A stretch of 64,000 nucleotides of DNA from Escherichia coli. Lineage in GTDB: Bacteria > Pseudomonadota > Gammaproteobacteria > Enterobacterales > Enterobacteriaceae. Below the pieces are notes generated by a model that was given only the letters and a program-made list of their open reading frames with translations, was not told the DNA's origin and searched no databases. The first letter of the stretch is position 1. Each line of letters begins with the position of its first letter. This document shows positions 1 through 64,000 of this stretch, one piece after another. The stretch lies in the NCBI RefSeq assembly GCF_050920415.1, contig NZ_CP169309.1. One strand, written 5' to 3'. The position numbers and the translations under genes are program-made.

Positions 1-287
1 GCGTCGGCCTGCGCACGCGTAAGTCGATGGCGTTCGTACTCAATAGTCCCTGGCTGGAGATCTGCCTCGCTGGCCTGCCGCAGTTCTTCAACCTCCCGGC
101 GCAGCTTTTCGTTCTCAATTTCAGCATCCCTTTCGGCATACCATTTTATAACGGCGGCAGAGTCATAAAGCACCTCATTACCCTTGCCACCGCCTCGCAG
201 AACGGGCATTCCCTGTTCCTGCCAGTTCTGAATGGTACGGATACTCGCACCGAAAATGTCAGCCAGCTGCTTTTTGTTGACTTCCAT
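1..287 (-). CDS. nu1: Terminase small subunit Nu1, N-terminal part (3' end runs off window)
   Basis: Minus-strand translation from ATG at 285-287 reads [68 protein letters not shown], recognised as the lambda Nu1 N-terminus. Confidence 0.9.
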
Positions 288-379
288 TGTTCATTCCACG
301 GCCAAAAACAGAGAAAGGAAACGACAGAGGCCCAAAAGCTCGTTTTCAGCACCTGTCGTTTCCTTTCTTTTCAGGGGGT

Positions 380-520
380 ATTTTAAATAAAAACATTAAG
401 TTACGACGAAGAAGAACGGAAATGCCTTAAACCGGAAAATTTTCATAAATAGCGAAAACCCGCGAGGTCGCCGCCCCGTAACAGGCCGGATCGCCAGAAA
501 GGACCCTAAAATGATAATAA
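380..520. other. cos site (cosB-cosN-cosQ region), lambda type
   Basis: Complement of about 465-476 is GGGCGGCGACCT, the lambda 12-nt cohesive end, immediately upstream of Nu1; flanking sequence reads like lambda cosB. Confidence 0.8.
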
Positions 521-675
521 TTATCAATTAAATAAAAGTTATCTCAACCGACAAGTTCACCATGAAAGAGGACAAATAATGAGTTCGGTCTCAATGCATT
601 AATTGATCTGCATCAAATTTAAGTAAAAACATCTTTGGACAATACAGAACACTGCCGTGAATATGGAAAAAGACA

Positions 676-888
676 ATGTCATCGAAGAACAAAACCAGCA
701 AAACAACAACCCGTAACATCCGTTTTCCCAATCACATGATTGAGCAGATCAATATCGCCCTTGAGCATAAAGGCTCCGGCAACTTTTCGGCATGGGTTAT
801 TGAAGCCTGTCGCCGGAGGCTGGCAGCAGACATAAAATGTGCCCGTCAGTTAACTGTAACAAAGAATGATACACCGTCTGCTCTGTGA
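676..888 (+). CDS. Small ribbon-helix-helix-like protein (YlcI/DUF3950-like)
   Basis: 70-aa ORF with RNIRFPNHMIEQINIALEHK...NFSAWVIEACRRRL pattern (strand-helix-helix); sits beside Nu1 as ylcI does beside nohD in DLP12. Confidence 0.5.
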   Translation: MSSKNKTSKTTTRNIRFPNHMIEQINIALEHKGSGNFSAWVIEACRRRLAADIKCARQLTVTKNDTPSAL

Positions 889-1035
889 TAACTGTTCATA
901 TAACCATTTCTTTATATTGCTGAATTTACAAAAAGTCGCAGTTATTAGTCGTATTTATTCCGAATTGAAATCATCCGTCATATAAAATAAAAAAGAATAA
1001 CAATAATAATCTTCTACCCTTATCAGTACCTTTAC

Positions 1036-1065
1036 TGCTGTGCTCCAACACAGCAGTTTTTTTGA
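1036..1065 (+). terminator. Rho-independent terminator
   Basis: CTGCTGTG-ctccaa-CACAGCAG stem followed by T7. Confidence 0.6.
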
Positions 1066-1686
1066 TTATGCTCACATATTTTTCATCCCCACCGCACTGC
1101 ACATTATAACTGTTGCTTTTCAATTCAGGCTTTGTGCAGGTATGTCTGAATCTCCTCCGGGAGAGGTCTTCATCGTTATCAGCCCCAAAACACACCAGCG
1201 ACACTGACAAAGAGCCTGCGAGTGCAGTTGCCCCGTTTTCATTTTATGATGTATTCACCCAGTCAAATAATGAGCAAATTCAATCCATGTCAGACGGCAG
1301 AGAATCATAAAATTTAACCATCGTGCTTACATAAACAATCCGATAAAGACTTAACATACTTAAAATCGCATATTGCATAAGAATAAATAATAAGTCATCA
1401 AAAAACATCGGGCAAAACTACCGCAACTCCAGTTAAAAAGACAATATATTAATCCAGCGACCTCATTTATTATTCAGAAATGCTTAATAATAAGATATTT
1501 CCTGTTATTCCTTTATGGAGATGGGTAACTGCTCCATGCCAGTCTTGTTGAATGGCTCAAAAAATAAGAGAATAATTCATAACATATATTGTAATTCAGG
1601 CTCGGTTATTTCGAATTGAATACTTGCATTAAAATCTGATAAAAAATTCGTCATAACAACAACATTCTCTTCTGCATGTGCCATAA

Positions 1687-1716
1687 CCTGCCGTAACAAC
1701 CCGGCAGGTTTTTTTA
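1687..1716 (+). terminator. Rho-independent terminator at end of AT-rich non-coding stretch
   Basis: CCTGCCG-taacaacc-CGGCAGG stem followed by T7; no ORF of 60 aa or more upstream. Confidence 0.5.
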
Positions 1717-1922
1717 TTGAATAAATTTCCGGTTTCTTCCACCATCGCACCGGCCAGGCGACTATGAGGGGACAACGCCGCGCTCCGTTAACGCAGTAAA
1801 CCCCGGTGTGTATCGTTTTTGATTATCCCCGCACACTCGCGCAGAGGAGTCTCCCTGTCGGGCTACGGTCTCTGTTAATACGGGAATACGGCGACAATAC
1901 CGCGCATGGATAATAAGGTCGC

Positions 1923-2147
1923 TCAACACACTGGCTGTAATGCAGCCGATACCATGCGGCATTTAGCGGCATTCATCGTACACTCAACGGTTAGCTCTTC
2001 ATTCGTGGCATTCACCTGAAAGATCCGGGAGTGTAATTGCGTACATTTACCACTGAACGAACCTTCAACAAGAACACGACCACGCTGCAAAATACGGAAC
2101 AGAATTGTTCCCTGAAAAGGCTTTACGGTTACCAGTAATTTCTTCAT
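1923..2147 (-). CDS. Hypothetical small protein (possibly a remnant); not Bor
   Basis: ORF with GGAGA RBS before ATG (MKKLLVTVKPFQG...); an overlapping second-frame ORF 1762-1962 hints at disruption; weak support. Confidence 0.3.
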   Translation of the reverse strand: MKKLLVTVKPFQGTILFRILQRGRVLVEGSFSGKCTQLHSRIFQVNATNEELTVECTMNAAKCRMVSAALQPVC

Positions 2148-2170
2148 GCATTCTCCGGATAACAAAAATA

Positions 2171-2638
2171 CTAGTTAATACACTGAGTGCGGATATATTC
2201 CTGCGCCCCTTCCAGCTGCTTCTGCATCATCATCAACCGCTCTCTGAGAGTGAAATAATCCCGTTCAACTGTGTCTGCCAGTCGGGGGCCGGTTGCATTA
2301 TCCACGCCGGAGGTGCCGGTGGCTTCACGCACGGTACCGGAGCAGGTGGCGTTGATCCGCAGGCGCTTACGACCAGCGGCAACATCAGCACGCAGAGTTT
2401 CATTTTCAGCTCTCGCATCGGCTAATTCCCTCGAGTATCTGGCATCAAGTGCAGCGACATCACGCTGGCGTATCTGCATATCAGTAATTGTCGCGTTCGC
2501 CAGCTCCAGCTCTCTGACTTTTTTATCGCGCTGCGCTTTGTAGGTGATGGCGTTATCGCGGTAATGATTCAGCCCCAGACCAAGCGCACCACAGGCTACC
2601 AGCAGGACAATAATCACCACACACAGAACACGGTTCAT
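2171..2638 (-). CDS. rz: Rz inner-membrane spanin (i-spanin)
   Basis: 155 aa with N-terminal TM segment and coiled-coil body ([58 protein letters not shown]); directly downstream of endolysin. Confidence 0.85.
2233..2418 (-). CDS. rz1: Rz1 outer-membrane lipoprotein spanin (o-spanin), embedded in the +1 frame of Rz
   Basis: 61 aa [61 protein letters not shown]: lipobox then proline-rich region, like lambda Rz1. Confidence 0.85.
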
Positions 2639-2778
2639 ATCCCCCTCACCCCATCATCCCCGACGAAGACAACATCATCCAGCCTAAGAGCAACCAGCAT
2701 TAGTGAAAATGAAATGCCGACGATTACACAGAGGATCTTCGCCAGCGTTATGAGCTTGTCTGACATGCTTAATCCTCT

Positions 2779-3039
2779 TCACGATTTCAACGCAATGACC
2801 AGTTTTGCCAGCCCATACAGCATCGGAGACACAGCAATACCGACCGCCACCCACTTAATAGCAAAAGCCAGCGCTCTGCTGATGTCATCAGTTACAGGCG
2901 CTTTCAGTTCAAGGCCGTTTTTCATAGTCAACCTCAACAGAATTCGTTTATACTTTTCCATGTTCTCCCTTGCCTTATCCAAGGTCAGAAACACAAAACC
3001 CCGCTTGCTGCCAACAAACGGGGTTTTACTTTTATTCAC
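2779..3039 (-). CDS. Small membrane protein of unknown function between endolysin and Rz (start uncertain)
   Basis: ORF with C-terminal hydrophobic segment (AFAIKWVAVGIAVSPMLYGLAKLVIALKS); position inside lysis cassette. Confidence 0.35.
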   Translation of the reverse strand: MNKSKTPFVGSKRGFVFLTLDKARENMEKYKRILLRLTMKNGLELKAPVTDDISRALAFAIKWVAVGIAVSPMLYGLAKLVIALKS

Positions 3040-3116
3040 TTAGGTTTTGCCAGTTCGCAGGATTTCGTGTTATCCGTCCGCGTTGGTCAACGTCATTTTT
3101 CAGCAAAATATTCTGC

Positions 3117-3650
3117 TTATCTGTCGATTCCCCAGCACGCCAGCGCGCTCTCCTGGTCACGACGGGATATCTGACCGTAACAGTTGTTTGAGCGGATACG
3201 GCAGTCTCTGCCACCGTCCTTAATCCACCAGCGAATCGCTTCACACGCTCCCCTGCGATCGCCTGCATTAATTCGTTTATAAAACGTCGACGGGAAACAC
3301 TTACCGGGGCCAATGTTATACGGGCAGAATGACGCGATCCCCGCTTTCTGGGGTTCAGTCAGTGGCACTTTGATGTTTTTCGCCACCCATGCCAGCGCCT
3401 TATCACGTTCAATGGCGTTAACCCGGTCGCATTTTTCCTTTGACAGCTTCATGCCAGGAATAACAGGCTTACCATCCACCCGGGTGGCTCCACGGCAGAT
3501 GGTCCAGATCCCCGCACCATCACGGTATGCCGTGGTGTGGTTACCTTCCTTTTCATCCAGAAACTGGTCGAGGATTTCAGGCGCAGGCGCACCTGCGGCA
3601 ATCAGCGCCAGAACGGCAGCCGACAGACCGTATTTGATTTTGGTGTTCAT
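3117..3650 (-). CDS. SAR endolysin (phage lysozyme R, GH24)
   Basis: 177 aa; N-terminal signal-anchor-release segment (LSAAVLALIAAGA) then lysozyme motif EGNHTTAYRDGAGIWTICRG. Confidence 0.9.
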   Translation of the reverse strand: MNTKIKYGLSAAVLALIAAGAPAPEILDQFLDEKEGNHTTAYRDGAGIWTICRGATRVDGKPVIPGMKLSKEKCDRVNAIERDKALAWVAKNIKVPLTEPQKAGIASFCPYNIGPGKCFPSTFYKRINAGDRRGACEAIRWWIKDGGRDCRIRSNNCYGQISRRDQESALACWGIDR

Positions 3651-3778
3651 GGATATTTATCAGGATTTATCGGTTCCGAATCCCTGGATATGTTAAGTCT
3701 TCAGCCTGCCAGTGGTGGGCACTGGTGTTTTACCTGATGGCTGAAATATATCTGACAATTCCCGTCGAGGATTTAGCA

Positions 3779-4093
3779 ATGTATAACGATGAACATAAAT
3801 ATACCGCCTGCATGCAGGCCATGAATGAACAATTTAAATCAGCATTCCTTAAACTCATTCAGCAAAACCACAAAGCAGTAAAATCCATTCAGGCTGAGCC
3901 GTATGGACACCTCACACCACCAACTCTCGACATTATGTCCAGAATATTAACACCAGCCATGCTTCTACGTCTGAAAGACAATATAAATGACTGGTTAAAC
4001 GAAGAATTAAACTACCTTGAATGTGAGTGGGATCATCATTACGCCAAATCACAAAAAGAACGCATCTTCCGTCGATTATCCGGCAACAGATAA
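3779..4093 (+). CDS. Hypothetical protein, opposite strand to lysis genes (insert in lysis cassette)
   Basis: 104-aa ORF from ATG with GAGGA RBS 7 nt upstream; converges on the 4103-4743 gene with a 9-nt gap. Confidence 0.45.
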   Translation: MYNDEHKYTACMQAMNEQFKSAFLKLIQQNHKAVKSIQAEPYGHLTPPTLDIMSRILTPAMLLRLKDNINDWLNEELNYLECEWDHHYAKSQKERIFRRLSGNR

Positions 4094-4102
4094 CGAGCCA
4101 GC

Positions 4103-4743
4103 TTATATACGTCCTTTAAGATAAGTCAGTCCTGGATGAAACCAGTAAGCAGGCACTTTTTTAAAGGGTGGATTATCAAAATCACGAAGAAGAGCCTCCC
4201 GCACAACTGCATCCTTGTCCGCACCACTGGCCAGCGCTTCAATCTCAGCAGCTACCTGCAGATATCCCATGCAACGACCAATGCGCTTCATTAGTCCCTG
4301 CTTTTTATTGTTCTTCAGGTAATCAATGGCAAATTCAATGAGCGCCTCACTGTGCTGGTGCGATGCTGGTGTTACTTTTCCATCTTCACGGATCGTGATA
4401 TTCCAGTCATCGCTTGTCACAATAAAAGATGGCCGATTCCCCCCCCATGCCTGGTCTTTATCCGGTGCAGACGCAATAAAATAACGTTTATTGCCTTCCT
4501 CTCCGGCACTTTTAACTGTAATGGAGTACTTTTCTGACAATGCGGTCGGTAAAAACTTTTCCTGCAAAATCTTCTCAAAGGTCCTGCGAGCAATTTTGAT
4601 GCAATCATCGTAAAACGCTGCTTCCTGCTCATCGCGGCGTTTTTTTCATCTTCAGAAACCATCAGCACCGACAGTTTTTTATTCAGTTCAGTGATTTCAT
4701 TTTCCAGGCAACTTATGCGCTGATTCATTTCTTCATGGTTCAT
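4103..4743 (-). pseudogene. Hypothetical protein gene between holin and endolysin, interrupted by a frameshift (ORFs 4417-4743 and 4103-4567)
   Basis: N-terminal ORF (MNHEEMNQRISCLENEITELNKKLSVLMVSEDEK) and C-terminal ORF (...QEKFLPTALSEKYSITVKSAGEE...) join into one plausible protein if the A/T run at 4640-4646 had one more base (EDEKKRRDEQEAAFYDDCIKIARRTFEKILQEKF). Confidence 0.5.
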
Positions 4744-4746
4744 CGT

Positions 4747-4962
4747 CTACTCTCCCCGCGCCGCCTTACGCCGGTCCTCTCTGATTTTGAAATACAGGTT
4801 AGTCAGGTACGTCAGCAGGCCAAACAGCAGACTCCCCAGCACACCTATCGCCACCCACTGGGACGGAGAGACTTTGTCCAGCAGCTGCAGTAACCAGTAT
4901 CCCGTCCCCACCGCTGACGTGGTGTATGACACACCTGTTGTGATTTTTTCCATCTGGTACAT
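4747..4962 (-). CDS. Holin (lambdoid EssD-like, dual-start motif)
   Basis: 71 aa [71 protein letters not shown]; matches remembered DLP12 EssD; Met-x-x-Met dual start. Confidence 0.85.
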
Positions 4963-5264
4963 ACCCCGTCTCCCGTTATCCGGAAACTGACAACAATAAA
5001 AAAGCCACCCGTTAATTACTGATGGCTCTGATGCATAAACGTCATCATTCCTGACCGTTATGATTGACAATGGTTATCATTTTTATATAAAAATACTCCC
5101 GATATGTGTTACATATCATTTCTCCACGGGGAATATCCCCACGCCAGCGTCAGACTCGTTTTCCCGTTCTCTTCTGTGCTGGCGTTTTTTTTATTATGAT
5201 GTCGGTACATTTATCTCCAGCACCAGGCTTTCAATCTCAACACCATACGCGGAATTTTTGGGCG

Positions 5265-5295
5265 TAAAAAATCCCCTCCGGTGAGGGGATTTGCT
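5265..5295. terminator. Hairpin terminator downstream of TerB-like operon (possibly bidirectional)
   Basis: CCCCTC-ACCG-GAGGGG stem with T/A runs on both sides. Confidence 0.5.
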
Positions 5296-5523
5296 TATGT
5301 AAACATTTACACTGCTTACCTGCATGGTGCCGGGTGCCTCCCGGTGAATTCAGTATCAGCACCTGAATCCGCAATTATCCCATATACCTACTTGCTGATT
5401 GCCCCTCCGCACAGGGGGATTCACCATGCGAAATTTTTTTAACAAATGCTCAGTCTGACAGGCAACTGTCAACTGGCTGAATTGTGAGACATTTAAAATT
5501 TTCGGGGCGTAACTGATACCCGG

Positions 5524-5688
5524 TTAACTACCTGGCATGTCCTTTTTCACCAAAGGAAAAAGCACCACCACAATACCGACCACCAGCACTCCATCCGCCA
5601 GCACCGACATGATCCTGCTGGTGAAATCCACCATCACCACCAGAAACAGCAGGAGTGCCACAGCGGCCAGACGCAGTTTTACCGTCAC
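5524..5688 (-). CDS. Small hydrophobic membrane protein (54 aa), translationally coupled to TerB-like gene
   Basis: GTG start overlapping the TerB-like TGA stop (GTGA); GGAGAA RBS; product VTVKLRLAAVALLLFLVVMVDFTSRIMSVLADGVLVVGIVVVLFPLVKKDMPGS is almost wholly hydrophobic; below the ORF-track length cut-off. Confidence 0.4.
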   Translation of the reverse strand: MTVKLRLAAVALLLFLVVMVDFTSRIMSVLADGVLVVGIVVVLFPLVKKDMPGS

Positions 5689-6116
5689 AGGTGGTTCTCC
5701 AGTCGCAGGCCAAGAACACCAGCAATCTCTTCCAGAACCTTACGCTCTTCCGGCTCAATTTCACCATCTGCTTCAGCAATGGCCACCGCCACATCCAGCA
5801 CATCTTCCGCTTCACGCGTATCGTGTTTCACATCTTCAATTTCACGCAACGCTGCACGACGACCAATTTTAAAATTGGTGTCAAGCTGACCTGTGATCGT
5901 GGCACTGATGGCATTAATTTCTGACGTAAACGTGGACAACGCTGGCTGGTTACGTAATACCTGTTCGATCTTCGCTTTCTCTGAAGTCTCACATTCACCA
6001 TCTGCATAGGCCACTAGGTAGGCAGCATTAATAACCGCCTGTGCCAGATCGCGTTTCTCAAACTTTTTAATTTCAGTTGCTGCTCTGCGGGTTTTCTTTT
6101 TGAAAATACCAAACAT
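5685..6116 (-). CDS. TerB-like (tellurite-resistance TerB domain) protein
   Basis: 143 aa with paired acidic helices typical of TerB (LAQAVINAAYLVAYADGECETSEKAKIEQVL ... VLDVAVAIAEADGEIEPEERKVLEEIAGVLGL). Confidence 0.7.
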   Translation of the reverse strand: MFGIFKKKTRRAATEIKKFEKRDLAQAVINAAYLVAYADGECETSEKAKIEQVLRNQPALSTFTSEINAISATITGQLDTNFKIGRRAALREIEDVKHDTREAEDVLDVAVAIAEADGEIEPEERKVLEEIAGVLGLRLENHL

Positions 6117-6289
6117 CGTGACTTTTCCTTTTAGTGGGTGAGCCTGCGCCCTGCGGGGACCAGCCCACAGAGAAAGTCACACTGACCATCCCGTAAGCTC
6201 CCCCCTGAAAAGCTCTGTGGTTTTTGATATACGCCGGGCGTGGCGCGGATACAAAAAAGGCCCGCAAAAGCGAGCCAGGAAAATAAGTA

Positions 6290-6366
6290 TGGCGCGTTGT
6301 ACTGGATTCGAACCAGTGACCGATTGCTTAGAAGGCAATTGCTCTGTCCGACTGAGCTAACAACGC
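6290..6366 (-). tRNA. tRNA-Arg (anticodon UCU), phage-encoded
   Basis: Minus strand GCGTTGTTAGCTCAGTCGGACAGAGCAATTGCCTTCTAAGCAATCGGTCACTGGTTCGAATCCAGTACAACGCGCCA folds as a canonical cloverleaf with anticodon loop CTTCTAA. Confidence 0.85.
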
Positions 6367-6379
6367 ATGATGCAGATAA

Positions 6380-6460
6380 TGGACCGCCATCGAGGACTCG
6401 AACCCCGCACCAACAACCCTGTTATCGTGTCGTCTGCTCTTCCTGATGAGCTAATGGCGG
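6380..6460 (-). tRNA. Atypical tRNA-like gene (acceptor, D and T arms present; anticodon arm does not fold canonically; possibly degenerate)
   Basis: Minus strand CCGCCATTAGCTCATCAGGAAGAGCAGACGACACGATAACAGGGTTGTTGGTGCGGGGTTCGAGTCCTCGATGGCGGTCCA: acceptor pairing, GCTC/GAGC D stem, GTTCGAGTC T arm and CCA end, but 27 nt between D and T stems. Confidence 0.45.
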
Positions 6461-6467
6461 TACGTTA

Positions 6468-6542
6468 TGGTGGCCCTGCTGGATTTGAACCAGCGACCTG
6501 GCGATTATGAGTCGCTCACTCTCACCACTGAGCTAAAGGGCC
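6468..6542 (-). tRNA. tRNA with CAU anticodon (resembles E. coli tRNA-Ile2, lysidine type; could be Met type)
   Basis: Minus strand GGCCCTTTAGCTCAGTGGTGAGAGTGAGCGACTCATAATCGCCAGGTCGCTGGTTCAAATCCAGCAGGGCCACCA; anticodon loop CTCATAA; acceptor stem one pair short of canonical. Confidence 0.8.
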
Positions 6543-6582
6543 GGGCGCAGGATAATAACGGTACGTAACTAATTCTGCAATA

Positions 6583-7641
6583 TCATCCGTTCTGACTGAC
6601 TAAATCCTGAACTTCCTTGACCGTCTGCTCAAAACGCTCAGTCTCCAGCTCAACGCCAATTGCACGACGTCCCAGCGCCATCGATGCTTTGACCGTCGAA
6701 CCCGACCCCATGAAAAAATCTGCAACCAGATCTCCCGGACGACTGCTTGCGCTGATTATCTGCTGCAACATTTCTGCCGGTTTTTCGCACGGATGTTTCC
6801 CGGGATAGTACTGCACCGGTTTATGCATCCACACATCGGTGTACGGCACCTGCACAGTCACACCGAAATACCGCCGCAAATTTTTATATTCTCTCAGCAG
6901 TTCCGTATACTGCCGGTTCAGTTCACTGTATGTGCTGACCAGCTGGTGGTGTGGCTGCTCCAGTTCACCGCGCTGATGTTTTTCTGCTGCAACACGCGCA
7001 AACAACGCCTGCAATTTGTTGTAATCAGCTTCGTTCGGTAACTGCCACTGACTGGTACCAAACCAGTGCGAAGCCATGTTTTTCTTTCCGGTGGCTTCCG
7101 CTATCTGTTTTGACGTTATTCCCAGTTCGGCACGAGCATCCCTGAAATACGATATCAGCGGTGCCATTATGTGCTGTTTGAGTTCCCTTTCTTTTGCCGC
7201 ATAGCCGTCACTTTTGCCGCGATATGGCCCCTGGTAATGTTCAGCAAACAGAACGCGCTCTGTGGCAGGAAAATATGCGCGCAGACTTTCTTTATTACAC
7301 CCATTCCAACGTCCGGACGGCTTCGCCCAGATGATATGGTTAAGCACGTTGAAACGTTCACGCATCATGATCTCAATATCAGATGCCAGGCGATGCCCAC
7401 AGAACAGGTAAAGGCTTCCGGCAGGTTTCAACACCCGCCAGAACTGGGCCAGACAGTGGTCCAGCCACTTAAGATAATCTTCGTCCCCTTTCCACTGATT
7501 GTCCCAACCGTTGGGTTTCACCTTGAAGTAAGGCGGATCGGTAACAATCAGGTCAATGGAATCATCAGGCAGGGACTGAATAAAATGCAGGCAATCAGCG
7601 TTGATTAAATCAACACTGTTTATTTTTACAGTATTTTTCAT
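6583..7641 (-). CDS. DNA methyltransferase (N6-adenine or N4-cytosine, DPPY motif), no adjacent restriction enzyme
   Basis: 352 aa with IVTDPPYF catalytic motif and C-terminal AdoMet motif DLVADFFMGSGST. Confidence 0.85.
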   Translation of the reverse strand: MKNTVKINSVDLINADCLHFIQSLPDDSIDLIVTDPPYFKVKPNGWDNQWKGDEDYLKWLDHCLAQFWRVLKPAGSLYLFCGHRLASDIEIMMRERFNVLNHIIWAKPSGRWNGCNKESLRAYFPATERVLFAEHYQGPYRGKSDGYAAKERELKQHIMAPLISYFRDARAELGITSKQIAEATGKKNMASHWFGTSQWQLPNEADYNKLQALFARVAAEKHQRGELEQPHHQLVSTYSELNRQYTELLREYKNLRRYFGVTVQVPYTDVWMHKPVQYYPGKHPCEKPAEMLQQIISASSRPGDLVADFFMGSGSTVKASMALGRRAIGVELETERFEQTVKEVQDLVSQNG

Positions 7642-7791
7642 GGATCAGTAAGCGTAACTCTGGTAGGCTCACTCTGCTTTTGCGCTAAAGCAGTGGGCCG
7701 TGGTTCGCTTGTGACCAGTAAGCATGAGCGAATGGCTGGCAGGTGCTACCAACACCCACCAGCCGCCCATTTTCACAGCAGGAAACCGCCA

Positions 7792-7998
7792 TTACTGGCA
7801 GCGTCTGAATTTATTCCCGTACCCGCCGTTATCCTTCGCCAGACCCGCCAGAACTAACTGAGTCAGTATTAACTGGCACCGGACTTCGCTTACTCCGGTA
7901 GTTCTCGTCATCATGCGTGGCGTTACCCACTTGTCAGCAGGTAAGAAATGAAGGACTGCGGCGGCGGTTTCTGTCATATCTTGCTGTTTTAGCATGTT
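7792..7998 (-). CDS. Hypothetical small protein
   Basis: ORF from ATG (MLKQQDMTETAAAVLHF...) with AAGGGA RBS; function unknown. Confidence 0.4.
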   Translation of the reverse strand, partial: NMLKQQDMTETAAAVLHFLPADKWVTPRMMTRTTGVSEVRCQLILTQLVLAGLAKDNGGYGNKFRRCQ

Positions 7999-8264
7999 TT
8001 TTCCCTTCTGGTTAACATGACATACCAATAACTCTTGTCTAAAAAGCCAGCAAGATAAAAAGTCAGTATTCACGACCACCAGCGTGTTTACTGTACTGCA
8101 CCAAGTTTACAGGTACAAAAAAACCGCTCAGCGGCGGGTTTAAGTTGTGTGGCGAAGTAACCACTCTTAACAGCATATTTGATTTTTTACGATTGTAAAC
8201 GGTTGATTATTCATCTCCAATAAAAATAATTGTGTAGGTATGCCCTTAACAATGGATAAGAAAC

Positions 8265-8711
8265 ATGAATAAAATGACTGTATTATTACTTAGCGCAACT
8301 ATCATTTCAGGTTGTACTTCTTCCGTACCATTGATAAAGAAAACTCAATCAGGAAAACCTGAGGGGGTTTATCAAAATACGACAAAAGATAAAGTCAAAG
8401 ATGCCCTTGTGAATTACTGCAATAGTAGAGGGTTGATAATTTACAACGCGGATAACAGCAGTGTTATATGTGGTAAAGAACTGGAAGGCGGGTCTGCTGT
8501 TTTTGGACAAATGTTAATCGGCAATGCCTATTCAACAACCCCGGTATCAAAAGTCAGATTTACTATCGCTCAAGTTAATAACGATACAAAAGTGTGGGCC
8601 GATATGTGGATGGAAACTCAAATGGCAATGGGGCAAGTACAACAAATGGCTATAACAGACAACGCAAGCAAAAACACTATCCAACAACGTCTTGATGAAT
8701 TAAAACCTTAA
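8265..8711 (+). CDS. Lipoprotein of unknown function (moron antisense to late transcription)
   Basis: 148 aa; signal peptide MNKMTVLLLSATIISGC with lipobox Cys; AT-rich codon usage unlike neighbours. Confidence 0.7.
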   Translation: MNKMTVLLLSATIISGCTSSVPLIKKTQSGKPEGVYQNTTKDKVKDALVNYCNSRGLIIYNADNSSVICGKELEGGSAVFGQMLIGNAYSTTPVSKVRFTIAQVNNDTKVWADMWMETQMAMGQVQQMAITDNASKNTIQQRLDELKP

Positions 8712-8731
8712 GTAAATTAATTAAATAAAAT

Positions 8732-8754
8732 GGGGAGAAATAAATCGACTCCCC
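8732..8754. terminator. Hairpin terminator between Q and lipoprotein gene (candidate tR'-like for minus strand)
   Basis: GGGGAG-11 nt-CTCCCC; on the minus strand it is followed by ATTTTATTT. Confidence 0.5.
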
Positions 8755-8796
8755 ACACATTAAACTGATTCAATTACCCCCTCAATAAGAGATCTT

Positions 8797-9162
8797 CTAA
8801 CGATCCATCTCTAGCTCAATTTCTAACATCATTAACATGCCATCAACTACACCTTCAGCCTTTTGCAATAAACGCCCAACCCAGCAATCAGAACGCCCAT
8901 GTTTACGGGCAAGCGCCATAAACGTCATACCACCTACATAATAATCCACTAATAAATCGTGCAAATCGCTGTTGTTCTTTTTCAGGCGAGCCATGCACCC
9001 ACAAATGATCATCGCGTCATCGTCACAACATTGCGGGCGGGATTTTACTTTTGAAGGGATTAGTCCTTTAAATCCTGCAGCAATAGACGACCAGGTGACA
9101 TCCTCGTGATTATTTGCCACCCATGCCCCCCAACGTTCAAGAACCATTTGAATATCACGCAT
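8797..9162 (-). CDS. Late antitermination protein Q (QuuD-like)
   Basis: [14 protein letters not shown]...[35 protein letters not shown]...ELEMDR; recognised as DLP12 QuuD-type Q with Cys cluster. Confidence 0.85.
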
Positions 9163-9179
9163 CAACTTTCTCCACAAAA

Positions 9180-10169
9180 TCAGGCCAGAACGCCAATTGC
9201 CAGCGCACGATCGATAAAACGAAATATCAGCTCCAGCTGGGAGCCATACTTCTCTTCAAATGCCACGGTATCCGCATGCAGCTCGTCGTGATGCTTTCTG
9301 CACAAAGGCAACACAAAAAGGTCATGCGCTTTTGTTCCCATTCCACCCTGACCGTGACCTATCAGGTGGTGGGGATCATCAGCAGGCTTTCCACAACATG
9401 CACACGGCTGTGTCTTAACCCAGCGCGTGTACTTTTCATTAACCCAGCGGCGACGTTTGGGGCGTAACATAAAAGACTCCGGCGACTCCGGATCCACTTT
9501 CAGCGCCAGCACCTTTTTCGCTTTATCCTGGATGATGCTGGTGGCAGGAACCGAAGGCACAAGGTCACACTCCCGGGTGACAGACGGCACAACAGGCGTC
9601 GGTAATCTCAGTGCCTTACGGGCTGCACTTTCCGGTAAGGCATCCGCCAGGTCATTACGAGCCAGCCACCAGCACAGTTCCGGCATTGTCACAACGTGAC
9701 TATCATCAAAACCGAGATCCCGACGCACGACAGATAACACCCACCGGGCACAGTTATCCGTTGCCATTGATTCCAGCCGTTCCGTGAACTGATCGCGCAG
9801 CTGGTTATCGCAGTGCCAGCACAGACGGATTGCGCCCGGAGCGTGTCGCATTGTGGTCATATTCTCGCTGTGCCAGTCGGAATGAGGCCACTGGCAGCCT
9901 TTTTCACGAAGTAACCAGCTTTCAAGACATTCCACGCCACCAGCACGACGGATTACCGCCTCATTGCGGAACATAGCCCGAACGGCAGGATCATCCGCCA
10001 GCGGTTGTGATGCCGCCGGAACGGCACCACTGGCAAAAGATGAATAACGTTCCGGCTCAGGCTCCAGCAGGACACGCCCCTGCATAAACAGGGGCATCAG
10101 CTCTGAACCGGGTCTGAACAATACGATCCCCATACGTGGGGCAATTTCAGGGGTCAGTAGTGCTCTCAA
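9180..10169 (-). CDS. DUF968 family protein (YdfU-like)
   Basis: 329 aa; C-terminal Cys/His-rich region [43 protein letters not shown] typical of lambdoid nin-region YdfU-like proteins. Confidence 0.75.
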
Positions 10170-10178
10170 CGTAGAACC

Positions 10179-10694
10179 TCACAGCACAATCTGTTTCAGT
10201 TTCTGTACCGCTTTCCCCATATCCGCCATAGCATCAACAAACTCATCAAATTTACGACTTGCCATTCCATACGCCTGGAGGATTTCCAGTTTCAGAGGAT
10301 CCAGTTGCTTTTTAATTTCCGCACGATCATTAAATTTCTTCTCTGCTTCTTCCGCAGCCCTGATCAGCTCCTCAGCATGCCTGCGTAATTCATCCGGAGT
10401 AACGGTCTTTTTAATCACAACGGGTTCCTCTGTTTTTACTGGTATTTCACTATTTACTGCCTGATGTCCAAATTTAGGATGATGTAACGTTGTAGTTCTT
10501 CCATCATTCGCAACGACCAGAAGTCCACTGTCGCGGATAATGCCAATGAGTATCTCCTTATCCCTTTTATTCAGCAGACTGTACGCCTGCACTTTCTGTG
10601 ATATCTGGGTCAGTGTTGCGCCTTCCGGCATTCGTTCAACAAAACGTTTAACCCTGGATAAAACTGGCTGCAGATGGGGTGGTGTAATTCGCAT
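10179..10694 (-). CDS. Hypothetical protein
   Basis: 171-aa ORF, well spaced in operon, no recognisable motif. Confidence 0.6.
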   Translation of the reverse strand: MRITPPHLQPVLSRVKRFVERMPEGATLTQISQKVQAYSLLNKRDKEILIGIIRDSGLLVVANDGRTTTLHHPKFGHQAVNSEIPVKTEEPVVIKKTVTPDELRRHAEELIRAAEEAEKKFNDRAEIKKQLDPLKLEILQAYGMASRKFDEFVDAMADMGKAVQKLKQIVL

Positions 10695-10709
10695 GCTCCA
10701 CGCCTCCCA

Positions 10710-11525
10710 TCAGTGAACGGTATCGAGCAGCTTTAACAGCTCAGGGAATCGGGATTCGAAGAAATGCGGCTGCGTCTCGCGCGGATTTGCAGGACTGGTG
10801 ATGTTCTTGCCGAACATGCAGCCTTTCGCCGTCAGCGACCAGAATTTTTTGATGTTGTTAATCGCGGTACGGCTGTATCGTTCGCGTTGTTCAACGATCC
10901 CCAGCTTCGCCATCTGGTGATATGCCTGATTAGCCGTCAGGCGGATACCATACTGCTTCAGCAGTGCACTCAGCGACAGCGTAGGGCGGCTTGAACCATC
11001 TGGCGCATCAGCAGGTGCATCAATGGCATAGATCGGCATAAGTTCAGGAAGACCTGCTACCTTTGATAATTTCTGGTATGCACCAAGTTTCGAGGAGTTT
11101 GACAGATTTAGAGTCTTTGCTGCTGATTCAAGCAGAATGACCCCGGATTTAATTTTGTCGGATGTGGTTTCTTCTGGTGATGAATTATGAAGCGCATCAA
11201 AAGTACGTATCACTTTTAAGCTGAATGCCGGGCTGATCCACATTGCATATGCATAGACCAGCTCTTTACAGACATACGTCCCACCATTGCGCCCCTGAAT
11301 GGTGATGACAGGAATACTACGGGAATCTCCCGTAGTTTCTTCTTCCAGTAATTCCACAAGAGCCTTCGTTTCAGGACGACGCATAAACTCGTGAACTTCC
11401 AGCGAACGGGAGGAGCGATTCTCACCAGCGGCAAGAAGAGCAGCTTTCTGAAGGTCGTTAAGACAGTAGTTAGATTCAAAGTACTGGCGCACAGAAACGC
11501 CATCAATTACAAGCAACTGATTCAT
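10710..11525 (-). CDS. KilA-N domain protein
   Basis: From MNQLLVIDGVSVRQYFESNYCLNDLQKAA...: KilA-N-like N-terminal pattern; AAGAGG-type RBS context. The longer ORF-track start at 11621 is rejected. Confidence 0.75.
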   Translation of the reverse strand: MNQLLVIDGVSVRQYFESNYCLNDLQKAALLAAGENRSSRSLEVHEFMRRPETKALVELLEEETTGDSRSIPVITIQGRNGGTYVCKELVYAYAMWISPAFSLKVIRTFDALHNSSPEETTSDKIKSGVILLESAAKTLNLSNSSKLGAYQKLSKVAGLPELMPIYAIDAPADAPDGSSRPTLSLSALLKQYGIRLTANQAYHQMAKLGIVEQRERYSRTAINNIKKFWSLTAKGCMFGKNITSPANPRETQPHFFESRFPELLKLLDTVH

Positions 11526-11676
11526 TGGTTTCTCCACAAATTTCGGGACTGCACTCCCTTTTCGTTGATGCAAGATGAACTTACTGCGATTTTTAATAGT
11601 TATCAAGGATACACTGTTCATAAATACAGTACCTTTAACGAGGTAATACCCAAATTTAGGGTGTTGCTCAATTCCG

Positions 11677-12072
11677 TTACCGAGTTGCTAATTTGCAACT
11701 CGCTTTTTCGTACTTACTGATAGTGATCTCGACCTTACCTTCCGGGATAACCGGTCCCCACTCCACCAGCATTCTTTTCACCTGACTGTCGTCTTCCCAC
11801 ACCCCCGCGTGGGTCAGGGCGTCAAACAGCGCCTTGTTATAGTTGTCCAGATCGCGGATCCGGTTATCCGGAGGAAACAACACGATCTCCACTGAAGCAG
11901 GTGCCGACGTTGGTTTCGGCAGACGACGTAACTGCTCAACTATTGCTGCGCACGCCGCGCTCTGGAATTTTCGCCCCGCCGCGCTTATCAGGCTCTTACC
12001 AGCAAACGCCCCTTTGTTGGGGTGTCGCCAGTACGTGTTCACGCTGGGCGGGAAAGGCAGTATTAGCTTCAT
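11677..12072 (-). CDS. rusA: Holliday junction resolvase RusA
   Basis: 131 aa with RusA signature DxDN (RIRDLDNYNKALFDALTHAGVWEDDSQV). Confidence 0.9.
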   Translation of the reverse strand: MKLILPFPPSVNTYWRHPNKGAFAGKSLISAAGRKFQSAACAAIVEQLRRLPKPTSAPASVEIVLFPPDNRIRDLDNYNKALFDALTHAGVWEDDSQVKRMLVEWGPVIPEGKVEITISKYEKASCKLATR

Positions 12073-12395
12073 ACTTTCAGGCCCCTCTCATGTAACCAGT
12101 GGGTTGCACGCAGCCTGGCGTTTTCCTCACCGGCAAGCAGTGAGCGGATAATCCCGACCGCCTCGCTGTCGTCGTCCTTCATCGCAGTATGAAGCGTTAT
12201 CCCCCGGGCCACGCCACGCTTTATCGTGATGACGCCTTTTTTCTCCAGTGCGCGAAGATGCTCCACCGCTGCATTCACTGAACGGTATCCCAGCATGGTT
12301 GCCACCTCCTGATTGGTTGGCGGGAAGCCACGTTCTTTCTGATAAGAAATCAGCATATCCAGCACCTGCTGCTGGCATTGAGTTAACGTCGTCAT
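12069..12395 (-). CDS. LexA N-terminal-like winged-helix DNA-binding protein (no peptidase domain)
   Basis: MTTLTQCQQQVLDMLISYQKERGFPPTNQEVATMLGYRSVNAAVEHLRALEKKGVITIKRGVARGITL parallels the LexA N-terminal domain; ATG overlaps the upstream gene stop (ATGA). Confidence 0.75.
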   Translation of the reverse strand: MTTLTQCQQQVLDMLISYQKERGFPPTNQEVATMLGYRSVNAAVEHLRALEKKGVITIKRGVARGITLHTAMKDDDSEAVGIIRSLLAGEENARLRATHWLHERGLKV

Positions 12396-13044
12396 GCCGC
12401 CATCTCCCTGACCAGTTTTTCCGCCTGCTGGCGAACCTGCGCCAGAAACGCCTCACCACATGCCTCAAGTTCATCGCGCCCGATGTAGCTGATTGCCGGT
12501 CCCTTCCAGGTCTGTCGAAAACAGCAATAGCACCAGCGAAGAAAGCGCCTGTCGGCACCTGCTTCTCATCTTTCGGGATAAACCAGGCAGGCAGTTCAAA
12601 ACCAATACGCCCGCGAATAAAAGCAATATGATCTGCATCTTCCGGCCACCACACTTCGCTGGTGGCAGCTTTGATCAGGAAAACATAGCGCCCGCCTTTA
12701 TCACGCATGGCACTGGCATGTTTCATGATGTAACGCATGCCGGTGATGTATTGCCCCTCATGCTGACTGGCGCGGCTGTATGGGGGATTACCAAAGGCAG
12801 CACCTTTAAGCTCCGCAAGACGTTCTGACCAGTCATGCGCCAGCGCGTTGTCTTCCGCCGTGTAATACGCGGTACATTTGGCGTTATCACCGTCAGTAAA
12901 CAGATCCAGGACAAACGGGCCAAACAGGGTGTTAATTCCCCAGAAAATGTTACCCGGCGTGCGCCACTGATCGCCCACTTCCTTCAGTTCATGGGCTGGT
13001 TTGTTCCGCAGTTCCACCAGCGCCCGGCAATATTTATTACTCAT
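12392..13044 (-). pseudogene. Phage Dam-family N6-adenine DNA methyltransferase with a 1-nt frameshift near 12505-12522
   Basis: N-terminal frame: MSNKYCRALVEL...GAAFGNPPYS...FFAGAIAVFD. C-terminal frame: QTWKGPAISYIGRDELEACGEAFLAQVRQQAEKLVREMAA, ending in TGA overlapping the next ATG. One extra A in the A4 run (about 12518-12521) would join them. The 316-aa ORF-track read-through has an Arg-rich junk tail. Confidence 0.7.
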
Positions 13045-13532
13045 TAAGCCCCCACGTAATTCCCTGACAGATACCACTCTTCACCCGATGCAGCGCGCTT
13101 GCTACTTTTCCGTAAGCACCGCTCACGACGCGCCAGAAAATTGTTTCGTTCTGGCAGGGAGTGGCTTTCACGGAATGCCGCCATCCACACGGTTGCAGCA
13201 CGACGAAATAAGCCCCTGGACTCCAGTTCTTCCGCCTGGCGGGTCAGGCACAAAATCACCCGTGGATCGTTAGTGCCGACATAGAAATTGCGCACAGGTC
13301 TGGTTTCACGAACTGGTTGTGGTTCCGGCTCCTGCGCTCTCTCAGTCAGGCGTGGGAAATGTCTGCGTGTATCTCCTTCACAACGGTGAGCCACACGCCC
13401 ACTCTGACGTAACTTGCTTGCTGACTGCAGAACGCGCTGTCGTGAGTAACCAGCAAAAGCATCCGCAATGTCTCCGGAAGTACACCCCGGATGGGCTTCA
13501 ATGAATTTCTGAACTTCATTCAAAAGACTCAT
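13044..13532 (-). CDS. Hypothetical protein with N-terminal HTH-like region
   Basis: 162-aa ORF; stop overlaps the methyltransferase start (TAATG); no family recognised. Confidence 0.6.
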   Translation of the reverse strand: MSLLNEVQKFIEAHPGCTSGDIADAFAGYSRQRVLQSASKLRQSGRVAHRCEGDTRRHFPRLTERAQEPEPQPVRETRPVRNFYVGTNDPRVILCLTRQAEELESRGLFRRAATVWMAAFRESHSLPERNNFLARRERCLRKSSKRAASGEEWYLSGNYVGA

Positions 13533-14353
13533 AATCCCCCCCTGAATCCTGCCGGGATCTGGCTGTAGTCCACGTTGTCGTAACTGGCTTTGAAGTACGG
13601 GTCCTCGCGTCTGGCTGCAGATACCGCAGGAACTTCCCAGGATTCTTCGAAATGACGATCCGGACCAAAGAACGTGACAGCCTGTTTCACAAATTGTGTG
13701 CCGCTGTTACCCATCGCAGATACCCAGCCCGCGTAGCGTTTCACACCTTCCAGCATGGTTTCGGGGTTTACTCCCTCATTCAAACGGGCTTTCCAGGCTT
13801 TGAAGGCTGCAGATTTTGAATTGCCACCAGCACGTTTGGGATATGCCAGCCATGCCTGCTCAAACTCCGGAGAGTATTCCGGTCGGTTTGAACGAACTCG
13901 CACGGACTCATCAACTGATGCACCAACAGCTATTGGTTCATTGACTGGTTCTTTGACTGGTTCAAAAGAGTGACTGGTTCTGGGTGAATCTCCTGCACTA
14001 CCCCCTGGTGCAACTCCTGCACTACCTGGTGAATTTGCTGCACCAGATAGTGAATTATTTGCACTACCCCCTAGTGAATCTCCTGCACCATCCAGATGAA
14101 GGAGATAGATATTACTTGAGTTACCTTTTTCACCTTTCCGGGTGACTTTTTTTACCAGCCCGGACTCACAAAGGGCCGCAATATGATTCATCACAGAACG
14201 TTTGCTAATCTCGCACTGGTCAGCAATATGCTGGTAGCTGGGCCAGCACTCACCCTGATCGCTGGCATTATCAGCCAGCTTGATCAGAACCAGTTTTCGC
14301 AATGGATTACCCACTCGAATTTTCATCGCTTTAACCATCAGCTCCATACTCAT
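13529..14353 (-). CDS. Replication initiation protein (HTH N-terminal domain, internal repeats, C-terminal helicase-loader-interaction-like tail)
   Basis: 274 aa; N-terminal HTH (WPSYQHIADQCEISKRSVMNHIAALCESGLVKK), central Gly/Ser/Ala/Pro repeats encoded by iterons, C-terminus ...SQIPAGFRGGL resembling the DnaT C-terminus in this window (SQIPPGFRG). Confidence 0.7.
   Translation of the reverse strand: MSMELMVKAMKIRVGNPLRKLVLIKLADNASDQGECWPSYQHIADQCEISKRSVMNHIAALCESGLVKKVTRKGEKGNSSNIYLLHLDGAGDSLGGSANNSLSGAANSPGSAGVAPGGSAGDSPRTSHSFEPVKEPVNEPIAVGASVDESVRVRSNRPEYSPEFEQAWLAYPKRAGGNSKSAAFKAWKARLNEGVNPETMLEGVKRYAGWVSAMGNSGTQFVKQAVTFFGPDRHFEESWEVPAVSAARREDPYFKASYDNVDYSQIPAGFRGGL
13940..14100. repeat. 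Iteron-like direct repeats (candidate origin of replication) inside the replication initiator gene
   Basis: GACTGGTTC three times, then about five imperfect 18-20 bp repeats of the TCCTGCACTACC(C)CCTGGTGAA type. Confidence 0.6.
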
Positions 14354-14574
14354 GCTGCACCTCCGAGATGCTTCATGTTTTTTCCGGAGCGAAAGGCTAT
14401 AAGCGGCATACTGACGCGGTAATTACGGCCCAGCGGTTCACAAATCACCTTCTGACATTCACGGTCAACCAGGCTAACACGTAGAACATGCCCTGCAGGC
14501 GTGGTGTACCACTGACCCGGTCGAGGACAACGGAAAGTCTGATTGGTAAACCGTTTGAAAATATTCCGGATCAT
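14350..14574 (-). CDS. Hypothetical small protein
   Basis: 74-aa ORF overlapping its neighbours' ends in operon; no motif recognised. Confidence 0.4.
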   Translation of the reverse strand: MIRNIFKRFTNQTFRCPRPGQWYTTPAGHVLRVSLVDRECQKVICEPLGRNYRVSMPLIAFRSGKNMKHLGGAA

Positions 14575-15722
14575 TTGCGCCCCCTTACCTCGGAAGAGTT
14601 CAGCGACGAATGAATAAGACGGGCAAGAAATGCCGCATCGTTAATTCGGTCATACAGACTTACAGCCAGCGGTGATTCAGCTTTTTCCAGCATGGGATAA
14701 AGCTGCTGCAACCAGACCTGATGAATTGATGAAATGTAGGAATAGAGTACGCTGGCGTTATGTGCAACGTCGCTCGGTACAGCGGGCTTTGAAAGCTGTT
14801 TCTCCATCTGGTTAAAGGCATTGATGTATGCCTCTTTGAACTGGGCAGCACGTTTACCCGTGAAACCCATAGCAAGAAACGCAAAACCGTCGCGGGTTAT
14901 TTGATAGCAAGGTAGTTTGCGGCCTGTGCAATCGGTGTAATCACTCACCGAAAAATTGCGGGCAGTGAATGATGCGGAGCATTCAAGCGTGCGGATCTTT
15001 TTCAGTACATCGTCATGACGTTTGGAGAAGAAGTTGGCAACAGCCAGGGATGAAGTAACAGCCTGACCATCAACGATGGCAATTTCAGGTTGAGTGAGGG
15101 TTGGGATCGTAGCCATGATGGCAGCCTCTTTGGTGATTTTTAATAACTCACCACCAAGGCTTTCCACGACCTTATTGGTGGTGAGACGTACAGGGGTGGA
15201 AATACCGGTCACCAAAGAACCCGGCCCAACCGAAGTTGGCCCTGCACGCCCCACCATAATTTGGGCGTAATGCTGCTCATGACACAAAAAAACCGCAAGA
15301 GCGCGGTTGTGCGCTTTGGTGAATTCCGGGTTTCCACGCCCGGCACCCGCTTTATAAGGTGCCTGAACAGTGTAACGTCCCGGAATGGCAGAATCAATGT
15401 GCTGGTGGTCCTTCACACTCAACAAAATCACGCCTGAATTTCCACAAAGGGCTAAAGCACTCATGCGGGTAGTCTTTGCGAAGATAGATAACGCGCTGTG
15501 TTTCTGGCTCCCAACGAATAACATGAACATAAAGTCCTCTTCCGTCACGAAACCAGCGGTTAAGTTCCTGCACAACTCGCCCCCCACAGTCAGGTAAAGT
15601 TCTCTGTGGTTACTTACAGCCAGGAGATTTGGTAATCTGCATTCATGCCGTAACAACAGGTGTTCAGCGACGCTGACCACCAGCTGTTGCGACAAATGGT
15701 TATTTGCCGTTAAACTGTTCAT
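14571..15722 (-). CDS. Rha-family phage regulatory protein with about 200-aa N-terminal extension of unknown function
   Basis: C-terminal half from MATIPTLTQPEIAIVDGQAVTSSLAVANFFSKRHDDVLKKIRTLEC... is Rha-like; N-terminal half is in the same frame with no stop; ATG at 15722 overlaps the upstream TGA (ATGA); an internal ATG at 15116 has an AAGAGG RBS. Confidence 0.7.
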   Translation of the reverse strand: MNSLTANNHLSQQLVVSVAEHLLLRHECRLPNLLAVSNHRELYLTVGGELCRNLTAGFVTEEDFMFMLFVGSQKHSALSIFAKTTRMSALALCGNSGVILLSVKDHQHIDSAIPGRYTVQAPYKAGAGRGNPEFTKAHNRALAVFLCHEQHYAQIMVGRAGPTSVGPGSLVTGISTPVRLTTNKVVESLGGELLKITKEAAIMATIPTLTQPEIAIVDGQAVTSSLAVANFFSKRHDDVLKKIRTLECSASFTARNFSVSDYTDCTGRKLPCYQITRDGFAFLAMGFTGKRAAQFKEAYINAFNQMEKQLSKPAVPSDVAHNASVLYSYISSIHQVWLQQLYPMLEKAESPLAVSLYDRINDAAFLARLIHSSLNSSEVRGRK

Positions 15723-16282
15723 GCGTTAGTTTCTCCACAGACACAAAACGCCACGACGCCCGGAGCTGCACACTCGCGGGCGTCACTCTTTTCTGGAGCG
15801 CAAAAGATTTTGTAGACCAGTGCTGCATGCTCCTGGAGCTTCGAAATTGACAGATACAACTCATCATTAATTGCTGTCTGCTCGTGTGGCTCCACTACCC
15901 CATCTTCGATTGCCGAACGAATCTGCTTTGAGTAACTCCCGATCTGTTCGATGACTTCCAGCAGGCGCTGGTTTATATCGGCGTTCTCTACTTCCTCAAT
16001 TTCAGGAAGCGATACAAACACCCCACCAGCAGACTGTGCGACAGCATCCGCAATGTAGTGAGTGCCAGCCGCGCGCTGTAAAATCATTGCCCATCCCAGC
16101 GGGAAAATCTGATCGCCATCTGCACGAAGGCGGTTGAATAAAGCGTTCTCTGTTACATCCAGCCACTCAGCAGCTTCAGCGTAACCCCCCGGCAACGCCG
16201 CGATAGTTTTTCTGACAGCTTTCACGTACCACTCAGGCTGTTTTTCTACTTTCCAGTGATGCTTACCCACGGTTAGCCTCAT
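15719..16282 (-). CDS. YdaT-like / CII-position regulatory protein (putative)
   Basis: 187 aa immediately downstream of the Cro-like gene, as ydaT follows ydaS in Rac; family call is by position and loose similarity. Confidence 0.5.
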   Translation of the reverse strand: MRLTVGKHHWKVEKQPEWYVKAVRKTIAALPGGYAEAAEWLDVTENALFNRLRADGDQIFPLGWAMILQRAAGTHYIADAVAQSAGGVFVSLPEIEEVENADINQRLLEVIEQIGSYSKQIRSAIEDGVVEPHEQTAINDELYLSISKLQEHAALVYKIFCAPEKSDARECAAPGVVAFCVCGETNA

Positions 16283-16313
16283 CGTTCTGTGGTTAAAAAT
16301 TAAAGGTGTTCTG

Positions 16314-16514
16314 TTAATCTTTCGGATAGATATCCGGTCTTAAGTCAGATTTCGTAATTGCACCTGACGTGCATTGCTCAAGTTTTTTAGCCAGCACAAA
16401 ACTGGCTTTTTTATAACCATTGAAAACCAGCCGTAAGTAGCCTGGTGTTGAGCCAACTTTTCCGGCCAACTCGCCCTGCTGTTCTTTGGTTAAAGAGTCC
16501 CAATACGCTTTCAT
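16314..16514 (-). CDS. Cro/YdaS-like HTH repressor
   Basis: 66 aa MKAYWDSLTKEQQGELAGKVGSTPGYLRLVFNGYKKASFVLAKKLEQCTSGAITKSDLRPDIYPKD; divergent from cI across the operator region. Confidence 0.75.
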   Translation of the reverse strand: MKAYWDSLTKEQQGELAGKVGSTPGYLRLVFNGYKKASFVLAKKLEQCTSGAITKSDLRPDIYPKD

Positions 16515-16604
16515 ACAATATGTACCTCTTATATACATATTACATGATTGAAATGAACCTTCAAGATACTTGTACCCTATCGGTACAAAGGTTTTAATTT
16601 CGTT
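16515..16604. promoter_or_regulatory. OR region: divergent pR/pRM promoters with at least two operator palindromes
   Basis: ATGTA-N9-TACAT at about 16520-16538 and TTGTA-N9-TACAA at about 16570-16588, between divergent cro and cI starts. Confidence 0.6.
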
Positions 16605-17279
16605 ATGAAAACAGTCCATGACATCCGGCGGTCTAACGCCAGAAAACTGAGAGATGGTGTTGGCGGGAATTCTTCCTTTGCCACCATGATTGATCGCGAA
16701 CCAACCCAGACCAGCAGGTTTATGGGAGATGGTGCTACTAAAAATATCGGTGACAGCATGGCACGGCACATCGAAAAATGTTTCGACCTGCCTGTCGGAT
16801 GGCTTGATCAAGAACACCAGACAACGAACATCACAAAAAAACCTGATGTTTCAATCACTAATAAACAAATAACGTTAGTCCCTGTCATATCATGGGTACA
16901 GGCCGGAGCATGGAAAGAAGTTGGCTATTCTGAGGTTGATTTGAGCACAACAGAAACATATCCCTGCCCTGTACCCTGTGGCGAAATGACTTATATATTG
17001 AGGGTGATTGGTGATTCAATGATTGATGAGTACCGTCCGGGGGACATGATTTTTGTCGATCCAGAAGTACCAGCCTGCCACGGCGATGACGTTATTGCAT
17101 TGATGCACGATACAGGTGAAACCACCTTCAAAAGGTTGATAGAAGACGGGACACAGCGTTATCTCAAAGCATTAAACCCCAACTGGCCTGAGCCTTACAT
17201 TAAGATAAACGGTAATTGCTCTATCATTGGTACAGTTATTTTCTCAGGAAAACCAAGAAGATACAAAATTAAAGCCTGA
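16605..17279 (+). CDS. cI: CI-type prophage repressor (HTH plus S24 peptidase/LexA-like autocleavage domain)
   Basis: 224 aa; C-terminal S24 domain with GDSM motif (YILRVIGDSMIDEYRPGDMIFVD). Confidence 0.9.
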   Translation: MKTVHDIRRSNARKLRDGVGGNSSFATMIDREPTQTSRFMGDGATKNIGDSMARHIEKCFDLPVGWLDQEHQTTNITKKPDVSITNKQITLVPVISWVQAGAWKEVGYSEVDLSTTETYPCPVPCGEMTYILRVIGDSMIDEYRPGDMIFVDPEVPACHGDDVIALMHDTGETTFKRLIEDGTQRYLKALNPNWPEPYIKINGNCSIIGTVIFSGKPRRYKIKA

Positions 17280-17292
17280 TCAATGTCTATGA

Positions 17293-17315
17293 ACCTGCTT
17301 CGGCAGGTTTTTTTA
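17293..17315 (+). terminator. Rho-independent terminator after cI
   Basis: CCTGC-ttcg-GCAGG followed by T7. Confidence 0.7.
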
Positions 17316-17318
17316 TAC

Positions 17319-17349
17319 TTGACAATGTACCATTAAGATACATAATGTA
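17319..17349 (+). promoter_or_regulatory. pL-like promoter overlapped by OL operators
   Basis: TTGACA (-35) at 17319-17324, CATAAT (-10) at about 17341-17346; same ATGTA-N9-TACAT operator as OR at 17325-17343 plus a half-site. Confidence 0.6.
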
Positions 17350-17474
17350 CCTGCATAAGATATCGAACAGGCAGGACGCCCACGAAGTAGCCGTCCGGGG
17401 CATACGAAGACCGGAATGGTTCGTAAATAAAAAAGCGCCCAAGTGGACGCTTCACTTTTGAACTGGATTTATAA

Positions 17475-17684
17475 TCAATTATTTTCTTCATAAATGTTTT
17501 GTAATGTATTTATGAGATTTGGTATTTCTTTTATGGGAAAAGAATATATTGGACTTTCGATAATTTTATCAGATTCAAATGGTGGTTGTTTGCAGGACAG
17601 TTGAACTATAACTGAATTATGATCTTTAACTGGCACACAGTACCAACCACATACATCAAAAACAGGAGTATTTTGATTATCCAT
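17475..17684 (-). CDS. Hypothetical small protein in AT-rich segment, convergent with pL transcription
   Basis: 69 aa from ATG with GAGGA RBS (MDNQNTPVFDVCGWYCVPVKDH...); markedly AT-rich. Confidence 0.4.
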   Translation of the reverse strand: MDNQNTPVFDVCGWYCVPVKDHNSVIVQLSCKQPPFESDKIIESPIYSFPIKEIPNLINTLQNIYEENN

Positions 17685-18528
17685 TATGTCCTCGACAACT
17701 AAAAACACTGCGTACAAACCTCAAAAGCAGGGAGTTATTTATAAAATTTCATAAAGAATAATTACTGATAGCGACAATTCATTGTTCTTGAATTTTGAAA
17801 AATAGCAAGACAAAACAATGTAAACTTATTTAAGAAAAGTTCTTATTATGTAAACAAAACAACCAATTCGTTATATAGGAAAAACAAATAGTACGCAAGA
17901 AAATATTCAACAGGGGTATTACATTCAACCATAAGAGTAATCGTCTCTTTGGTAACTAATACCGAACATTTTATTGTAACACGTCGTATGGCACATGCGT
18001 CGTTAGCGGTCTGGGGACGTTAAAGGGGACAATCCACTCCTTGCTCGGGCAAACAAACCAGGTAGCCGGAATGTGCAAGTCAATGATGATGCTGATAAGA
18101 CGCCTAACCAGCGTGGCGATCCGGTTTGACGCCTGGGAAGAGACCAGGGTGCAACGATGAGGGCATTTATGGAGCCGCGACAAAGTGTGGTGCCATAACT
18201 GGCTAAGTGCTCTCAGCGTTGTGGTAATCCGCGAAATGGCGCGGCGGTAAGTATGGCGGGGTTACTCTTTCCCCGTTGAGGACACCGGATTGTCAGGTTG
18301 ACCATACGCCTGAGTGACAACCCCACCACAACAGCCACTGCTTTGGCGGTACCAGCTTGTACCCTTGCTTCCGGCTGGTACCGTCCTTTTTACAAAACAG
18401 AGAAGAGCATCACCGGACGACGGGCTCATAACCCAATCCATCCGGGCGGCTGCCACCGCAGGTGTTCTTCTCTGTTTTGTGGAGAAACCAACCGGCCTTG
18501 CAGGGTCGATATGATGAGGAGCAGCAAA

Positions 18529-18891
18529 ATGGCTAGCGAACGCAGTACTGATGTGCAGGCATTTATCGGGGAGCTGGACGGCGGCGTATTTGAAACCAAA
18601 ATCGGCGCAGTTCTCAGTGAAGTCGCTTCCGGTGTGATGAACACGAAAACCAAAGGTAAGGTCTCACTCAACCTGGAAATCGAACCATTTGATGAGAACC
18701 GTGTGAAAATCAAACACAAACTCTCATATGTTCGCCCGACTAACCGCGGGAAAATTTCCGAAGAAGACACCACCGAAACGCCGATGTATGTCAATCGCGG
18801 TGGTCGCCTGACTATTCTGCAGGAAGACCAGGGACAATTACTGACTCTTGCCGGTGAACCTGACGGAAAACTCCGCGCAGCAGGTCATTAA
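18529..18891 (+). CDS. YfdP-like early-left-operon protein
   Basis: 120 aa from ATG with GAGGAG RBS (MASERSTDVQAFIGELDGGVFETKIGAV...); followed by YfdQ/YfdR-like genes as in CPS-53. Confidence 0.6.
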   Translation: MASERSTDVQAFIGELDGGVFETKIGAVLSEVASGVMNTKTKGKVSLNLEIEPFDENRVKIKHKLSYVRPTNRGKISEEDTTETPMYVNRGGRLTILQEDQGQLLTLAGEPDGKLRAAGH

Positions 18892-18956
18892 TATCGTTCT
18901 TAATTAACTGATTATTTATCTCATCACTGAATATCTTTATATAGTGAGGACTTATT

Positions 18957-19781
18957 ATGTCTCAGAACTTAGACGCAACCGCAATTAATCAAATCCATGC
19001 CCTTATTTCTGCTCAGGGTGTTAATGAAATTATCAGTAAGATTGGTGCCGATGCTGTGGCATTGCCTGAGAATTTCCGCATTCATGATCTGGAAAAATTT
19101 AATTTAAATCGCTTCCGTTTCCGTGGTGCGCTTTCCACTGCCAGCATCGATGACTTTACCCGTTATTCTAAAGATCTTGCAGATGAAGGCACCCGCTGCT
19201 TTATCGATGCTGATAATATGCGTGCCGTCAGTGTGCTTAACCTGGGTACTATTGATGAACCAGGTCACGCAGATAACACCGCCACTCTCAAACTGAAAAA
19301 GACAGCACCGTTCTCTGCCCTGTTGTATGTTAACGGCGAGCGTAACTCCCAGAAGTCACTGGCAGAATGGATTGAAGACTGGGCCGACTATCTTGTGGGC
19401 TTTGATGCTAATGGTGACACCATTCAGGCAACAAAAGCGGCTGCGGCGGTCCGTAAAATCACGATTGAAGCAAACCAGACCGCTGATTTTGAAGATAATG
19501 ACTTCAGCGGCAAACGCTCCCTGATGGAGTCTGTCGAAGCGAAGACCAAAGACATTATGCCAGTGGCATTTGAATTTAAATGCGTTCCGTTTGAAGGTCT
19601 GAAAGAACGTCCGTTTAAATTACGCCTCAGCATTATCACTGGCGATCGTCCTGTACTGGTTCTGCGCATTATTCAGCTGGAAGCGGTGCAGGAAGATATG
19701 GCTAACGAATTTCGTGATCTGCTTGTTGAGAAATTCAAGGACAGCAAAGTAGAAACCTTTATTGGTACTTTCACCGCCTGA
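18957..19781 (+). CDS. YfdQ-like protein (DUF2303)
   Basis: 274-aa ORF with strong RBS; recalled as CPS-53 YfdQ-like. Confidence 0.75.
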
Positions 19782-19908
19782 TTTCATTACTGCAAATGCC
19801 CCTGCGGGGGCATTTATGGAAACGTAATTTACTCAATAATCGCCGGATGGTGAGGGATTCTTTTTACCAGAATTCAGCGCGGTGCAGCGCATATACGTGG
19901 AGAACAAA

Positions 19909-20445
19909 ATGTCATTTATCAAAACTTTTTCTGGGAAGCATTTTTATTATGACAGGATAAATAAAGACGACATCGATATTAACGATATCGCGGTTTCCCT
20001 TTCAAATATCTGTCGCTTTGCCGGTCATCTTTCGCACTTCTACAGCGTCGCCCAACATGCGGTTCTTTGCAGCCAGCTGGTGCCGCAGGAATTTGCTTTT
20101 GAAGCGTTAATGCATGATGCAACAGAAGCGTATTGCCAGGACATTCCCGCACCACTGAAACGCCTTCTTCCTGACTATAAACGGATGGAAGAAAAAATAG
20201 ACGCCGTAATCCGTGAGAAATACGGGTTACCCCCGGTTATGAGTACACCCGTGAAATATGCCGATCTCATCATGCTGGCAACCGAACGCCGCGATCTCGG
20301 GCTTGATGATGGCTCTTTCTGGCCTGTACTGGAAGGCATCCCGGCAACAGAGATGTTCAACGTGATTCCACTGGCACCGGGCCATGCCTACGGGATGTTT
20401 ATGGAACGTTTTAACGATTTATCGGAGTTACGCAAATGCGCATGA
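19909..20445 (+). CDS. YfdR-like HD-domain phosphohydrolase
   Basis: 178 aa from MSFIKTFSGKHFYYDR...; HD motif region HFYSVAQHAVLCS...LMHDATEAY. Confidence 0.75.
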   Translation: MSFIKTFSGKHFYYDRINKDDIDINDIAVSLSNICRFAGHLSHFYSVAQHAVLCSQLVPQEFAFEALMHDATEAYCQDIPAPLKRLLPDYKRMEEKIDAVIREKYGLPPVMSTPVKYADLIMLATERRDLGLDDGSFWPVLEGIPATEMFNVIPLAPGHAYGMFMERFNDLSELRKCA

Positions 20446-20798
20446 ATGTTTTCGAAATGGAAGGGTTTCTTCGCGGGAAATGTGTACCGCGAGATCTGAA
20501 AGTGAACGAAACAAATGCTGAGTACCTGGTACGTAAATTCGACGCGCTTGAAGCTAAATGTGCGGCACTGGAAAACAAAATAATACCAGTGTCAACTGAA
20601 CTGCCACCAGCAAATGAAAGTGTTCTGTTATTTGATGCTAATGGAGAAGGCTGGCTGATTGGCTGGCGTTCTCTCTGGTACACCTAGGGACAAAAAGAAA
20701 CCGGAGAATGGCAGTGGACATTTCAGGTCGGGGACCTTGAAAACGTCAATATCACTCACTGGGCAGTAGTGCCAAAAGCACCGGAGGCTGGAGCATAA
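20436..20798 (+). pseudogene. YfdS-like gene interrupted by an in-frame TAG at 20685-20687
   Basis: The frame continues after the TAG as GQKETGEWQWTFQVGDLENVNITHWAVVPKAPEAGA and ends at a TAA overlapping the next ATG (TAATG at 20796-20800); total length 120 codons. Confidence 0.5.
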
Positions 20799-21577
20799 TG
20801 ACCACATTTACCAATAAAGAACTGATTAAAGAAATCAAAGAACGAATCAGCAGCCTAGAGGTTCGAGACGATATTGAGCGCCGTGCTTATGAAATTGCTC
20901 TGGCATCGCTAGAAGAGGAGCCGGTGGCGTGGCTGCATTCAGAAAATGGCTTAGGTATTCCGGCAATAACGAGGAGTAAAAACATTGCTGACAGTTGGTT
21001 ATCAAAGGGCTGGTATGTTCAGCCGCTATATATAGCCAAGCCAGTGCCGGTAGTGCCAGATGCTCGTCCGTCTTTAAATAATGGCATAGTCGGTTTTGAT
21101 GAAGGCTGGAACGCCTGCCGCGCCGCCATGCTTCATGGTGCCGAACCTGTAAACCAAACTTACAAGTCACCACACACGCAGTTTGAACAAGTTGCTGACC
21201 TCTACGAAATGCAATTTGATGACGGTCGCACTTGTGCCTTTCACACTGATGCGCAAAAGGCTGCGCAATGGCTTCAGGTGTGCGACGGAAACAGGGTTCA
21301 GGAATACGTTAAGCTGGAACGGCTGCAGAACGCGCTGTCTGGCAACTCTCCGGTAAGTCCAGGTGGTTGGATAAGCTGTAGTGAGCGAATGCCGAATGAT
21401 AAACAGTATGTTTGGTGTTGGGGGAAGTCTTACGGCTGGACTGAGTGCGATACCTTCGAAGGGTATTACGATTGGTCGAGAAACAAATGGTGGGCAGTTA
21501 CTGACAATGAGGAAGAACAGGCATCGAAAGTAACCCACTGGATGCCACTACCGGAGCCGCCGCAGGAGGTGAAGTAA
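20798..21577 (+). CDS. Hypothetical protein with DUF551-like Trp-rich C-terminal region
   Basis: 259 aa; C-terminal WISCSERMPNDKQYVWCWGKSYGWTECDTFEGYYDWSRNKWWAVTDN...HWMPLPEPP pattern. Confidence 0.6.
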   Translation: MTTFTNKELIKEIKERISSLEVRDDIERRAYEIALASLEEEPVAWLHSENGLGIPAITRSKNIADSWLSKGWYVQPLYIAKPVPVVPDARPSLNNGIVGFDEGWNACRAAMLHGAEPVNQTYKSPHTQFEQVADLYEMQFDDGRTCAFHTDAQKAAQWLQVCDGNRVQEYVKLERLQNALSGNSPVSPGGWISCSERMPNDKQYVWCWGKSYGWTECDTFEGYYDWSRNKWWAVTDNEEEQASKVTHWMPLPEPPQEVK

Positions 21578-21771
21578 TGAACAACTTAATGACAACTAAA
21601 CAAGTCGCCGATTTCTGTGGTGTTTCAGTATCGACAGTTCTTCGCTGGAACAGCGTAAACAGGAGAACTGGTCAGAAATACAGGCCTGACTTTCCAGATC
21701 CTGATATTAAATCCTGCCCAAATAAATGGGCATCACACAAGATTTACAGATTTGCGGGAGTGATTGAGTAA
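21577..21771 (+). CDS. xis: Excisionase / AlpA-family HTH protein
   Basis: 64 aa with TTKQVADFCGVSVSTVLRWN motif; last gene of the pL operon next to int. Confidence 0.7.
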   Translation: MNNLMTTKQVADFCGVSVSTVLRWNSVNRRTGQKYRPDFPDPDIKSCPNKWASHKIYRFAGVIE

Positions 21772-22053
21772 TATGTATTAGCTTAGATGTGAGCTGACAC
21801 ATCTATGCTTAGATGCCAAACCTAATCTGAGCGTCCACTCTTTACCAAGAGCGGACGTTACCAATGACCATATGACATGAATCGATAAGATCAAAACATT
21901 ATCGCCAAGAAATGTCATACCATTGATACAAATAAAATTGATTACCCCCTTACTCTTGTTGAAAAGTTAGTCGTAGAGTACCTATCGCAATGTAATCAGC
22001 TTTAATCATCTGAAAATTACTCCTTAAAAATTAGCTTTTATATACTGAACAAA

Positions 22054-22773
22054 TTAAATCTCTGTTTCTTTTCCTGCTCGGCTCAACCAATACTCCATTG
22101 TTTGAGTATGAATCTTTTCAGCGTATATTTTATCAATTAATTTATCTTGTTTTTCTTTAATGACTTCACGCAGTGAATCATATAACATAAAAAAACGTTC
22201 ATCATCTTCCTCATTATTACCGTAATTTATTTGATTGAGCTCTGAAAAAATATGATAGTACCTTTTTTTCTTGGTCCCCGGCAATATTAAAACCAAGCCA
22301 CATTGATCATATTCGAATTCACCTTTATGGGCAGCAAAGTTATGTCTAACATTCATAATAGAATCATGTAAATCTCTATATTTTTCTGGCACATGCTTTC
22401 TCTGCAATGTGAATCGACGCCCTTTCGCCTCTGTAAAACACTTACCGTAAGTAACAACTTTTGATATAAACAAAGACTTTAATATTAGATTCTTTTCTAA
22501 ATCCGGATAAATAAAGTGTTGTTCTTTATTAATGTTATTACAAATATTTTTTATTATATTCTCCCAACCAATAACATTCCGAAGATCTTTATCAAGCAAC
22601 TGTAAGGCCACATATTGTTCTACAAAGCGGCCTTTTAAAGGTATTCGTGGTAATATTACACCTTTCTGCTTATAAATTCTTTCTATCGTATTATCTGGAT
22701 ATTGGATCTTCCTTATTTCTATTCCGTCTTCTTCTGATACCCTTACTAATGGTTCATTTTTTAACTTTGACAT
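22054..22773 (-). CDS. Hypothetical protein with HEPN-like R-x5-H motif (candidate abortive-infection/defence protein)
   Basis: 239-aa ORF in a strongly AT-rich segment between xis and int; contains NVRHNFAAHKGEF (R-x5-H); no other family recognised. Confidence 0.6.
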   Translation of the reverse strand: MSKLKNEPLVRVSEEDGIEIRKIQYPDNTIERIYKQKGVILPRIPLKGRFVEQYVALQLLDKDLRNVIGWENIIKNICNNINKEQHFIYPDLEKNLILKSLFISKVVTYGKCFTEAKGRRFTLQRKHVPEKYRDLHDSIMNVRHNFAAHKGEFEYDQCGLVLILPGTKKKRYYHIFSELNQINYGNNEEDDERFFMLYDSLREVIKEKQDKLIDKIYAEKIHTQTMEYWLSRAGKETEI

Positions 22774-23012
22774 GTTAACCCTCTTAAATAAAAAACTAAC
22801 TTTATCCAGATAGTGTCCGTTAAGAAGTTTTCGTTACAACTAAGTTTCTAGGTAAATCATGAATCGACCTATAGTATCAAAAACATTTGGTGGTAAACAT
22901 CTGCATTTATCAAATGGCAGGAGCGATTTAGGGGCATAGGGATAGTGATGATATCGATACCCGCCCCCTCTTATGTCAACACAATGGCGTAAACTTAACG
23001 CTCACATCTCGC

Positions 23013-24269
23013 TCAAAGTGTGCTAGGAGATTTGGTTATGTTCAGGTGATACAAACCGTCAGTTTGACAATTAACAATCGATTCAACCCTCTTCCACCAT
23101 GCCAGGTAAGCTTTACGCTGTTCTTCTAGATAATCACTCTTATCATAAACTTGCCATACCCCTGGCAGCTTATGACCAAGCATAATTTCTGCGATATGAG
23201 GCGCAGTAAGATCAGAAAAATTTGTTCGAGCTGTACGTCTCAAGTCATGAAGAGACCAATGAGGGAATTGATATCCTAAACACCGCCATGCGTACTGCAT
23301 TAAATTGTAAGGCAGCGACTGCAATGATGTCCGACCAACGGGTTCCCTGCTTCCTTCCTTAGTAAAAAGCATATCGGAACCATTGTTCATAGAGATAGCG
23401 TACTTTATAAGCTCTTCAACCGGTTCAATAATGGGCCGCTTTAGCGGTTCGCCTGTTATCTCCCCAGTCTTATGTCGTTCTGGTGGTACAGTCCATACTT
23501 TATTAATGAAATCAAAATCGTCCACCCGGGCGGTAATTAGCTCTGAACTACGGCAACCAAAATGCAGCAATAGTTTAATGAAGGCCCGGTATTTAGGAAC
23601 CATTCGAGAACCATCGATCGCAGCATAAAGGATTTTAATTTCATCATGTGTCAGAAACCGTTTCTTCTGACCTTTACGGATATCCATATCTTTACCCGTG
23701 ATATCCGACAGCGGGCGAGTTTCAATGAGCTTTCTCTTATACGCCCAGACATGGGCCTGCTTTGCGTTAATTAGCAATCGGTCTGCTATTGCTGGAGTCT
23801 TAGTGCTAAGAGGCTCCAGGACTTCTAACCAATCATGCAATGTAGCTGCATCGTGAGGGATATTCCCGATTTTAGAGAACAGGTGCAGCTCAAACGAGCG
23901 AAGTATCTGTTCAGAACCTTTTTTATTTTTTACACAATATGCTTCATACCAAGCACGGATCACAGACTCTACCGTCATGGCTTCAGTAGCTTTTCGTTTT
24001 TCAGCCTGCTTGACCAATCGTGGATTACGGTTTGACTCGAGTTCACCACGAAGACGGATAACTTCTTCTCTGGCCTCTTTTAATCCAGTTGCCGGGTAAG
24101 TTCCGATATCAAGACGCTCACCTTTCCCTGCCCATTGATAACGATATTGGAACACTACGCGACCTTTCGGTGATACTCTGACAGACAGACCATCACGATC
24201 GGATTTAACCAAAACCTTATCACGTTCCTTTCCAACGACTGAACGCAACCACGCATCAGACAGCGCCAT
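23013..24269 (-). CDS. int: Tyrosine-type phage integrase
   Basis: 418 aa; C-terminal catalytic region with HDLRRT and LGH...Y pattern. Confidence 0.9.
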   Translation of the reverse strand: MALSDAWLRSVVGKERDKVLVKSDRDGLSVRVSPKGRVVFQYRYQWAGKGERLDIGTYPATGLKEAREEVIRLRGELESNRNPRLVKQAEKRKATEAMTVESVIRAWYEAYCVKNKKGSEQILRSFELHLFSKIGNIPHDAATLHDWLEVLEPLSTKTPAIADRLLINAKQAHVWAYKRKLIETRPLSDITGKDMDIRKGQKKRFLTHDEIKILYAAIDGSRMVPKYRAFIKLLLHFGCRSSELITARVDDFDFINKVWTVPPERHKTGEITGEPLKRPIIEPVEELIKYAISMNNGSDMLFTKEGSREPVGRTSLQSLPYNLMQYAWRCLGYQFPHWSLHDLRRTARTNFSDLTAPHIAEIMLGHKLPGVWQVYDKSDYLEEQRKAYLAWWKRVESIVNCQTDGLYHLNITKSPSTL

Positions 24270-24284
24270 TACTCACCTTGTACA

Positions 24285-24480
24285 AATCGCAAAACACCTC
24301 TGCTGTTTTGTACATTATGTACAAGCATATGTACAGATTTTTGATGAAAGCAAGCTGATCGATTTAAAGTTACATGAAAGAGTTTTCAATTAAAGAAGCT
24401 ACATAACCAAATGTATTTAAATGAGTTACATAACTCAACCTAAATTAACTGAAAGGATTTTGAAAGAGTAAAAGAGCTTT
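24285..24480. other. Probable attachment-site region (attR side) with integrase arm-type repeats
   Basis: Clustered TGTACA/TTGTACA motifs and two TACATAAC repeats between int start and host yjjG; core site not resolvable without the other prophage end. Confidence 0.4.
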
Positions 24481-24654
24481 AATTTGGGCTTAATTATTGG
24501 GGTGAGAAATAATGGCAAAAGTGCGGCGCTTCGCCACCTCTTGCAAATAAGGAGACAACGTCATAATTCTTTCTTCTTGAGTAAGCGGCATCGCGCCGCG
24601 CTTGTTGAAAACGAAAAATTGCGGCTATTTTACCCATCAACGGGGGGGAGGCAA

Positions 24655-25332
24655 TCAGTGTTTACACAGGAGCTGCTCCAGTTCGTGCAACGAAGAAACG
24701 GTCCAGGTAGGCGCGATGCCTTCTGGTTGCTCGCGATTGTGAGCATTCAGCCAGCAGGTCGCAAGCCCGGCGTTGATGCCACCGAGAATATCGGACTCGG
24801 CAGTGTCGCCAACCATCAGCACGCGTGAACGGTCAGGATTGCCCGCCTGTTCCAGCGCATAATCGAAAATTTTCTTATTCGGTTTGGCTACGCCAACTTC
24901 TTCGGAAATCACCAACAAATCGAAATAATCACGCAGGCCCGTGCGTTCCAGACGCACTTGCTGCAAGGCGCTAAAGCCGTTGGTGATGATGCCGATTTTG
25001 GCGTTGCCGCGAATGGCATTAAGCAGGGAAACCGCGCCCGGCAGCGGTGTGCAAATTTCCGCCATCGCATTAATGAAGGCCTCGTTGAGTTTACCTGGCT
25101 CGACGTTCAGCCGTTCGGCCCAGCTCTCAAAACGCCCGTGCTGAAGCTGTAATGAAGTGATCGCACCGTTTTGATAATCTACCCACAGGGGCTTGTTAAC
25201 GGCCTGATAGTCCTGAAAATCTTCAGCGGTAAAAGTGACGCTGTAATCAAGAAACATCCGCTGCAGGCCGGTGAACGAGTCAAAAGTAAACAGCGTTTCA
25301 TCGGCATCAAAGAAAATCCAGTCCCACTTCAT
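24655..25332 (-). CDS. yjjG: Pyrimidine 5'-nucleotidase YjjG (HAD family)
   Basis: 225 aa [17 protein letters not shown]... HAD motif; gene order matches K-12. Confidence 0.9.
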
Positions 25333-25346
25333 TATTCCACCTTGTC

Positions 25347-25793
25347 TTACATACTGATTGGCAACGCCATGATGATGGCGTCTTCGCGACCGTCCTTGGT
25401 GGGGTAGTAATTGCGGCGAATCGTCGCCTCGTTAAAGCCTAAACTTTCGTACAGGGCAATGGCGGCAGCGTTTGAGGCACGGACTTCCAGCCATAGTGTC
25501 GCCACGCCGCGTTTTTCCAGTTCGTCGATCAGATGTTCCAGCAGCGCCCTTCCCAGCCCCTGACGCTGATAGTCGGGATCGACCGCAATATTGAACAATG
25601 TAGCTTCATCCAGCACCACTTGCGTAATCGCAAACGCCGCCATTTTGCCGTTTTGCGTTAACTGAAAGTTGAGATAACGCTCGCCCTGGTTGCTGGCAAA
25701 GGTTTTTTCACTCCACGGAAAGGCGTGGGCGCGTTGTTCAATGTGGTAAGCCGCTGGTAAATCAGTCGTTTCGAGGGAAGAAATCGTGTTCAT
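25347..25793 (-). CDS. rimI: Ribosomal protein S18 alanine N-acetyltransferase
   Basis: 148 aa from [25 protein letters not shown]...; GNAT motif [10 protein letters not shown]. Confidence 0.9.
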
Positions 25794-26175
25794 ATGTGCA
25801 AATTTGTTGCCATAACGCGGCGCGTGCCGTTGGGTTTGCCCGTAATTCGGTGAGCGCTGGTGATGCCACCTGAGCGCCTTCCAGTGATAGCGGTTCATCA
25901 GTACCCAACCGCCAGCTGTTGCAGCGACTACCTTGCGGCAGCATCGCGATCTTTTCTGGCGTCAGTTGCAGCACCTGGTCGGGGCTGACGGTTAATGCAC
26001 GCAGAACATCGCTCACTAAAGGATCGGTCAGGGCGGGAAGATCATTTGCCACCATCACCAGACGGACGTGTGCCGGGATCGCAATGGCAATCTCCCCCTG
26101 CAACGCGCCAGGGCGACGCAGCGACCACTGGGTAATGCCCAGCTGCTGTAACTGCCAGTCTCGTCGGGATGTCAT
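25762..26175 (-). CDS. holD: DNA polymerase III psi subunit
   Basis: 137 aa MTSRRDWQLQQLGITQWSLRRP...; overlaps rimI start as in K-12. Confidence 0.9.
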   Translation of the reverse strand: MTSRRDWQLQQLGITQWSLRRPGALQGEIAIAIPAHVRLVMVANDLPALTDPLVSDVLRALTVSPDQVLQLTPEKIAMLPQGSRCNSWRLGTDEPLSLEGAQVASPALTELRANPTARAALWQQICTYEHDFFPRND

Positions 26176-26277
26176 AGCGAATCGCTCCTGTTGTCAGGGG
26201 CGCAAATATAGCAAATTCGTCGATACCGCGCCAACATATGGCTATAATCGCCGCCAGTATCAATTGAGGAGCATTCC

Positions 26278-27309
26278 ATGTCTGCATTTACCCCGGCAAG
26301 TGAAGTCTTGCTGCGTCACAGTGATGATTTCGAACAAAGCCGTATTCTGTTTGCCGGAGACTTACAGGATGACCTGCCCGCGCGTTTAGATACCGCGGCC
26401 AGCCGTGCTCATACCCAGCAATTCCACCATTGGCAGGTGTTAAGCCGCCAAATGGGTGATAACGCCCGTTTTAGCCTGGTGGCAACGGCGGATGACGTCG
26501 CAGATTGCGATACTTTGATTTACTACTGGCCGAAGAACAAACCGGAAGCCCAGTTTCAGTTAATGAATTTACTTTCTCTGCTGCCGGTGGGGACGGATAT
26601 TTTTGTTGTTGGCGAGAACCGCAGCGGCGTGCGCAGCGCCGAGCAGATGCTTGCAGATTATGCGCCGTTGAATAAAGTCGACAGCGCCCGTCGCTGTGGC
26701 CTCTATTTTGGTCGTCTGGAAAAACAGCCGGTATTTGATGCCGATAAATTCTGGGGCGAATACAGCGTCGATGGCCTGACGGTGAAAACGCTGCCTGGCG
26801 TGTTTAGCCGCGACGGTCTGGATGTCGGTAGCCAGTTGCTGCTCTCGACGTTAACTCCGCACACGAAAGGTAAAGTGCTGGATGTCGGCTGCGGTGCAGG
26901 CGTTCTTTCAGTTGCCTTTGCACGCCACTCACCGAAGATTCGTCTCACGTTGTGCGATGTTTCTGCGCCAGCAGTTGAAGCCAGCCGTGCAACACTTGCG
27001 GCCAACGGTGTTGAAGGTGAAGTCTTTGCCAGCAACGTCTTTTCTGAGGTGAAAGGTCGTTTTGATATGATCATCTCCAATCCGCCGTTCCACGATGGGA
27101 TGCAAACCAGTCTGGATGCAGCACAAACGCTGATTCGCGGCGCGGTGCGTCATCTTAACAGCGGCGGCGAGCTGAGAATTGTGGCGAACGCCTTCCTGCC
27201 TTACCCGGACGTGCTGGATGAGACATTTGGCTTCCACGAAGTGATCGCGCAAACCGGGCGCTTCAAGGTGTATCGCGCCATTATGACCCGCCAGGCGAAG
27301 AAAGGTTAA
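26278..27309 (+). CDS. rsmC: 16S rRNA (guanine1207-N2)-methyltransferase
   Basis: 343 aa; AdoMet motif [11 protein letters not shown] and NPPFH. Confidence 0.9.
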
Positions 27310-27500
<191 letters not shown>

Positions 27501-27617
27501 CCCGATGGACATTTTTCCAGCAATTACACCTCCGTCGATAATTAACTATTGACGAAAAGCTGAAAACCACTAGAATGCGCCTCCGTGGTAGCAATTCTTT
27601 TTAAGAATTGATGGTAT

Positions 27618-27704
27618 GCGAAGGTGGCGGAATTGGTAGACGCGCTAGCTTCAGGTGTTAGTGTCCTTACGGACGTGGGGGTTCAAGTCCCCCCCCTCGC
27701 ACCA
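27618..27704 (+). tRNA. leuQ: tRNA-Leu (CAG)
   Basis: GCGAAGGTGGCGGAATTGGTAGACGCGCTAGCTTCAGGTGTTAGTGTCCTTACGGACGTGGGGGTTCAAGTCCCCCCCCTCGCACCA; class II tRNA, anticodon CAG. Confidence 0.9.
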
Positions 27705-27732
27705 AAAACCACGTTGATATTGCTCGCACTGG

Positions 27733-27819
27733 GCGAAGGTGGCGGAATTGGTAGACGCGCTAGCTTCAGGTGTTAGTGTTCTTACGGACGTGGGGGTTCA
27801 AGTCCCCCCCCTCGCACCA
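27733..27819 (+). tRNA. leuP: tRNA-Leu (CAG)
   Basis: Second near-identical copy (one T/C difference in variable arm). Confidence 0.9.
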
Positions 27820-27853
27820 AACGAGGCGATATCAAAAAAAGTAAGATGACTGT

Positions 27854-27940
27854 GCGAAGGTGGCGGAATTGGTAGACGCGCTAGCTTCAGGTGTTAGTGT
27901 CCTTACGGACGTGGGGGTTCAAGTCCCCCCCCTCGCACCA
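27854..27940 (+). tRNA. leuV: tRNA-Leu (CAG)
   Basis: Third copy, identical to the first. Confidence 0.9.
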
Positions 27941-27967
27941 ATTATCTTTACTTCCTTCCTTGTTTTT

Positions 27968-28204
27968 TCATCCCTGATTCAAATTCATTATCATCAGCAT
28001 GACGCCAGCAATAAGCACCAGGCACGATGGTAGCAAAATGTAATGCCGTAACTGTTTGTGATACAACATCACCGGCGTCAACACCAATCCCATCAGAATG
28101 ACAATCCGCCACTGATCCGGCGATAAATCCGCATACGTCAGCCCTGCAATCAGCAATCCTGGCAGAAACACTCCCCAGCCACTGCCCAGCATACGTTGCA
28201 ACAT
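27968..28204 (-). CDS. yjjZ: Small inner-membrane protein YjjZ (DUF1435)
   Basis: Hydrophobic small ORF from MLQRMLGSGWGVFLPGLLIAGL...; position between leuV and fhuF as in K-12. Confidence 0.6.
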   Translation of the reverse strand: MLQRMLGSGWGVFLPGLLIAGLTYADLSPDQWRIVILMGLVLTPVMLYHKQLRHYILLPSCLVLIAGVMLMIMNLNQG

Positions 28205-28344
28205 GGTTTCATCTCTTTCATTGATAATGATAACCAATATCATATGATAATTTTTATCATTTGCAAGTCAGAGAAATCCCTTGCTATCGAATAAACCTAT
28301 CGCTAGGATTAGCAATCATTATCATTTAGATTACTATCCCGATT

Positions 28345-29133
28345 ATGGCCTATCGTTCCGCACCGCTCTATGAAGATGTTATCTGGCGAACGCATCTCCA
28401 GCCGCAGGATGCTGGGCTTGCACAAGCAGTACGTGCGACGATCGCCGAACATCGTGAACATTTGCTCGAGTTTATCCGTCTGGATGAACCCGCCCCGCTT
28501 AACGCCATGACGCTGGCGCAATGGTCATCACCGAATGCGTTAAGTTCTCTGTTAGCTGTTTATTCCGATCATATCTACCGCAATCAACCAACGATGATCC
28601 GCGAGAATAAGCCGCTGATCTCCCTGTGGGCGCAATGGTACATCGGCCTGATGGTGCCGCCATTAATGCTGGCCCTGTTAACGCAGGAAAAAGCATTAGA
28701 TGTGACGCCGGAACATTTCCTCGTTGAGTTTCACGAAACCGGACGCGCCGCCTGTTTCTGGGTCGATGTGTATGAAGATAAAAACGCAACACCACATTCA
28801 CCGCAGCAGCGAATGGAAACGTTAATCAGCCAGGCGCTTGTTCCGGTTGTGCAGGCACTAGAAGCAACGGGAGAGATTAACGGTAAACTTATCTGGAGCA
28901 ATACCGGTTATTTGATCAACTGGTACCTCACTGAGATGAAGCAGCTGCTCGGCGAGGCGACGGTTGAATCGCTGCGCCATGCCCTCTTTTTTGAGAAAAC
29001 GCTCACTACCGGTGAAGATAATCCACTCTGGCGTACCGTGGTGCTGCGCGACGGCCTGCTGGTGCGCCGCACTTGCTGCCAGCGTTATCGCTTGCCGGAT
29101 GTGCAGCAATGTGGTGACTGTACGCTGAAATAG
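28345..29133 (+). CDS. fhuF: Ferric-siderophore reductase FhuF
   Basis: 262 aa; C-terminal 2Fe-2S Cys motif CCQRYRLPDVQQCGDC. Confidence 0.85.
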   Translation: MAYRSAPLYEDVIWRTHLQPQDAGLAQAVRATIAEHREHLLEFIRLDEPAPLNAMTLAQWSSPNALSSLLAVYSDHIYRNQPTMIRENKPLISLWAQWYIGLMVPPLMLALLTQEKALDVTPEHFLVEFHETGRAACFWVDVYEDKNATPHSPQQRMETLISQALVPVVQALEATGEINGKLIWSNTGYLINWYLTEMKQLLGEATVESLRHALFFEKTLTTGEDNPLWRTVVLRDGLLVRRTCCQRYRLPDVQQCGDCTLK

Positions 29134-29171
29134 AAAAATTTGCCGGGGAAGTAAACCCGGCATTAAGCGTA

Positions 29172-29849
29172 TTAATAGGGGTGCAACACGTTACTTGCTT
29201 CGCAATGACGCATACATAACAGAATGTCTGCGGCCTCCAACAACCCTGCATCAGAACTGACGCCCAGTTTCGACATTACATTAAATTTATGCGCGCGGAT
29301 CGTTTTGATATTGCGTTTAAGCTGCTCGGCAATTTGTGTCATTGAGTAGCCACGCGACATAAAACGCAATATTTCTCTCTCCGTCGGGCTTAGCGTCCGG
29401 CTTTGGTTAATGTACCACTGATTGTTCAATCGGTCGGTCGCCTGACGCACACCATTTAATGACAAAAAGAGTTCCTGATGAAAAATCTCCAGCGTCGACG
29501 CTTTACTTAATACACCGTCCAGCGGTGATGGCGACAATGAACCAATCAGCCGAGCTTCAATATCATCATCCGCAATAACTAAACGTCGGGTACGCGGAAA
29601 CTTAATCGCCAGTTCAGTCAGGCAAGATAATCCCTCTCTGCGTTTACTTCTCATGGCAGAAAAAGAAAAAATGACCGCCGCAAATGAGATCCGCGACATG
29701 GCATCCTGAAATGACTCCTGACTGGTATAGATATGGAGCTTATAAGGGTTACCTGCAAACTTTCTGAATAAACTCTCAATACCGATACTGCTCATGACGC
29801 ATTTTTCTATGAGTGCGACATTTCTCTTCTTAATTCGGCTGTGTTCCAT
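29172..29849 (-). CDS. bglJ: LuxR-family transcriptional regulator BglJ
   Basis: 225 aa with C-terminal LuxR HTH ([25 protein letters not shown]). Confidence 0.8.
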
Positions 29850-30532
29850 TCTGCGGCATCTCCATAAACAGAAGGCAAGTTAAGTTCTCTTGCACCCTGC
29901 GCGCTATTTATCCATGCATACATTTCAGCGTTGCTGTGAATTGCCAGTCGACGCATCGCACTGTTTTTTTGGGCGCTGATAGTTTTATTACTTTTCTTAA
30001 GCAATGAAGCTATCTGGTTGATGCCCCATCCTTTACCTAATAGCCGCAGTACTTTGCGCTCTGAAAGAGTGAGAATAACGGAGCGATAGCTAAAATCATG
30101 CGTTTCAGTCATTGCCGGAGAGGTCAGCATGGCACTGATACGCTCTGCGTGCGTATTGCCAGAACGCACGGTCTTGACCAGATTCTCAATGGGTTCAACA
30201 TCAGACAATAATGTCGCCGTAGGGCACATGAGCAGTTCTACCGCCTGGGAATACCAGGAGCGTGACACCATGAAAACCCAGTGAATTTCCCGATATTGTG
30301 AGATTAAAGAATAATAATGCTCACAAACAGAACGAGGATCTTCACTTTCACCGGCTAAATCTGCAATAACTAATCCGGAACGACGTAATTGTAATAAGGT
30401 AAGGTCCTCCGCAGAGGCGCTGGATATTATTTCATATTCAGGGAAGTGAGTCCTCATGACCTCTTTTAACCCTGCTTGCATAACAGGTATTTTACTGATA
30501 ACAATTCCATTTTTGCAGCATCCTGGCAACAT
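29807..30532 (-). CDS. yjjQ: LuxR-family transcriptional regulator YjjQ
   Basis: 241 aa with C-terminal LuxR HTH ([23 protein letters not shown]); overlaps bglJ start. Confidence 0.8.
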
Positions 30533-31152
30533 ATTTCCTCCACATCCACTGTCTAAAAATCATGATGGTCTATTCAGGATATTCATTCCTTAAATGTTTC
30601 CAGCAAATTAATAGATTAAGCGAATAAATTATCCTTTGCATTCACTTTCATATCAGCATACTCCTGCTGCACAATAACTCCACTGCATGTGTCAGAAGGT
30701 TAGCATCAAATGATAACCTGGTGAAATAGCCTGGAGACATTTAAAATATCTACATTAAGTTGTTAGAAATACTTAATGAAAAACAGAATTCTCATTCATT
30801 TAATTTATAATTAAAAAATATTTCTTCTCGCAAAATAAAAAATCACACAATCAATATTTATTCAATAAAATCTGATAGTTTTATCTTTTTTAAAGCCTAA
30901 AAAAGCACTCAGTTATTGATAATCCCGATTCGTAAAAACCAGACCATACATTCATTATGCCGATAATATTCACGTTATAATTTGTTTACAGCTTGAGATT
31001 ATTCGTTTTTTACCCTCCGAGCCTCTCCCGATAACCAGGATTAATCAGCGCAATTTTGATCTTAACCTGCCGCAAAACAACCGCGCTTCATGATACAAAT
31101 GGATTCTCATAATTTGAACAATACGCAGCGCGTCTATGACAAAGGGCGAGTT

Positions 31153-32387
<1,235 letters not shown>

Positions 32388-32494
32388 AATTGCCTCACTT
32401 AAAGCACGCGGATGAGAGACAGCCTCCTCTCCTCCGTGTGTTACTATAAAAGTTATCTCCCTTCTCGTTCATCGTTCCATATTTGAGAAACAGT

Positions 32495-33034
32495 ATGTCT
32501 TCCAGAGTTTTGACCCCGGACGTCGTTGGTATTGACGCCCTGGTACACGATCACCAAACCGTTCTGGCAAAAGCTGAAGGCGGTGTGGTTGCCGTATTTG
32601 CTAACAATGCCCCGGCGTTTTATGCCGTCACGCCTGCGCGCCTGGCTGAACTGCTGGCGCTGGAAGAAAAGCTGGCGCGTCCAGGAAGCGATGTCGCTCT
32701 GGACGATCAACTCTATCAGGAACCGCAAGTCGCTCCCGTTGCTGTACCCATGGGGAAATTCGCCATGTATCCGGACTGGCAACCCGATGCCGACTTTATC
32801 CGCCTGGCGGCGCTATGGGGCGTGGCGCTAAGAGAGCCGGTGACCACCGAAGAACTGGCCTCATTCATTGCCTACTGGCAGGCGGAAGGTAAAGTCTTTC
32901 ACCATGTACAGTGGCAACAAAAACTGGCGCGCAGCCTGCAAATCGGTCGTGCCAGCAACGGCGGACTGCCGAAACGAGATGTGAACACGGTCAGCGAACC
33001 TGACAGCCAAATTCCACCAGGATTCAGAGGGTAA
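32495..33034 (+). CDS. dnaT: Primosomal protein DnaT
   Basis: 179 aa [30 protein letters not shown]...SQIPPGFRG. Confidence 0.9.
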
Positions 33035-33036
33035 CG

Positions 33037-33774
33037 ATGAAAAACGTTGGCGACCTGATGCAACGCCTGCAAAAAATGATGCCTGCCCATATCAAACCTG
33101 CGTTTAAAACGGGTGAAGAACTGCTGGCCTGGCAGAAAGAACAAGGGGCAATCCGCTCCGCCGCTCTCGAACGTGAAAACCGGGCGATGAAAATGCAGCG
33201 CACCTTTAACCGCTCCGGTATTCGTCCACTGCATCAGAACTGCTCCTTTGAGAACTATCGCGTTGAGTGTGAAGGGCAGATGAATGCGTTAAGCAAAGCA
33301 CGCCAGTATGTCGAAGAGTTTGACGGCAACATCGCCAGCTTCATCTTTTCTGGCAAGCCAGGAACCGGCAAAAACCATCTGGCGGCGGCAATCTGCAACG
33401 AGCTACTGCTACGCGGTAAATCCGTATTGATCATCACCGTGGCCGATATTATGTCGGCGATGAAAGATACCTTCAGGAATAGCGGTACCAGCGAAGAACA
33501 ACTGCTTAACGATCTGAGCAACGTTGATCTGCTGGTGATCGATGAGATCGGTGTGCAGACCGAATCGAAATACGAAAAAGTGATCATCAACCAGATCGTC
33601 GATCGCCGCTCTTCTTCCAAACGCCCAACCGGGATGCTGACCAACAGTAATATGGAAGAGATGACCAAGTTGCTGGGCGAACGCGTGATGGATCGTATGC
33701 GCCTGGGTAACAGTTTGTGGGTGATCTTCAACTGGGATAGCTACCGTAGCCGGGTAACGGGTAAAGAGTATTAA
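33037..33774 (+). CDS. dnaC: Replicative helicase loader DnaC
   Basis: 245 aa; Walker A GKPGTGKNHL, Walker B LLVIDEIG. Confidence 0.95.
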   Translation: MKNVGDLMQRLQKMMPAHIKPAFKTGEELLAWQKEQGAIRSAALERENRAMKMQRTFNRSGIRPLHQNCSFENYRVECEGQMNALSKARQYVEEFDGNIASFIFSGKPGTGKNHLAAAICNELLLRGKSVLIITVADIMSAMKDTFRNSGTSEEQLLNDLSNVDLLVIDEIGVQTESKYEKVIINQIVDRRSSSKRPTGMLTNSNMEEMTKLLGERVMDRMRLGNSLWVIFNWDSYRSRVTGKEY

Positions 33775-33819
33775 TCCCAATTTCTGGCGGTATACTGCGA
33801 CACAATTCCACCTTGAGTA

Positions 33820-34317
33820 ATGATGATGAAAACTATTAAACATCTTCTGTGCTGTGCCCTTGCTGCCAGCGCATTAATTTCCACCGGGGTGCATGCTGCA
33901 TCCTGGAAAGATGCGCTCTCCAGCGCCGCCAGCGAACTTGGCAACCAAAACAGCACGACACAAGAAGGCGGTTGGTCGCTCGCTTCATTAACTAGCTTGC
34001 TTAGCAGCGGGAACCAGGCCTTAAGCGCAGATAACATGAACAATGCCGCAGGCATACTGCAATACTGCGCCAAGCAAAAGCTAGCTTCGGTAACCGATGC
34101 CGAAAACATCAAGAACCAGGTGCTGGAAAAGCTGGGCCTGAACAGTGAAGAGCAAAAAGAAGACACCAACTATCTGGATGGCATTCAGGGTTTGCTGAAA
34201 ACCAAAGATGGTCAGCAACTCAATCTGGATAACATCGGAACGACTCCGCTGGCAGAAAAGGTGAAAACCAAAGCCTGCGATCTGGTGTTAAAGCAGGGGC
34301 TAAACTTCATTTCCTGA
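33820..34317 (+). CDS. yjjA: Periplasmic protein YjjA (DUF2501)
   Basis: Signal peptide MMKTIKHLLCCALAASALISTGVHA; position after dnaC. Confidence 0.7.
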   Translation: MMMKTIKHLLCCALAASALISTGVHAASWKDALSSAASELGNQNSTTQEGGWSLASLTSLLSSGNQALSADNMNNAAGILQYCAKQKLASVTDAENIKNQVLEKLGLNSEEQKEDTNYLDGIQGLLKTKDGQQLNLDNIGTTPLAEKVKTKACDLVLKQGLNFIS

Positions 34318-34570
34318 TCCGCGAAACGCCGCGTTTTAGCTGTTACCCGGCTGACGCGGCTCTCTCCTGCCCTTTTCCCTGCTCCTGTACGGTTTTCCCC
34401 CTGTTACACGGGAAGCGACCGTAATCAAAAAAGTCTGTTTATAAACTAATTCCTAACAACATCGCATTTTTTTGACACTAGAATTGCAGCAATATGGCGA
34501 CGCCATTACATTGTGCTTCTCAAAAAGCTTAAACGTTGGCTAAACGGCCCGGTTTAGTGAGGATCGCCCG

Positions 34571-36862
34571 TTGTCAGAACTACTCTCTTTCGCCCTTTTT
34601 CTCGCCTCTGTGCTCATTTACGCATGGAAAGCGGGACGTAATACCTGGTGGTTTGCAGCCACATTAACGGTGCTGGGGCTATTTGTCGTTTTAAATATCA
34701 CCCTGTTTGCCAGCGACTATTTTACTGGTGATGGTATTAACGACGCGGTTCTCTATACCTTAACCAACAGCCTGACCGGTGCTGGCGTCAGCAAATACAT
34801 TCTTCCGGGTATCGGCATTGTGCTGGGGCTGACGGCGGTGTTCGGTGCTCTGGGCTGGATCCTGCGCCGTCGTCGTCATCATCCGCACCATTTTGGTTAC
34901 AGCCTGCTGGCACTCTTACTGGCGCTGGGTTCAGTGGATGCCAGCCCGGCATTTCGTCAGATAACGGAACTGGTGAAATCCCAGTCACGCGACGGCGACC
35001 CGGACTTTGCGGCTTATTATAAAGAGCCGTCGAAAACTATCCCTGACCCGAAACTCAACCTGGTTTATATCTACGGCGAAAGTCTCGAGCGAACCTATTT
35101 TGATAACGAAGCTTTCCCGGATCTCACGCCTGAACTGGGCGCGTTGAAAAATGAAGGCCTGGATTTCAGCCACACGCAGCAGCTGCCAGGAACGGATTAC
35201 ACGATTGCGGGCATGGTGGCTTCTCAGTGCGGCATACCGCTGTTTGCCCCCTTTGAAGGCAACGCCTCCGCTTCTGTTTCCAGCTTCTTCCCACAGAACA
35301 TCTGCCTGGGCGATATCCTGAAGAACTCGGGTTATCAGAACTATTTCGTGCAGGGCGCGAATCTGCGTTTTGCCGGTAAAGATGTGTTCCTGAAGTCGCA
35401 CGGCTTCGACCATTTATATGGCTCAGAAGAGCTGAAAAGCGTGGTGGCAGACCCACACTATCGCAACGACTGGGGATTCTACGACGATACCGTGCTGGAT
35501 GAAGCGTGGAAAAAGTTTGAAGAGCTTTCCCGCTCTGGCCAGCGATTCTCACTGTTTACCCTGACGGTCGATACCCATCACCCGGATGGTTTTATCTCGC
35601 GCACCTGTAACCGCAAAAAATATGATTTTGACGGTAAGCCAAATCAGTCATTCAGTGCGGTAAGTTGCAGCCAGGAGAACATCGCAACGTTTATCAACAA
35701 AATCAAAGCATCACCGTGGTTTAAGGATACCGTTATCGTCGTCTCGTCTGACCATTTAGCGATGAACAACACGGCGTGGAAATACCTCAATAAGCAAGAT
35801 CGCAATAATCTGTTTTTCGTCATTCGTGGCGACAAGCCGCAGCAAGAAACGCTGGCGGTGAAGCGTAATACGATGGATAACGGCGCGACGGTGTTGGACA
35901 TTCTCGGTGGCGATAACTATCTCGGACTTGGTCGTAGCAGTTTATCCGGGCAGTCAATGTCGGAAATCTTCCTCAATATCAAAGAGAAAACGTTGGCGTG
36001 GAAGCCGGATATCATCCGCCTGTGGAAATTCCCTAAAGAGATGAAAGAGTTCACCATCGACCAGCAGAAAAACATGATTGCCTTCTCAGGTAGCCATTTC
36101 CGTTTGCCGCTGCTGTTGCGGGTTTCAGACAAACGCGTGGAACCGCTGCCGGAAAGTGAATACTCAGCACCGCTGCGTTTCCAGTTGGCCGATTTTGCTC
36201 CACGCGACAATTTCGTCTGGGTTGACCGTTGCTATAAGATGGCACAACTCTGGGCTCCGGAACTGGCACTTTCCACCGACTGGTGTGTCTCGCAAGGGCA
36301 GCTTGGCGGTCAGCAAATTGTCCAGCATGTTGATAAAACAACATGGAAGGGCAAAACGGCATTTAAAGATACGGTCATCGACATGGCGCGTTACAAAGGC
36401 AATGTCGATACGCTGAAGATTGTTGATAACGATATTCGCTACAAAGCCGACAGCTTCATTTTTAACGTCGCCGGTGCGCCGGAAGAGGTGAAACAATTTA
36501 GTGGGATTTCCCGTCCGGAGTCGTGGGGCCGCTGGTCCAACGCGCAGTTGGGCGATGAAGTCAAAATTGAGTACAAGCATCCGCTGCCGAAGAAATTTGA
36601 CCTGGTGATTACCGCCAAAGCATACGGCAATAACGCCAGCCGTCCTATTCCGGTACGCGTAGGCAATGATGAACAAACCCTTGTGCTGGGCAATGAAGTA
36701 ACCACCACCACGCTGCATTTCGATAACCCAACCGATGCTGACACGCTGGTGATTGTGCCACCTGAACCCGTCTCAACCAACGAAGGGAATATCCTCGGAC
36801 ACTCGCCGCGTAAGCTTGGTATCGGCATGGTGGAAATTAAAGTGGTGGAACGTGAAGGGTAA
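34571..36862 (+). CDS. opgB: Phosphoglycerol transferase I (OPG biosynthesis)
   Basis: 763 aa, N-terminal multi-TM plus sulfatase-like domain; matches K-12 MdoB/OpgB. Confidence 0.9.
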
Positions 36863-36996
36863 TTCCTGACTGATTTGTAGGTCGCATAAGGTGCGACCTA
36901 CACACCTTCTCCGGCACACAACACATTATTAAGAAACAAAAAAAACAGCGCCCAACACTTCCCCGGACGCTGCATGGCAACTTTAATAATCTCGCC

Positions 36997-38022
36997 TTAT
37001 AAGAAAGTAATTACACCCTTAATCAACTCACGATTGTTAATCACATCGCGCTCATAGGTTTCTGCCAGCGTGGCGAACGGATAGCGATGGGTTAACATCA
37101 TGTCGGCAGTGATTTTTCCTTCCGCCATCAGTCGACCGACTTTAGCGAAATCTTCCGGCGTGGCGTTGCGGCTGCCCATCATCGTCGTTTCTTTTTTATG
37201 GAATTCCGGATCGGAGAACTGCAACTCACCTTTAAACAGACCGACAAATACCACCGTGCCGCCGTGACGAATCAGATTTACGGTGTTATTCATCGCATGT
37301 TGATTACCTGTCGCGTCGATCACTTTCTGCGCCAGCGAACCACCAAACTGCGCCCGCAGCTGCGCGTCAAAATCTTCGGCTGACGGGTCCAGCACGGGCA
37401 ACTCCAGACGCGTTGCCACATGTTCTCGGCGTGCCGGACTGGTATCCGCCACCACCACCTGTGCGCCATCAGCTTTAGCGATTGCCGCCGCGCCCAGACC
37501 AATTGGCCCCGCCCCGACCACCAGCACCTGCTCGCCGGGAGCAATAGCCGCACGACGCACCGCATGAGCGCTAATAGCGAAAGGTTCAATCAATGCTGCC
37601 GCCTGCGGGTCAATACCGTCTGCGGGCAAAATGTTCGCCACCGGCACGCTCAAATACTCACTAAAACCACCATCCTGATGCACACCAATAACTGAAATTT
37701 TTTCACAGCAATTGGTGCGACCGCTTTTACATGCCGGGCATTGCTGACAGGCAACATAAGGGATCACCGCAACTTGCTGACCATTTTTAAGATCAGCAAT
37801 ATTTTTACCCAGCCCAACAATCTCCCCACATATTTCATGGCCTAAAACGCGTGGATAACTAAAAAATGGTTGATTTCCACCCCAGGCATGAATATCGGTA
37901 CCGCAAATCCCGACAGACTTAATTTTTATTAATACTTCATTGTCACCCGGAATAGGTATCTCGCGTTGTTTCCAGACTAATTCTTTCGGCTGCTGGCAAA
38001 TTAAAACATTCATCGTAGACAT
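36997..38022 (-). CDS. lgoD: Zn-dependent L-galactonate-5-dehydrogenase
   Basis: MDR-family alcohol dehydrogenase motifs (GHE, GxGxxG: VVGAGPIGLGAA). Confidence 0.8.
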   Translation of the reverse strand: MSTMNVLICQQPKELVWKQREIPIPGDNEVLIKIKSVGICGTDIHAWGGNQPFFSYPRVLGHEICGEIVGLGKNIADLKNGQQVAVIPYVACQQCPACKSGRTNCCEKISVIGVHQDGGFSEYLSVPVANILPADGIDPQAAALIEPFAISAHAVRRAAIAPGEQVLVVGAGPIGLGAAAIAKADGAQVVVADTSPARREHVATRLELPVLDPSAEDFDAQLRAQFGGSLAQKVIDATGNQHAMNNTVNLIRHGGTVVFVGLFKGELQFSDPEFHKKETTMMGSRNATPEDFAKVGRLMAEGKITADMMLTHRYPFATLAETYERDVINNRELIKGVITFL

Positions 38023-38160
38023 GATTCGGCTCTCCATTTTTTGTTGCCTTAGATATCAATGAAAATGAAAAATGGCAGCGGAACGGAAAATCTGTTTTGT
38101 GAAAACACACGCATAAAAATGTTTTAAATCGGGTTTTAATGGACTCACAAGGAGGAAAAT

Positions 38161-39075
38161 ATGAGTCGCTCACAAAATTTACGCCACAATGTGATTAACC
38201 AGGTCATTGATGATATGGCGCGGGGTCACATCCCTTCCCCACTTCCATCGCAAAGTGCGCTGGCGGAAATGTACAACATCAGCCGCACCACAGTGCGTCA
38301 TATTCTCAGCCACTTACGCGAATGCGGCGTCTTGACGCAGGTTGGAAACGACTATGTTATTGCGCGTAAACCTGACCATGATGACGGTTTCGCCTGTACT
38401 ACCGCTTCAATGAGTGAACAAAACAAAGTGTTTGAGCAGGCTTTTTTCACGATGATAAACCAGCGTCAGTTACGCCCTGGGGAAACTTTTTCTGAACTGC
38501 AACTGGCGCGGGCCGCGGGTGTCAGCCCGGTTGTAGTAAGAGAATATCTTTTAAAATTCGGCCGTTATAATCTTATTCAAAGCGAAAAGCGCGGCCAGTG
38601 GAGCATGAAGCAATTCGATCAATCCTACGCCGAGCAGCTGTTTGAGCTACGCGAAATGCTCGAAACTCATTCACTTCAGCACTTTCTCAACCTGCCTGAT
38701 CATGATCCCCGCTGGCTGCAGGCGAAAACCATGCTCGAACGTCATCGGCTACTGCGTGACAACATCGGCAATAGCTTTCGCATGTTCTCGCAACTTGACA
38801 GAGATTTTCACTCCTTACTGCTTTCAGCTGCCGACAATATCTTTTTTGATCAATCGCTTGAGATCATCTCAGTCATCTTTCATTTTCACTATCAATGGGA
38901 CGAAAGCGATCTTAAACAGCGCAATATCATTGCCGTCGATGAGCATATGACCATTCTCAGCGCTCTGATTTGCCGCAGTGACCTGGATGCCACCCTTGCG
39001 CTCCGTAACCATTTGAATTCAGCTAAACAATCAATGATTCGATCCATTAATGAGAACACGCGTTATGCTCATTAA
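38161..39075 (+). CDS. lgoR: GntR/FadR-type regulator LgoR
   Basis: 304 aa with N-terminal GntR-type HTH. Confidence 0.8.
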   Translation: MSRSQNLRHNVINQVIDDMARGHIPSPLPSQSALAEMYNISRTTVRHILSHLRECGVLTQVGNDYVIARKPDHDDGFACTTASMSEQNKVFEQAFFTMINQRQLRPGETFSELQLARAAGVSPVVVREYLLKFGRYNLIQSEKRGQWSMKQFDQSYAEQLFELREMLETHSLQHFLNLPDHDPRWLQAKTMLERHRLLRDNIGNSFRMFSQLDRDFHSLLLSAADNIFFDQSLEIISVIFHFHYQWDESDLKQRNIIAVDEHMTILSALICRSDLDATLALRNHLNSAKQSMIRSINENTRYAH

Positions 39076-39289
39076 GTACGGATTAAAAACAGCAAACTAT
39101 TAGCGGGTGCACGGTTTTATCAAAAGATAAATACCGGAAAATTCCCGCTTACCTATGCTCACAATCAGTCGACTAAAAATGTTTTTGTGAGCGGTAGTAA
39201 AGTCCTAAAACTTTTACCTGCCGTTAATGTCAACCTTGCGTAATGCACAATTACGTAAACAATTAAAATTATAAATACAGGAGTCCGGC

Positions 39290-40651
39290 GTGGAAAAAGA
39301 AAATATCACCCTCGATCCGCGTTCTTCATTTACTCCATCTTCGTCGGCAGATATTCCCGTGCCACCAGATGGATTAGTTCAACGCAGTACCCGAATTAAA
39401 CGCATTCAAACCACCGCCATGTTGTTATTATTTTTTGCGGCGGTAATCAATTATCTCGACCGCAGTTCACTGTCGGTAGCAAATTTAACGATTCGTGAAG
39501 AATTGGGATTAAGTGCCACCGAAATCGGCGCTTTGCTCTCCGTGTTTTCACTCGCTTACGGGATTGCGCAACTTCCTTGCGGCCCACTATTGGATCGTAA
39601 AGGCCCGCGCCTGATGCTGGGACTGGGGATGTTCTTCTGGTCACTGTTCCAGGCAATGTCTGGCATGGTGCACAGCTTTACGCAGTTCGTGTTGGTGCGT
39701 ATAGGTATGGGGATTGGTGAAGCGCCGATGAACCCATGCGGTGTAAAAGTCATTAACGACTGGTTCAACATCAAAGAGCGCGGACGCCCGATGGGCTTCT
39801 TCAACGCAGCTTCTACCATTGGCGTTGCCGTAAGCCCACCGATTCTGGCGGCGATGATGCTGGTGATGGGCTGGCGCGGGATGTTTATTACCATTGGTGT
39901 ACTGGGGATTTTTCTCGCCATCGGTTGGTATATGCTCTATCGCAACCGCGAGCACGTTGAACTGACTGCCGTTGAACAAGCCTATCTCAATGCCGGTAGC
40001 GTCAATGCCCGCCGTGATCCACTCAGTTTTGCTGAATGGCGCAGCCTGTTCCGTAACCGCACAATGTGGGGAATGATGCTCGGATTCAGTGGCATCAATT
40101 ACACTGCGTGGCTGTATCTGGCCTGGCTGCCAGGTTACCTGCAAACAGCCTATAACCTGGATTTAAAAAGCACCGGGTTGATGGCGGCTATCCCTTTCCT
40201 GTTTGGGGCTGCCGGGATGCTGGTCAATGGTTACGTTACCGACTGGCTGGTCAAAGGAGGAATGGCTCCGATTAAAAGCCGTAAGATCTGCATTATTGCC
40301 GGGATGTTCTGTTCTGCCGCCTTTACGCTGGTCGTACCGCAAGCGACAACATCCATGACAGCGGTTCTGCTGATTGGCATGGCACTGTTCTGTATTCACT
40401 TTGCCGGAACATCCTGCTGGGGCTTGATCCACGTCGCAGTTGCTTCTCGCATGACTGCGTCGGTGGGCAGTATCCAAAACTTTGCCAGCTTCATCTGCGC
40501 CTCTTTTGCGCCGATCATTACTGGTTTTATTGTTGATACCACCCACTCATTCCGTCTGGCGCTAATCATCTGCGGTTGCGTCACCGCGGCGGGTGCACTG
40601 GCATACATCTTCCTGGTCCGTCAGCCGATCAACGACCCACGTAAAGATTAA
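39290..40651 (+). CDS. lgoT: MFS L-galactonate transporter LgoT
   Basis: 453 aa, 12-TM MFS pattern. Confidence 0.8.
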   Translation: MEKENITLDPRSSFTPSSSADIPVPPDGLVQRSTRIKRIQTTAMLLLFFAAVINYLDRSSLSVANLTIREELGLSATEIGALLSVFSLAYGIAQLPCGPLLDRKGPRLMLGLGMFFWSLFQAMSGMVHSFTQFVLVRIGMGIGEAPMNPCGVKVINDWFNIKERGRPMGFFNAASTIGVAVSPPILAAMMLVMGWRGMFITIGVLGIFLAIGWYMLYRNREHVELTAVEQAYLNAGSVNARRDPLSFAEWRSLFRNRTMWGMMLGFSGINYTAWLYLAWLPGYLQTAYNLDLKSTGLMAAIPFLFGAAGMLVNGYVTDWLVKGGMAPIKSRKICIIAGMFCSAAFTLVVPQATTSMTAVLLIGMALFCIHFAGTSCWGLIHVAVASRMTASVGSIQNFASFICASFAPIITGFIVDTTHSFRLALIICGCVTAAGALAYIFLVRQPINDPRKD

Positions 40652-40699
40652 TTTCCCTATGCCCGATAACATTTTGCTTATCGGGCATTTTTATGGCGA

Positions 40700-42364
40700 T
40701 TAAAACGTTTCCCAGTTCTCTCCGCTATCTGCCACTGCCACTTTGCGCGGCGCAGATGGCGTCACAGTTTTTACTACTGCCGATGCTTCGCGCTGGCGTT
40801 GCTGCTCTTGCTGAATCCGGAACACTGCCACAGCTTCGGTCAGGCGACTGGCCTGCTCCTCCAGCGCGGCGGCGGCGGCGGCAGATTCTTCCACCAGCGC
40901 GGCGTTTTGTTGGGTTACTCGGTCCATCTCAGCTACTGCTAAGCCAACCTGATCGATACCACGGCTCTGCTCATCAGAAGCCGAAGCAATTTCGCCCATA
41001 ATGTCCGTCACGCGGGTCACAGCGCTGACAATCTCTGCCATGGTTTCCCCGGCGCTTTCGACCAGCGTAGAGCCAACATCCACTTTGCCCACCGAGTCTT
41101 CAATCAGGCTTTTAATTTCGCGAGCCGCCTGAGCGCTACGCTGGGCCAGATTACGCACTTCTCCCGCAACCACCGCAAAACCGCGCCCTTGCTCACCTGC
41201 ACGCGCTGCTTCAACCGCCGCGTTCAAAGCCAGAATATTGGTCTGGAAGGCAATGCCGTCAATTACGCTGATAATATCGGCGATTTTCTGCGAGCTGGTG
41301 GAGATATCGCGCATGGTCTGCACCACGTTATCCACCACTTTGCCGCCACGTTGCGCCGTTTCGGAAGCACTTAACGCCAGATGGCTAGCCTGACGCGCAT
41401 TCTCGGCGTTCTGTTTCACCGTTGCGGTCAGTTGTTCCATGCTGGCTGCCGTCTCTTCCAGCGAAGCGGCCTGTTGCTCGGTGCGCGAAGAGAGATCGTT
41501 ATTGCCGGTGGCGATTTCGCTGGCACCGCTATAGATAGCATTGGCCCCGTTGCGCACATCACCGACGGTACGCATCAGCTCCCCCTGCATATGGCGCAAA
41601 CTCTCTGCCAGTTGCCCCATCTCATTAGAACCATCCACCTCAATCGGTTTCACCAGATCGCCACCTGCAATATGACGAATGCTGTCAATCAGGCGATTCA
41701 TTGGCGCTACCAACGAGGCTTTAATACCGAACCAGACGGCGAAGATGACCGCCAGTACGACGATCATCACGCCCACCAGAATCCACATCGCCTGGCTGTA
41801 GGAGGCATTATTATCGCTGACGGCGATATCATAGAGCCGATCGTTTTGCTCCATGTAAGCCACATACTGCTTCTCGAAACCGTCCTGATATCCCTGAGTC
41901 GGCTGATCAAAGAATTCGTTGATTTTGCCTGCACCTAACAGTTGGATCAGTTCCGCCAGCGCATTGTGATAAATATCGTAATTACGTTTGATCTCTGCCG
42001 CTGCGGCGGTGCTCTGACGCGGGTCACGCGGCAATGCTTCGTAATCCGCCCAGTTTTTTTCCGCCTGTTTCAGCGAAATACTGGCACTCTGCATCAGCTC
42101 GGCAACGGTTGAACCGCTACCAATATTGTTCTGATCCATCATGTAGCGGATCCCCGCGCGGTTGAGGGTGTTACGCGTCTGCAACAACGCGACCCAGCTG
42201 CCATTCAGCGTGGATTGCTGCTGGCGAATGGTTTGTAAAACAGTGAAATTTTCTTTGTCATTCTTTAAGGCATTAAAGAACAGACCGCCTGATGTCAGTT
42301 GTAAAAGGCCAAAAACGGCCAAAACCAGCAGTAAGCTGGTCACGATCTTGATACGTTTTAACAT
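40700..42364 (-). CDS. tsr: Methyl-accepting chemotaxis protein I (serine sensor)
   Basis: From [27 protein letters not shown]...; HAMP and conserved MCP signalling domain; C-terminal ...NWETF. Confidence 0.9.
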
Positions 42365-42545
42365 GGTTTCTCTTTCCACTAGACAGATACACTGGTTGTC
42401 GGCCTGGTGGTGGAAAACTTTATGCTGTGGAAAAGCGTCGGCACTGCTTTTGTTGCAGCAAACTTGCGTTTTTTGTGAGGGTCACACTCTATAGCGGCAG
42501 TTTATGGTACAAAGTATCAATCTTCTTCGAACCAGTGATACTCCT

Positions 42546-43409
42546 ATGGCTTATAGCATCGATATCATCTCCTGCATTACCGAACGATTTATGGCGTTAA
42601 CAGCCACTGAAAAGCGTATCGCACAATTTATTCTTGATGACGTCTCTGCCGCAGTAGAGTTGCCAATTGCTGAGCTGGCACGGTTAACGCAAACCAGTCA
42701 GGCGTCGGTGACGCGTTTTGCCCGTGCACTGGGGTGCAAAGATGTCCGCGAGTTGAAAGTCAAACTGGCGCAGTCACTGGCTGTCGGGCAGCGGTTTATT
42801 CTCGATGTACCGGATCTTGACGGTGTTCAGGGGATCTACGAAGCGATTATTAGCGTGCTGGAAACGCATCGTCGTTCGCTGGATATGAATGCCATCAGCC
42901 AGGCTGTAAGCTGGTTAAGTCAGGCGCGGCAAATTCTTGCGTTAGGAACTGGCGGCGGTTCCACTATCTGTTCACAGGAGATTCAGTACCGTTTATTCCG
43001 TCTGGGGCTACCAGTGGTCAGTCAGAATGATGCCCTGATGATGAGAATGATGTGCTCGGCAGTGATGCCGCAGGATGTGGTGATTGTGCTGTCGCTGGGC
43101 GGTTATACACCGGAAATCATCGAAAGTGCGGCAATCGCCCGTCAGTATGGCGCGCGTGTTATTGCCATTACGCCAGCACAAACACCGCTGGCAGAACAGG
43201 TAGATCTGGTATTGCCGCTGCTGGTTCAGGAGAGTGATTACATCTTTAAACCCACGCCTTCCCGCTACGCGATGTTAGCCATGGTCGATGTACTGGCAAC
43301 GGAACTGGCAATGGCAAATAAAGCGCAGGCGAAAGATCGCCTGCGGCGGATAAAACTGGTGTTAGACAGCCACCGTGGGGGCGCTAACCGCCAGCCACTT
43401 GGCGATTAG
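42546..43409 (+). CDS. RpiR/MurR-family transcriptional regulator (HTH plus SIS domain)
   Basis: N-terminal HTH_6 (ELPIAELARLTQTSQASVTRFARALG) and SIS domain; first gene of island. Confidence 0.8.
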   Translation: MAYSIDIISCITERFMALTATEKRIAQFILDDVSAAVELPIAELARLTQTSQASVTRFARALGCKDVRELKVKLAQSLAVGQRFILDVPDLDGVQGIYEAIISVLETHRRSLDMNAISQAVSWLSQARQILALGTGGGSTICSQEIQYRLFRLGLPVVSQNDALMMRMMCSAVMPQDVVIVLSLGGYTPEIIESAAIARQYGARVIAITPAQTPLAEQVDLVLPLLVQESDYIFKPTPSRYAMLAMVDVLATELAMANKAQAKDRLRRIKLVLDSHRGGANRQPLGD

Positions 43410-43418
43410 CATTGTCGG

Positions 43419-44888
43419 TTATGCTTCTTCAGGTTTGGTGATCACGACACTCTGGTTTTCACGCTCATTGGTGATAATAGCCAAAGCTTCTTCCCGGCTG
43501 ACCTGACTTGCTGGCGTTACCAACGTCACCAGTACGCCAGCGACCAGGCTGCCCAGCACTGACGGAATACACGGGTTACCCCAGTAAGCCAGCCAGTCGG
43601 CATTCATCAGCACCACAATTGACATCACCATACCGCTCACTAACGCCGCCAGCGCGCCCTGCCAGTTAAAGCGTAGCCAGAAGCGACCGAGAATCGAGCA
43701 GATAAACAGCCCGGACATCAGCATCGAAATCATTTTGGTAATGTAGCTGATGATGTCATTAGAGGTCAGAGCAAAGACCAGCGCCAGGCCAATAACAAAG
43801 GTCAACATCCAGCGTGAGTAAGTAATGGCCTTGTCCTCCGGCGGCATTCTGCCGGTAATCATGGTGTAGACGTCGCGCATCATAATCGCCACTGCCGCAA
43901 TGGCATCAGAACTGGCAGAAGACATGGTGGCAGAAAGCCCGGCAATCAGCACCACCAGCCCAAGAATGGCAGGTAAGAAGCTGGTCGCGAACAAGAAGGC
44001 ATAGTTACTGTTTTCCAGATTCGGGTTCATGGTGAACGCCGCCATGCCGATAATGGCAGGCAGAATCGAGAAGAACAGATACAACACGCCAGTAATAACA
44101 AATGAACGCCGTACAGAGGGAACGTCTTTTCCCGAGTAAATACGCTGGCGATAAGATGGTGTGGCCAGTACGCCGACACCAATAACCAGCGCCAGCGAAA
44201 GCGCAGGCAGCACGCCCATTTTATCAATCGCAAACAGGCTCATCGCTTTTGGGTCCATCGCCTGCTCAATCGCACTCCAGCCACCAACGTGAACAACGGC
44301 AAGAATAGCCATTAATATAAAGCCAAAGAACAGAATTAGGGCCTGAATGGTATCGGTCCACACTACCGCCGAATAACCGCCGATAATAACGTAAATCGCA
44401 AAAGCTAAGGCAATAATTAATTTTGCCACCGTAAGATCAATACCTGTTGCCCAGGCAAGATACATACTTCCACCTAATATATGCGCCCCCAGCCAGCCAA
44501 TAGAGGCAATAAATATCATCATGCCGACAATGTTTTTAATTAAATGACTGCCGCCAGTATAATAAGATATTTCTTCACTCATGGTCATAAAACGTAATTT
44601 ACGTACCGGTGCAAACAGCCACGCCACCAGTAATATACCTACGGCCCCACCGACGCCATAAAGCATTCCGGCCCAGCCATTGCTGTAGCCAAAGCCCACT
44701 GCGCCCATACTGGAACCCGTGCCAACCATCGTGGCAACGGTTGACCCCAGCGTCAGAAACAGCGGCAGCGAACGCCCGCCCAGCAGAAAATCTTCTCCGC
44801 TTTTCTGATTACGAGAAACAAACCAACCAAGCCAAATCATGGCGATGGCATAAATAATAAAGCCGACTAAAAAGATATGACTGTTCAT
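43419..44888 (-). CDS. Sodium:solute symporter (SSS) family transporter
   Basis: 489 aa, about 13 TM, SSS-like N-terminal pattern (GGRSLPLFLTLGSTVATMVGTGSSMG). Confidence 0.8.
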   Translation of the reverse strand: MNSHIFLVGFIIYAIAMIWLGWFVSRNQKSGEDFLLGGRSLPLFLTLGSTVATMVGTGSSMGAVGFGYSNGWAGMLYGVGGAVGILLVAWLFAPVRKLRFMTMSEEISYYTGGSHLIKNIVGMMIFIASIGWLGAHILGGSMYLAWATGIDLTVAKLIIALAFAIYVIIGGYSAVVWTDTIQALILFFGFILMAILAVVHVGGWSAIEQAMDPKAMSLFAIDKMGVLPALSLALVIGVGVLATPSYRQRIYSGKDVPSVRRSFVITGVLYLFFSILPAIIGMAAFTMNPNLENSNYAFLFATSFLPAILGLVVLIAGLSATMSSASSDAIAAVAIMMRDVYTMITGRMPPEDKAITYSRWMLTFVIGLALVFALTSNDIISYITKMISMLMSGLFICSILGRFWLRFNWQGALAALVSGMVMSIVVLMNADWLAYWGNPCIPSVLGSLVAGVLVTLVTPASQVSREEALAIITNERENQSVVITKPEEA

Positions 44889-44990
44889 AATTCACATCCT
44901 GCCAGTAGAGAGAGAATAATGTAAGAGTTCCCGGAGTGCTGAATGTATTCAGCACTCAATTGCGGTCTGTTTTTTTAATTCTTAAATTTA

Positions 44991-45386
44991 TTAGCGGGTC
45001 GCGTTATAACAGGTCACATCGACTTCGACTTTACAATCGACAACCAGATCAGCCACACAACAAATACGTGCAGGCGGATTCTCGCCAAAAAATTCTCTGA
45101 ATACTTTATTAAATGACTGGAAATAGCGGGCGTCGGTCAGGATCACTTTCACGTGAACCACATCCGCCAGGCTATAACCGGCTTCAGTCATGATGTCGAC
45201 ACAGTTTTGGATCGCCAGTCGTGACTGTTCAACGATTCCGCCTTCTACCACTTCACCGTTTTTCATGGGTGTTTGCCCGGAGACGTACAGCCAGCCGCCC
45301 GCCTCAACCGCCCTGGCAAAAGGCAAATGCTGCCCGCCAGTGCCTGTTCCACCTTCCGTACCGTAACGTTTAATGCTCATATTCAC
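44991..45386 (-). CDS. RidA/YjgF-family protein (start uncertain)
   Basis: About 130 aa with Rid-family C-terminal pattern (ARICCVADLVVDCKVEVDV). Confidence 0.7.
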   Translation of the reverse strand: MNMSIKRYGTEGGTGTGGQHLPFARAVEAGGWLYVSGQTPMKNGEVVEGGIVEQSRLAIQNCVDIMTEAGYSLADVVHVKVILTDARYFQSFNKVFREFFGENPPARICCVADLVVDCKVEVDVTCYNATR

Positions 45387-45389
45387 TCC

Positions 45390-46841
45390 TTAATGTGAGG
45401 TCTGCCGGCGCAGGAAGCGTCCCGCACGGCCTGTAATATGTTTATCGCGACCATAGCTCATAACGCCGTTCACCATCACCGCCTCAATGCCATCTGCCGG
45501 GCGTTTGGGATCAGAAAAGCTGGCAACATCACGAATGGTTTGTGGATCGAACAACACCAGGTCCGCAAAATAGCCAACTTTCACCAGTCCACGCTGGGGC
45601 AGGCGAAAACGGCTGGCAGAAAGCCCGGTCATTTTGTGGATAGCCGTGGTCAGAGGGAATAAACCTTCATCACGGCAATAGTGACCCAGCACGCGAGGGA
45701 AGGCGCCCCATAAACGTGGATGCGGCATGGGATCATTGGGCAGGCCGTCAGAGCCAATCATACTGACTGGATAACTCAATACTCTGCGGACGTCGCGCTC
45801 GTCCATGTTGTAATAGATAGCCCCGGCAGGCATTAGCAGCTTCGCGGCCTCCAGCATACTCATCTGCCAGTCGATGGCGATTTGCGCCAGTGTTTTCCCG
45901 GCCTGCTGCGGATGTGTTTGTGACCAGGTGATCACAATATCGAATTCGTCGGTGACTTGTTTGAGATCCAGCGTTGAAGAGCTGGCTGAGTAAGGGTAGA
46001 CATCGCAGCCAATTTCCTGGTGTTGACGCATTTGGTCAAAAAAAGCCAACGTTTCTTTTGTCCGCCCCCAGTTTTTCGCCCCGGCGCATTTATGGTGGGA
46101 AACCACGACAGGCACTTTGCCATGACGCCCAATACGAAACGCCTCATCCAGGGCATCGAGAATCGGTTCAAATTCAGAACGCAGATGGGTGGTATAAACG
46201 CCCTTCTCACCGGCTAATTCTTCCGCCAGCGCCATGACTTCTTCGGTAGTCGCCTGAAATGCTGTGGCATAGGCCAGCCCGGAACTTAACCCCAGCGCCC
46301 CCTGACTCAACGCCAGACGTAAGTCGGCGCGCATGGCGGCAATTTCATCCGCCGTCGCCGGGCGAAACAGGTCGTCCATATGGTTATTACGCAGCGCCGT
46401 ATGACCAATCAGCGTGCCAACGTTCAGTGACGGCCTGGCTGCTTCCACTGCCTGGGCATAGCTTTCAACGGTAGGATAAATAAAGTGCTCCGCTTCCCCC
46501 AACAGATTCATCGGGTCAGGAACTTCGCCTTTCATTTTCGCCGACGCCGCACTGATCCCGCAGTTACCGACAATCACCGTGGTGATCCCCTGGCTGATTT
46601 TTGGCAGATATTCCGGGATGCGAATAACGTTGATATCGTCATGGGTATGAACGTCGATAAACCCTGGTGCCAGCACCCGCCCTTCCCCGTCAATGACCTG
46701 CTGCGCCGTAACGTTAAGCGCAGGGGCAATATCGACAATCCGATCACCTGTTATTGCCACGTCACCGCGAAATTCAGGGCCGCCGCTACCGTCGATAACG
46801 GTCACATTTTTGATTAACCAGTCAACCTGCATGTTCGTCAC
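45390..46841 (-). CDS. D-aminoacylase (N-acyl-D-amino-acid deacylase), amidohydrolase superfamily
   Basis: 483 aa; metal-binding HxH start (GFIDVHTHDD) and D-aminoacylase-like architecture. Confidence 0.75.
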   Translation of the reverse strand: MTNMQVDWLIKNVTVIDGSGGPEFRGDVAITGDRIVDIAPALNVTAQQVIDGEGRVLAPGFIDVHTHDDINVIRIPEYLPKISQGITTVIVGNCGISAASAKMKGEVPDPMNLLGEAEHFIYPTVESYAQAVEAARPSLNVGTLIGHTALRNNHMDDLFRPATADEIAAMRADLRLALSQGALGLSSGLAYATAFQATTEEVMALAEELAGEKGVYTTHLRSEFEPILDALDEAFRIGRHGKVPVVVSHHKCAGAKNWGRTKETLAFFDQMRQHQEIGCDVYPYSASSSTLDLKQVTDEFDIVITWSQTHPQQAGKTLAQIAIDWQMSMLEAAKLLMPAGAIYYNMDERDVRRVLSYPVSMIGSDGLPNDPMPHPRLWGAFPRVLGHYCRDEGLFPLTTAIHKMTGLSASRFRLPQRGLVKVGYFADLVLFDPQTIRDVASFSDPKRPADGIEAVMVNGVMSYGRDKHITGRAGRFLRRQTSH

Positions 46842-47032
46842 TCCATTTCTGCAATGGTGACAAGTTAACCATTTACAAGGATGAAAAACAGTGGAAAACT
46901 ACGCAAAACCCAGATGATTTTATGATACTTTTATTCATAAACTATAAGATAAATAAACTAAATATTTATATTTCATTTAGTTACAAATGATACTCACATC
47001 CGATACGGTGAAAAACTTAAAAGGTAAATGTT

Positions 47033-48253
47033 ATGAAATACCACTCAGAACCTCTGGTTCCCCATAAATCGGCCCTGATGCAAATGCCCGCAAATCTCCT
47101 TGCCGAAGATGTCTGTTTACCTGCCGCGATCATTAAAAAGCAGGCCCTGGAGAACAACATTACGTGGATGCAGCGTTATGCTGACGCGCGCGGCGTTTCG
47201 CTGGCACCGCACGGTAAAACCACCATGACGCCGTGGATTTTTCAGGCGCAGCAGGCGGCTGGTGCCTGGGCAATAGGTGTCGGTAGCGCATGGCAGGCTG
47301 GTGCGGCAATGGCGAGCGGTATTCAGCGAGTGCTGATGGTTAACCAGCTGGTCGGCAAGGCGAATATGCAGTTGATTGCCCGGTTGCAACAACATTACCC
47401 GACGGTCGATTTTATCTGCTGTATCGACAGCATTGAGAACGCCCGCGCTTTGTCTGCCTTTTTTGCCAGTCAGCAACAGACACTGAACGTGATGATTGAG
47501 CTGGGTGTTCCCGGCGGACGCTGTGGTTGCCGCTCAACGGATGCCGCACTGGCACTGGCTAAACAGGCGGCCCAATTACCAGGGCTACGTCTGCGCGGGC
47601 TTGAGTTATATGAAGGTGTTTTACACGGTGACGATCCACAACCGCAGGTAGAAGCTCTGCTGCGGGATGCCGCACAACTGGCCTGTGATATGGCAAGTCT
47701 GGTTGATGGCGAGTTTATTCTCACCGGAGCAGGCACGGTCTGGTATGACGTGGTGTGCAATATCTGGCTGGCGGCAGAAAAGCCTGATAACTGCCGCATT
47801 GTTATTCGCCCTGGCTGCTACATCACTCACGACACCGGGATCTACGACGCGGCACAACAACAGTTGCTTGCCCGCGATCCTGTGGCCTGCGATCTTGCAG
47901 GCGATCTCACATCTGCGCTGGAACTGGTCGCCATGGTGCAATCGGTGCCGGAAGCTGATCGTGCGGTGGTAAATTTTGGTAAGCGTGATTGCGCCTTCGA
48001 CGCCGGACTGCCGCAACCAGTCGCCCACTACCGCAACGGCAAATCACTGGCATTTGATCCACAGGCGATTCGCAGTACAGGTATTATGGATCAGCACTGC
48101 ATGTTGCAACTGTCAGCTAATAGCGACGTGCAAGTGGGGGATATTCTGGTGTTTGGCACATCGCATCCGTGCCTGACCTTCGACAAATGGAAAACGTTGT
48201 TATTGGCTGATGACGACTACAACGTACTGGCAGAGCTGGATACGCTGTTTTGA
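47033..48253 (+). CDS. PLP-dependent enzyme with alanine-racemase-like N-terminal domain (D-serine dehydratase-like / D-threonine aldolase-like)
   Basis: 406 aa; PLP-lysine context (APHGKTT) and fold-type III pattern. Confidence 0.65.
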   Translation: MKYHSEPLVPHKSALMQMPANLLAEDVCLPAAIIKKQALENNITWMQRYADARGVSLAPHGKTTMTPWIFQAQQAAGAWAIGVGSAWQAGAAMASGIQRVLMVNQLVGKANMQLIARLQQHYPTVDFICCIDSIENARALSAFFASQQQTLNVMIELGVPGGRCGCRSTDAALALAKQAAQLPGLRLRGLELYEGVLHGDDPQPQVEALLRDAAQLACDMASLVDGEFILTGAGTVWYDVVCNIWLAAEKPDNCRIVIRPGCYITHDTGIYDAAQQQLLARDPVACDLAGDLTSALELVAMVQSVPEADRAVVNFGKRDCAFDAGLPQPVAHYRNGKSLAFDPQAIRSTGIMDQHCMLQLSANSDVQVGDILVFGTSHPCLTFDKWKTLLLADDDYNVLAELDTLF

Positions 48254-48311
48254 TAGCGCAGATGGCGGGTTCCTTCCCGCCATTAATTGTATGTATATCC
48301 TTAAGTATCTA

Positions 48312-49322
48312 TCAGCTACTTATGGATCGAATATCATCATAGATTGACTGGCTGATCTCTACCCCCTGTTGCTCACTGCGCAATCGTGCCTGGTAGCGAC
48401 GTTCTCCCGGCAGGCGCGCGCCCTGAGCCTGCATCTGACTAAACAGCGTTTCCGCCCTTGCCAGATGCCTCCCTGCATCCTCACCAAGAAAACGCTGCGG
48501 ATCGAGTGCCAGGATCAACTCTCCACCATACGGCAAACCACCTGCACCGTTATCCCACGCAAGAGACTCAGCACTGGTCATATCGCCAATCAGTGGTCCC
48601 GCAATCAGCTCCACCATCGCTGCCAGTGCCGAACCTTTATGACCGCCGAAGGTTAACATTGCTCCGTCCAACACAGCTTGTGGATCGGTGGTGGCATTGC
48701 CATGGCTGTCGATCCCCCAACCTTCAGGAAGTGATTTCCCGGCTCGCTGATGTAACTGAATCTCCCCGCGTGCCGCCGCACTGGTCGCCATATCAAAAAT
48801 AAATGGCGGCAGCTTGTCGCGCGGCCAACCAAACGCGATTGGGTTAGTACCAAAAAGAGGTTTGCCCCCCCCTTTCGGCGCAACCCAGGCATGGCTTGGC
48901 GTGGTCGCCAGCGCCACCAGTCCGGCTTCAGTCAGCGGTTCAACATCCGCAAATAAGGCGGAGTAGTGAACACAATGATTAATTGCCAGTGCTGCAATCC
49001 CGCACTGACGCGTTTTCTCGATCAGTAACGGTAGTGCCTGCTGATAAGCCAACAGCGAATAGCCACCTTTGGCATCGGCCTTAACGATTGCCGGAGCCTG
49101 AGATTCCACTGTCGGCAGAGCATCGGCAGAGACTTTCCCTTTTCGCAGCGTGTCAACAATCCCCAGCAGTCGCCATAAACCGTGCGAGGCACAACCGTCG
49201 CGCTCCCCGGCGGTAACGTTTTTCGCGATCACCACTGCATGTTGCTCACTAAATCCGTTACTAATGAGCGCATGATAGGCTAGTGCGTAAGCCTCTGATA
49301 ACGAGAGGATTACTCTATCCAT
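48312..49322 (-). CDS. Ldh2-family (malate/L-lactate dehydrogenase 2-type) oxidoreductase; candidate pyrroline/piperideine-2-carboxylate reductase
   Basis: 336 aa with Ldh2-family pattern; function inferred from family and neighbours. Confidence 0.6.
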   Translation of the reverse strand: MDRVILSLSEAYALAYHALISNGFSEQHAVVIAKNVTAGERDGCASHGLWRLLGIVDTLRKGKVSADALPTVESQAPAIVKADAKGGYSLLAYQQALPLLIEKTRQCGIAALAINHCVHYSALFADVEPLTEAGLVALATTPSHAWVAPKGGGKPLFGTNPIAFGWPRDKLPPFIFDMATSAAARGEIQLHQRAGKSLPEGWGIDSHGNATTDPQAVLDGAMLTFGGHKGSALAAMVELIAGPLIGDMTSAESLAWDNGAGGLPYGGELILALDPQRFLGEDAGRHLARAETLFSQMQAQGARLPGERRYQARLRSEQQGVEISQSIYDDIRSISS

Positions 49323-49333
49323 TTTCTACTCCT

Positions 49334-50935
49334 TTATTCTTCTTCATCCCCGTTAAAGTTCGCCCGAGGAAGACAGGTGTATGCGCCCCAGTAATAAATT
49401 CCCAACGACATCAGCGCGACGACGATAGTATCCCACGGGTGCCCTATAATGCCGCTACCGCCAAAGCTACCCAGCCAGGAAAACAGCATAATCAGGGCAT
49501 AGAAGGCAATAAGCCACAATGAAGATTTAATCTGCTGCGCCAGGCTGACATGCTGAACAGGCACTTTCGACTTGCAACTCACGTAAACCACAAACATTAC
49601 GATTTGTAGCCCCAGCAGCCAGGAAAGCGTCCCCCAACCAGACCAAAAAACAATCAGTGCGGAAATCATAAAAGAGAGTGGGCCAAGCACCGCAAAACCA
49701 CGAACGCGGAACGGGCGCGGCATATCAGGTGCATTACGGCGCAGTCCTGCAGCTGTAACCGGCGCGATGGCGTAGCTCAGTACCAGAGCCGCAGAAACCA
49801 CGCTAATCAATTGCTCCCACGACGGGAACGGTAGCGTCCAGAAGATAGATAAACCAAACGTCAGCCACAGTGCCGGACGTGGAATACCTGACTCCTTATC
49901 GATATGAGTAAAGGTTTTAAAGAATGTCCCCGCCTTCGCCCAGCCATAGATCACACGCGGTGTCGCATTCATGTAAATATTGCCAGTGCCGCTGGGAGAC
50001 ACAATAGCATCACATACCACCATAAATGCCAGCCAGCCCATCCCGAGAGTAATGGCGATATCGCGATATGGCAGCGAATAGTTCTTACTGATCTCCGCCC
50101 AACCACCACTTAGCGATTCAGTTGGAATACTGCCCAAAAAGGCGACCTGCAACAGAACGTAGATGATGGTCGAGAGAATTACCGAGAGGATCAGCGCAAA
50201 TGGGATGGTACGTTGCGGATTTTGCGCCTCGCTGGCTACGGAGATAATCGGTGTCAGTCCAAGGTAAGCGAAGATAATCCCACCCGCGCTAATTGCCGCT
50301 TCCACTCCTGACATACCAAATGGAGCCATACCCTGTATATGCAGATTCTCCGGTTTGAAGAAGGCAAATAACGTTATTACCACCAGCAACGGCACCAGAA
50401 ACTTCAGCACGCTAATAAAATTGTTCGAGCGAGCGAAAGTTTTAACACTGTAGTAGTTCAGGGCAAAAAAGAAGCACAACAGTAAGAACTGCACCACCCA
50501 GCCTAACAGCGTCGGGTCACTACTCCCCGTCTGCGTCAGCGCAGGAAACCAGGCGGCGGCATATTGCCGTGCGGCTACAATCTCAATGGAGATCAGGCTG
50601 GAGAAGGCAATCAGGGTAATAAAACCCAGCAGATAGCCCATCAATTCGCCGTGCGAAAATACCGGGTAACGAATAATACCGCCCGCGCGGGGAAGCGCCG
50701 CCCCCAGTTCGCAGTAAATAATCCCCAGTAGCAGCACCGCAAAACCGCCAATAACCCAGGAAGCAATCCCTGCTGGGCCAGCGATCGATGCGACATGGCT
50801 GGCAGCAAACAGCCAGCCAGAACCGAAAATCGCCCCCAGACCAATAAAGGTCAAGTCGGTGAGCGTTAACTGCTTTTTAAACTTCCCCGACTCAACAACG
50901 ACGGTTTGCGTGCTTTGGGTAGAAGGAATTGTCAT
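49334..50935 (-). CDS. APC-family amino-acid permease
   Basis: From MTIPSTQSTQTVVVESG... with GAAGGG RBS; about 12 TM. Confidence 0.75.
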   Translation of the reverse strand: MTIPSTQSTQTVVVESGKFKKQLTLTDLTFIGLGAIFGSGWLFAASHVASIAGPAGIASWVIGGFAVLLLGIIYCELGAALPRAGGIIRYPVFSHGELMGYLLGFITLIAFSSLISIEIVAARQYAAAWFPALTQTGSSDPTLLGWVVQFLLLCFFFALNYYSVKTFARSNNFISVLKFLVPLLVVITLFAFFKPENLHIQGMAPFGMSGVEAAISAGGIIFAYLGLTPIISVASEAQNPQRTIPFALILSVILSTIIYVLLQVAFLGSIPTESLSGGWAEISKNYSLPYRDIAITLGMGWLAFMVVCDAIVSPSGTGNIYMNATPRVIYGWAKAGTFFKTFTHIDKESGIPRPALWLTFGLSIFWTLPFPSWEQLISVVSAALVLSYAIAPVTAAGLRRNAPDMPRPFRVRGFAVLGPLSFMISALIVFWSGWGTLSWLLGLQIVMFVVYVSCKSKVPVQHVSLAQQIKSSLWLIAFYALIMLFSWLGSFGGSGIIGHPWDTIVVALMSLGIYYWGAYTCLPRANFNGDEEE

Positions 50936-50946
50936 AGTGATGCCCT

Positions 50947-52557
50947 TCAATGAGTCAACAAGGAGGAAATGGCTTCCCGGGTCCACTGGCCGTTAACCAA
51001 GCGCAGCAGGTTTAATGGATTACTGTCCTGCAGCGCAGGCGGTAATAGTGCAGCGGGTGCATTTTGCAGGCATACCGGGCGCAGAAAACGAGTAATGGCC
51101 AGCGTGCCTACGGACGTGCCGCGCGCGTCGGTGGTTGCCGGGAACGGACCACCGTGTACCATGGCATCGCAAACCTCGACGCCGGTGGGATAGCCATTGA
51201 ACAATACGCGTCCGGCTTTATCAGCCAACAATGGCAATAAACGACCAGCCAGTTGCCGGTCATCCTCATCCGCCTGAAGTGTGGCAGTAAGTTGCCCTTG
51301 CAGAGCGTTAATTACCTGCAACAACTCCGCTTCATCAGCGGCTTCAACCACAATCGCGAGCGGCCCGAACACTTCCTCCTGCAACAGAGGATCTTTTTCA
51401 AGTATGTTTGCCGCCTGAGCCTGATAGAGACGAGTTTCTGCTCGTCCGGCTTGATGATTATCGTCCCCCGCCAAACACCGAATAGTCGGATGTTCTGCCA
51501 GTTTCTCCACGCTGTGGCGATAGTGCTCAAGCGTGGAGGCGTTTAGCATGAGTTGCGGTGTGGCGGCATTCACTTTCTCAACCAGTTGCTGTAAAAAGTC
51601 CGCGTTTTTCTCCCCTTTCAGCAACACAATCAGGCCTGGTTTAGTGCAGAACTGTCCACATCCCAACGTGAACGACGCGACTAAATCGCGGGCCAGCGTA
51701 TCGGCACGTACTGATAGCGCCTGCGGCAGAATGAAAAAGGGATTGAGAGCCGACATTTCGGCAAAAACCGGTATCGGCTGTGGACGCTGTTGGGCCAAAC
51801 GAAAGAGCGCCATGCCACCACGTAATGAGCCGGTAAAACCCACCGCCTGAATTGCGGGATGTTTCACCAGTTCAGCACCGATATCAGTACCGAAAATCAT
51901 ATTGAATACGCCTGCGGGCATGGCGCATTTAGTCACGGCACGAGCGATCGCTGATGCGATAATTTCTGCCGTTGCCATATGCCCAGGATGCGCTTTCACA
52001 ACTACCGGGCATCCTGCAGCCAGTGCCGCTGCTGTATCACCACCGGCGATAGAAAAAGCGAGTGGAAAGTTGCTGGCACCAAATACCGCCACCGGCCCGA
52101 GAGCCGTTTTATACTGGCGCAAATCCGGTCGAGGCAGAGGCTGACGCTCCGGCAACGCAGTATCAATTCTTACCTCAAACAGATCGCCCCGACGTAATAA
52201 CCCGGCAAACATGCGCATCTGCCCGCTGGTTCTTGCCCGCTCTCCCTGTAAACGCGCCAGGGGTAACGCTGTCTCCTGATGTGCCGTAGCGAACAGTTCG
52301 TCGCCTGCTGCATCAAGTTCATCGGCGATGGTTTCTAAAAAATCGGCACGTTGCCCGGCATTGGTCAGTGAATAGCACACAAAAGCCTGCTGCGCCGCAA
52401 TAGCCGCCTGCTCGGCCTCCTCCACGGAGGCCGGGTAAAAACGTTGCCCGGTAGGTTCGCCATCCTGCGCTCGCAGGCTGACCAGCGACGGTTCACCGCT
52501 GGCAACACGTTGCCCGGCGATGAACTGTTGCCCGGTGAAAGGGAAAGTTTCAGTCAT
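50947..52557 (-). CDS. NAD(P)-dependent aldehyde dehydrogenase (candidate alpha-ketoglutarate-semialdehyde dehydrogenase)
   Basis: 536 aa ALDH superfamily with catalytic Cys context (FTLGCGQFCTKPG). Confidence 0.75.
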   Translation of the reverse strand: MTETFPFTGQQFIAGQRVASGEPSLVSLRAQDGEPTGQRFYPASVEEAEQAAIAAQQAFVCYSLTNAGQRADFLETIADELDAAGDELFATAHQETALPLARLQGERARTSGQMRMFAGLLRRGDLFEVRIDTALPERQPLPRPDLRQYKTALGPVAVFGASNFPLAFSIAGGDTAAALAAGCPVVVKAHPGHMATAEIIASAIARAVTKCAMPAGVFNMIFGTDIGAELVKHPAIQAVGFTGSLRGGMALFRLAQQRPQPIPVFAEMSALNPFFILPQALSVRADTLARDLVASFTLGCGQFCTKPGLIVLLKGEKNADFLQQLVEKVNAATPQLMLNASTLEHYRHSVEKLAEHPTIRCLAGDDNHQAGRAETRLYQAQAANILEKDPLLQEEVFGPLAIVVEAADEAELLQVINALQGQLTATLQADEDDRQLAGRLLPLLADKAGRVLFNGYPTGVEVCDAMVHGGPFPATTDARGTSVGTLAITRFLRPVCLQNAPAALLPPALQDSNPLNLLRLVNGQWTREAISSLLTH

Positions 52558-52572
52558 AATCTCTCCCCCACC

Positions 52573-53493
52573 TCAAAGGCCCACGTCCGGCAGCGCAGGG
52601 CGAGTCGCCAGCGATTTCTCAACGATCGCCACAACCTGGGCACGCGTTTCGCCTTCCAGCGCCAGACGCGGCGGGCGAGTAACCTCACTGCCACGCCCCA
52701 ACAGGGCTTCACACAGCTTGATACACTGCACCAGGTCAGGGCGCGCATCGAGATGTAGCAGTGGCATAAACCAGCGATAGAGCGCCATAGCCTCGGCAAA
52801 ACGCTGTTGTTTTGCCAAACGGAACAACGTCTCACCTTCGCGTGGGAAGGCGTTTGACATCCCGGAAATCCAGCCTTCAGCGCCCACCGCAATGCTCTCA
52901 ACCACGACATCGTCCAGCCCGGCAAACAGCACAAAGCGATCGCCTACCGCATTGCGAAGATCGATAAAGCGCCGGGTATCACCAGAGGAATCTTTAAAGC
53001 AGACGATATTTTCGCAATCAGCTAGTGTTTCCAGGATATCAGGGGTGACATCGTTTTTATAAATCGGAGGGTTGTTATAGACCATGATCGGCAGGTCGGT
53101 CGCCATTGCCACACTGCGGAAGTGCGCTGCAGTTTCATGAGGCTTAGATGAGTAAACCAAAGCAGGCATCACCATAACGCCATCAACACCGACCTTCTCG
53201 GCCTCTTTTGCCATCGTCCGGGCAAAGGCAGTGGTGAACTCAGCAACCCCGGCAATCACCGGAATTTTTCCGCCAGCAGCATCTTTCGCTACTTCGATGA
53301 TTTGCAGTTTTTCCTGAGTGGTAAGTGACGTGTTTTCTCCAACGCTGCCGCACACTACCAGGCCAGAAACCCCATCTTTAACCAAGTTTTTCATCACCGC
53401 ATGTGTGGCATCCAAATCAAGTGAGTAATCACTACGGAACTGAGTGCTAACCGCCGGAAAAACGCCACTCCAGTTAATCGCTTTATTGCTCAT
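52573..53493 (-). CDS. DapA/NAL-family lyase (candidate pyrroline-4-hydroxy-2-carboxylate deaminase)
   Basis: From MSNKAINWSGVFPAVSTQF... with AGGAA RBS; class I aldolase (DHDPS-like) pattern. Confidence 0.7.
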   Translation of the reverse strand: MSNKAINWSGVFPAVSTQFRSDYSLDLDATHAVMKNLVKDGVSGLVVCGSVGENTSLTTQEKLQIIEVAKDAAGGKIPVIAGVAEFTTAFARTMAKEAEKVGVDGVMVMPALVYSSKPHETAAHFRSVAMATDLPIMVYNNPPIYKNDVTPDILETLADCENIVCFKDSSGDTRRFIDLRNAVGDRFVLFAGLDDVVVESIAVGAEGWISGMSNAFPREGETLFRLAKQQRFAEAMALYRWFMPLLHLDARPDLVQCIKLCEALLGRGSEVTRPPRLALEGETRAQVVAIVEKSLATRPALPDVGL

Positions 53494-53644
53494 CTTTGGT
53501 TTCCTTATTGTCAATCTGTTGCGTCAATGTGAATTAAAAGTGAATCTTCATTAACAGATTGACCTCTCCTTGCGCTGGCGGCTTGTCGATTTTCTTTCCC
53601 CAGGATGACGAAATTAGCACAATGCCCAGTTGTGATTTGTCGTG

Positions 53645-54472
53645 TTACCCCATCAACGTCATCCGAAAATCACGCGGAGTTGAGCCTGTCATCGCCTTAA
53701 ATTGACGGCTGAACGCACTATGGTCGGTATAACCGCACTGCAAAGCGATATCGGTAATCGGCGTAGTTCCGGCAAGTAACTCGGTGGCCTTTTCCAGTCG
53801 AACTTTGTGGATCATCTGGCGAGGCGTCAGGTGAAAAATCCGCTTACAGTAGCGTTCAATTTGCGCCACAGACATTCCGCTCATTTCAGTCAACTCTTCC
53901 ATAGAGATCGCACGGTAGTAGTGATTGCGAATGTGCTCATCGATGATCGCCAGGCGTTGCCAGGCTGGATGACGCGCATGTGCTTCCTGGAGATCATGTG
54001 AGATCCCCGCCATTCCGATCACACGCCCCTGCATATCGCGCAGTGCCAGTTTCTGCGTCAGACACCAGCCGCGTTCGCGACCGTTATAGAGATGCATCTC
54101 TAGTTGATCACGTAACGCAACCCCTTCGCGTAGCACACGCAGATCCTGTTCGGTATATCCTCGTCCCAATGCAGAAGGGAAAACATCTGCCGATGTCTTC
54201 CCCAGTAGCGATGTCACATTTTTAAACCCGCAGCGTCGCGCCAACGTCATATTGACTAACAGATAACGGGCCTGCATATCCTTAATAAAAAACACCACAT
54301 TAGGAATGGCGTTGAGAAGTGGCGCAATCAGCGCCAGTGCATTTAACAACGCCTGAATATTTTGTGGACGCTGCCGCGCCAGCCCCTCGCAAATCTGACT
54401 AAGTTCATCAACGGCCAGCGCAGTTTCTTCACAAGGGGAAAACTCAAAAGTCTGATGACATATGCTGGACAT
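53645..54472 (-). CDS. AraC-family transcriptional regulator
   Basis: C-terminal AraC HTH (TDIALQCGYTDHSAFSRQFK); divergent from the epimerase operon. Confidence 0.8.
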   Translation of the reverse strand: MSSICHQTFEFSPCEETALAVDELSQICEGLARQRPQNIQALLNALALIAPLLNAIPNVVFFIKDMQARYLLVNMTLARRCGFKNVTSLLGKTSADVFPSALGRGYTEQDLRVLREGVALRDQLEMHLYNGRERGWCLTQKLALRDMQGRVIGMAGISHDLQEAHARHPAWQRLAIIDEHIRNHYYRAISMEELTEMSGMSVAQIERYCKRIFHLTPRQMIHKVRLEKATELLAGTTPITDIALQCGYTDHSAFSRQFKAMTGSTPRDFRMTLMG

Positions 54473-54783
54473 AGTTGTTCCTCATAGCGATTGAGGATGA
54501 ATGTTTATTAACCTTTGATTAACATGACAAGTACTGAAAGTGCATTTTGCGATCCTTCCGTGTATTTCCACTTTCCGTTGCTCTCACTACTGACGAACGC
54601 TTGTTCCTGGTCTAACACATCACTAACAAAATGATTAATATTAAAAAAACATGACCACTCCTGGTGTCGCGAAATAATTCACTGTGCTGATTTCGTCATT
54701 TCCCTTGCAGAAACCCTTCAAGCGATAAAGTTGCAATTACGCCAGCATTTAGAAACATTTTGTTAACCACATGGAGCCAGAGC

Positions 54784-55731
54784 ATGCATGTTCCTCACCA
54801 AATCACTGAACTCAGGGCTATCGACTCCCATACCGGAGGCGAGCCGACCCGGTTGATTATTGATGGCTTTCCCGATCTCGGTAGCGGCAGCATGGCCGAA
54901 CGGCGCGAACGTTTTACCCGGGAATTTGACTGTTGGCGCAAAGCCATAATTCTTGAGCCACGCGGCAACGACGTGCTGGTCGGCGCGCTACTGTGTGAGC
55001 CGCTTTCCCCTCATGCCACGGCGGGTGTCATCTTTTTCAATAATGCCGGATACCTGAATATGTGTGGGCACGGCACTATCGGGCTTGTTGCCTCACTGGC
55101 CTGGTTGGGTCGTATTAAACCGGGCGTTCATCGCATTGAAACCCCTGTCGGAGATGTAAACGCCACATTGCATGATGATGGCAGTGTGTCAGTTGAAAAT
55201 GTTCCGGCCTGGCGCTGGCAAAAACAGGTAAGTGTGGAAACAGCGGTGGGTACAGTTACAGGAGATATCGCCTGGGGTGGTAACTGGTTTTTTCTTATTA
55301 ATGATCATCCATTTGATATTGTGCCGGAACAAATCCCGCAGTTAACTGAATACGCCTGGGCGGTACGGGAAGGGCTCGATAATGCGGGGATCGTCGGTGA
55401 AAACGGTGGCATTATCGATCATATCGAACTTTTTGCCGATGACGATCAGGCGGATAGCCGTAGCTTCGTCCTTTGCCCAGGTAAAGCGTGGGATCGTTCT
55501 CCCTGTGGCACAGGCACCAGCGCCAAGCTGGCCTGTCTGGCAGAAGACGGAAAACTCGCCCCCGGCGATAGCTGGCGCCAGGCCAGTATTATTGGTAGCC
55601 AGTTTACGGCTCACTATACCCGCCATGGCGAGAAGATTATCCCCACCATTCGTGGAGAAGCCTGGGTATGCGGCGACAATCGCCTGCTCCTTAATCCGGA
55701 CGATCCCTTCTGCTGGGGGATTAGCCTGTGA
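54784..55731 (+). CDS. Proline-racemase-family enzyme, Cys/Cys type (candidate 4-hydroxyproline 2-epimerase)
   Basis: Catalytic motifs MCGHGTIG and [12 protein letters not shown] (both Cys). Confidence 0.75.
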
Positions 55732-56837
55732 ACAGCACGGAGGTCATTGTCATCGGCGCAGGCATCATCGGGGCCTCCTGCGCATGGCAACTGGCAAAAC
55801 GTGGTGTGAGAGTCACGCTAATTGACAACGGCCGAGCCGGAGCGACAGCTGCAGGAATGGGGCATCTGGTCTGTATGGATGATGATCCCGCAGAACTGAC
55901 GCTCTCTGCCTGGTCGCTGGAACTGTGGCGCACGTTGACGCCTCAGTTACCGGAAAGCTGTGCCTGGTGCGGCTGTGGCACATTGTGGCTGGCGGAAACA
56001 CCAGAAGAACTGGAAATTGCCCGAGAGAAGCAGCGACGTCTGGCATCGCATGAGGTCAACAGCGAAATGCAAAGCGCTGCACAATTGGCTGAGCGGGAAG
56101 TTATGCTACGCCCGGGGTTATCCGGCGGGTTATGGGTGCCGGGCGATGGCATCGTCTACGCCCCAAACGTTGCCCGTTGGTTTATTGCCAATGCAGGCGA
56201 TAAGCTGACACATCTGGTTGATCCGGCCATTCGTCTGGAAGAACCTACAGTGACATTACAGAGCGGTCGCCAATTACGCGCCGATGCGATCGTCGTCGCC
56301 TGTGGTCTGGGGGCCAATACGTTACTGGGGGAGCCATGGCTGCGCGCGAAGAAAGGCCAACTTGCGATTACCGATCGCTATGGTCCACTAGTCAATCACC
56401 AACTGGTTGAACTTGGCTACGGCGCCAGTGCTCACGGCAGCGGCACGTCAGTGGCCTTTAATGTGCAGCCTCGTCCCACCGGACAACTGCTGATTGGCTC
56501 TTCACGTCAGTTCGATAACGAGGATCGCGAACTGGACCTTCCACTCCTGGCCGCGATGCTGTCCAGAGCGCAACACTTTCTGCCGTCTCTGGCAACGCTC
56601 AATATTATTCGTTGCTGGAGCGGTTTTCGCGCCGCCTCGCAGGATGGTAATCCCCTTCTCGGCCCGCATCCTTCCCGTGCTGGCGTCTGGCTGGCTCTTG
56701 GTCATGAAGGGCTTGGAGTGACTACTGCCCCCGCCAGCGCGTCGCTGTTAGTCGCACAGTTGCTGGGTGAACGCAGCCTCGTATCTCCTGCCCCCTGGCT
56801 ACCCGCAAGACTTATCTCCCTGGAGGCCAGCGCATGA
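55728..56837 (+). CDS. FAD-dependent oxidoreductase (DAO family; candidate D-hydroxyproline dehydrogenase subunit)
   Basis: N-terminal FAD motif [21 protein letters not shown]. Confidence 0.75.
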
Positions 56838-57097
56838 GTGGCACCATTAGAATTTTTATTGCCGGACAGCCCTGGTTTGTCCCGACGGGTATTAGCGTAG
56901 CGGCGGCACTGGCCTTAACTGATAACCCCATTACGCGCCTTTCGGTGAGCGGGCAACCACGTACGCCCTTCTGCGGCATGGGCGTTTGCCAGGAGTGTCG
57001 GGTGAGCGTTAATGGTCGTCGGGTACCCGGTTGTCAGACCCTTTGCCAGCCAGACATGCAGATTGAAAGGAGCGGATATGCAGACCTTACAGTGTGA
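56834..57097 (+). CDS. Small [2Fe-2S]-binding protein (dehydrogenase subunit)
   Basis: 87 aa with Cys motifs CGMGVCQECRV...C; overlaps both neighbours. Confidence 0.65.
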   Translation: MSGTIRIFIAGQPWFVPTGISVAAALALTDNPITRLSVSGQPRTPFCGMGVCQECRVSVNGRRVPGCQTLCQPDMQIERSGYADLTV

Positions 57098-58343
57098 CAT
57101 TTTAATTCTCGGTGCAGGCCCGGCGGGGCTATCAGCGGCTCTGGCCGCAGCAAAGTGCGATAAGCAGGTCATCATCCTTGATGATAATCCGCTTCCTGGC
57201 GGTCAAATCTGGCGCGATGGTCCACAAAGTCAGCTTCCTCCACTGGCCCGCCATTACCGTGATGCCGTTGCCAACGAATCGCGGATTCGTGTGCTCAACG
57301 GAGCGAGGTTAATCGCCCGCCGCAGCGAAAATTGTGTACTGTTCGAAACTGCAGAAGACTACGGCACAGTAAGCTGGAATAAGCTGATTCTCTGCTGCGG
57401 CGCACGTGAACTTGCATTACCGTTTCCAGGCTGGACGCTGCCCGGTGTCAGTGGCGCGGGTGGGCTACAGGCACAAATGAAACAGGGGCTGCACATGGCA
57501 AATCAAAAAGTGGTTATTGCCGGAAGTGGGCCACTATTACTGGCCGTTGCTGACACCGTTCGCCGTGCCGGAGGCGAAGTGGTGGCGATTGTGGAACAAG
57601 CCCCACGCGCAGCGCTATTGCGCTTTGGCTTCGGACTATGGCGTTGGCCGGGTAAGCTGCGCCAACTGGCGACACTATTTCCTCGTCGTTATCTCAGTGC
57701 AAGCCAGGTTATCGCTGCACACGGCGACGCCACATTGCGTGCTGTCACCCTCCGACACAATGGTAGGGAAATCACACTGCCATGCGACAAATTAGCTATT
57801 GGCTATGGTCTAGTGCCTAATCTTGAACCTGGGTTGTTCTTCAGTTGTGCCATCAGCAATGATGCCGTGCAGGTGGATGAACTGCAGCGAACCTCGGTTA
57901 AAAACATCTATGCAGCCGGTGAATGTACTGGATTTGGTGGCAGTGAACTGGCGCTGATAGAAGGTGAAATAGCCGGACTTTGTGCGGCCGATCGCGCCCA
58001 TGAAACAAAGTTTCTGCAACAAAAACGCACCAGGTGGCAGCGCTTCGCCCTCGCGCTTCATAAAACCTTTGCCCTGCCCGAAAGTCTCAAGCGCGTTGCG
58101 ACACCAGAAACGCTGCTTTGCCGCTGCGAAGACATTCGCTGTGGCGATGTAGAGCAAGCACAAAGCTGGCTGCAGGCCAAATTAACGACCCGCTGCGGCA
58201 TGGGAGCCTGTCAGGGGAGAACCTGCGCCGCTACCGCACGATGGTTGTACGGCTGGCCATTACTGGAACCGCGAGCCCCCCTTTCCCCCTCTCGCAGCGA
58301 AACGTTAATTGCCCTGGCGCAACAACCACCTTCGCCACATTAA
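57078..58343 (+). CDS. FAD/NAD(P)-binding oxidoreductase (HcnB/opine-oxidase-A-like subunit)
   Basis: From MQTLQCDILILGAGPAGLSAALAAA...; dinucleotide-binding motifs and C-terminal Cys cluster. Confidence 0.7.
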   Translation: MQTLQCDILILGAGPAGLSAALAAAKCDKQVIILDDNPLPGGQIWRDGPQSQLPPLARHYRDAVANESRIRVLNGARLIARRSENCVLFETAEDYGTVSWNKLILCCGARELALPFPGWTLPGVSGAGGLQAQMKQGLHMANQKVVIAGSGPLLLAVADTVRRAGGEVVAIVEQAPRAALLRFGFGLWRWPGKLRQLATLFPRRYLSASQVIAAHGDATLRAVTLRHNGREITLPCDKLAIGYGLVPNLEPGLFFSCAISNDAVQVDELQRTSVKNIYAAGECTGFGGSELALIEGEIAGLCAADRAHETKFLQQKRTRWQRFALALHKTFALPESLKRVATPETLLCRCEDIRCGDVEQAQSWLQAKLTTRCGMGACQGRTCAATARWLYGWPLLEPRAPLSPSRSETLIALAQQPPSPH

Positions 58344-58719
58344 ATCCCTGATAATAATTTGGCGTTAAGGGCTTATCTGGTCTGGTAAATCTTACAAATT
58401 CAATATATTGCAGAATCTATCCAGGCCAGATAAGCGTAGCGCAGCTGGCAATTATTGAGCCGTAAACGAGGAATCTACCCAGAAAAAATTTCGTGATCTC
58501 AATCACATATTAGCTCGATGAATAATTCTTGCCCAACCGCTCACCGCCATTCCTGACCGCTTACGTCCCAAATATAACCACTCAGTTATTTACCTTACTT
58601 TACGCGCGCGTAACTCTGGCAACATCACTGCAGGATAGCGGTCAATTTACCTCCTCAAACGCAACGCAAACCTAGAACGGCTTCGGCCAACTATTAATCA
58701 ATACATGCCAGGTTTTACT

Positions 58720-60870
58720 ATGGATACTAAAAAGATATTCAAGCACATACCCTGGGTGATTCTTGGAATCATCGGTGCATTCTGCCTCGCGGTAGTTGCA
58801 TTACGTCGGGGGGAGCACGTCAGCGCCCTGTGGATCGTGGTCGCCTCTGTGTCAGTGTATCTGGTGGCTTATCGCTACTACAGTCTGTACATCGCCCAGA
58901 AAGTGATGAAACTCGACCCCACGCGCGCGACGCCTGCGGTTATTAACAACGACGGTCTGAACTATGTTCCGACCAACCGTTACGTGTTGTTTGGTCACCA
59001 CTTCGCTGCTATCGCCGGTGCGGGTCCGCTGGTTGGTCCGGTTCTCGCCGCGCAGATGGGTTACCTGCCTGGCACACTGTGGCTGCTGGCGGGGGTAGTG
59101 CTGGCCGGTGCGGTACAGGACTTTATGGTGCTGTTTATCTCTTCTCGCCGTAACGGCGCATCTCTCGGTGAGATGATCAAAGAAGAGATGGGGCCAGTAC
59201 CGGGGACTATCGCGCTGTTTGGCTGTTTCTTAATCATGATCATCATCCTCGCCGTTCTGGCGCTGATTGTGGTTAAAGCCCTGGCCGAAAGTCCGTGGGG
59301 TGTCTTCACCGTTTGCTCAACCGTACCAATTGCGCTGTTTATGGGTATCTACATGCGCTTTATCCGTCCTGGGCGTGTAGGTGAAGTCTCTGTTATTGGT
59401 ATCGTGCTGCTGGTTGCCTCTATCTACTTCGGTGGCGTAATTGCTCACGATCCGTACTGGGGTCCGGCACTGACCTTTAAAGACACCACCATTACCTTCG
59501 CACTGATTGGCTATGCGTTTGTTTCCGCACTGCTGCCGGTGTGGCTGATCCTCGCACCGCGCGACTATCTGGCAACCTTCCTGAAAATCGGCGTTATCGT
59601 CGGCCTGGCGCTGGGTATCGTGGTGCTGAACCCGGAACTGAAAATGCCTGCGATGACCCAGTACATTGACGGTACTGGCCCGCTGTGGAAAGGCGCTCTG
59701 TTCCCGTTCCTGTTCATCACCATCGCCTGTGGTGCGGTATCTGGCTTCCACGCGCTGATCTCTTCCGGTACGACGCCGAAACTGCTGGCTAACGAAACCG
59801 ACGCGCGTTTCATTGGCTACGGCGCAATGCTGATGGAGTCCTTCGTGGCGATTATGGCGCTGGTTGCTGCGTCCATCATCGAACCGGGTCTTTACTTCGC
59901 GATGAATACCCCGCCTGCGGGCCTTGGCATCACCATGCCTAACCTGCATGAAATGGGTGGCGAGAACGCGCCGATCATCATGGCACAACTGAAAGACGTT
60001 ACCGCACACGCGGCAGCGACTGTCAGCTCCTGGGGCTTCGTGATTTCGCCAGAGCAGATCCTGCAAACCGCGAAAGACATTGGTGAGCCTTCTGTCCTGA
60101 ACCGTGCAGGTGGTGCGCCGACGCTGGCGGTAGGTATCGCTCACGTGTTCCACAAAGTGCTGCCGATGGCTGACATGGGCTTCTGGTATCACTTCGGCAT
60201 TCTGTTCGAAGCCCTGTTCATCCTGACCGCGCTGGATGCGGGTACCCGTTCTGGCCGCTTTATGCTGCAAGACCTGCTGGGTAACTTCATCCCGTTCCTG
60301 AAAAAAACCGACTCTCTGGTTGCCGGTATCATCGGTACTGCGGGCTGTGTGGGTCTGTGGGGCTACCTGCTGTATCAGGGCGTGGTCGATCCGCTGGGCG
60401 GCGTTAAGAGCCTGTGGCCGCTGTTCGGTATCTCCAACCAGATGCTGGCAGCCGTAGCGCTGGTACTGGGCACCGTTGTGCTGATTAAGATGAAGCGCAC
60501 CCAATACATCTGGGTGACTGTTGTTCCGGCTGTATGGCTGCTTATCTGCACCACCTGGGCGCTGGGCCTGAAACTGTTCAGCACCAACCCGCAGATGGAA
60601 GGCTTCTTCTACATGGCAAGCCAGTACAAAGAGAAGATTGCTAACGGTACTGACCTGACGGCACAGCAGATTGCCAACATGAACCACATCGTTGTGAACA
60701 ACTACACCAACGCAGGCCTGAGTATTCTGTTCCTGATTGTGGTGTACAGCATCATCTTCTACGGTTTCAAAACCTGGCTGAAGGTGCGTAACAGCGACAA
60801 ACGTACTGACAAAGAAACACCGTACGTTCCAATCCCGGAAGGCGGCGTGAAGATTTCTTCGCACCACTAA
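58720..60870 (+). CDS. btsT: Pyruvate/H+ symporter BtsT (CstA family)
   Basis: 716 aa from [24 protein letters not shown]...; CstA-family multi-TM; K-12 yjiY. Confidence 0.9.
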
Positions 60871-60879
60871 CCGGTTGCC

Positions 60880-60975
<96 letters not shown>

Positions 60976-61000
60976 GCTTTACGCATATCTGGAAGGCAAA

Positions 61001-61204
61001 ATGTTTGGTAACTTAGGACAGGCAAAAAAATATCTCGGCCAGGCGGCAAAGATGTTGATTGGCATTCCAGACTACGACAACTACGTCGAGCATATGAAGA
61101 CCAACCATCCCGACCAGCCGTACATGAGCTATGAAGAATTCTTCCGCGAACGCCAGAACGCGCGCTACGGCGGCGATGGTAAAGGCGGTATGCGCTGTTG
61201 TTAA
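61001..61204 (+). CDS. yjiX: DUF466 protein YjiX
   Basis: 67 aa [67 protein letters not shown]. Confidence 0.85.
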
Positions 61205-61214
61205 TGGAGAGAGC

Positions 61215-62171
61215 ATGAACCCGATTGCAGTTACCCTACTCACCGGTTTTTTAGGCGCAGGCAAAACCACCCTGCTGCGCCATATTCTTAATGAACAGCA
61301 CGGCTACAAAATTGCCGTGATTGAAAACGAATTCGGCGAAGTCTCCGTTGATGATCAACTGATTGGCGACCGCGCCACGCAGATCAAAACGCTGACCAAC
61401 GGCTGCATCTGTTGTTCGCGCTCCAACGAGCTGGAGGACGCGCTACTCGACCTGCTGGACAATCTCGACAAGGGCAATATTCAGTTCGATCGTCTGGTTA
61501 TTGAATGCACCGGCATGGCCGATCCCGGCCCGATTATTCAGACCTTTTTCTCCCATGAGATTTTATGCCAGCGCTACCTGCTGGACGGCGTGATTGCGCT
61601 GGTGGATGCGGTACATGCCGATGAGCAGATGAACCAGTTCACCATCGCCCAGTCACAGGTTGGCTACGCCGACCGTATTCTGCTGACCAAAACCGACGTC
61701 GCAGGCGAAGCAGAAAAACTGCGTGAACGCCTGGCGCGCATCAACGCCCGCGCACCGGTCTACACCGTCACCCACGGCAACATCGATCTGGGCCTGCTGT
61801 TCAACACCAACGGTTTTATGCTGGAAGAAAACGTTGTCAGCACCAAACCGCGTTTCCACTTTATCGCGGATAAACAAAACGATATTTCGTCGATTGTGGT
61901 AGAACTGGATTATCCGGTAGATATCAGCGAAGTTTCCCGCGTGATGGAAAACCTGCTGCTGGAATCGGCAGATAAACTGCTGCGTTACAAAGGGATGCTG
62001 TGGATTGACGGCGAACCTAATCGCCTGCTGTTCCAGGGCGTCCAGCGCCTCTACAGCGCCGACTGGGACCGCCCGTGGGGCGATGAAAAACCGCATAGCA
62101 CAATGGTGTTTATCGGGATTCAGCTGCCGGAGGATGAGATTCGGGCAGCGTTTGCGGGGTTGAGGAAGTAA
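61215..62171 (+). CDS. yjiA: CobW/P47K-family GTPase YjiA
   Basis: 318 aa from MNPIAVTLLTGFLGAGKTTLLRHIL...; GTPase P-loop and CxCC motif (GCICCS). Confidence 0.9.
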   Translation: MNPIAVTLLTGFLGAGKTTLLRHILNEQHGYKIAVIENEFGEVSVDDQLIGDRATQIKTLTNGCICCSRSNELEDALLDLLDNLDKGNIQFDRLVIECTGMADPGPIIQTFFSHEILCQRYLLDGVIALVDAVHADEQMNQFTIAQSQVGYADRILLTKTDVAGEAEKLRERLARINARAPVYTVTHGNIDLGLLFNTNGFMLEENVVSTKPRFHFIADKQNDISSIVVELDYPVDISEVSRVMENLLLESADKLLRYKGMLWIDGEPNRLLFQGVQRLYSADWDRPWGDEKPHSTMVFIGIQLPEDEIRAAFAGLRK

Positions 62172-62204
62172 TTTTAGATGATGGCCGCCATGTGGCGGCC
62201 TGAA

Positions 62205-62507
62205 TTATTTTTTATTCTGATCGCGCAGCATCGCTTCACGTAAAATTGCGTTCAGGCGAGTTTGATAGCCTTTACCTGGTCGCTTCAACCATTCCATCAC
62301 ATCAGCATCAATACGCACCGAAGCCTGAGTTTTCAATGGCCGATAAAACTTACCGCGTTCTGCGTTAGACCATTGCTCATCGCTGGAAGGTGGGATATCA
62401 CTGTAATCAATATCTTCGTCGGATTTATTCGCCAGCGCCTTCAGTTCGGCCTCATGCTGCACATCGAGTGAAGAGGAGGTCCCTCGTTTATGTTTAACCA
62501 TGCTCAT
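62205..62507 (-). CDS. BrnA-like antitoxin (type II TA)
   Basis: 100 aa; C-terminal ...VMEWLKRPGKGYQTRLNAILREAML pattern of BrnA. Confidence 0.6.
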   Translation of the reverse strand: MSMVKHKRGTSSSLDVQHEAELKALANKSDEDIDYSDIPPSSDEQWSNAERGKFYRPLKTQASVRIDADVMEWLKRPGKGYQTRLNAILREAMLRDQNKK

Positions 62508-62632
62508 AGCGGCTCCGTTCGTTGTGGCTCATCAAACACTAACACCGCATCTTCAAAGCGGATGCCATGTTTCACCCGATTACTTTTGGCCTTGTTTGCA
62601 TCCCATTCAAACTCCATTGGCATAGTTGCCAT
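62504..62632 (-). pseudogene. Truncated BrnT-like toxin gene (N-terminal 42 codons only)
   Basis: MATMPMEFEWDANKAKSNRVKHGIRFEDAVLVFDEPQRTEPL then stop overlapping the brnA ATG (ATGA); full-length BrnT is about twice this length. Confidence 0.45.
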
Positions 62633-62819
62633 CCCCAATTGTATATACAAAAATGTATCTACAATCATTCTGCAATTATAGCGTTGATGTTGGAAATAGC
62701 ATCACGTTTTGGATAATCAACCATGAAATTGACAATGAGTGAGTTGGACTTGATTCATCCAATAGAATTTCTCGCCTGACATGGCACACTAAACACCTCG
62801 CTGTCGTTAAGGGATTACC

Positions 62820-63986
62820 GTGAAAAACTACAAAGTTATTACTCCGCTTTTTCCTACCTATGCGCAAGTTAAGGCTATGATGAAAGCCGTCTCAGGCTAT
62901 TCCCTGAAAGCGGTACGCAATATGATTACCGCCATTCACGAGCAAACCGGTACGCCGCAAAAACCCGTTGACTGGTCGGAACCTGACCTGTGGATCAGCG
63001 AACGCTTAACGGGTGAAGATGCCGACATCGCCCGTCGTATTTGGGATACCGATAATCACATATTGAACCCGCGCCACAGCTACGGCTGCTACTTATTTCT
63101 CAACTATCCTCAGTTTGAGCTGATGGAAAGCACGCCAGATGATACCTGGCAGCCCACCTCGCGCGGGCAAAAATTCCTGCAAGATGACGAAAAAACGCTG
63201 CGTTCACTGGACGACCAGGAAGGCATTCTGCAACTGCTTGAGCTGCTGGCTGGCCGGGAAATGTCGCGCCGCGCCGATTTATTGCCGGAATGGCAGGCCT
63301 TTTTGCATCAGCATTCGAAATTCGCGTCAGCAAGTTCAGTGAAAAGCACGCTCTACTCCCGTCTCTATAACCTTATCGACCGTGACATGGTTAACCGTGA
63401 AGGCATGAGCTATCGCATCACCGATACCGGGCGCGCCTGGCTTGGAAAAGCGTTGCCTGCACGAAAAAGCGATCCGCGTAAAGAGCTGTTGGAAGCGGTA
63501 AAACGCTATAACGAACAGCAAAAAGAGCTGCTGCGCGAACAAATCAGCACGATGAACCCGTACAAATTTGAGCAACTGGTTGGTCAATTACTGGAAGCAA
63601 TGGGCTACGAACAGGTTGAAGTGACCAAAGCCTCAGGCGACAAAGGTGTGGACGTGATTGGTCAGGTGCAGGTCGGCATCACCACTATTACCGAAGTGGT
63701 GCAGGTCAAAAGAATGCTGAACACTATCACTCGCCCGTATATCGACCAGTTGCGTGGGGCGTTGCCTTACCACAAAGCCATTCGCGGTACGCTCATCACC
63801 ACCGGGAAATTTGCGGCGAAATGTGCAGAAGCGGCGCTCTTTCCGGGTGCCGCGCCCATTACGCTTATCGACGGCGATCGTTTACTGGAACTGTTAATCG
63901 AAAATAACGTCGGCATTCGCCGCAGCAATGCAGTGGAATTGCTGGATGTAGATTTGCAGTTGTTTGATGAGCTGGAGATGGATTAA
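62820..63986 (+). CDS. Mrr-type (type IV) restriction endonuclease-like protein with extended N-terminal domain
   Basis: 388 aa; C-terminal Mrr catalytic-like region (FEQLVGQLLEAMGYEQVEVTKASGDKGVDVIGQVQVGITTITEVVQVKR); coordinates from the ORF track. Confidence 0.6.
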   Translation: MKNYKVITPLFPTYAQVKAMMKAVSGYSLKAVRNMITAIHEQTGTPQKPVDWSEPDLWISERLTGEDADIARRIWDTDNHILNPRHSYGCYLFLNYPQFELMESTPDDTWQPTSRGQKFLQDDEKTLRSLDDQEGILQLLELLAGREMSRRADLLPEWQAFLHQHSKFASASSVKSTLYSRLYNLIDRDMVNREGMSYRITDTGRAWLGKALPARKSDPRKELLEAVKRYNEQQKELLREQISTMNPYKFEQLVGQLLEAMGYEQVEVTKASGDKGVDVIGQVQVGITTITEVVQVKRMLNTITRPYIDQLRGALPYHKAIRGTLITTGKFAAKCAEAALFPGAAPITLIDGDRLLELLIENNVGIRRSNAVELLDVDLQLFDELEMD

Positions 63987-64000
63987 AGGGCGAAATCCGC

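What the first reader, a model, noticed from the sequence alone, without database searches (positions are those of the whole stretch)
50947..58343. Gene set consistent with a complete hydroxyproline catabolic pathway (epimerase, three-component dehydrogenase, DapA-like deaminase, semialdehyde dehydrogenase)
A Cys/Cys proline-racemase-family enzyme (motifs MCGHGTIG and SPCGTGTS) is followed by an FAD oxidoreductase, an 87-aa 2Fe-2S protein and an FAD/NAD oxidoreductase with overlapping reading frames. On the other strand are a DapA-family lyase and an aldehyde dehydrogenase, with an AraC regulator in between. This matches the Pseudomonas/Sinorhizobium route from trans-4-hydroxy-L-proline to alpha-ketoglutarate. 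Substrate assignment is inferred from family membership only.
Basis: partly seen in the sequence, partly recalled or inferred. Interest (0 to 1): 0.45.

Follow-up and report, generated by a model that had tools for sequence, protein, structure and literature searches.

The report
Hydroxyproline breakdown genes in E. coli
A rare 10-kb block of nine genes in this E. coli chromosome is a complete copy of the known Pseudomonas aeruginosa-type pathway that turns collagen-derived hydroxyproline into alpha-ketoglutarate; the pathway is ordinary biochemistry, but it is unusual in E. coli.

Summary
The window is an E. coli chromosome (100% match to strain MFDS1022581). The genes at 50947-58343 are intact. 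Each has an ortholog in the experimentally studied P. aeruginosa Lhp cluster:
- epimerase, 68% identity (above the curated cut-off of the 4-hydroxyproline epimerase model; Cys94/Cys241 pair)
- beta, gamma and alpha subunits of D-hydroxyproline dehydrogenase, 55%, 57% and 50% (only 24%, 35% and 31% to Ti-plasmid nopaline oxidase)
- DHDPS-family deaminase, 75%
- aldehyde dehydrogenase, 59%
- PAS-AraC regulator, 61%

The real unit is therefore nine genes, window 48235-58492.

A conserved 41-nt bipartite motif sits upstream of both divergent operons. It recurs at the same promoters in Raoultella, Serratia, Burkholderia and, slightly diverged, P. aeruginosa. It is probably the regulator's operator.

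The module is present in only 34 of 5426 complete E. coli genomes, including ETEC O6:H16. It is always chromosomal, lies between tsr and btsT, and has no mobile-element signature.

Substrate and growth phenotype remain inferred. Verdict: a new member of a known kind, of low to moderate interest.

The parts
48235..58492 (.). Extent of the nine-gene hydroxyproline module. This is the segment present in this strain and absent from E. coli strains that carry only the neighbouring five-gene module.
   Evidence: Alignment of the window with strain CT30 (L008): homology stops at window 48234 and resumes at 58493, and 59 bp of CT30 stand in its place. The whole segment is found at >=99.6% identity in 34 of 5426 genomes.
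48261..48284 (+). GC-rich hairpin between the convergent ends of the deaminase-like gene and the Ldh_2 gene. It is probably a bidirectional terminator that closes the leftward operon.
   Evidence: Terminator-like site with 9 pairs, 6 of them G-C. Consensus match only.
48312..49322 (-). Ldh_2-family oxidoreductase. Predicted delta1-pyrroline-2-carboxylate/delta1-piperideine-2-carboxylate reductase (DpkA / P. aeruginosa PA1252 'lhpD' type).
   Evidence: Pfam Ldh_2 E=1.5e-95. 61.6% identity over 331 aa to P. aeruginosa lhpD. Best solved relative is 1WTJ, a delta1-piperideine-2-carboxylate reductase, E=1e-73.
49334..50935 (-). APC-family amino-acid permease. Predicted hydroxyproline importer.
   Evidence: AA_permease_2 E=3e-43. 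It is conserved inside the cluster in Raoultella (90%), Serratia (82%) and Burkholderia (72.5%). A COG0531 (APC) permease is also linked to hyp genes in Erwinia. Substrate is inferred.
50947..52557 (-). NADP-type aldehyde dehydrogenase. Predicted alpha-ketoglutarate semialdehyde dehydrogenase (P. aeruginosa PA1253 type).
   Evidence: 58.5% identity over 523 aa to the P. aeruginosa ortholog. Catalytic Glu267 (FAEMS) and Cys304 (GQFC) are present. Best solved relatives are 3V4C and 1EYY.
52573..53493 (-). DHDPS/NAL-family protein. [quoted passage not shown]
   Evidence: 75% identity over 304 aa to the P. aeruginosa ortholog and 83% to Burkholderia. It scores below the curated cut-offs of the DapA, KdgD and NanA models. 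The Schiff-base lysine context VCFKDSSG (K167) matches the P. aeruginosa protein.
53581..53621 (-). Conserved bipartite motif TGTGCTAATTTCGTCAT-N10-GAAAATCGACAAGC upstream of the DHDPS-led operon. Candidate operator of the PAS-AraC regulator.
   Evidence: The 17-nt core occurs only twice in 64 kb (0.05 expected). The pair was also found independently as inverted repeat I10.
53645..54472 (-). PAS-AraC transcriptional regulator, ortholog of P. aeruginosa LhpR (PA1261).
   Evidence: PAS_4 E=2e-19 plus HTH_18 E=3e-23. 61-64% identity to the P. aeruginosa AraC-family gene of the Lhp cluster. LhpR-type regulators respond to L-hydroxyproline.
54683..54723 (+). Second copy of the bipartite motif (TGTGCTGATTTCGTCAT-N10-GAAACCCTTCAAGC), upstream of the epimerase-led operon.
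   Evidence: The same element with the same spacing lies at the equivalent promoters of Raoultella, Serratia and Burkholderia. A copy with 2 mismatches lies upstream of P. aeruginosa lhpA and lhpD.
54784..55731 (+). 4-hydroxyproline 2-epimerase (Cys94/Cys241).
   Evidence: NF010577 scores 487.6 bits against a cut-off of 442. 68% identity to P. aeruginosa PA1268. E=1e-140 to 4J9W/4J9X.
55728..56837 (+). Beta (catalytic, DAO-family) subunit of heteromeric D-hydroxyproline dehydrogenase.
   Evidence: 55% identity to P. aeruginosa LhpB against 24% to NoxB. GAGIIG at residue 10 and R-x-W at 295 are present, as in LhpB.
56834..57097 (+). Gamma (2Fe-2S) subunit, 87 aa.
   Evidence: Fer2_4 E=6e-17. 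57% identity to the P. aeruginosa protein. Carries the C-x4-C-x2-C-x11-C motif at residue 47.
57078..58343 (+). Alpha (FAD/NAD-fold) subunit.
   Evidence: 50% identity to the P. aeruginosa protein against 31% to NoxA. GAGPAG at residue 12. C-x-C-x22-C-x4-C at residue 348, with the same spacing as in P. aeruginosa.

Best explanation
[quoted passage not shown] It is of the type characterised in Pseudomonas aeruginosa.

Inferred sequence of events:
1. The APC permease imports hydroxyproline.
2. The PAS-AraC regulator (LhpR ortholog) senses it. It activates both operons through a conserved 41-nt bipartite site upstream of each.
3. The Cys/Cys epimerase converts trans-4-hydroxy-L-proline to cis-4-hydroxy-D-proline.
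4. The translationally coupled beta-gamma-alpha flavo-iron-sulfur dehydrogenase oxidises this to delta1-pyrroline-4-hydroxy-2-carboxylate and passes electrons to a respiratory acceptor.
5. The DHDPS-family deaminase converts that product to alpha-ketoglutarate semialdehyde plus ammonia.
6. The NADP-type aldehyde dehydrogenase yields alpha-ketoglutarate.
7. The Ldh_2 reductase at the end of the leftward operon probably reduces delta1-pyrroline-2-carboxylate to L-proline. That intermediate would come from D-proline oxidised by the same dehydrogenase, or from 3-hydroxyproline.

Shown here: gene content, integrity, orthology, catalytic and cofactor motifs, conserved synteny, the shared promoter motif and the distribution. 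Inferred: substrates, induction, the electron acceptor and the growth phenotype in E. coli.
For: Orthology to the P. aeruginosa Lhp cluster for all eight protein types, at 50-75% identity over full length.

The epimerase passes the curated equivalog cut-off and fails those of proline racemase and 3-Hyp dehydratase. It has the Cys/Cys pair. Its local sequence matches the Hyp-liganded structure 4J9X at the His and Cys ligand sites that distinguish Hyp epimerases.

The dehydrogenase subunits carry the ADP-binding, R-x-W and two Fe-S motifs described for D-HypDH. They are far closer to LhpB and its partner subunits than to nopaline oxidase.

The gene order Ldh2-APC-ALDH-DHDPS-AraC | Epi-beta-gamma-alpha is identical in Raoultella ornithinolytica and Serratia marcescens. 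It is the same apart from gene order and the missing regulator in Burkholderia cenocepacia.

The shared promoter motif occurs exactly twice in 64 kb, once before each operon. It is conserved with fixed spacing at 10 promoters in 5 taxa, including those of P. aeruginosa lhpA and lhpD.

In P. putida the orthologous genes are the only ones with specific fitness defects on L-hydroxyproline, and the LhpR ortholog works as a Hyp-inducible activator when moved into E. coli.

Genes are tightly packed: overlaps of 4-20 nt and gaps of 11-15 nt.
Against: No experiment exists for this E. coli module, and none was found in the literature searched.

Substrate specificity of the beta subunit, the deaminase, the ALDH and the permease rests on 55-75% identity and on context. 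The comparison with HCN synthase subunits was not possible.

The natural electron acceptor of the dehydrogenase is unknown. The published assays read here used artificial acceptors.

The consensus sigma-70 scan found no more promoter-like sites than in shuffled sequence. This is expected for activator-dependent promoters but is not positive evidence.

I could not read the LhpR operator paper (Li and Lu 2016), so the motif's identity as the LhpR site is inferred.
Confidence: 0.85

Rival explanations
1. The module is real, but its main physiological substrate in enterobacteria is something other than trans-4-hydroxy-L-proline. Candidates are D-proline, cis-4-hydroxy-D-proline taken up directly, 3-hydroxyproline, or a hydroxyproline-containing peptide or betaine. 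The epimerase would then be a side entry.
For: The operon includes an Ldh_2 pyrroline-2-carboxylate reductase, which the 4-Hyp route does not need. Some proline-racemase-family enzymes that have both DAAO/DHDPS/ALDH and MLD2 neighbours are bifunctional. The permease substrate is unknown.
Against: The deaminase and the alpha-ketoglutarate semialdehyde dehydrogenase are needed only for the 4-hydroxy route. The epimerase leads the dehydrogenase operon and is translationally coupled to it. It passes the 4-Hyp epimerase cut-off and fails the 3-Hyp dehydratase ones. The P. aeruginosa and P. putida orthologs are tied to L-hydroxyproline growth.
Confidence: 0.07
2. The three-gene oxidoreductase is an opine oxidase/dehydrogenase or an HCN synthase, and the cluster serves opine or glycine metabolism.
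For: These enzymes share the same three-subunit flavo-iron-sulfur architecture and Pfam families.
Against: [quoted passage not shown] The genes are translationally coupled to a 4-Hyp epimerase in five taxa. No arginase, ornithine cyclodeaminase or opine transporter genes are nearby (compare). From general knowledge, the gene order hcnA(Fe-S)-hcnB-hcnC differs from the beta-gamma-alpha order seen here. HCN synthase sequences were not compared directly.
Confidence: 0.02
3. The genes are intact but cryptic in E. coli. They would be carried along with a recombined chromosomal segment and confer no usable phenotype, for instance because the dehydrogenase lacks a compatible electron acceptor or the promoters are silent in this host.
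For: The module is in only 0.6% of genomes. No phenotype has been reported. The promoter scan is uninformative.
Against: All nine genes are intact and >=99.6% identical across 34 genomes from humans, poultry, a goose, a frog and a kite. Both operator copies are conserved. The same layout is maintained in Raoultella, Klebsiella-group relatives and Serratia. A P. putida LhpR ortholog and its promoter function in E. coli.
Confidence: 0.1

Closest known systems
Pseudomonas aeruginosa PAO1 L-hydroxyproline (Lhp) cluster, PA1252-PA1268: HypE PA1268, heteromeric alpha4-beta4-gamma4 D-hydroxyproline dehydrogenase, Pyr4H2C deaminase PA1254, KGSA dehydrogenase PA1253, Pyr2C/Pip2C reductase PA1252, regulator LhpR PA1261
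   Same: The same eight protein types, at 50-75% identity. The same epimerase-beta-gamma-alpha operon with overlapping frames. The same PAS-AraC regulator type. A related promoter motif upstream of lhpA and lhpD. The same Fe-S and flavin motifs.
   Different: The E. coli module is compact: 10 kb in two divergent operons, against about 20 kb interspersed with unrelated genes. It uses an APC permease instead of the ABC transporter. It lacks the 3-hydroxyproline branch genes (the Cys/Thr dehydratase PA1255 and aconitase X PA1259) and the extra GntR regulator.
Enterobacterial and Burkholderia versions of the same cluster (Raoultella ornithinolytica, Klebsiella spp., Enterobacter, Citrobacter, Serratia marcescens, Burkholderia cenocepacia). 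To my knowledge these are uncharacterised.
   Same: The nine-gene order is identical in Raoultella (69-92% amino-acid identity) and Serratia (55-82%). Burkholderia has the same genes including the APC permease (72.5%), and the same operator motif.
   Different: The nearest non-Escherichia beta subunit is only 79% identical, so no recent donor is identified. Burkholderia lacks the regulator gene between the operons and orders the leftward operon DHDPS-APC-ALDH-Ldh2.
Sinorhizobium meliloti hyp cluster (HypRE epimerase, HypO, HypD, HypH, HypS, ABC transporter HypMNPQ, GntR repressor HypR)
   Same: The same four-step chemistry and the same DHDPS, ALDH and Ldh_2 (HypS) families.
   Different: It has a homomeric D-amino-acid-oxidase-type HypO rather than a three-subunit dehydrogenase. 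It uses a GntR repressor rather than a PAS-AraC activator, and an ABC transporter.
Flavin-containing opine dehydrogenase/oxidase (OdhABC, NoxBA/OoxBA) and HCN synthase (HcnABC)
   Same: The alpha-beta-gamma flavo-iron-sulfur architecture and shared cofactor motifs.
   Different: Low identity (24-35% to the Nox subunits) and a different genomic context. These are a different subfamily according to the published phylogeny.

Membership tests
4-hydroxyproline 2-epimerase (proline racemase superfamily) | Score above the curated cut-off of the equivalog model, and below the cut-offs of the sister functions | tested here: met
   NF010577 scores 487.6 bits against a cut-off of 442. Proline racemase NF010576 scores 195 against 556. 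trans-3-Hyp dehydratase NF045511 scores 187 against 540.
4-hydroxyproline 2-epimerase (proline racemase superfamily) | [quoted passage not shown] | tested here: met
   Cys94 in MCGHGTIG and Cys241 in SPCGTGTS. They align with the catalytic Cys88 and Cys236 of 4J9W/4J9X.
4-hydroxyproline 2-epimerase (proline racemase superfamily) | HypE-type ligand sites: His at 'site 4', Cys or Tyr at 'site 5', and no Phe at 'site 1' | tested here: met
   The segments [16 protein letters not shown] and [15 protein letters not shown] are conserved, almost residue for residue, with the Hyp-liganded P. protegens enzyme. The sites are as defined. Tested by sequence alignment only.
4-hydroxyproline 2-epimerase (proline racemase superfamily) | Epimerisation of trans-4-L-Hyp to cis-4-D-Hyp in vitro | not testable with these tools
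   An enzyme assay is needed.
Heteromeric (alpha4-beta4-gamma4) D-hydroxyproline dehydrogenase | Three tandem genes in the order beta (DAO family), gamma (2Fe-2S), alpha (pyridine-nucleotide-disulfide fold) | tested here: met
   55728-56837, 56834-57097 and 57078-58343, with overlapping frames. P. aeruginosa has the same order.
Heteromeric (alpha4-beta4-gamma4) D-hydroxyproline dehydrogenase | Closer to the characterised D-HypDH subunits than to the opine oxidase subunits | tested here: met
   55/57/50% identity to P. aeruginosa against 24/35/31% to the pTiC58 Nox subunits.
Heteromeric (alpha4-beta4-gamma4) D-hydroxyproline dehydrogenase | Cofactor motifs: GxGxxG in beta and alpha; R-x-W (FMN) in beta; C-x4-C-x2-C-x11/12-C in gamma; C-x-C...C-x4-C in alpha | tested here: met
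   All are present. The alpha spacing is x22, outside the x15-20 range quoted but identical to the P. aeruginosa alpha subunit.
Heteromeric (alpha4-beta4-gamma4) D-hydroxyproline dehydrogenase | Separation from the HCN synthase (HcnABC) subfamily | not tested
   No Hcn sequence was available in the accessible collections. The only evidence is indirect: context, and the published statement that homology between the subfamilies is not high.
Heteromeric (alpha4-beta4-gamma4) D-hydroxyproline dehydrogenase | Dodecameric assembly, FAD/FMN/Fe-S content, activity on cis-4-hydroxy-D-proline | not testable with these tools
   Purification and assay are needed.
[quoted passage not shown] | Full-length orthology to the characterised enzyme, and exclusion from the DapA, KdgD and NanA equivalogs | tested here: met
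   75% identity over 304 of 306 aa. dapA scores 175.6 against a cut-off of 206, KdgD 144 against 374, NanA 125 against 281. The lysine context VCFKDSSG, GSVGE and VYNNP match the P. aeruginosa protein.
Alpha-ketoglutarate semialdehyde dehydrogenase, PA1253-type NADP ALDH | Orthology to the cluster ALDH of P. aeruginosa, with catalytic Cys and Glu | tested here: met
   58.5% identity over 523 aa. Glu267 and Cys304 are present.
Alpha-ketoglutarate semialdehyde dehydrogenase, GucD type (NF042993) | Score above the curated cut-off | tested here: not met
   92.5 bits against a cut-off of 770. The protein belongs to a different ALDH lineage and is not filed here.
LhpR (PAS-AraC hydroxyproline-responsive activator) | N-terminal PAS domain plus C-terminal AraC HTH, with orthology to PA1261 | tested here: met
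   PAS_4 at residues 53-165 and HTH_18 at 195-270. 61-64% identity to the P. aeruginosa cluster regulator. The architecture is as described.
LhpR (PAS-AraC hydroxyproline-responsive activator) | Binding to an operator at the Lhp promoters, and induction by hydroxyproline | tested here: inconclusive
   A conserved bipartite motif lies at both promoters and at the orthologous promoters in five taxa.
Pyr2C/Pip2C reductase (DpkA / lhpD, Ldh_2 family) | Orthology to the characterised reductases rather than to malate, sulfolactate or ureidoglycolate dehydrogenases | tested here: met
   61.6% identity to P. aeruginosa lhpD. 1WTJ (DpkA) at E=1e-73, against E=2e-34 or weaker for other Ldh_2 enzymes. 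It scores below the cut-offs of the sulfolactate, AllD and YiaK models.

The most novel reading that the evidence does not exclude
A minority lineage of E. coli, including the human ETEC O6:H16 clone and poultry isolates, can respire free hydroxyproline released from dietary or host collagen.

It would do so with a chromosomal nine-gene module that is old in Enterobacteriaceae and has been lost from most E. coli. The in-operon Ldh_2 reductase would widen the module to D-proline and possibly 3-hydroxyproline salvage. The 41-nt bipartite site defined here would be the LhpR operator, conserved across beta- and gamma-proteobacteria.

This would give these strains a private nutrient niche in the gut.
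Probability: 0.45. Interest if true: 0.35.

Novelty: new member of a known kind. Interest (0 to 1): 0.22.

Why it matters
The biochemistry is already known from Pseudomonas, Azospirillum and Sinorhizobium, so nothing mechanistically new is claimed.

The modest value lies in three points.
1. It documents a complete, intact hydroxyproline pathway as a rare accessory trait of E. coli: 0.6% of complete genomes, including challenge-study ETEC strains. This is relevant to strain-specific metabolic models and to nutrient-niche ideas for gut colonisation.
2. RefSeq names only the epimerase specifically. The other eight genes carry generic names, and the orthology table here allows them to be named.
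3. The conserved bipartite promoter element gives a directly testable operator for LhpR-type regulators, which are already being developed as hydroxyproline-inducible expression tools in E. coli.

Tried and rejected
- **Opine oxidase.** I fetched the pTiC58 noxB, 2Fe-2S and noxA genes and compared them. Identity is 24-35%, so this reading is rejected.
- **HCN synthase.** I found no Hcn sequence in the collections I could read, so it was not compared directly.
- **Solved structures.** No close structures exist for the beta subunit (best hit is glycine oxidase, E=3e-24) or the alpha subunit (rubredoxin reductase, E=3e-11), so these give no functional information.
- **Primary papers.** Watanabe et al. 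2012 (PMC3463351) and Li and Lu 2016 are not held. Their content is cited only through later open papers.
- **Literature on the E. coli or enterobacterial cluster.** Searches found nothing specific.
- **Consensus promoter and terminator scan.** No enrichment over shuffled sequence.
- **Mobile-element signatures at the module borders.** There is no tRNA, no flanking direct repeats and no annotated integrase or transposase. I therefore rejected the idea of a classical integrative island. Recombination within the conserved 3' end of the neighbouring deaminase gene fits better.
- **Functional link to the adjacent five-gene D-amino-acid module.** I considered this and did not adopt it. That module occurs without the Hyp module in about 160 E. 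coli genomes, and the Hyp module occurs without it in Serratia.
- **Large scans.** The expensive genome contigs and representative-protein scans were not used, because named homologs already gave the taxonomic picture.

Full report
**Where the window comes from.** The region 50947-58343 is 100% identical to the chromosome of Escherichia coli strain MFDS1022581, and at least 99.6% identical to 33 other complete E. coli chromosomes. The RefSeq annotation of that strain places the finding between tsr (window 40700-42364) and btsT (58720-60870). Fourteen genes lie between those two core genes. Most E. coli lack them.

**Checking the observation.** The two quoted motifs are at window 55060-55083 (MCGHGTIG, Cys94) and 55498-55521 (SPCGTGTS, Cys241). 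The frames of the rightward operon overlap as claimed. The epimerase stop and the beta start share GTGA, the beta stop and the gamma start share ATGA, and gamma and alpha overlap by 20 nt. Three small corrections apply:
- The likely starts are 54784 for the epimerase and 57078 for the alpha subunit.
- The AraC-family regulator carries an N-terminal PAS domain.
- The leftward operon does not end at the aldehyde dehydrogenase. It continues, with 11-nt gaps, into an APC-family permease (49334-50935) and an Ldh_2-family oxidoreductase (48312-49322).

**What the proteins are.** I obtained a P. aeruginosa sequence carrying the Lhp cluster. In it RefSeq annotates the 4-hydroxyproline epimerase, lhpB ('D-hydroxyproline dehydrogenase subunit beta') and lhpD. 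I then compared all proteins by BLASTP.

| E. coli protein | Identity to P. aeruginosa counterpart |
|---|---|
| Epimerase | 68% |
| Beta subunit | 55% |
| 2Fe-2S gamma subunit | 57% |
| Alpha subunit | 50% |
| DHDPS-family protein | 75% |
| Aldehyde dehydrogenase | 58.5% |
| Ldh_2 protein | 62% (to lhpD) |
| PAS-AraC regulator | 61% |

Open papers from the Watanabe group summarise the characterised system. [quoted passage not shown] The P. aeruginosa dehydrogenase is an alpha4-beta4-gamma4 enzyme whose beta, gamma and alpha genes lie in tandem. It contains FAD, FMN and a [2Fe-2S] cluster.

**Epimerase.** It exceeds the curated cut-off of NCBIfam's 4-hydroxyproline epimerase equivalog (487.6 vs 442 bits). 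It fails the proline racemase (195 vs 556) and trans-3-hydroxyproline dehydratase (187 vs 540) models. Its best solved relatives are 4J9W/4J9X (E=1e-140) and 2AZP, which is PA1268 (E=1e-138). 4J9X is the P. protegens enzyme Q4KGU2, functionally assigned and crystallised with trans-4-hydroxy-L-proline, with the catalytic pair Cys88/Cys236. The E. coli protein keeps both cysteines. It also keeps the local sequences around the ligand sites said to distinguish Hyp epimerases from proline racemases: His in IDHIELF, Cys six residues before DRSPCG, and no Phe at site 1.

**Dehydrogenase.** The motifs described for this enzyme class are all present:
- GxGxxG at the N-termini of beta and alpha
- R-x-W at beta residue 295, as in LhpB
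- C-x4-C-x2-C-x11-C in gamma
- C-x-C-x22-C-x4-C in alpha, with exactly the P. aeruginosa spacing

Identities are only 24% (beta), 35% (gamma) and 31% (alpha). I could not obtain HCN synthase sequences, so that comparison remains indirect. It rests on context, on the translational coupling to an epimerase, and on the published statement that homology between the D-HypDH, opine dehydrogenase and HCN synthase subfamilies is not high.

**Remaining enzymes.**
- The DHDPS-family protein falls below the cut-offs of the DapA, KdgD and NanA models. It shares the lysine context (K167) with the P. aeruginosa deaminase ortholog.
- The aldehyde dehydrogenase has Glu267 and Cys304. It belongs to the approximately 530-residue NADP-ALDH lineage (3V4C, 1EYY), not to the GucD type of alpha-ketoglutarate semialdehyde dehydrogenase.
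- The best solved relative of the Ldh_2 protein is DpkA, a delta1-piperideine-2-carboxylate/pyrroline-2-carboxylate reductase (E=1e-73).

**Conservation of the unit.** The closest homologs of the beta subunit outside Escherichia are in Raoultella, Enterobacter, Citrobacter, Klebsiella and Pluralibacter (74-79%), and in Serratia (63-67%). In Raoultella ornithinolytica and Serratia marcescens the nine genes have exactly the same order and orientation as here. Amino-acid identities are 69-92% and 55-82% respectively. Burkholderia cenocepacia has the same genes, including the permease at 72.5%, in two divergent operons without the regulator between them. The nine genes are therefore a conserved unit.

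**Regulation (partly inferred).** I aligned the two intergenic regions across the three enterobacteria. This revealed one shared element upstream of each operon. The 17-nt core TGTGCYRATTTCGTCAT occurs exactly twice in the 64-kb window, at 53605-53621 (-) and 54683-54699 (+), against 0.05 expected by chance. The repeat finder recovered the pair independently (I10). Extended alignment of ten promoters from five taxa shows a fixed-spacing bipartite element, TGTGC-N3-TTTCGTCAT-N10-GAAA-N5-CAAGC. The ten include the regions upstream of P. aeruginosa lhpA and lhpD, each with two mismatches in the core. The neighbouring regulator is the ortholog of LhpR. A P. putida LhpR ortholog (PP_4602) activates a hydroxyproline-responsive promoter, even when transplanted into E. 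coli. The element is therefore most simply the regulator's operator. Binding was not shown, and I could not read the paper that characterised LhpR.

**Distribution and borders.** The full 10,258-bp segment 48235-58492 occurs in 34 of 5426 complete E. coli genomes. It is always single-copy, chromosomal and at least 99.6% identical. Hosts include humans (with ETEC O6:H16 strains such as TW10598 and B2C), poultry, a goose, a frog and a kite. The five genes to its left are an RpiR regulator, a sodium:solute symporter, RidA, an N-acyl-D-amino-acid deacylase and a D-serine-dehydratase-like deaminase. They occur in 195 genomes.

In strains with only those five genes, homology to the window stops at 48234 and resumes at 58493, with 59 bp in between. 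The left breakpoint lies inside the last 19 nt of the deaminase gene. There the two versions differ in sequence but encode the same residues. No tRNA, integrase, IS element or flanking direct repeat marks the borders. G+C is 53.8%, against 49.8% for the whole window. This pattern fits gain or loss by homologous recombination within a shared flank, not a classical integrative island. Raoultella has the same deaminase-Ldh_2 adjacency.

**Mechanism proposed.**
1. The permease imports hydroxyproline, and the PAS-AraC regulator switches on both operons.
2. The epimerase inverts C2.
3. The beta-gamma-alpha dehydrogenase oxidises cis-4-hydroxy-D-proline to the cyclic imine.
4. The DHDPS-family enzyme dehydrates and deaminates it to alpha-ketoglutarate semialdehyde.
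5. The aldehyde dehydrogenase gives alpha-ketoglutarate.
6. The Ldh_2 reductase is not needed for this route. By analogy with lhpD and DpkA, and with the malate/lactate-dehydrogenase-2 neighbours discussed, it probably returns pyrroline-2-carboxylate (from D-proline or 3-hydroxyproline) to L-proline.

Every step is assigned by orthology, motifs and context. None was tested in E. coli.

**Comparison and verdict.** This is a compact enterobacterial version of the P. aeruginosa-type Lhp system. It differs from that system in transporter type and in lacking the 3-hydroxyproline branch. It differs from the Sinorhizobium system in dehydrogenase architecture and regulator family.

The finding is a new member of a known kind. 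I found no paper describing this cluster in E. coli, and RefSeq names only the epimerase specifically. The chemistry, enzyme families and regulator type are all established. Interest is low to moderate. It lies mainly in the rarity of the trait within E. coli and in the testable operator.

Noticed in passing
window 42365-48234: A separate five-gene accessory module lies next to the hydroxyproline genes. It comprises a MurR/RpiR regulator, a sodium:solute symporter, RidA, an N-acyl-D-amino-acid deacylase-family amidohydrolase and a fold-type-III PLP 'amino acid deaminase' (Ala_racemase_N plus D-ser_dehydrat domains). It looks like an uptake, deacylation and deamination route for an N-acyl-D-amino acid. 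It is in 195 of 5426 E. coli genomes, mostly without the Hyp module. The deacylase and deaminase are also adjacent to the Hyp genes in Raoultella but not in Serratia.
   Followed up: partly
window 48215-48253 versus L008 11851-11889: The tsr-btsT locus has three states in E. coli: empty, five genes, or fourteen genes. The breakpoint between the last two lies in the final 19 nt of the deaminase gene. There the two alleles differ at the DNA level (GAGCTGGATACGCTGTTTTGA vs GAATTAGACACTCTCTTCTAA) but both encode ELDTLF-stop. This suggests recombination with a diverged copy rather than insertion.
   Followed up: partly
window 58343-58492: The 150 bp between the end of the alpha-subunit gene and the point where homology to Hyp-less strains resumes contains a REP-like imperfect inverted repeat (GCTTATCTGGTCTGG ... 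CCAGGCCAGATAAGC). I did not check it against E. coli REP/BIME families.
   Followed up: no
window 56963-56993 and 58185-58215: The gamma subunit and the C-terminus of the alpha subunit share a 31-nt stretch at 77% identity that encodes the same CGMGxCQ iron-sulfur motif (direct repeat D4). This hints that the two cluster-binding segments are related by duplication.
   Followed up: no
window 62205-63986 and beyond (L001 31259-41152): Downstream of yjiA lies the variable 'immigration control' region. It holds a BrnA antitoxin with a truncated BrnT toxin, an Mrr_cat-domain restriction endonuclease (388 aa), a type I restriction-modification system, symE and a GmrSD-type endonuclease.
   Followed up: no
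window 59317-60867 (-): A 516-aa open reading frame runs antisense inside btsT. It has no Pfam match and is not annotated in RefSeq, so it is almost certainly a spurious shadow ORF.
   Followed up: no
window 16001-18000 and 22001-24000: Two stretches of low G+C (40.7% and 37.8%, against 49.8% for the whole window) lie far upstream of the finding. I did not examine them.
   Followed up: no
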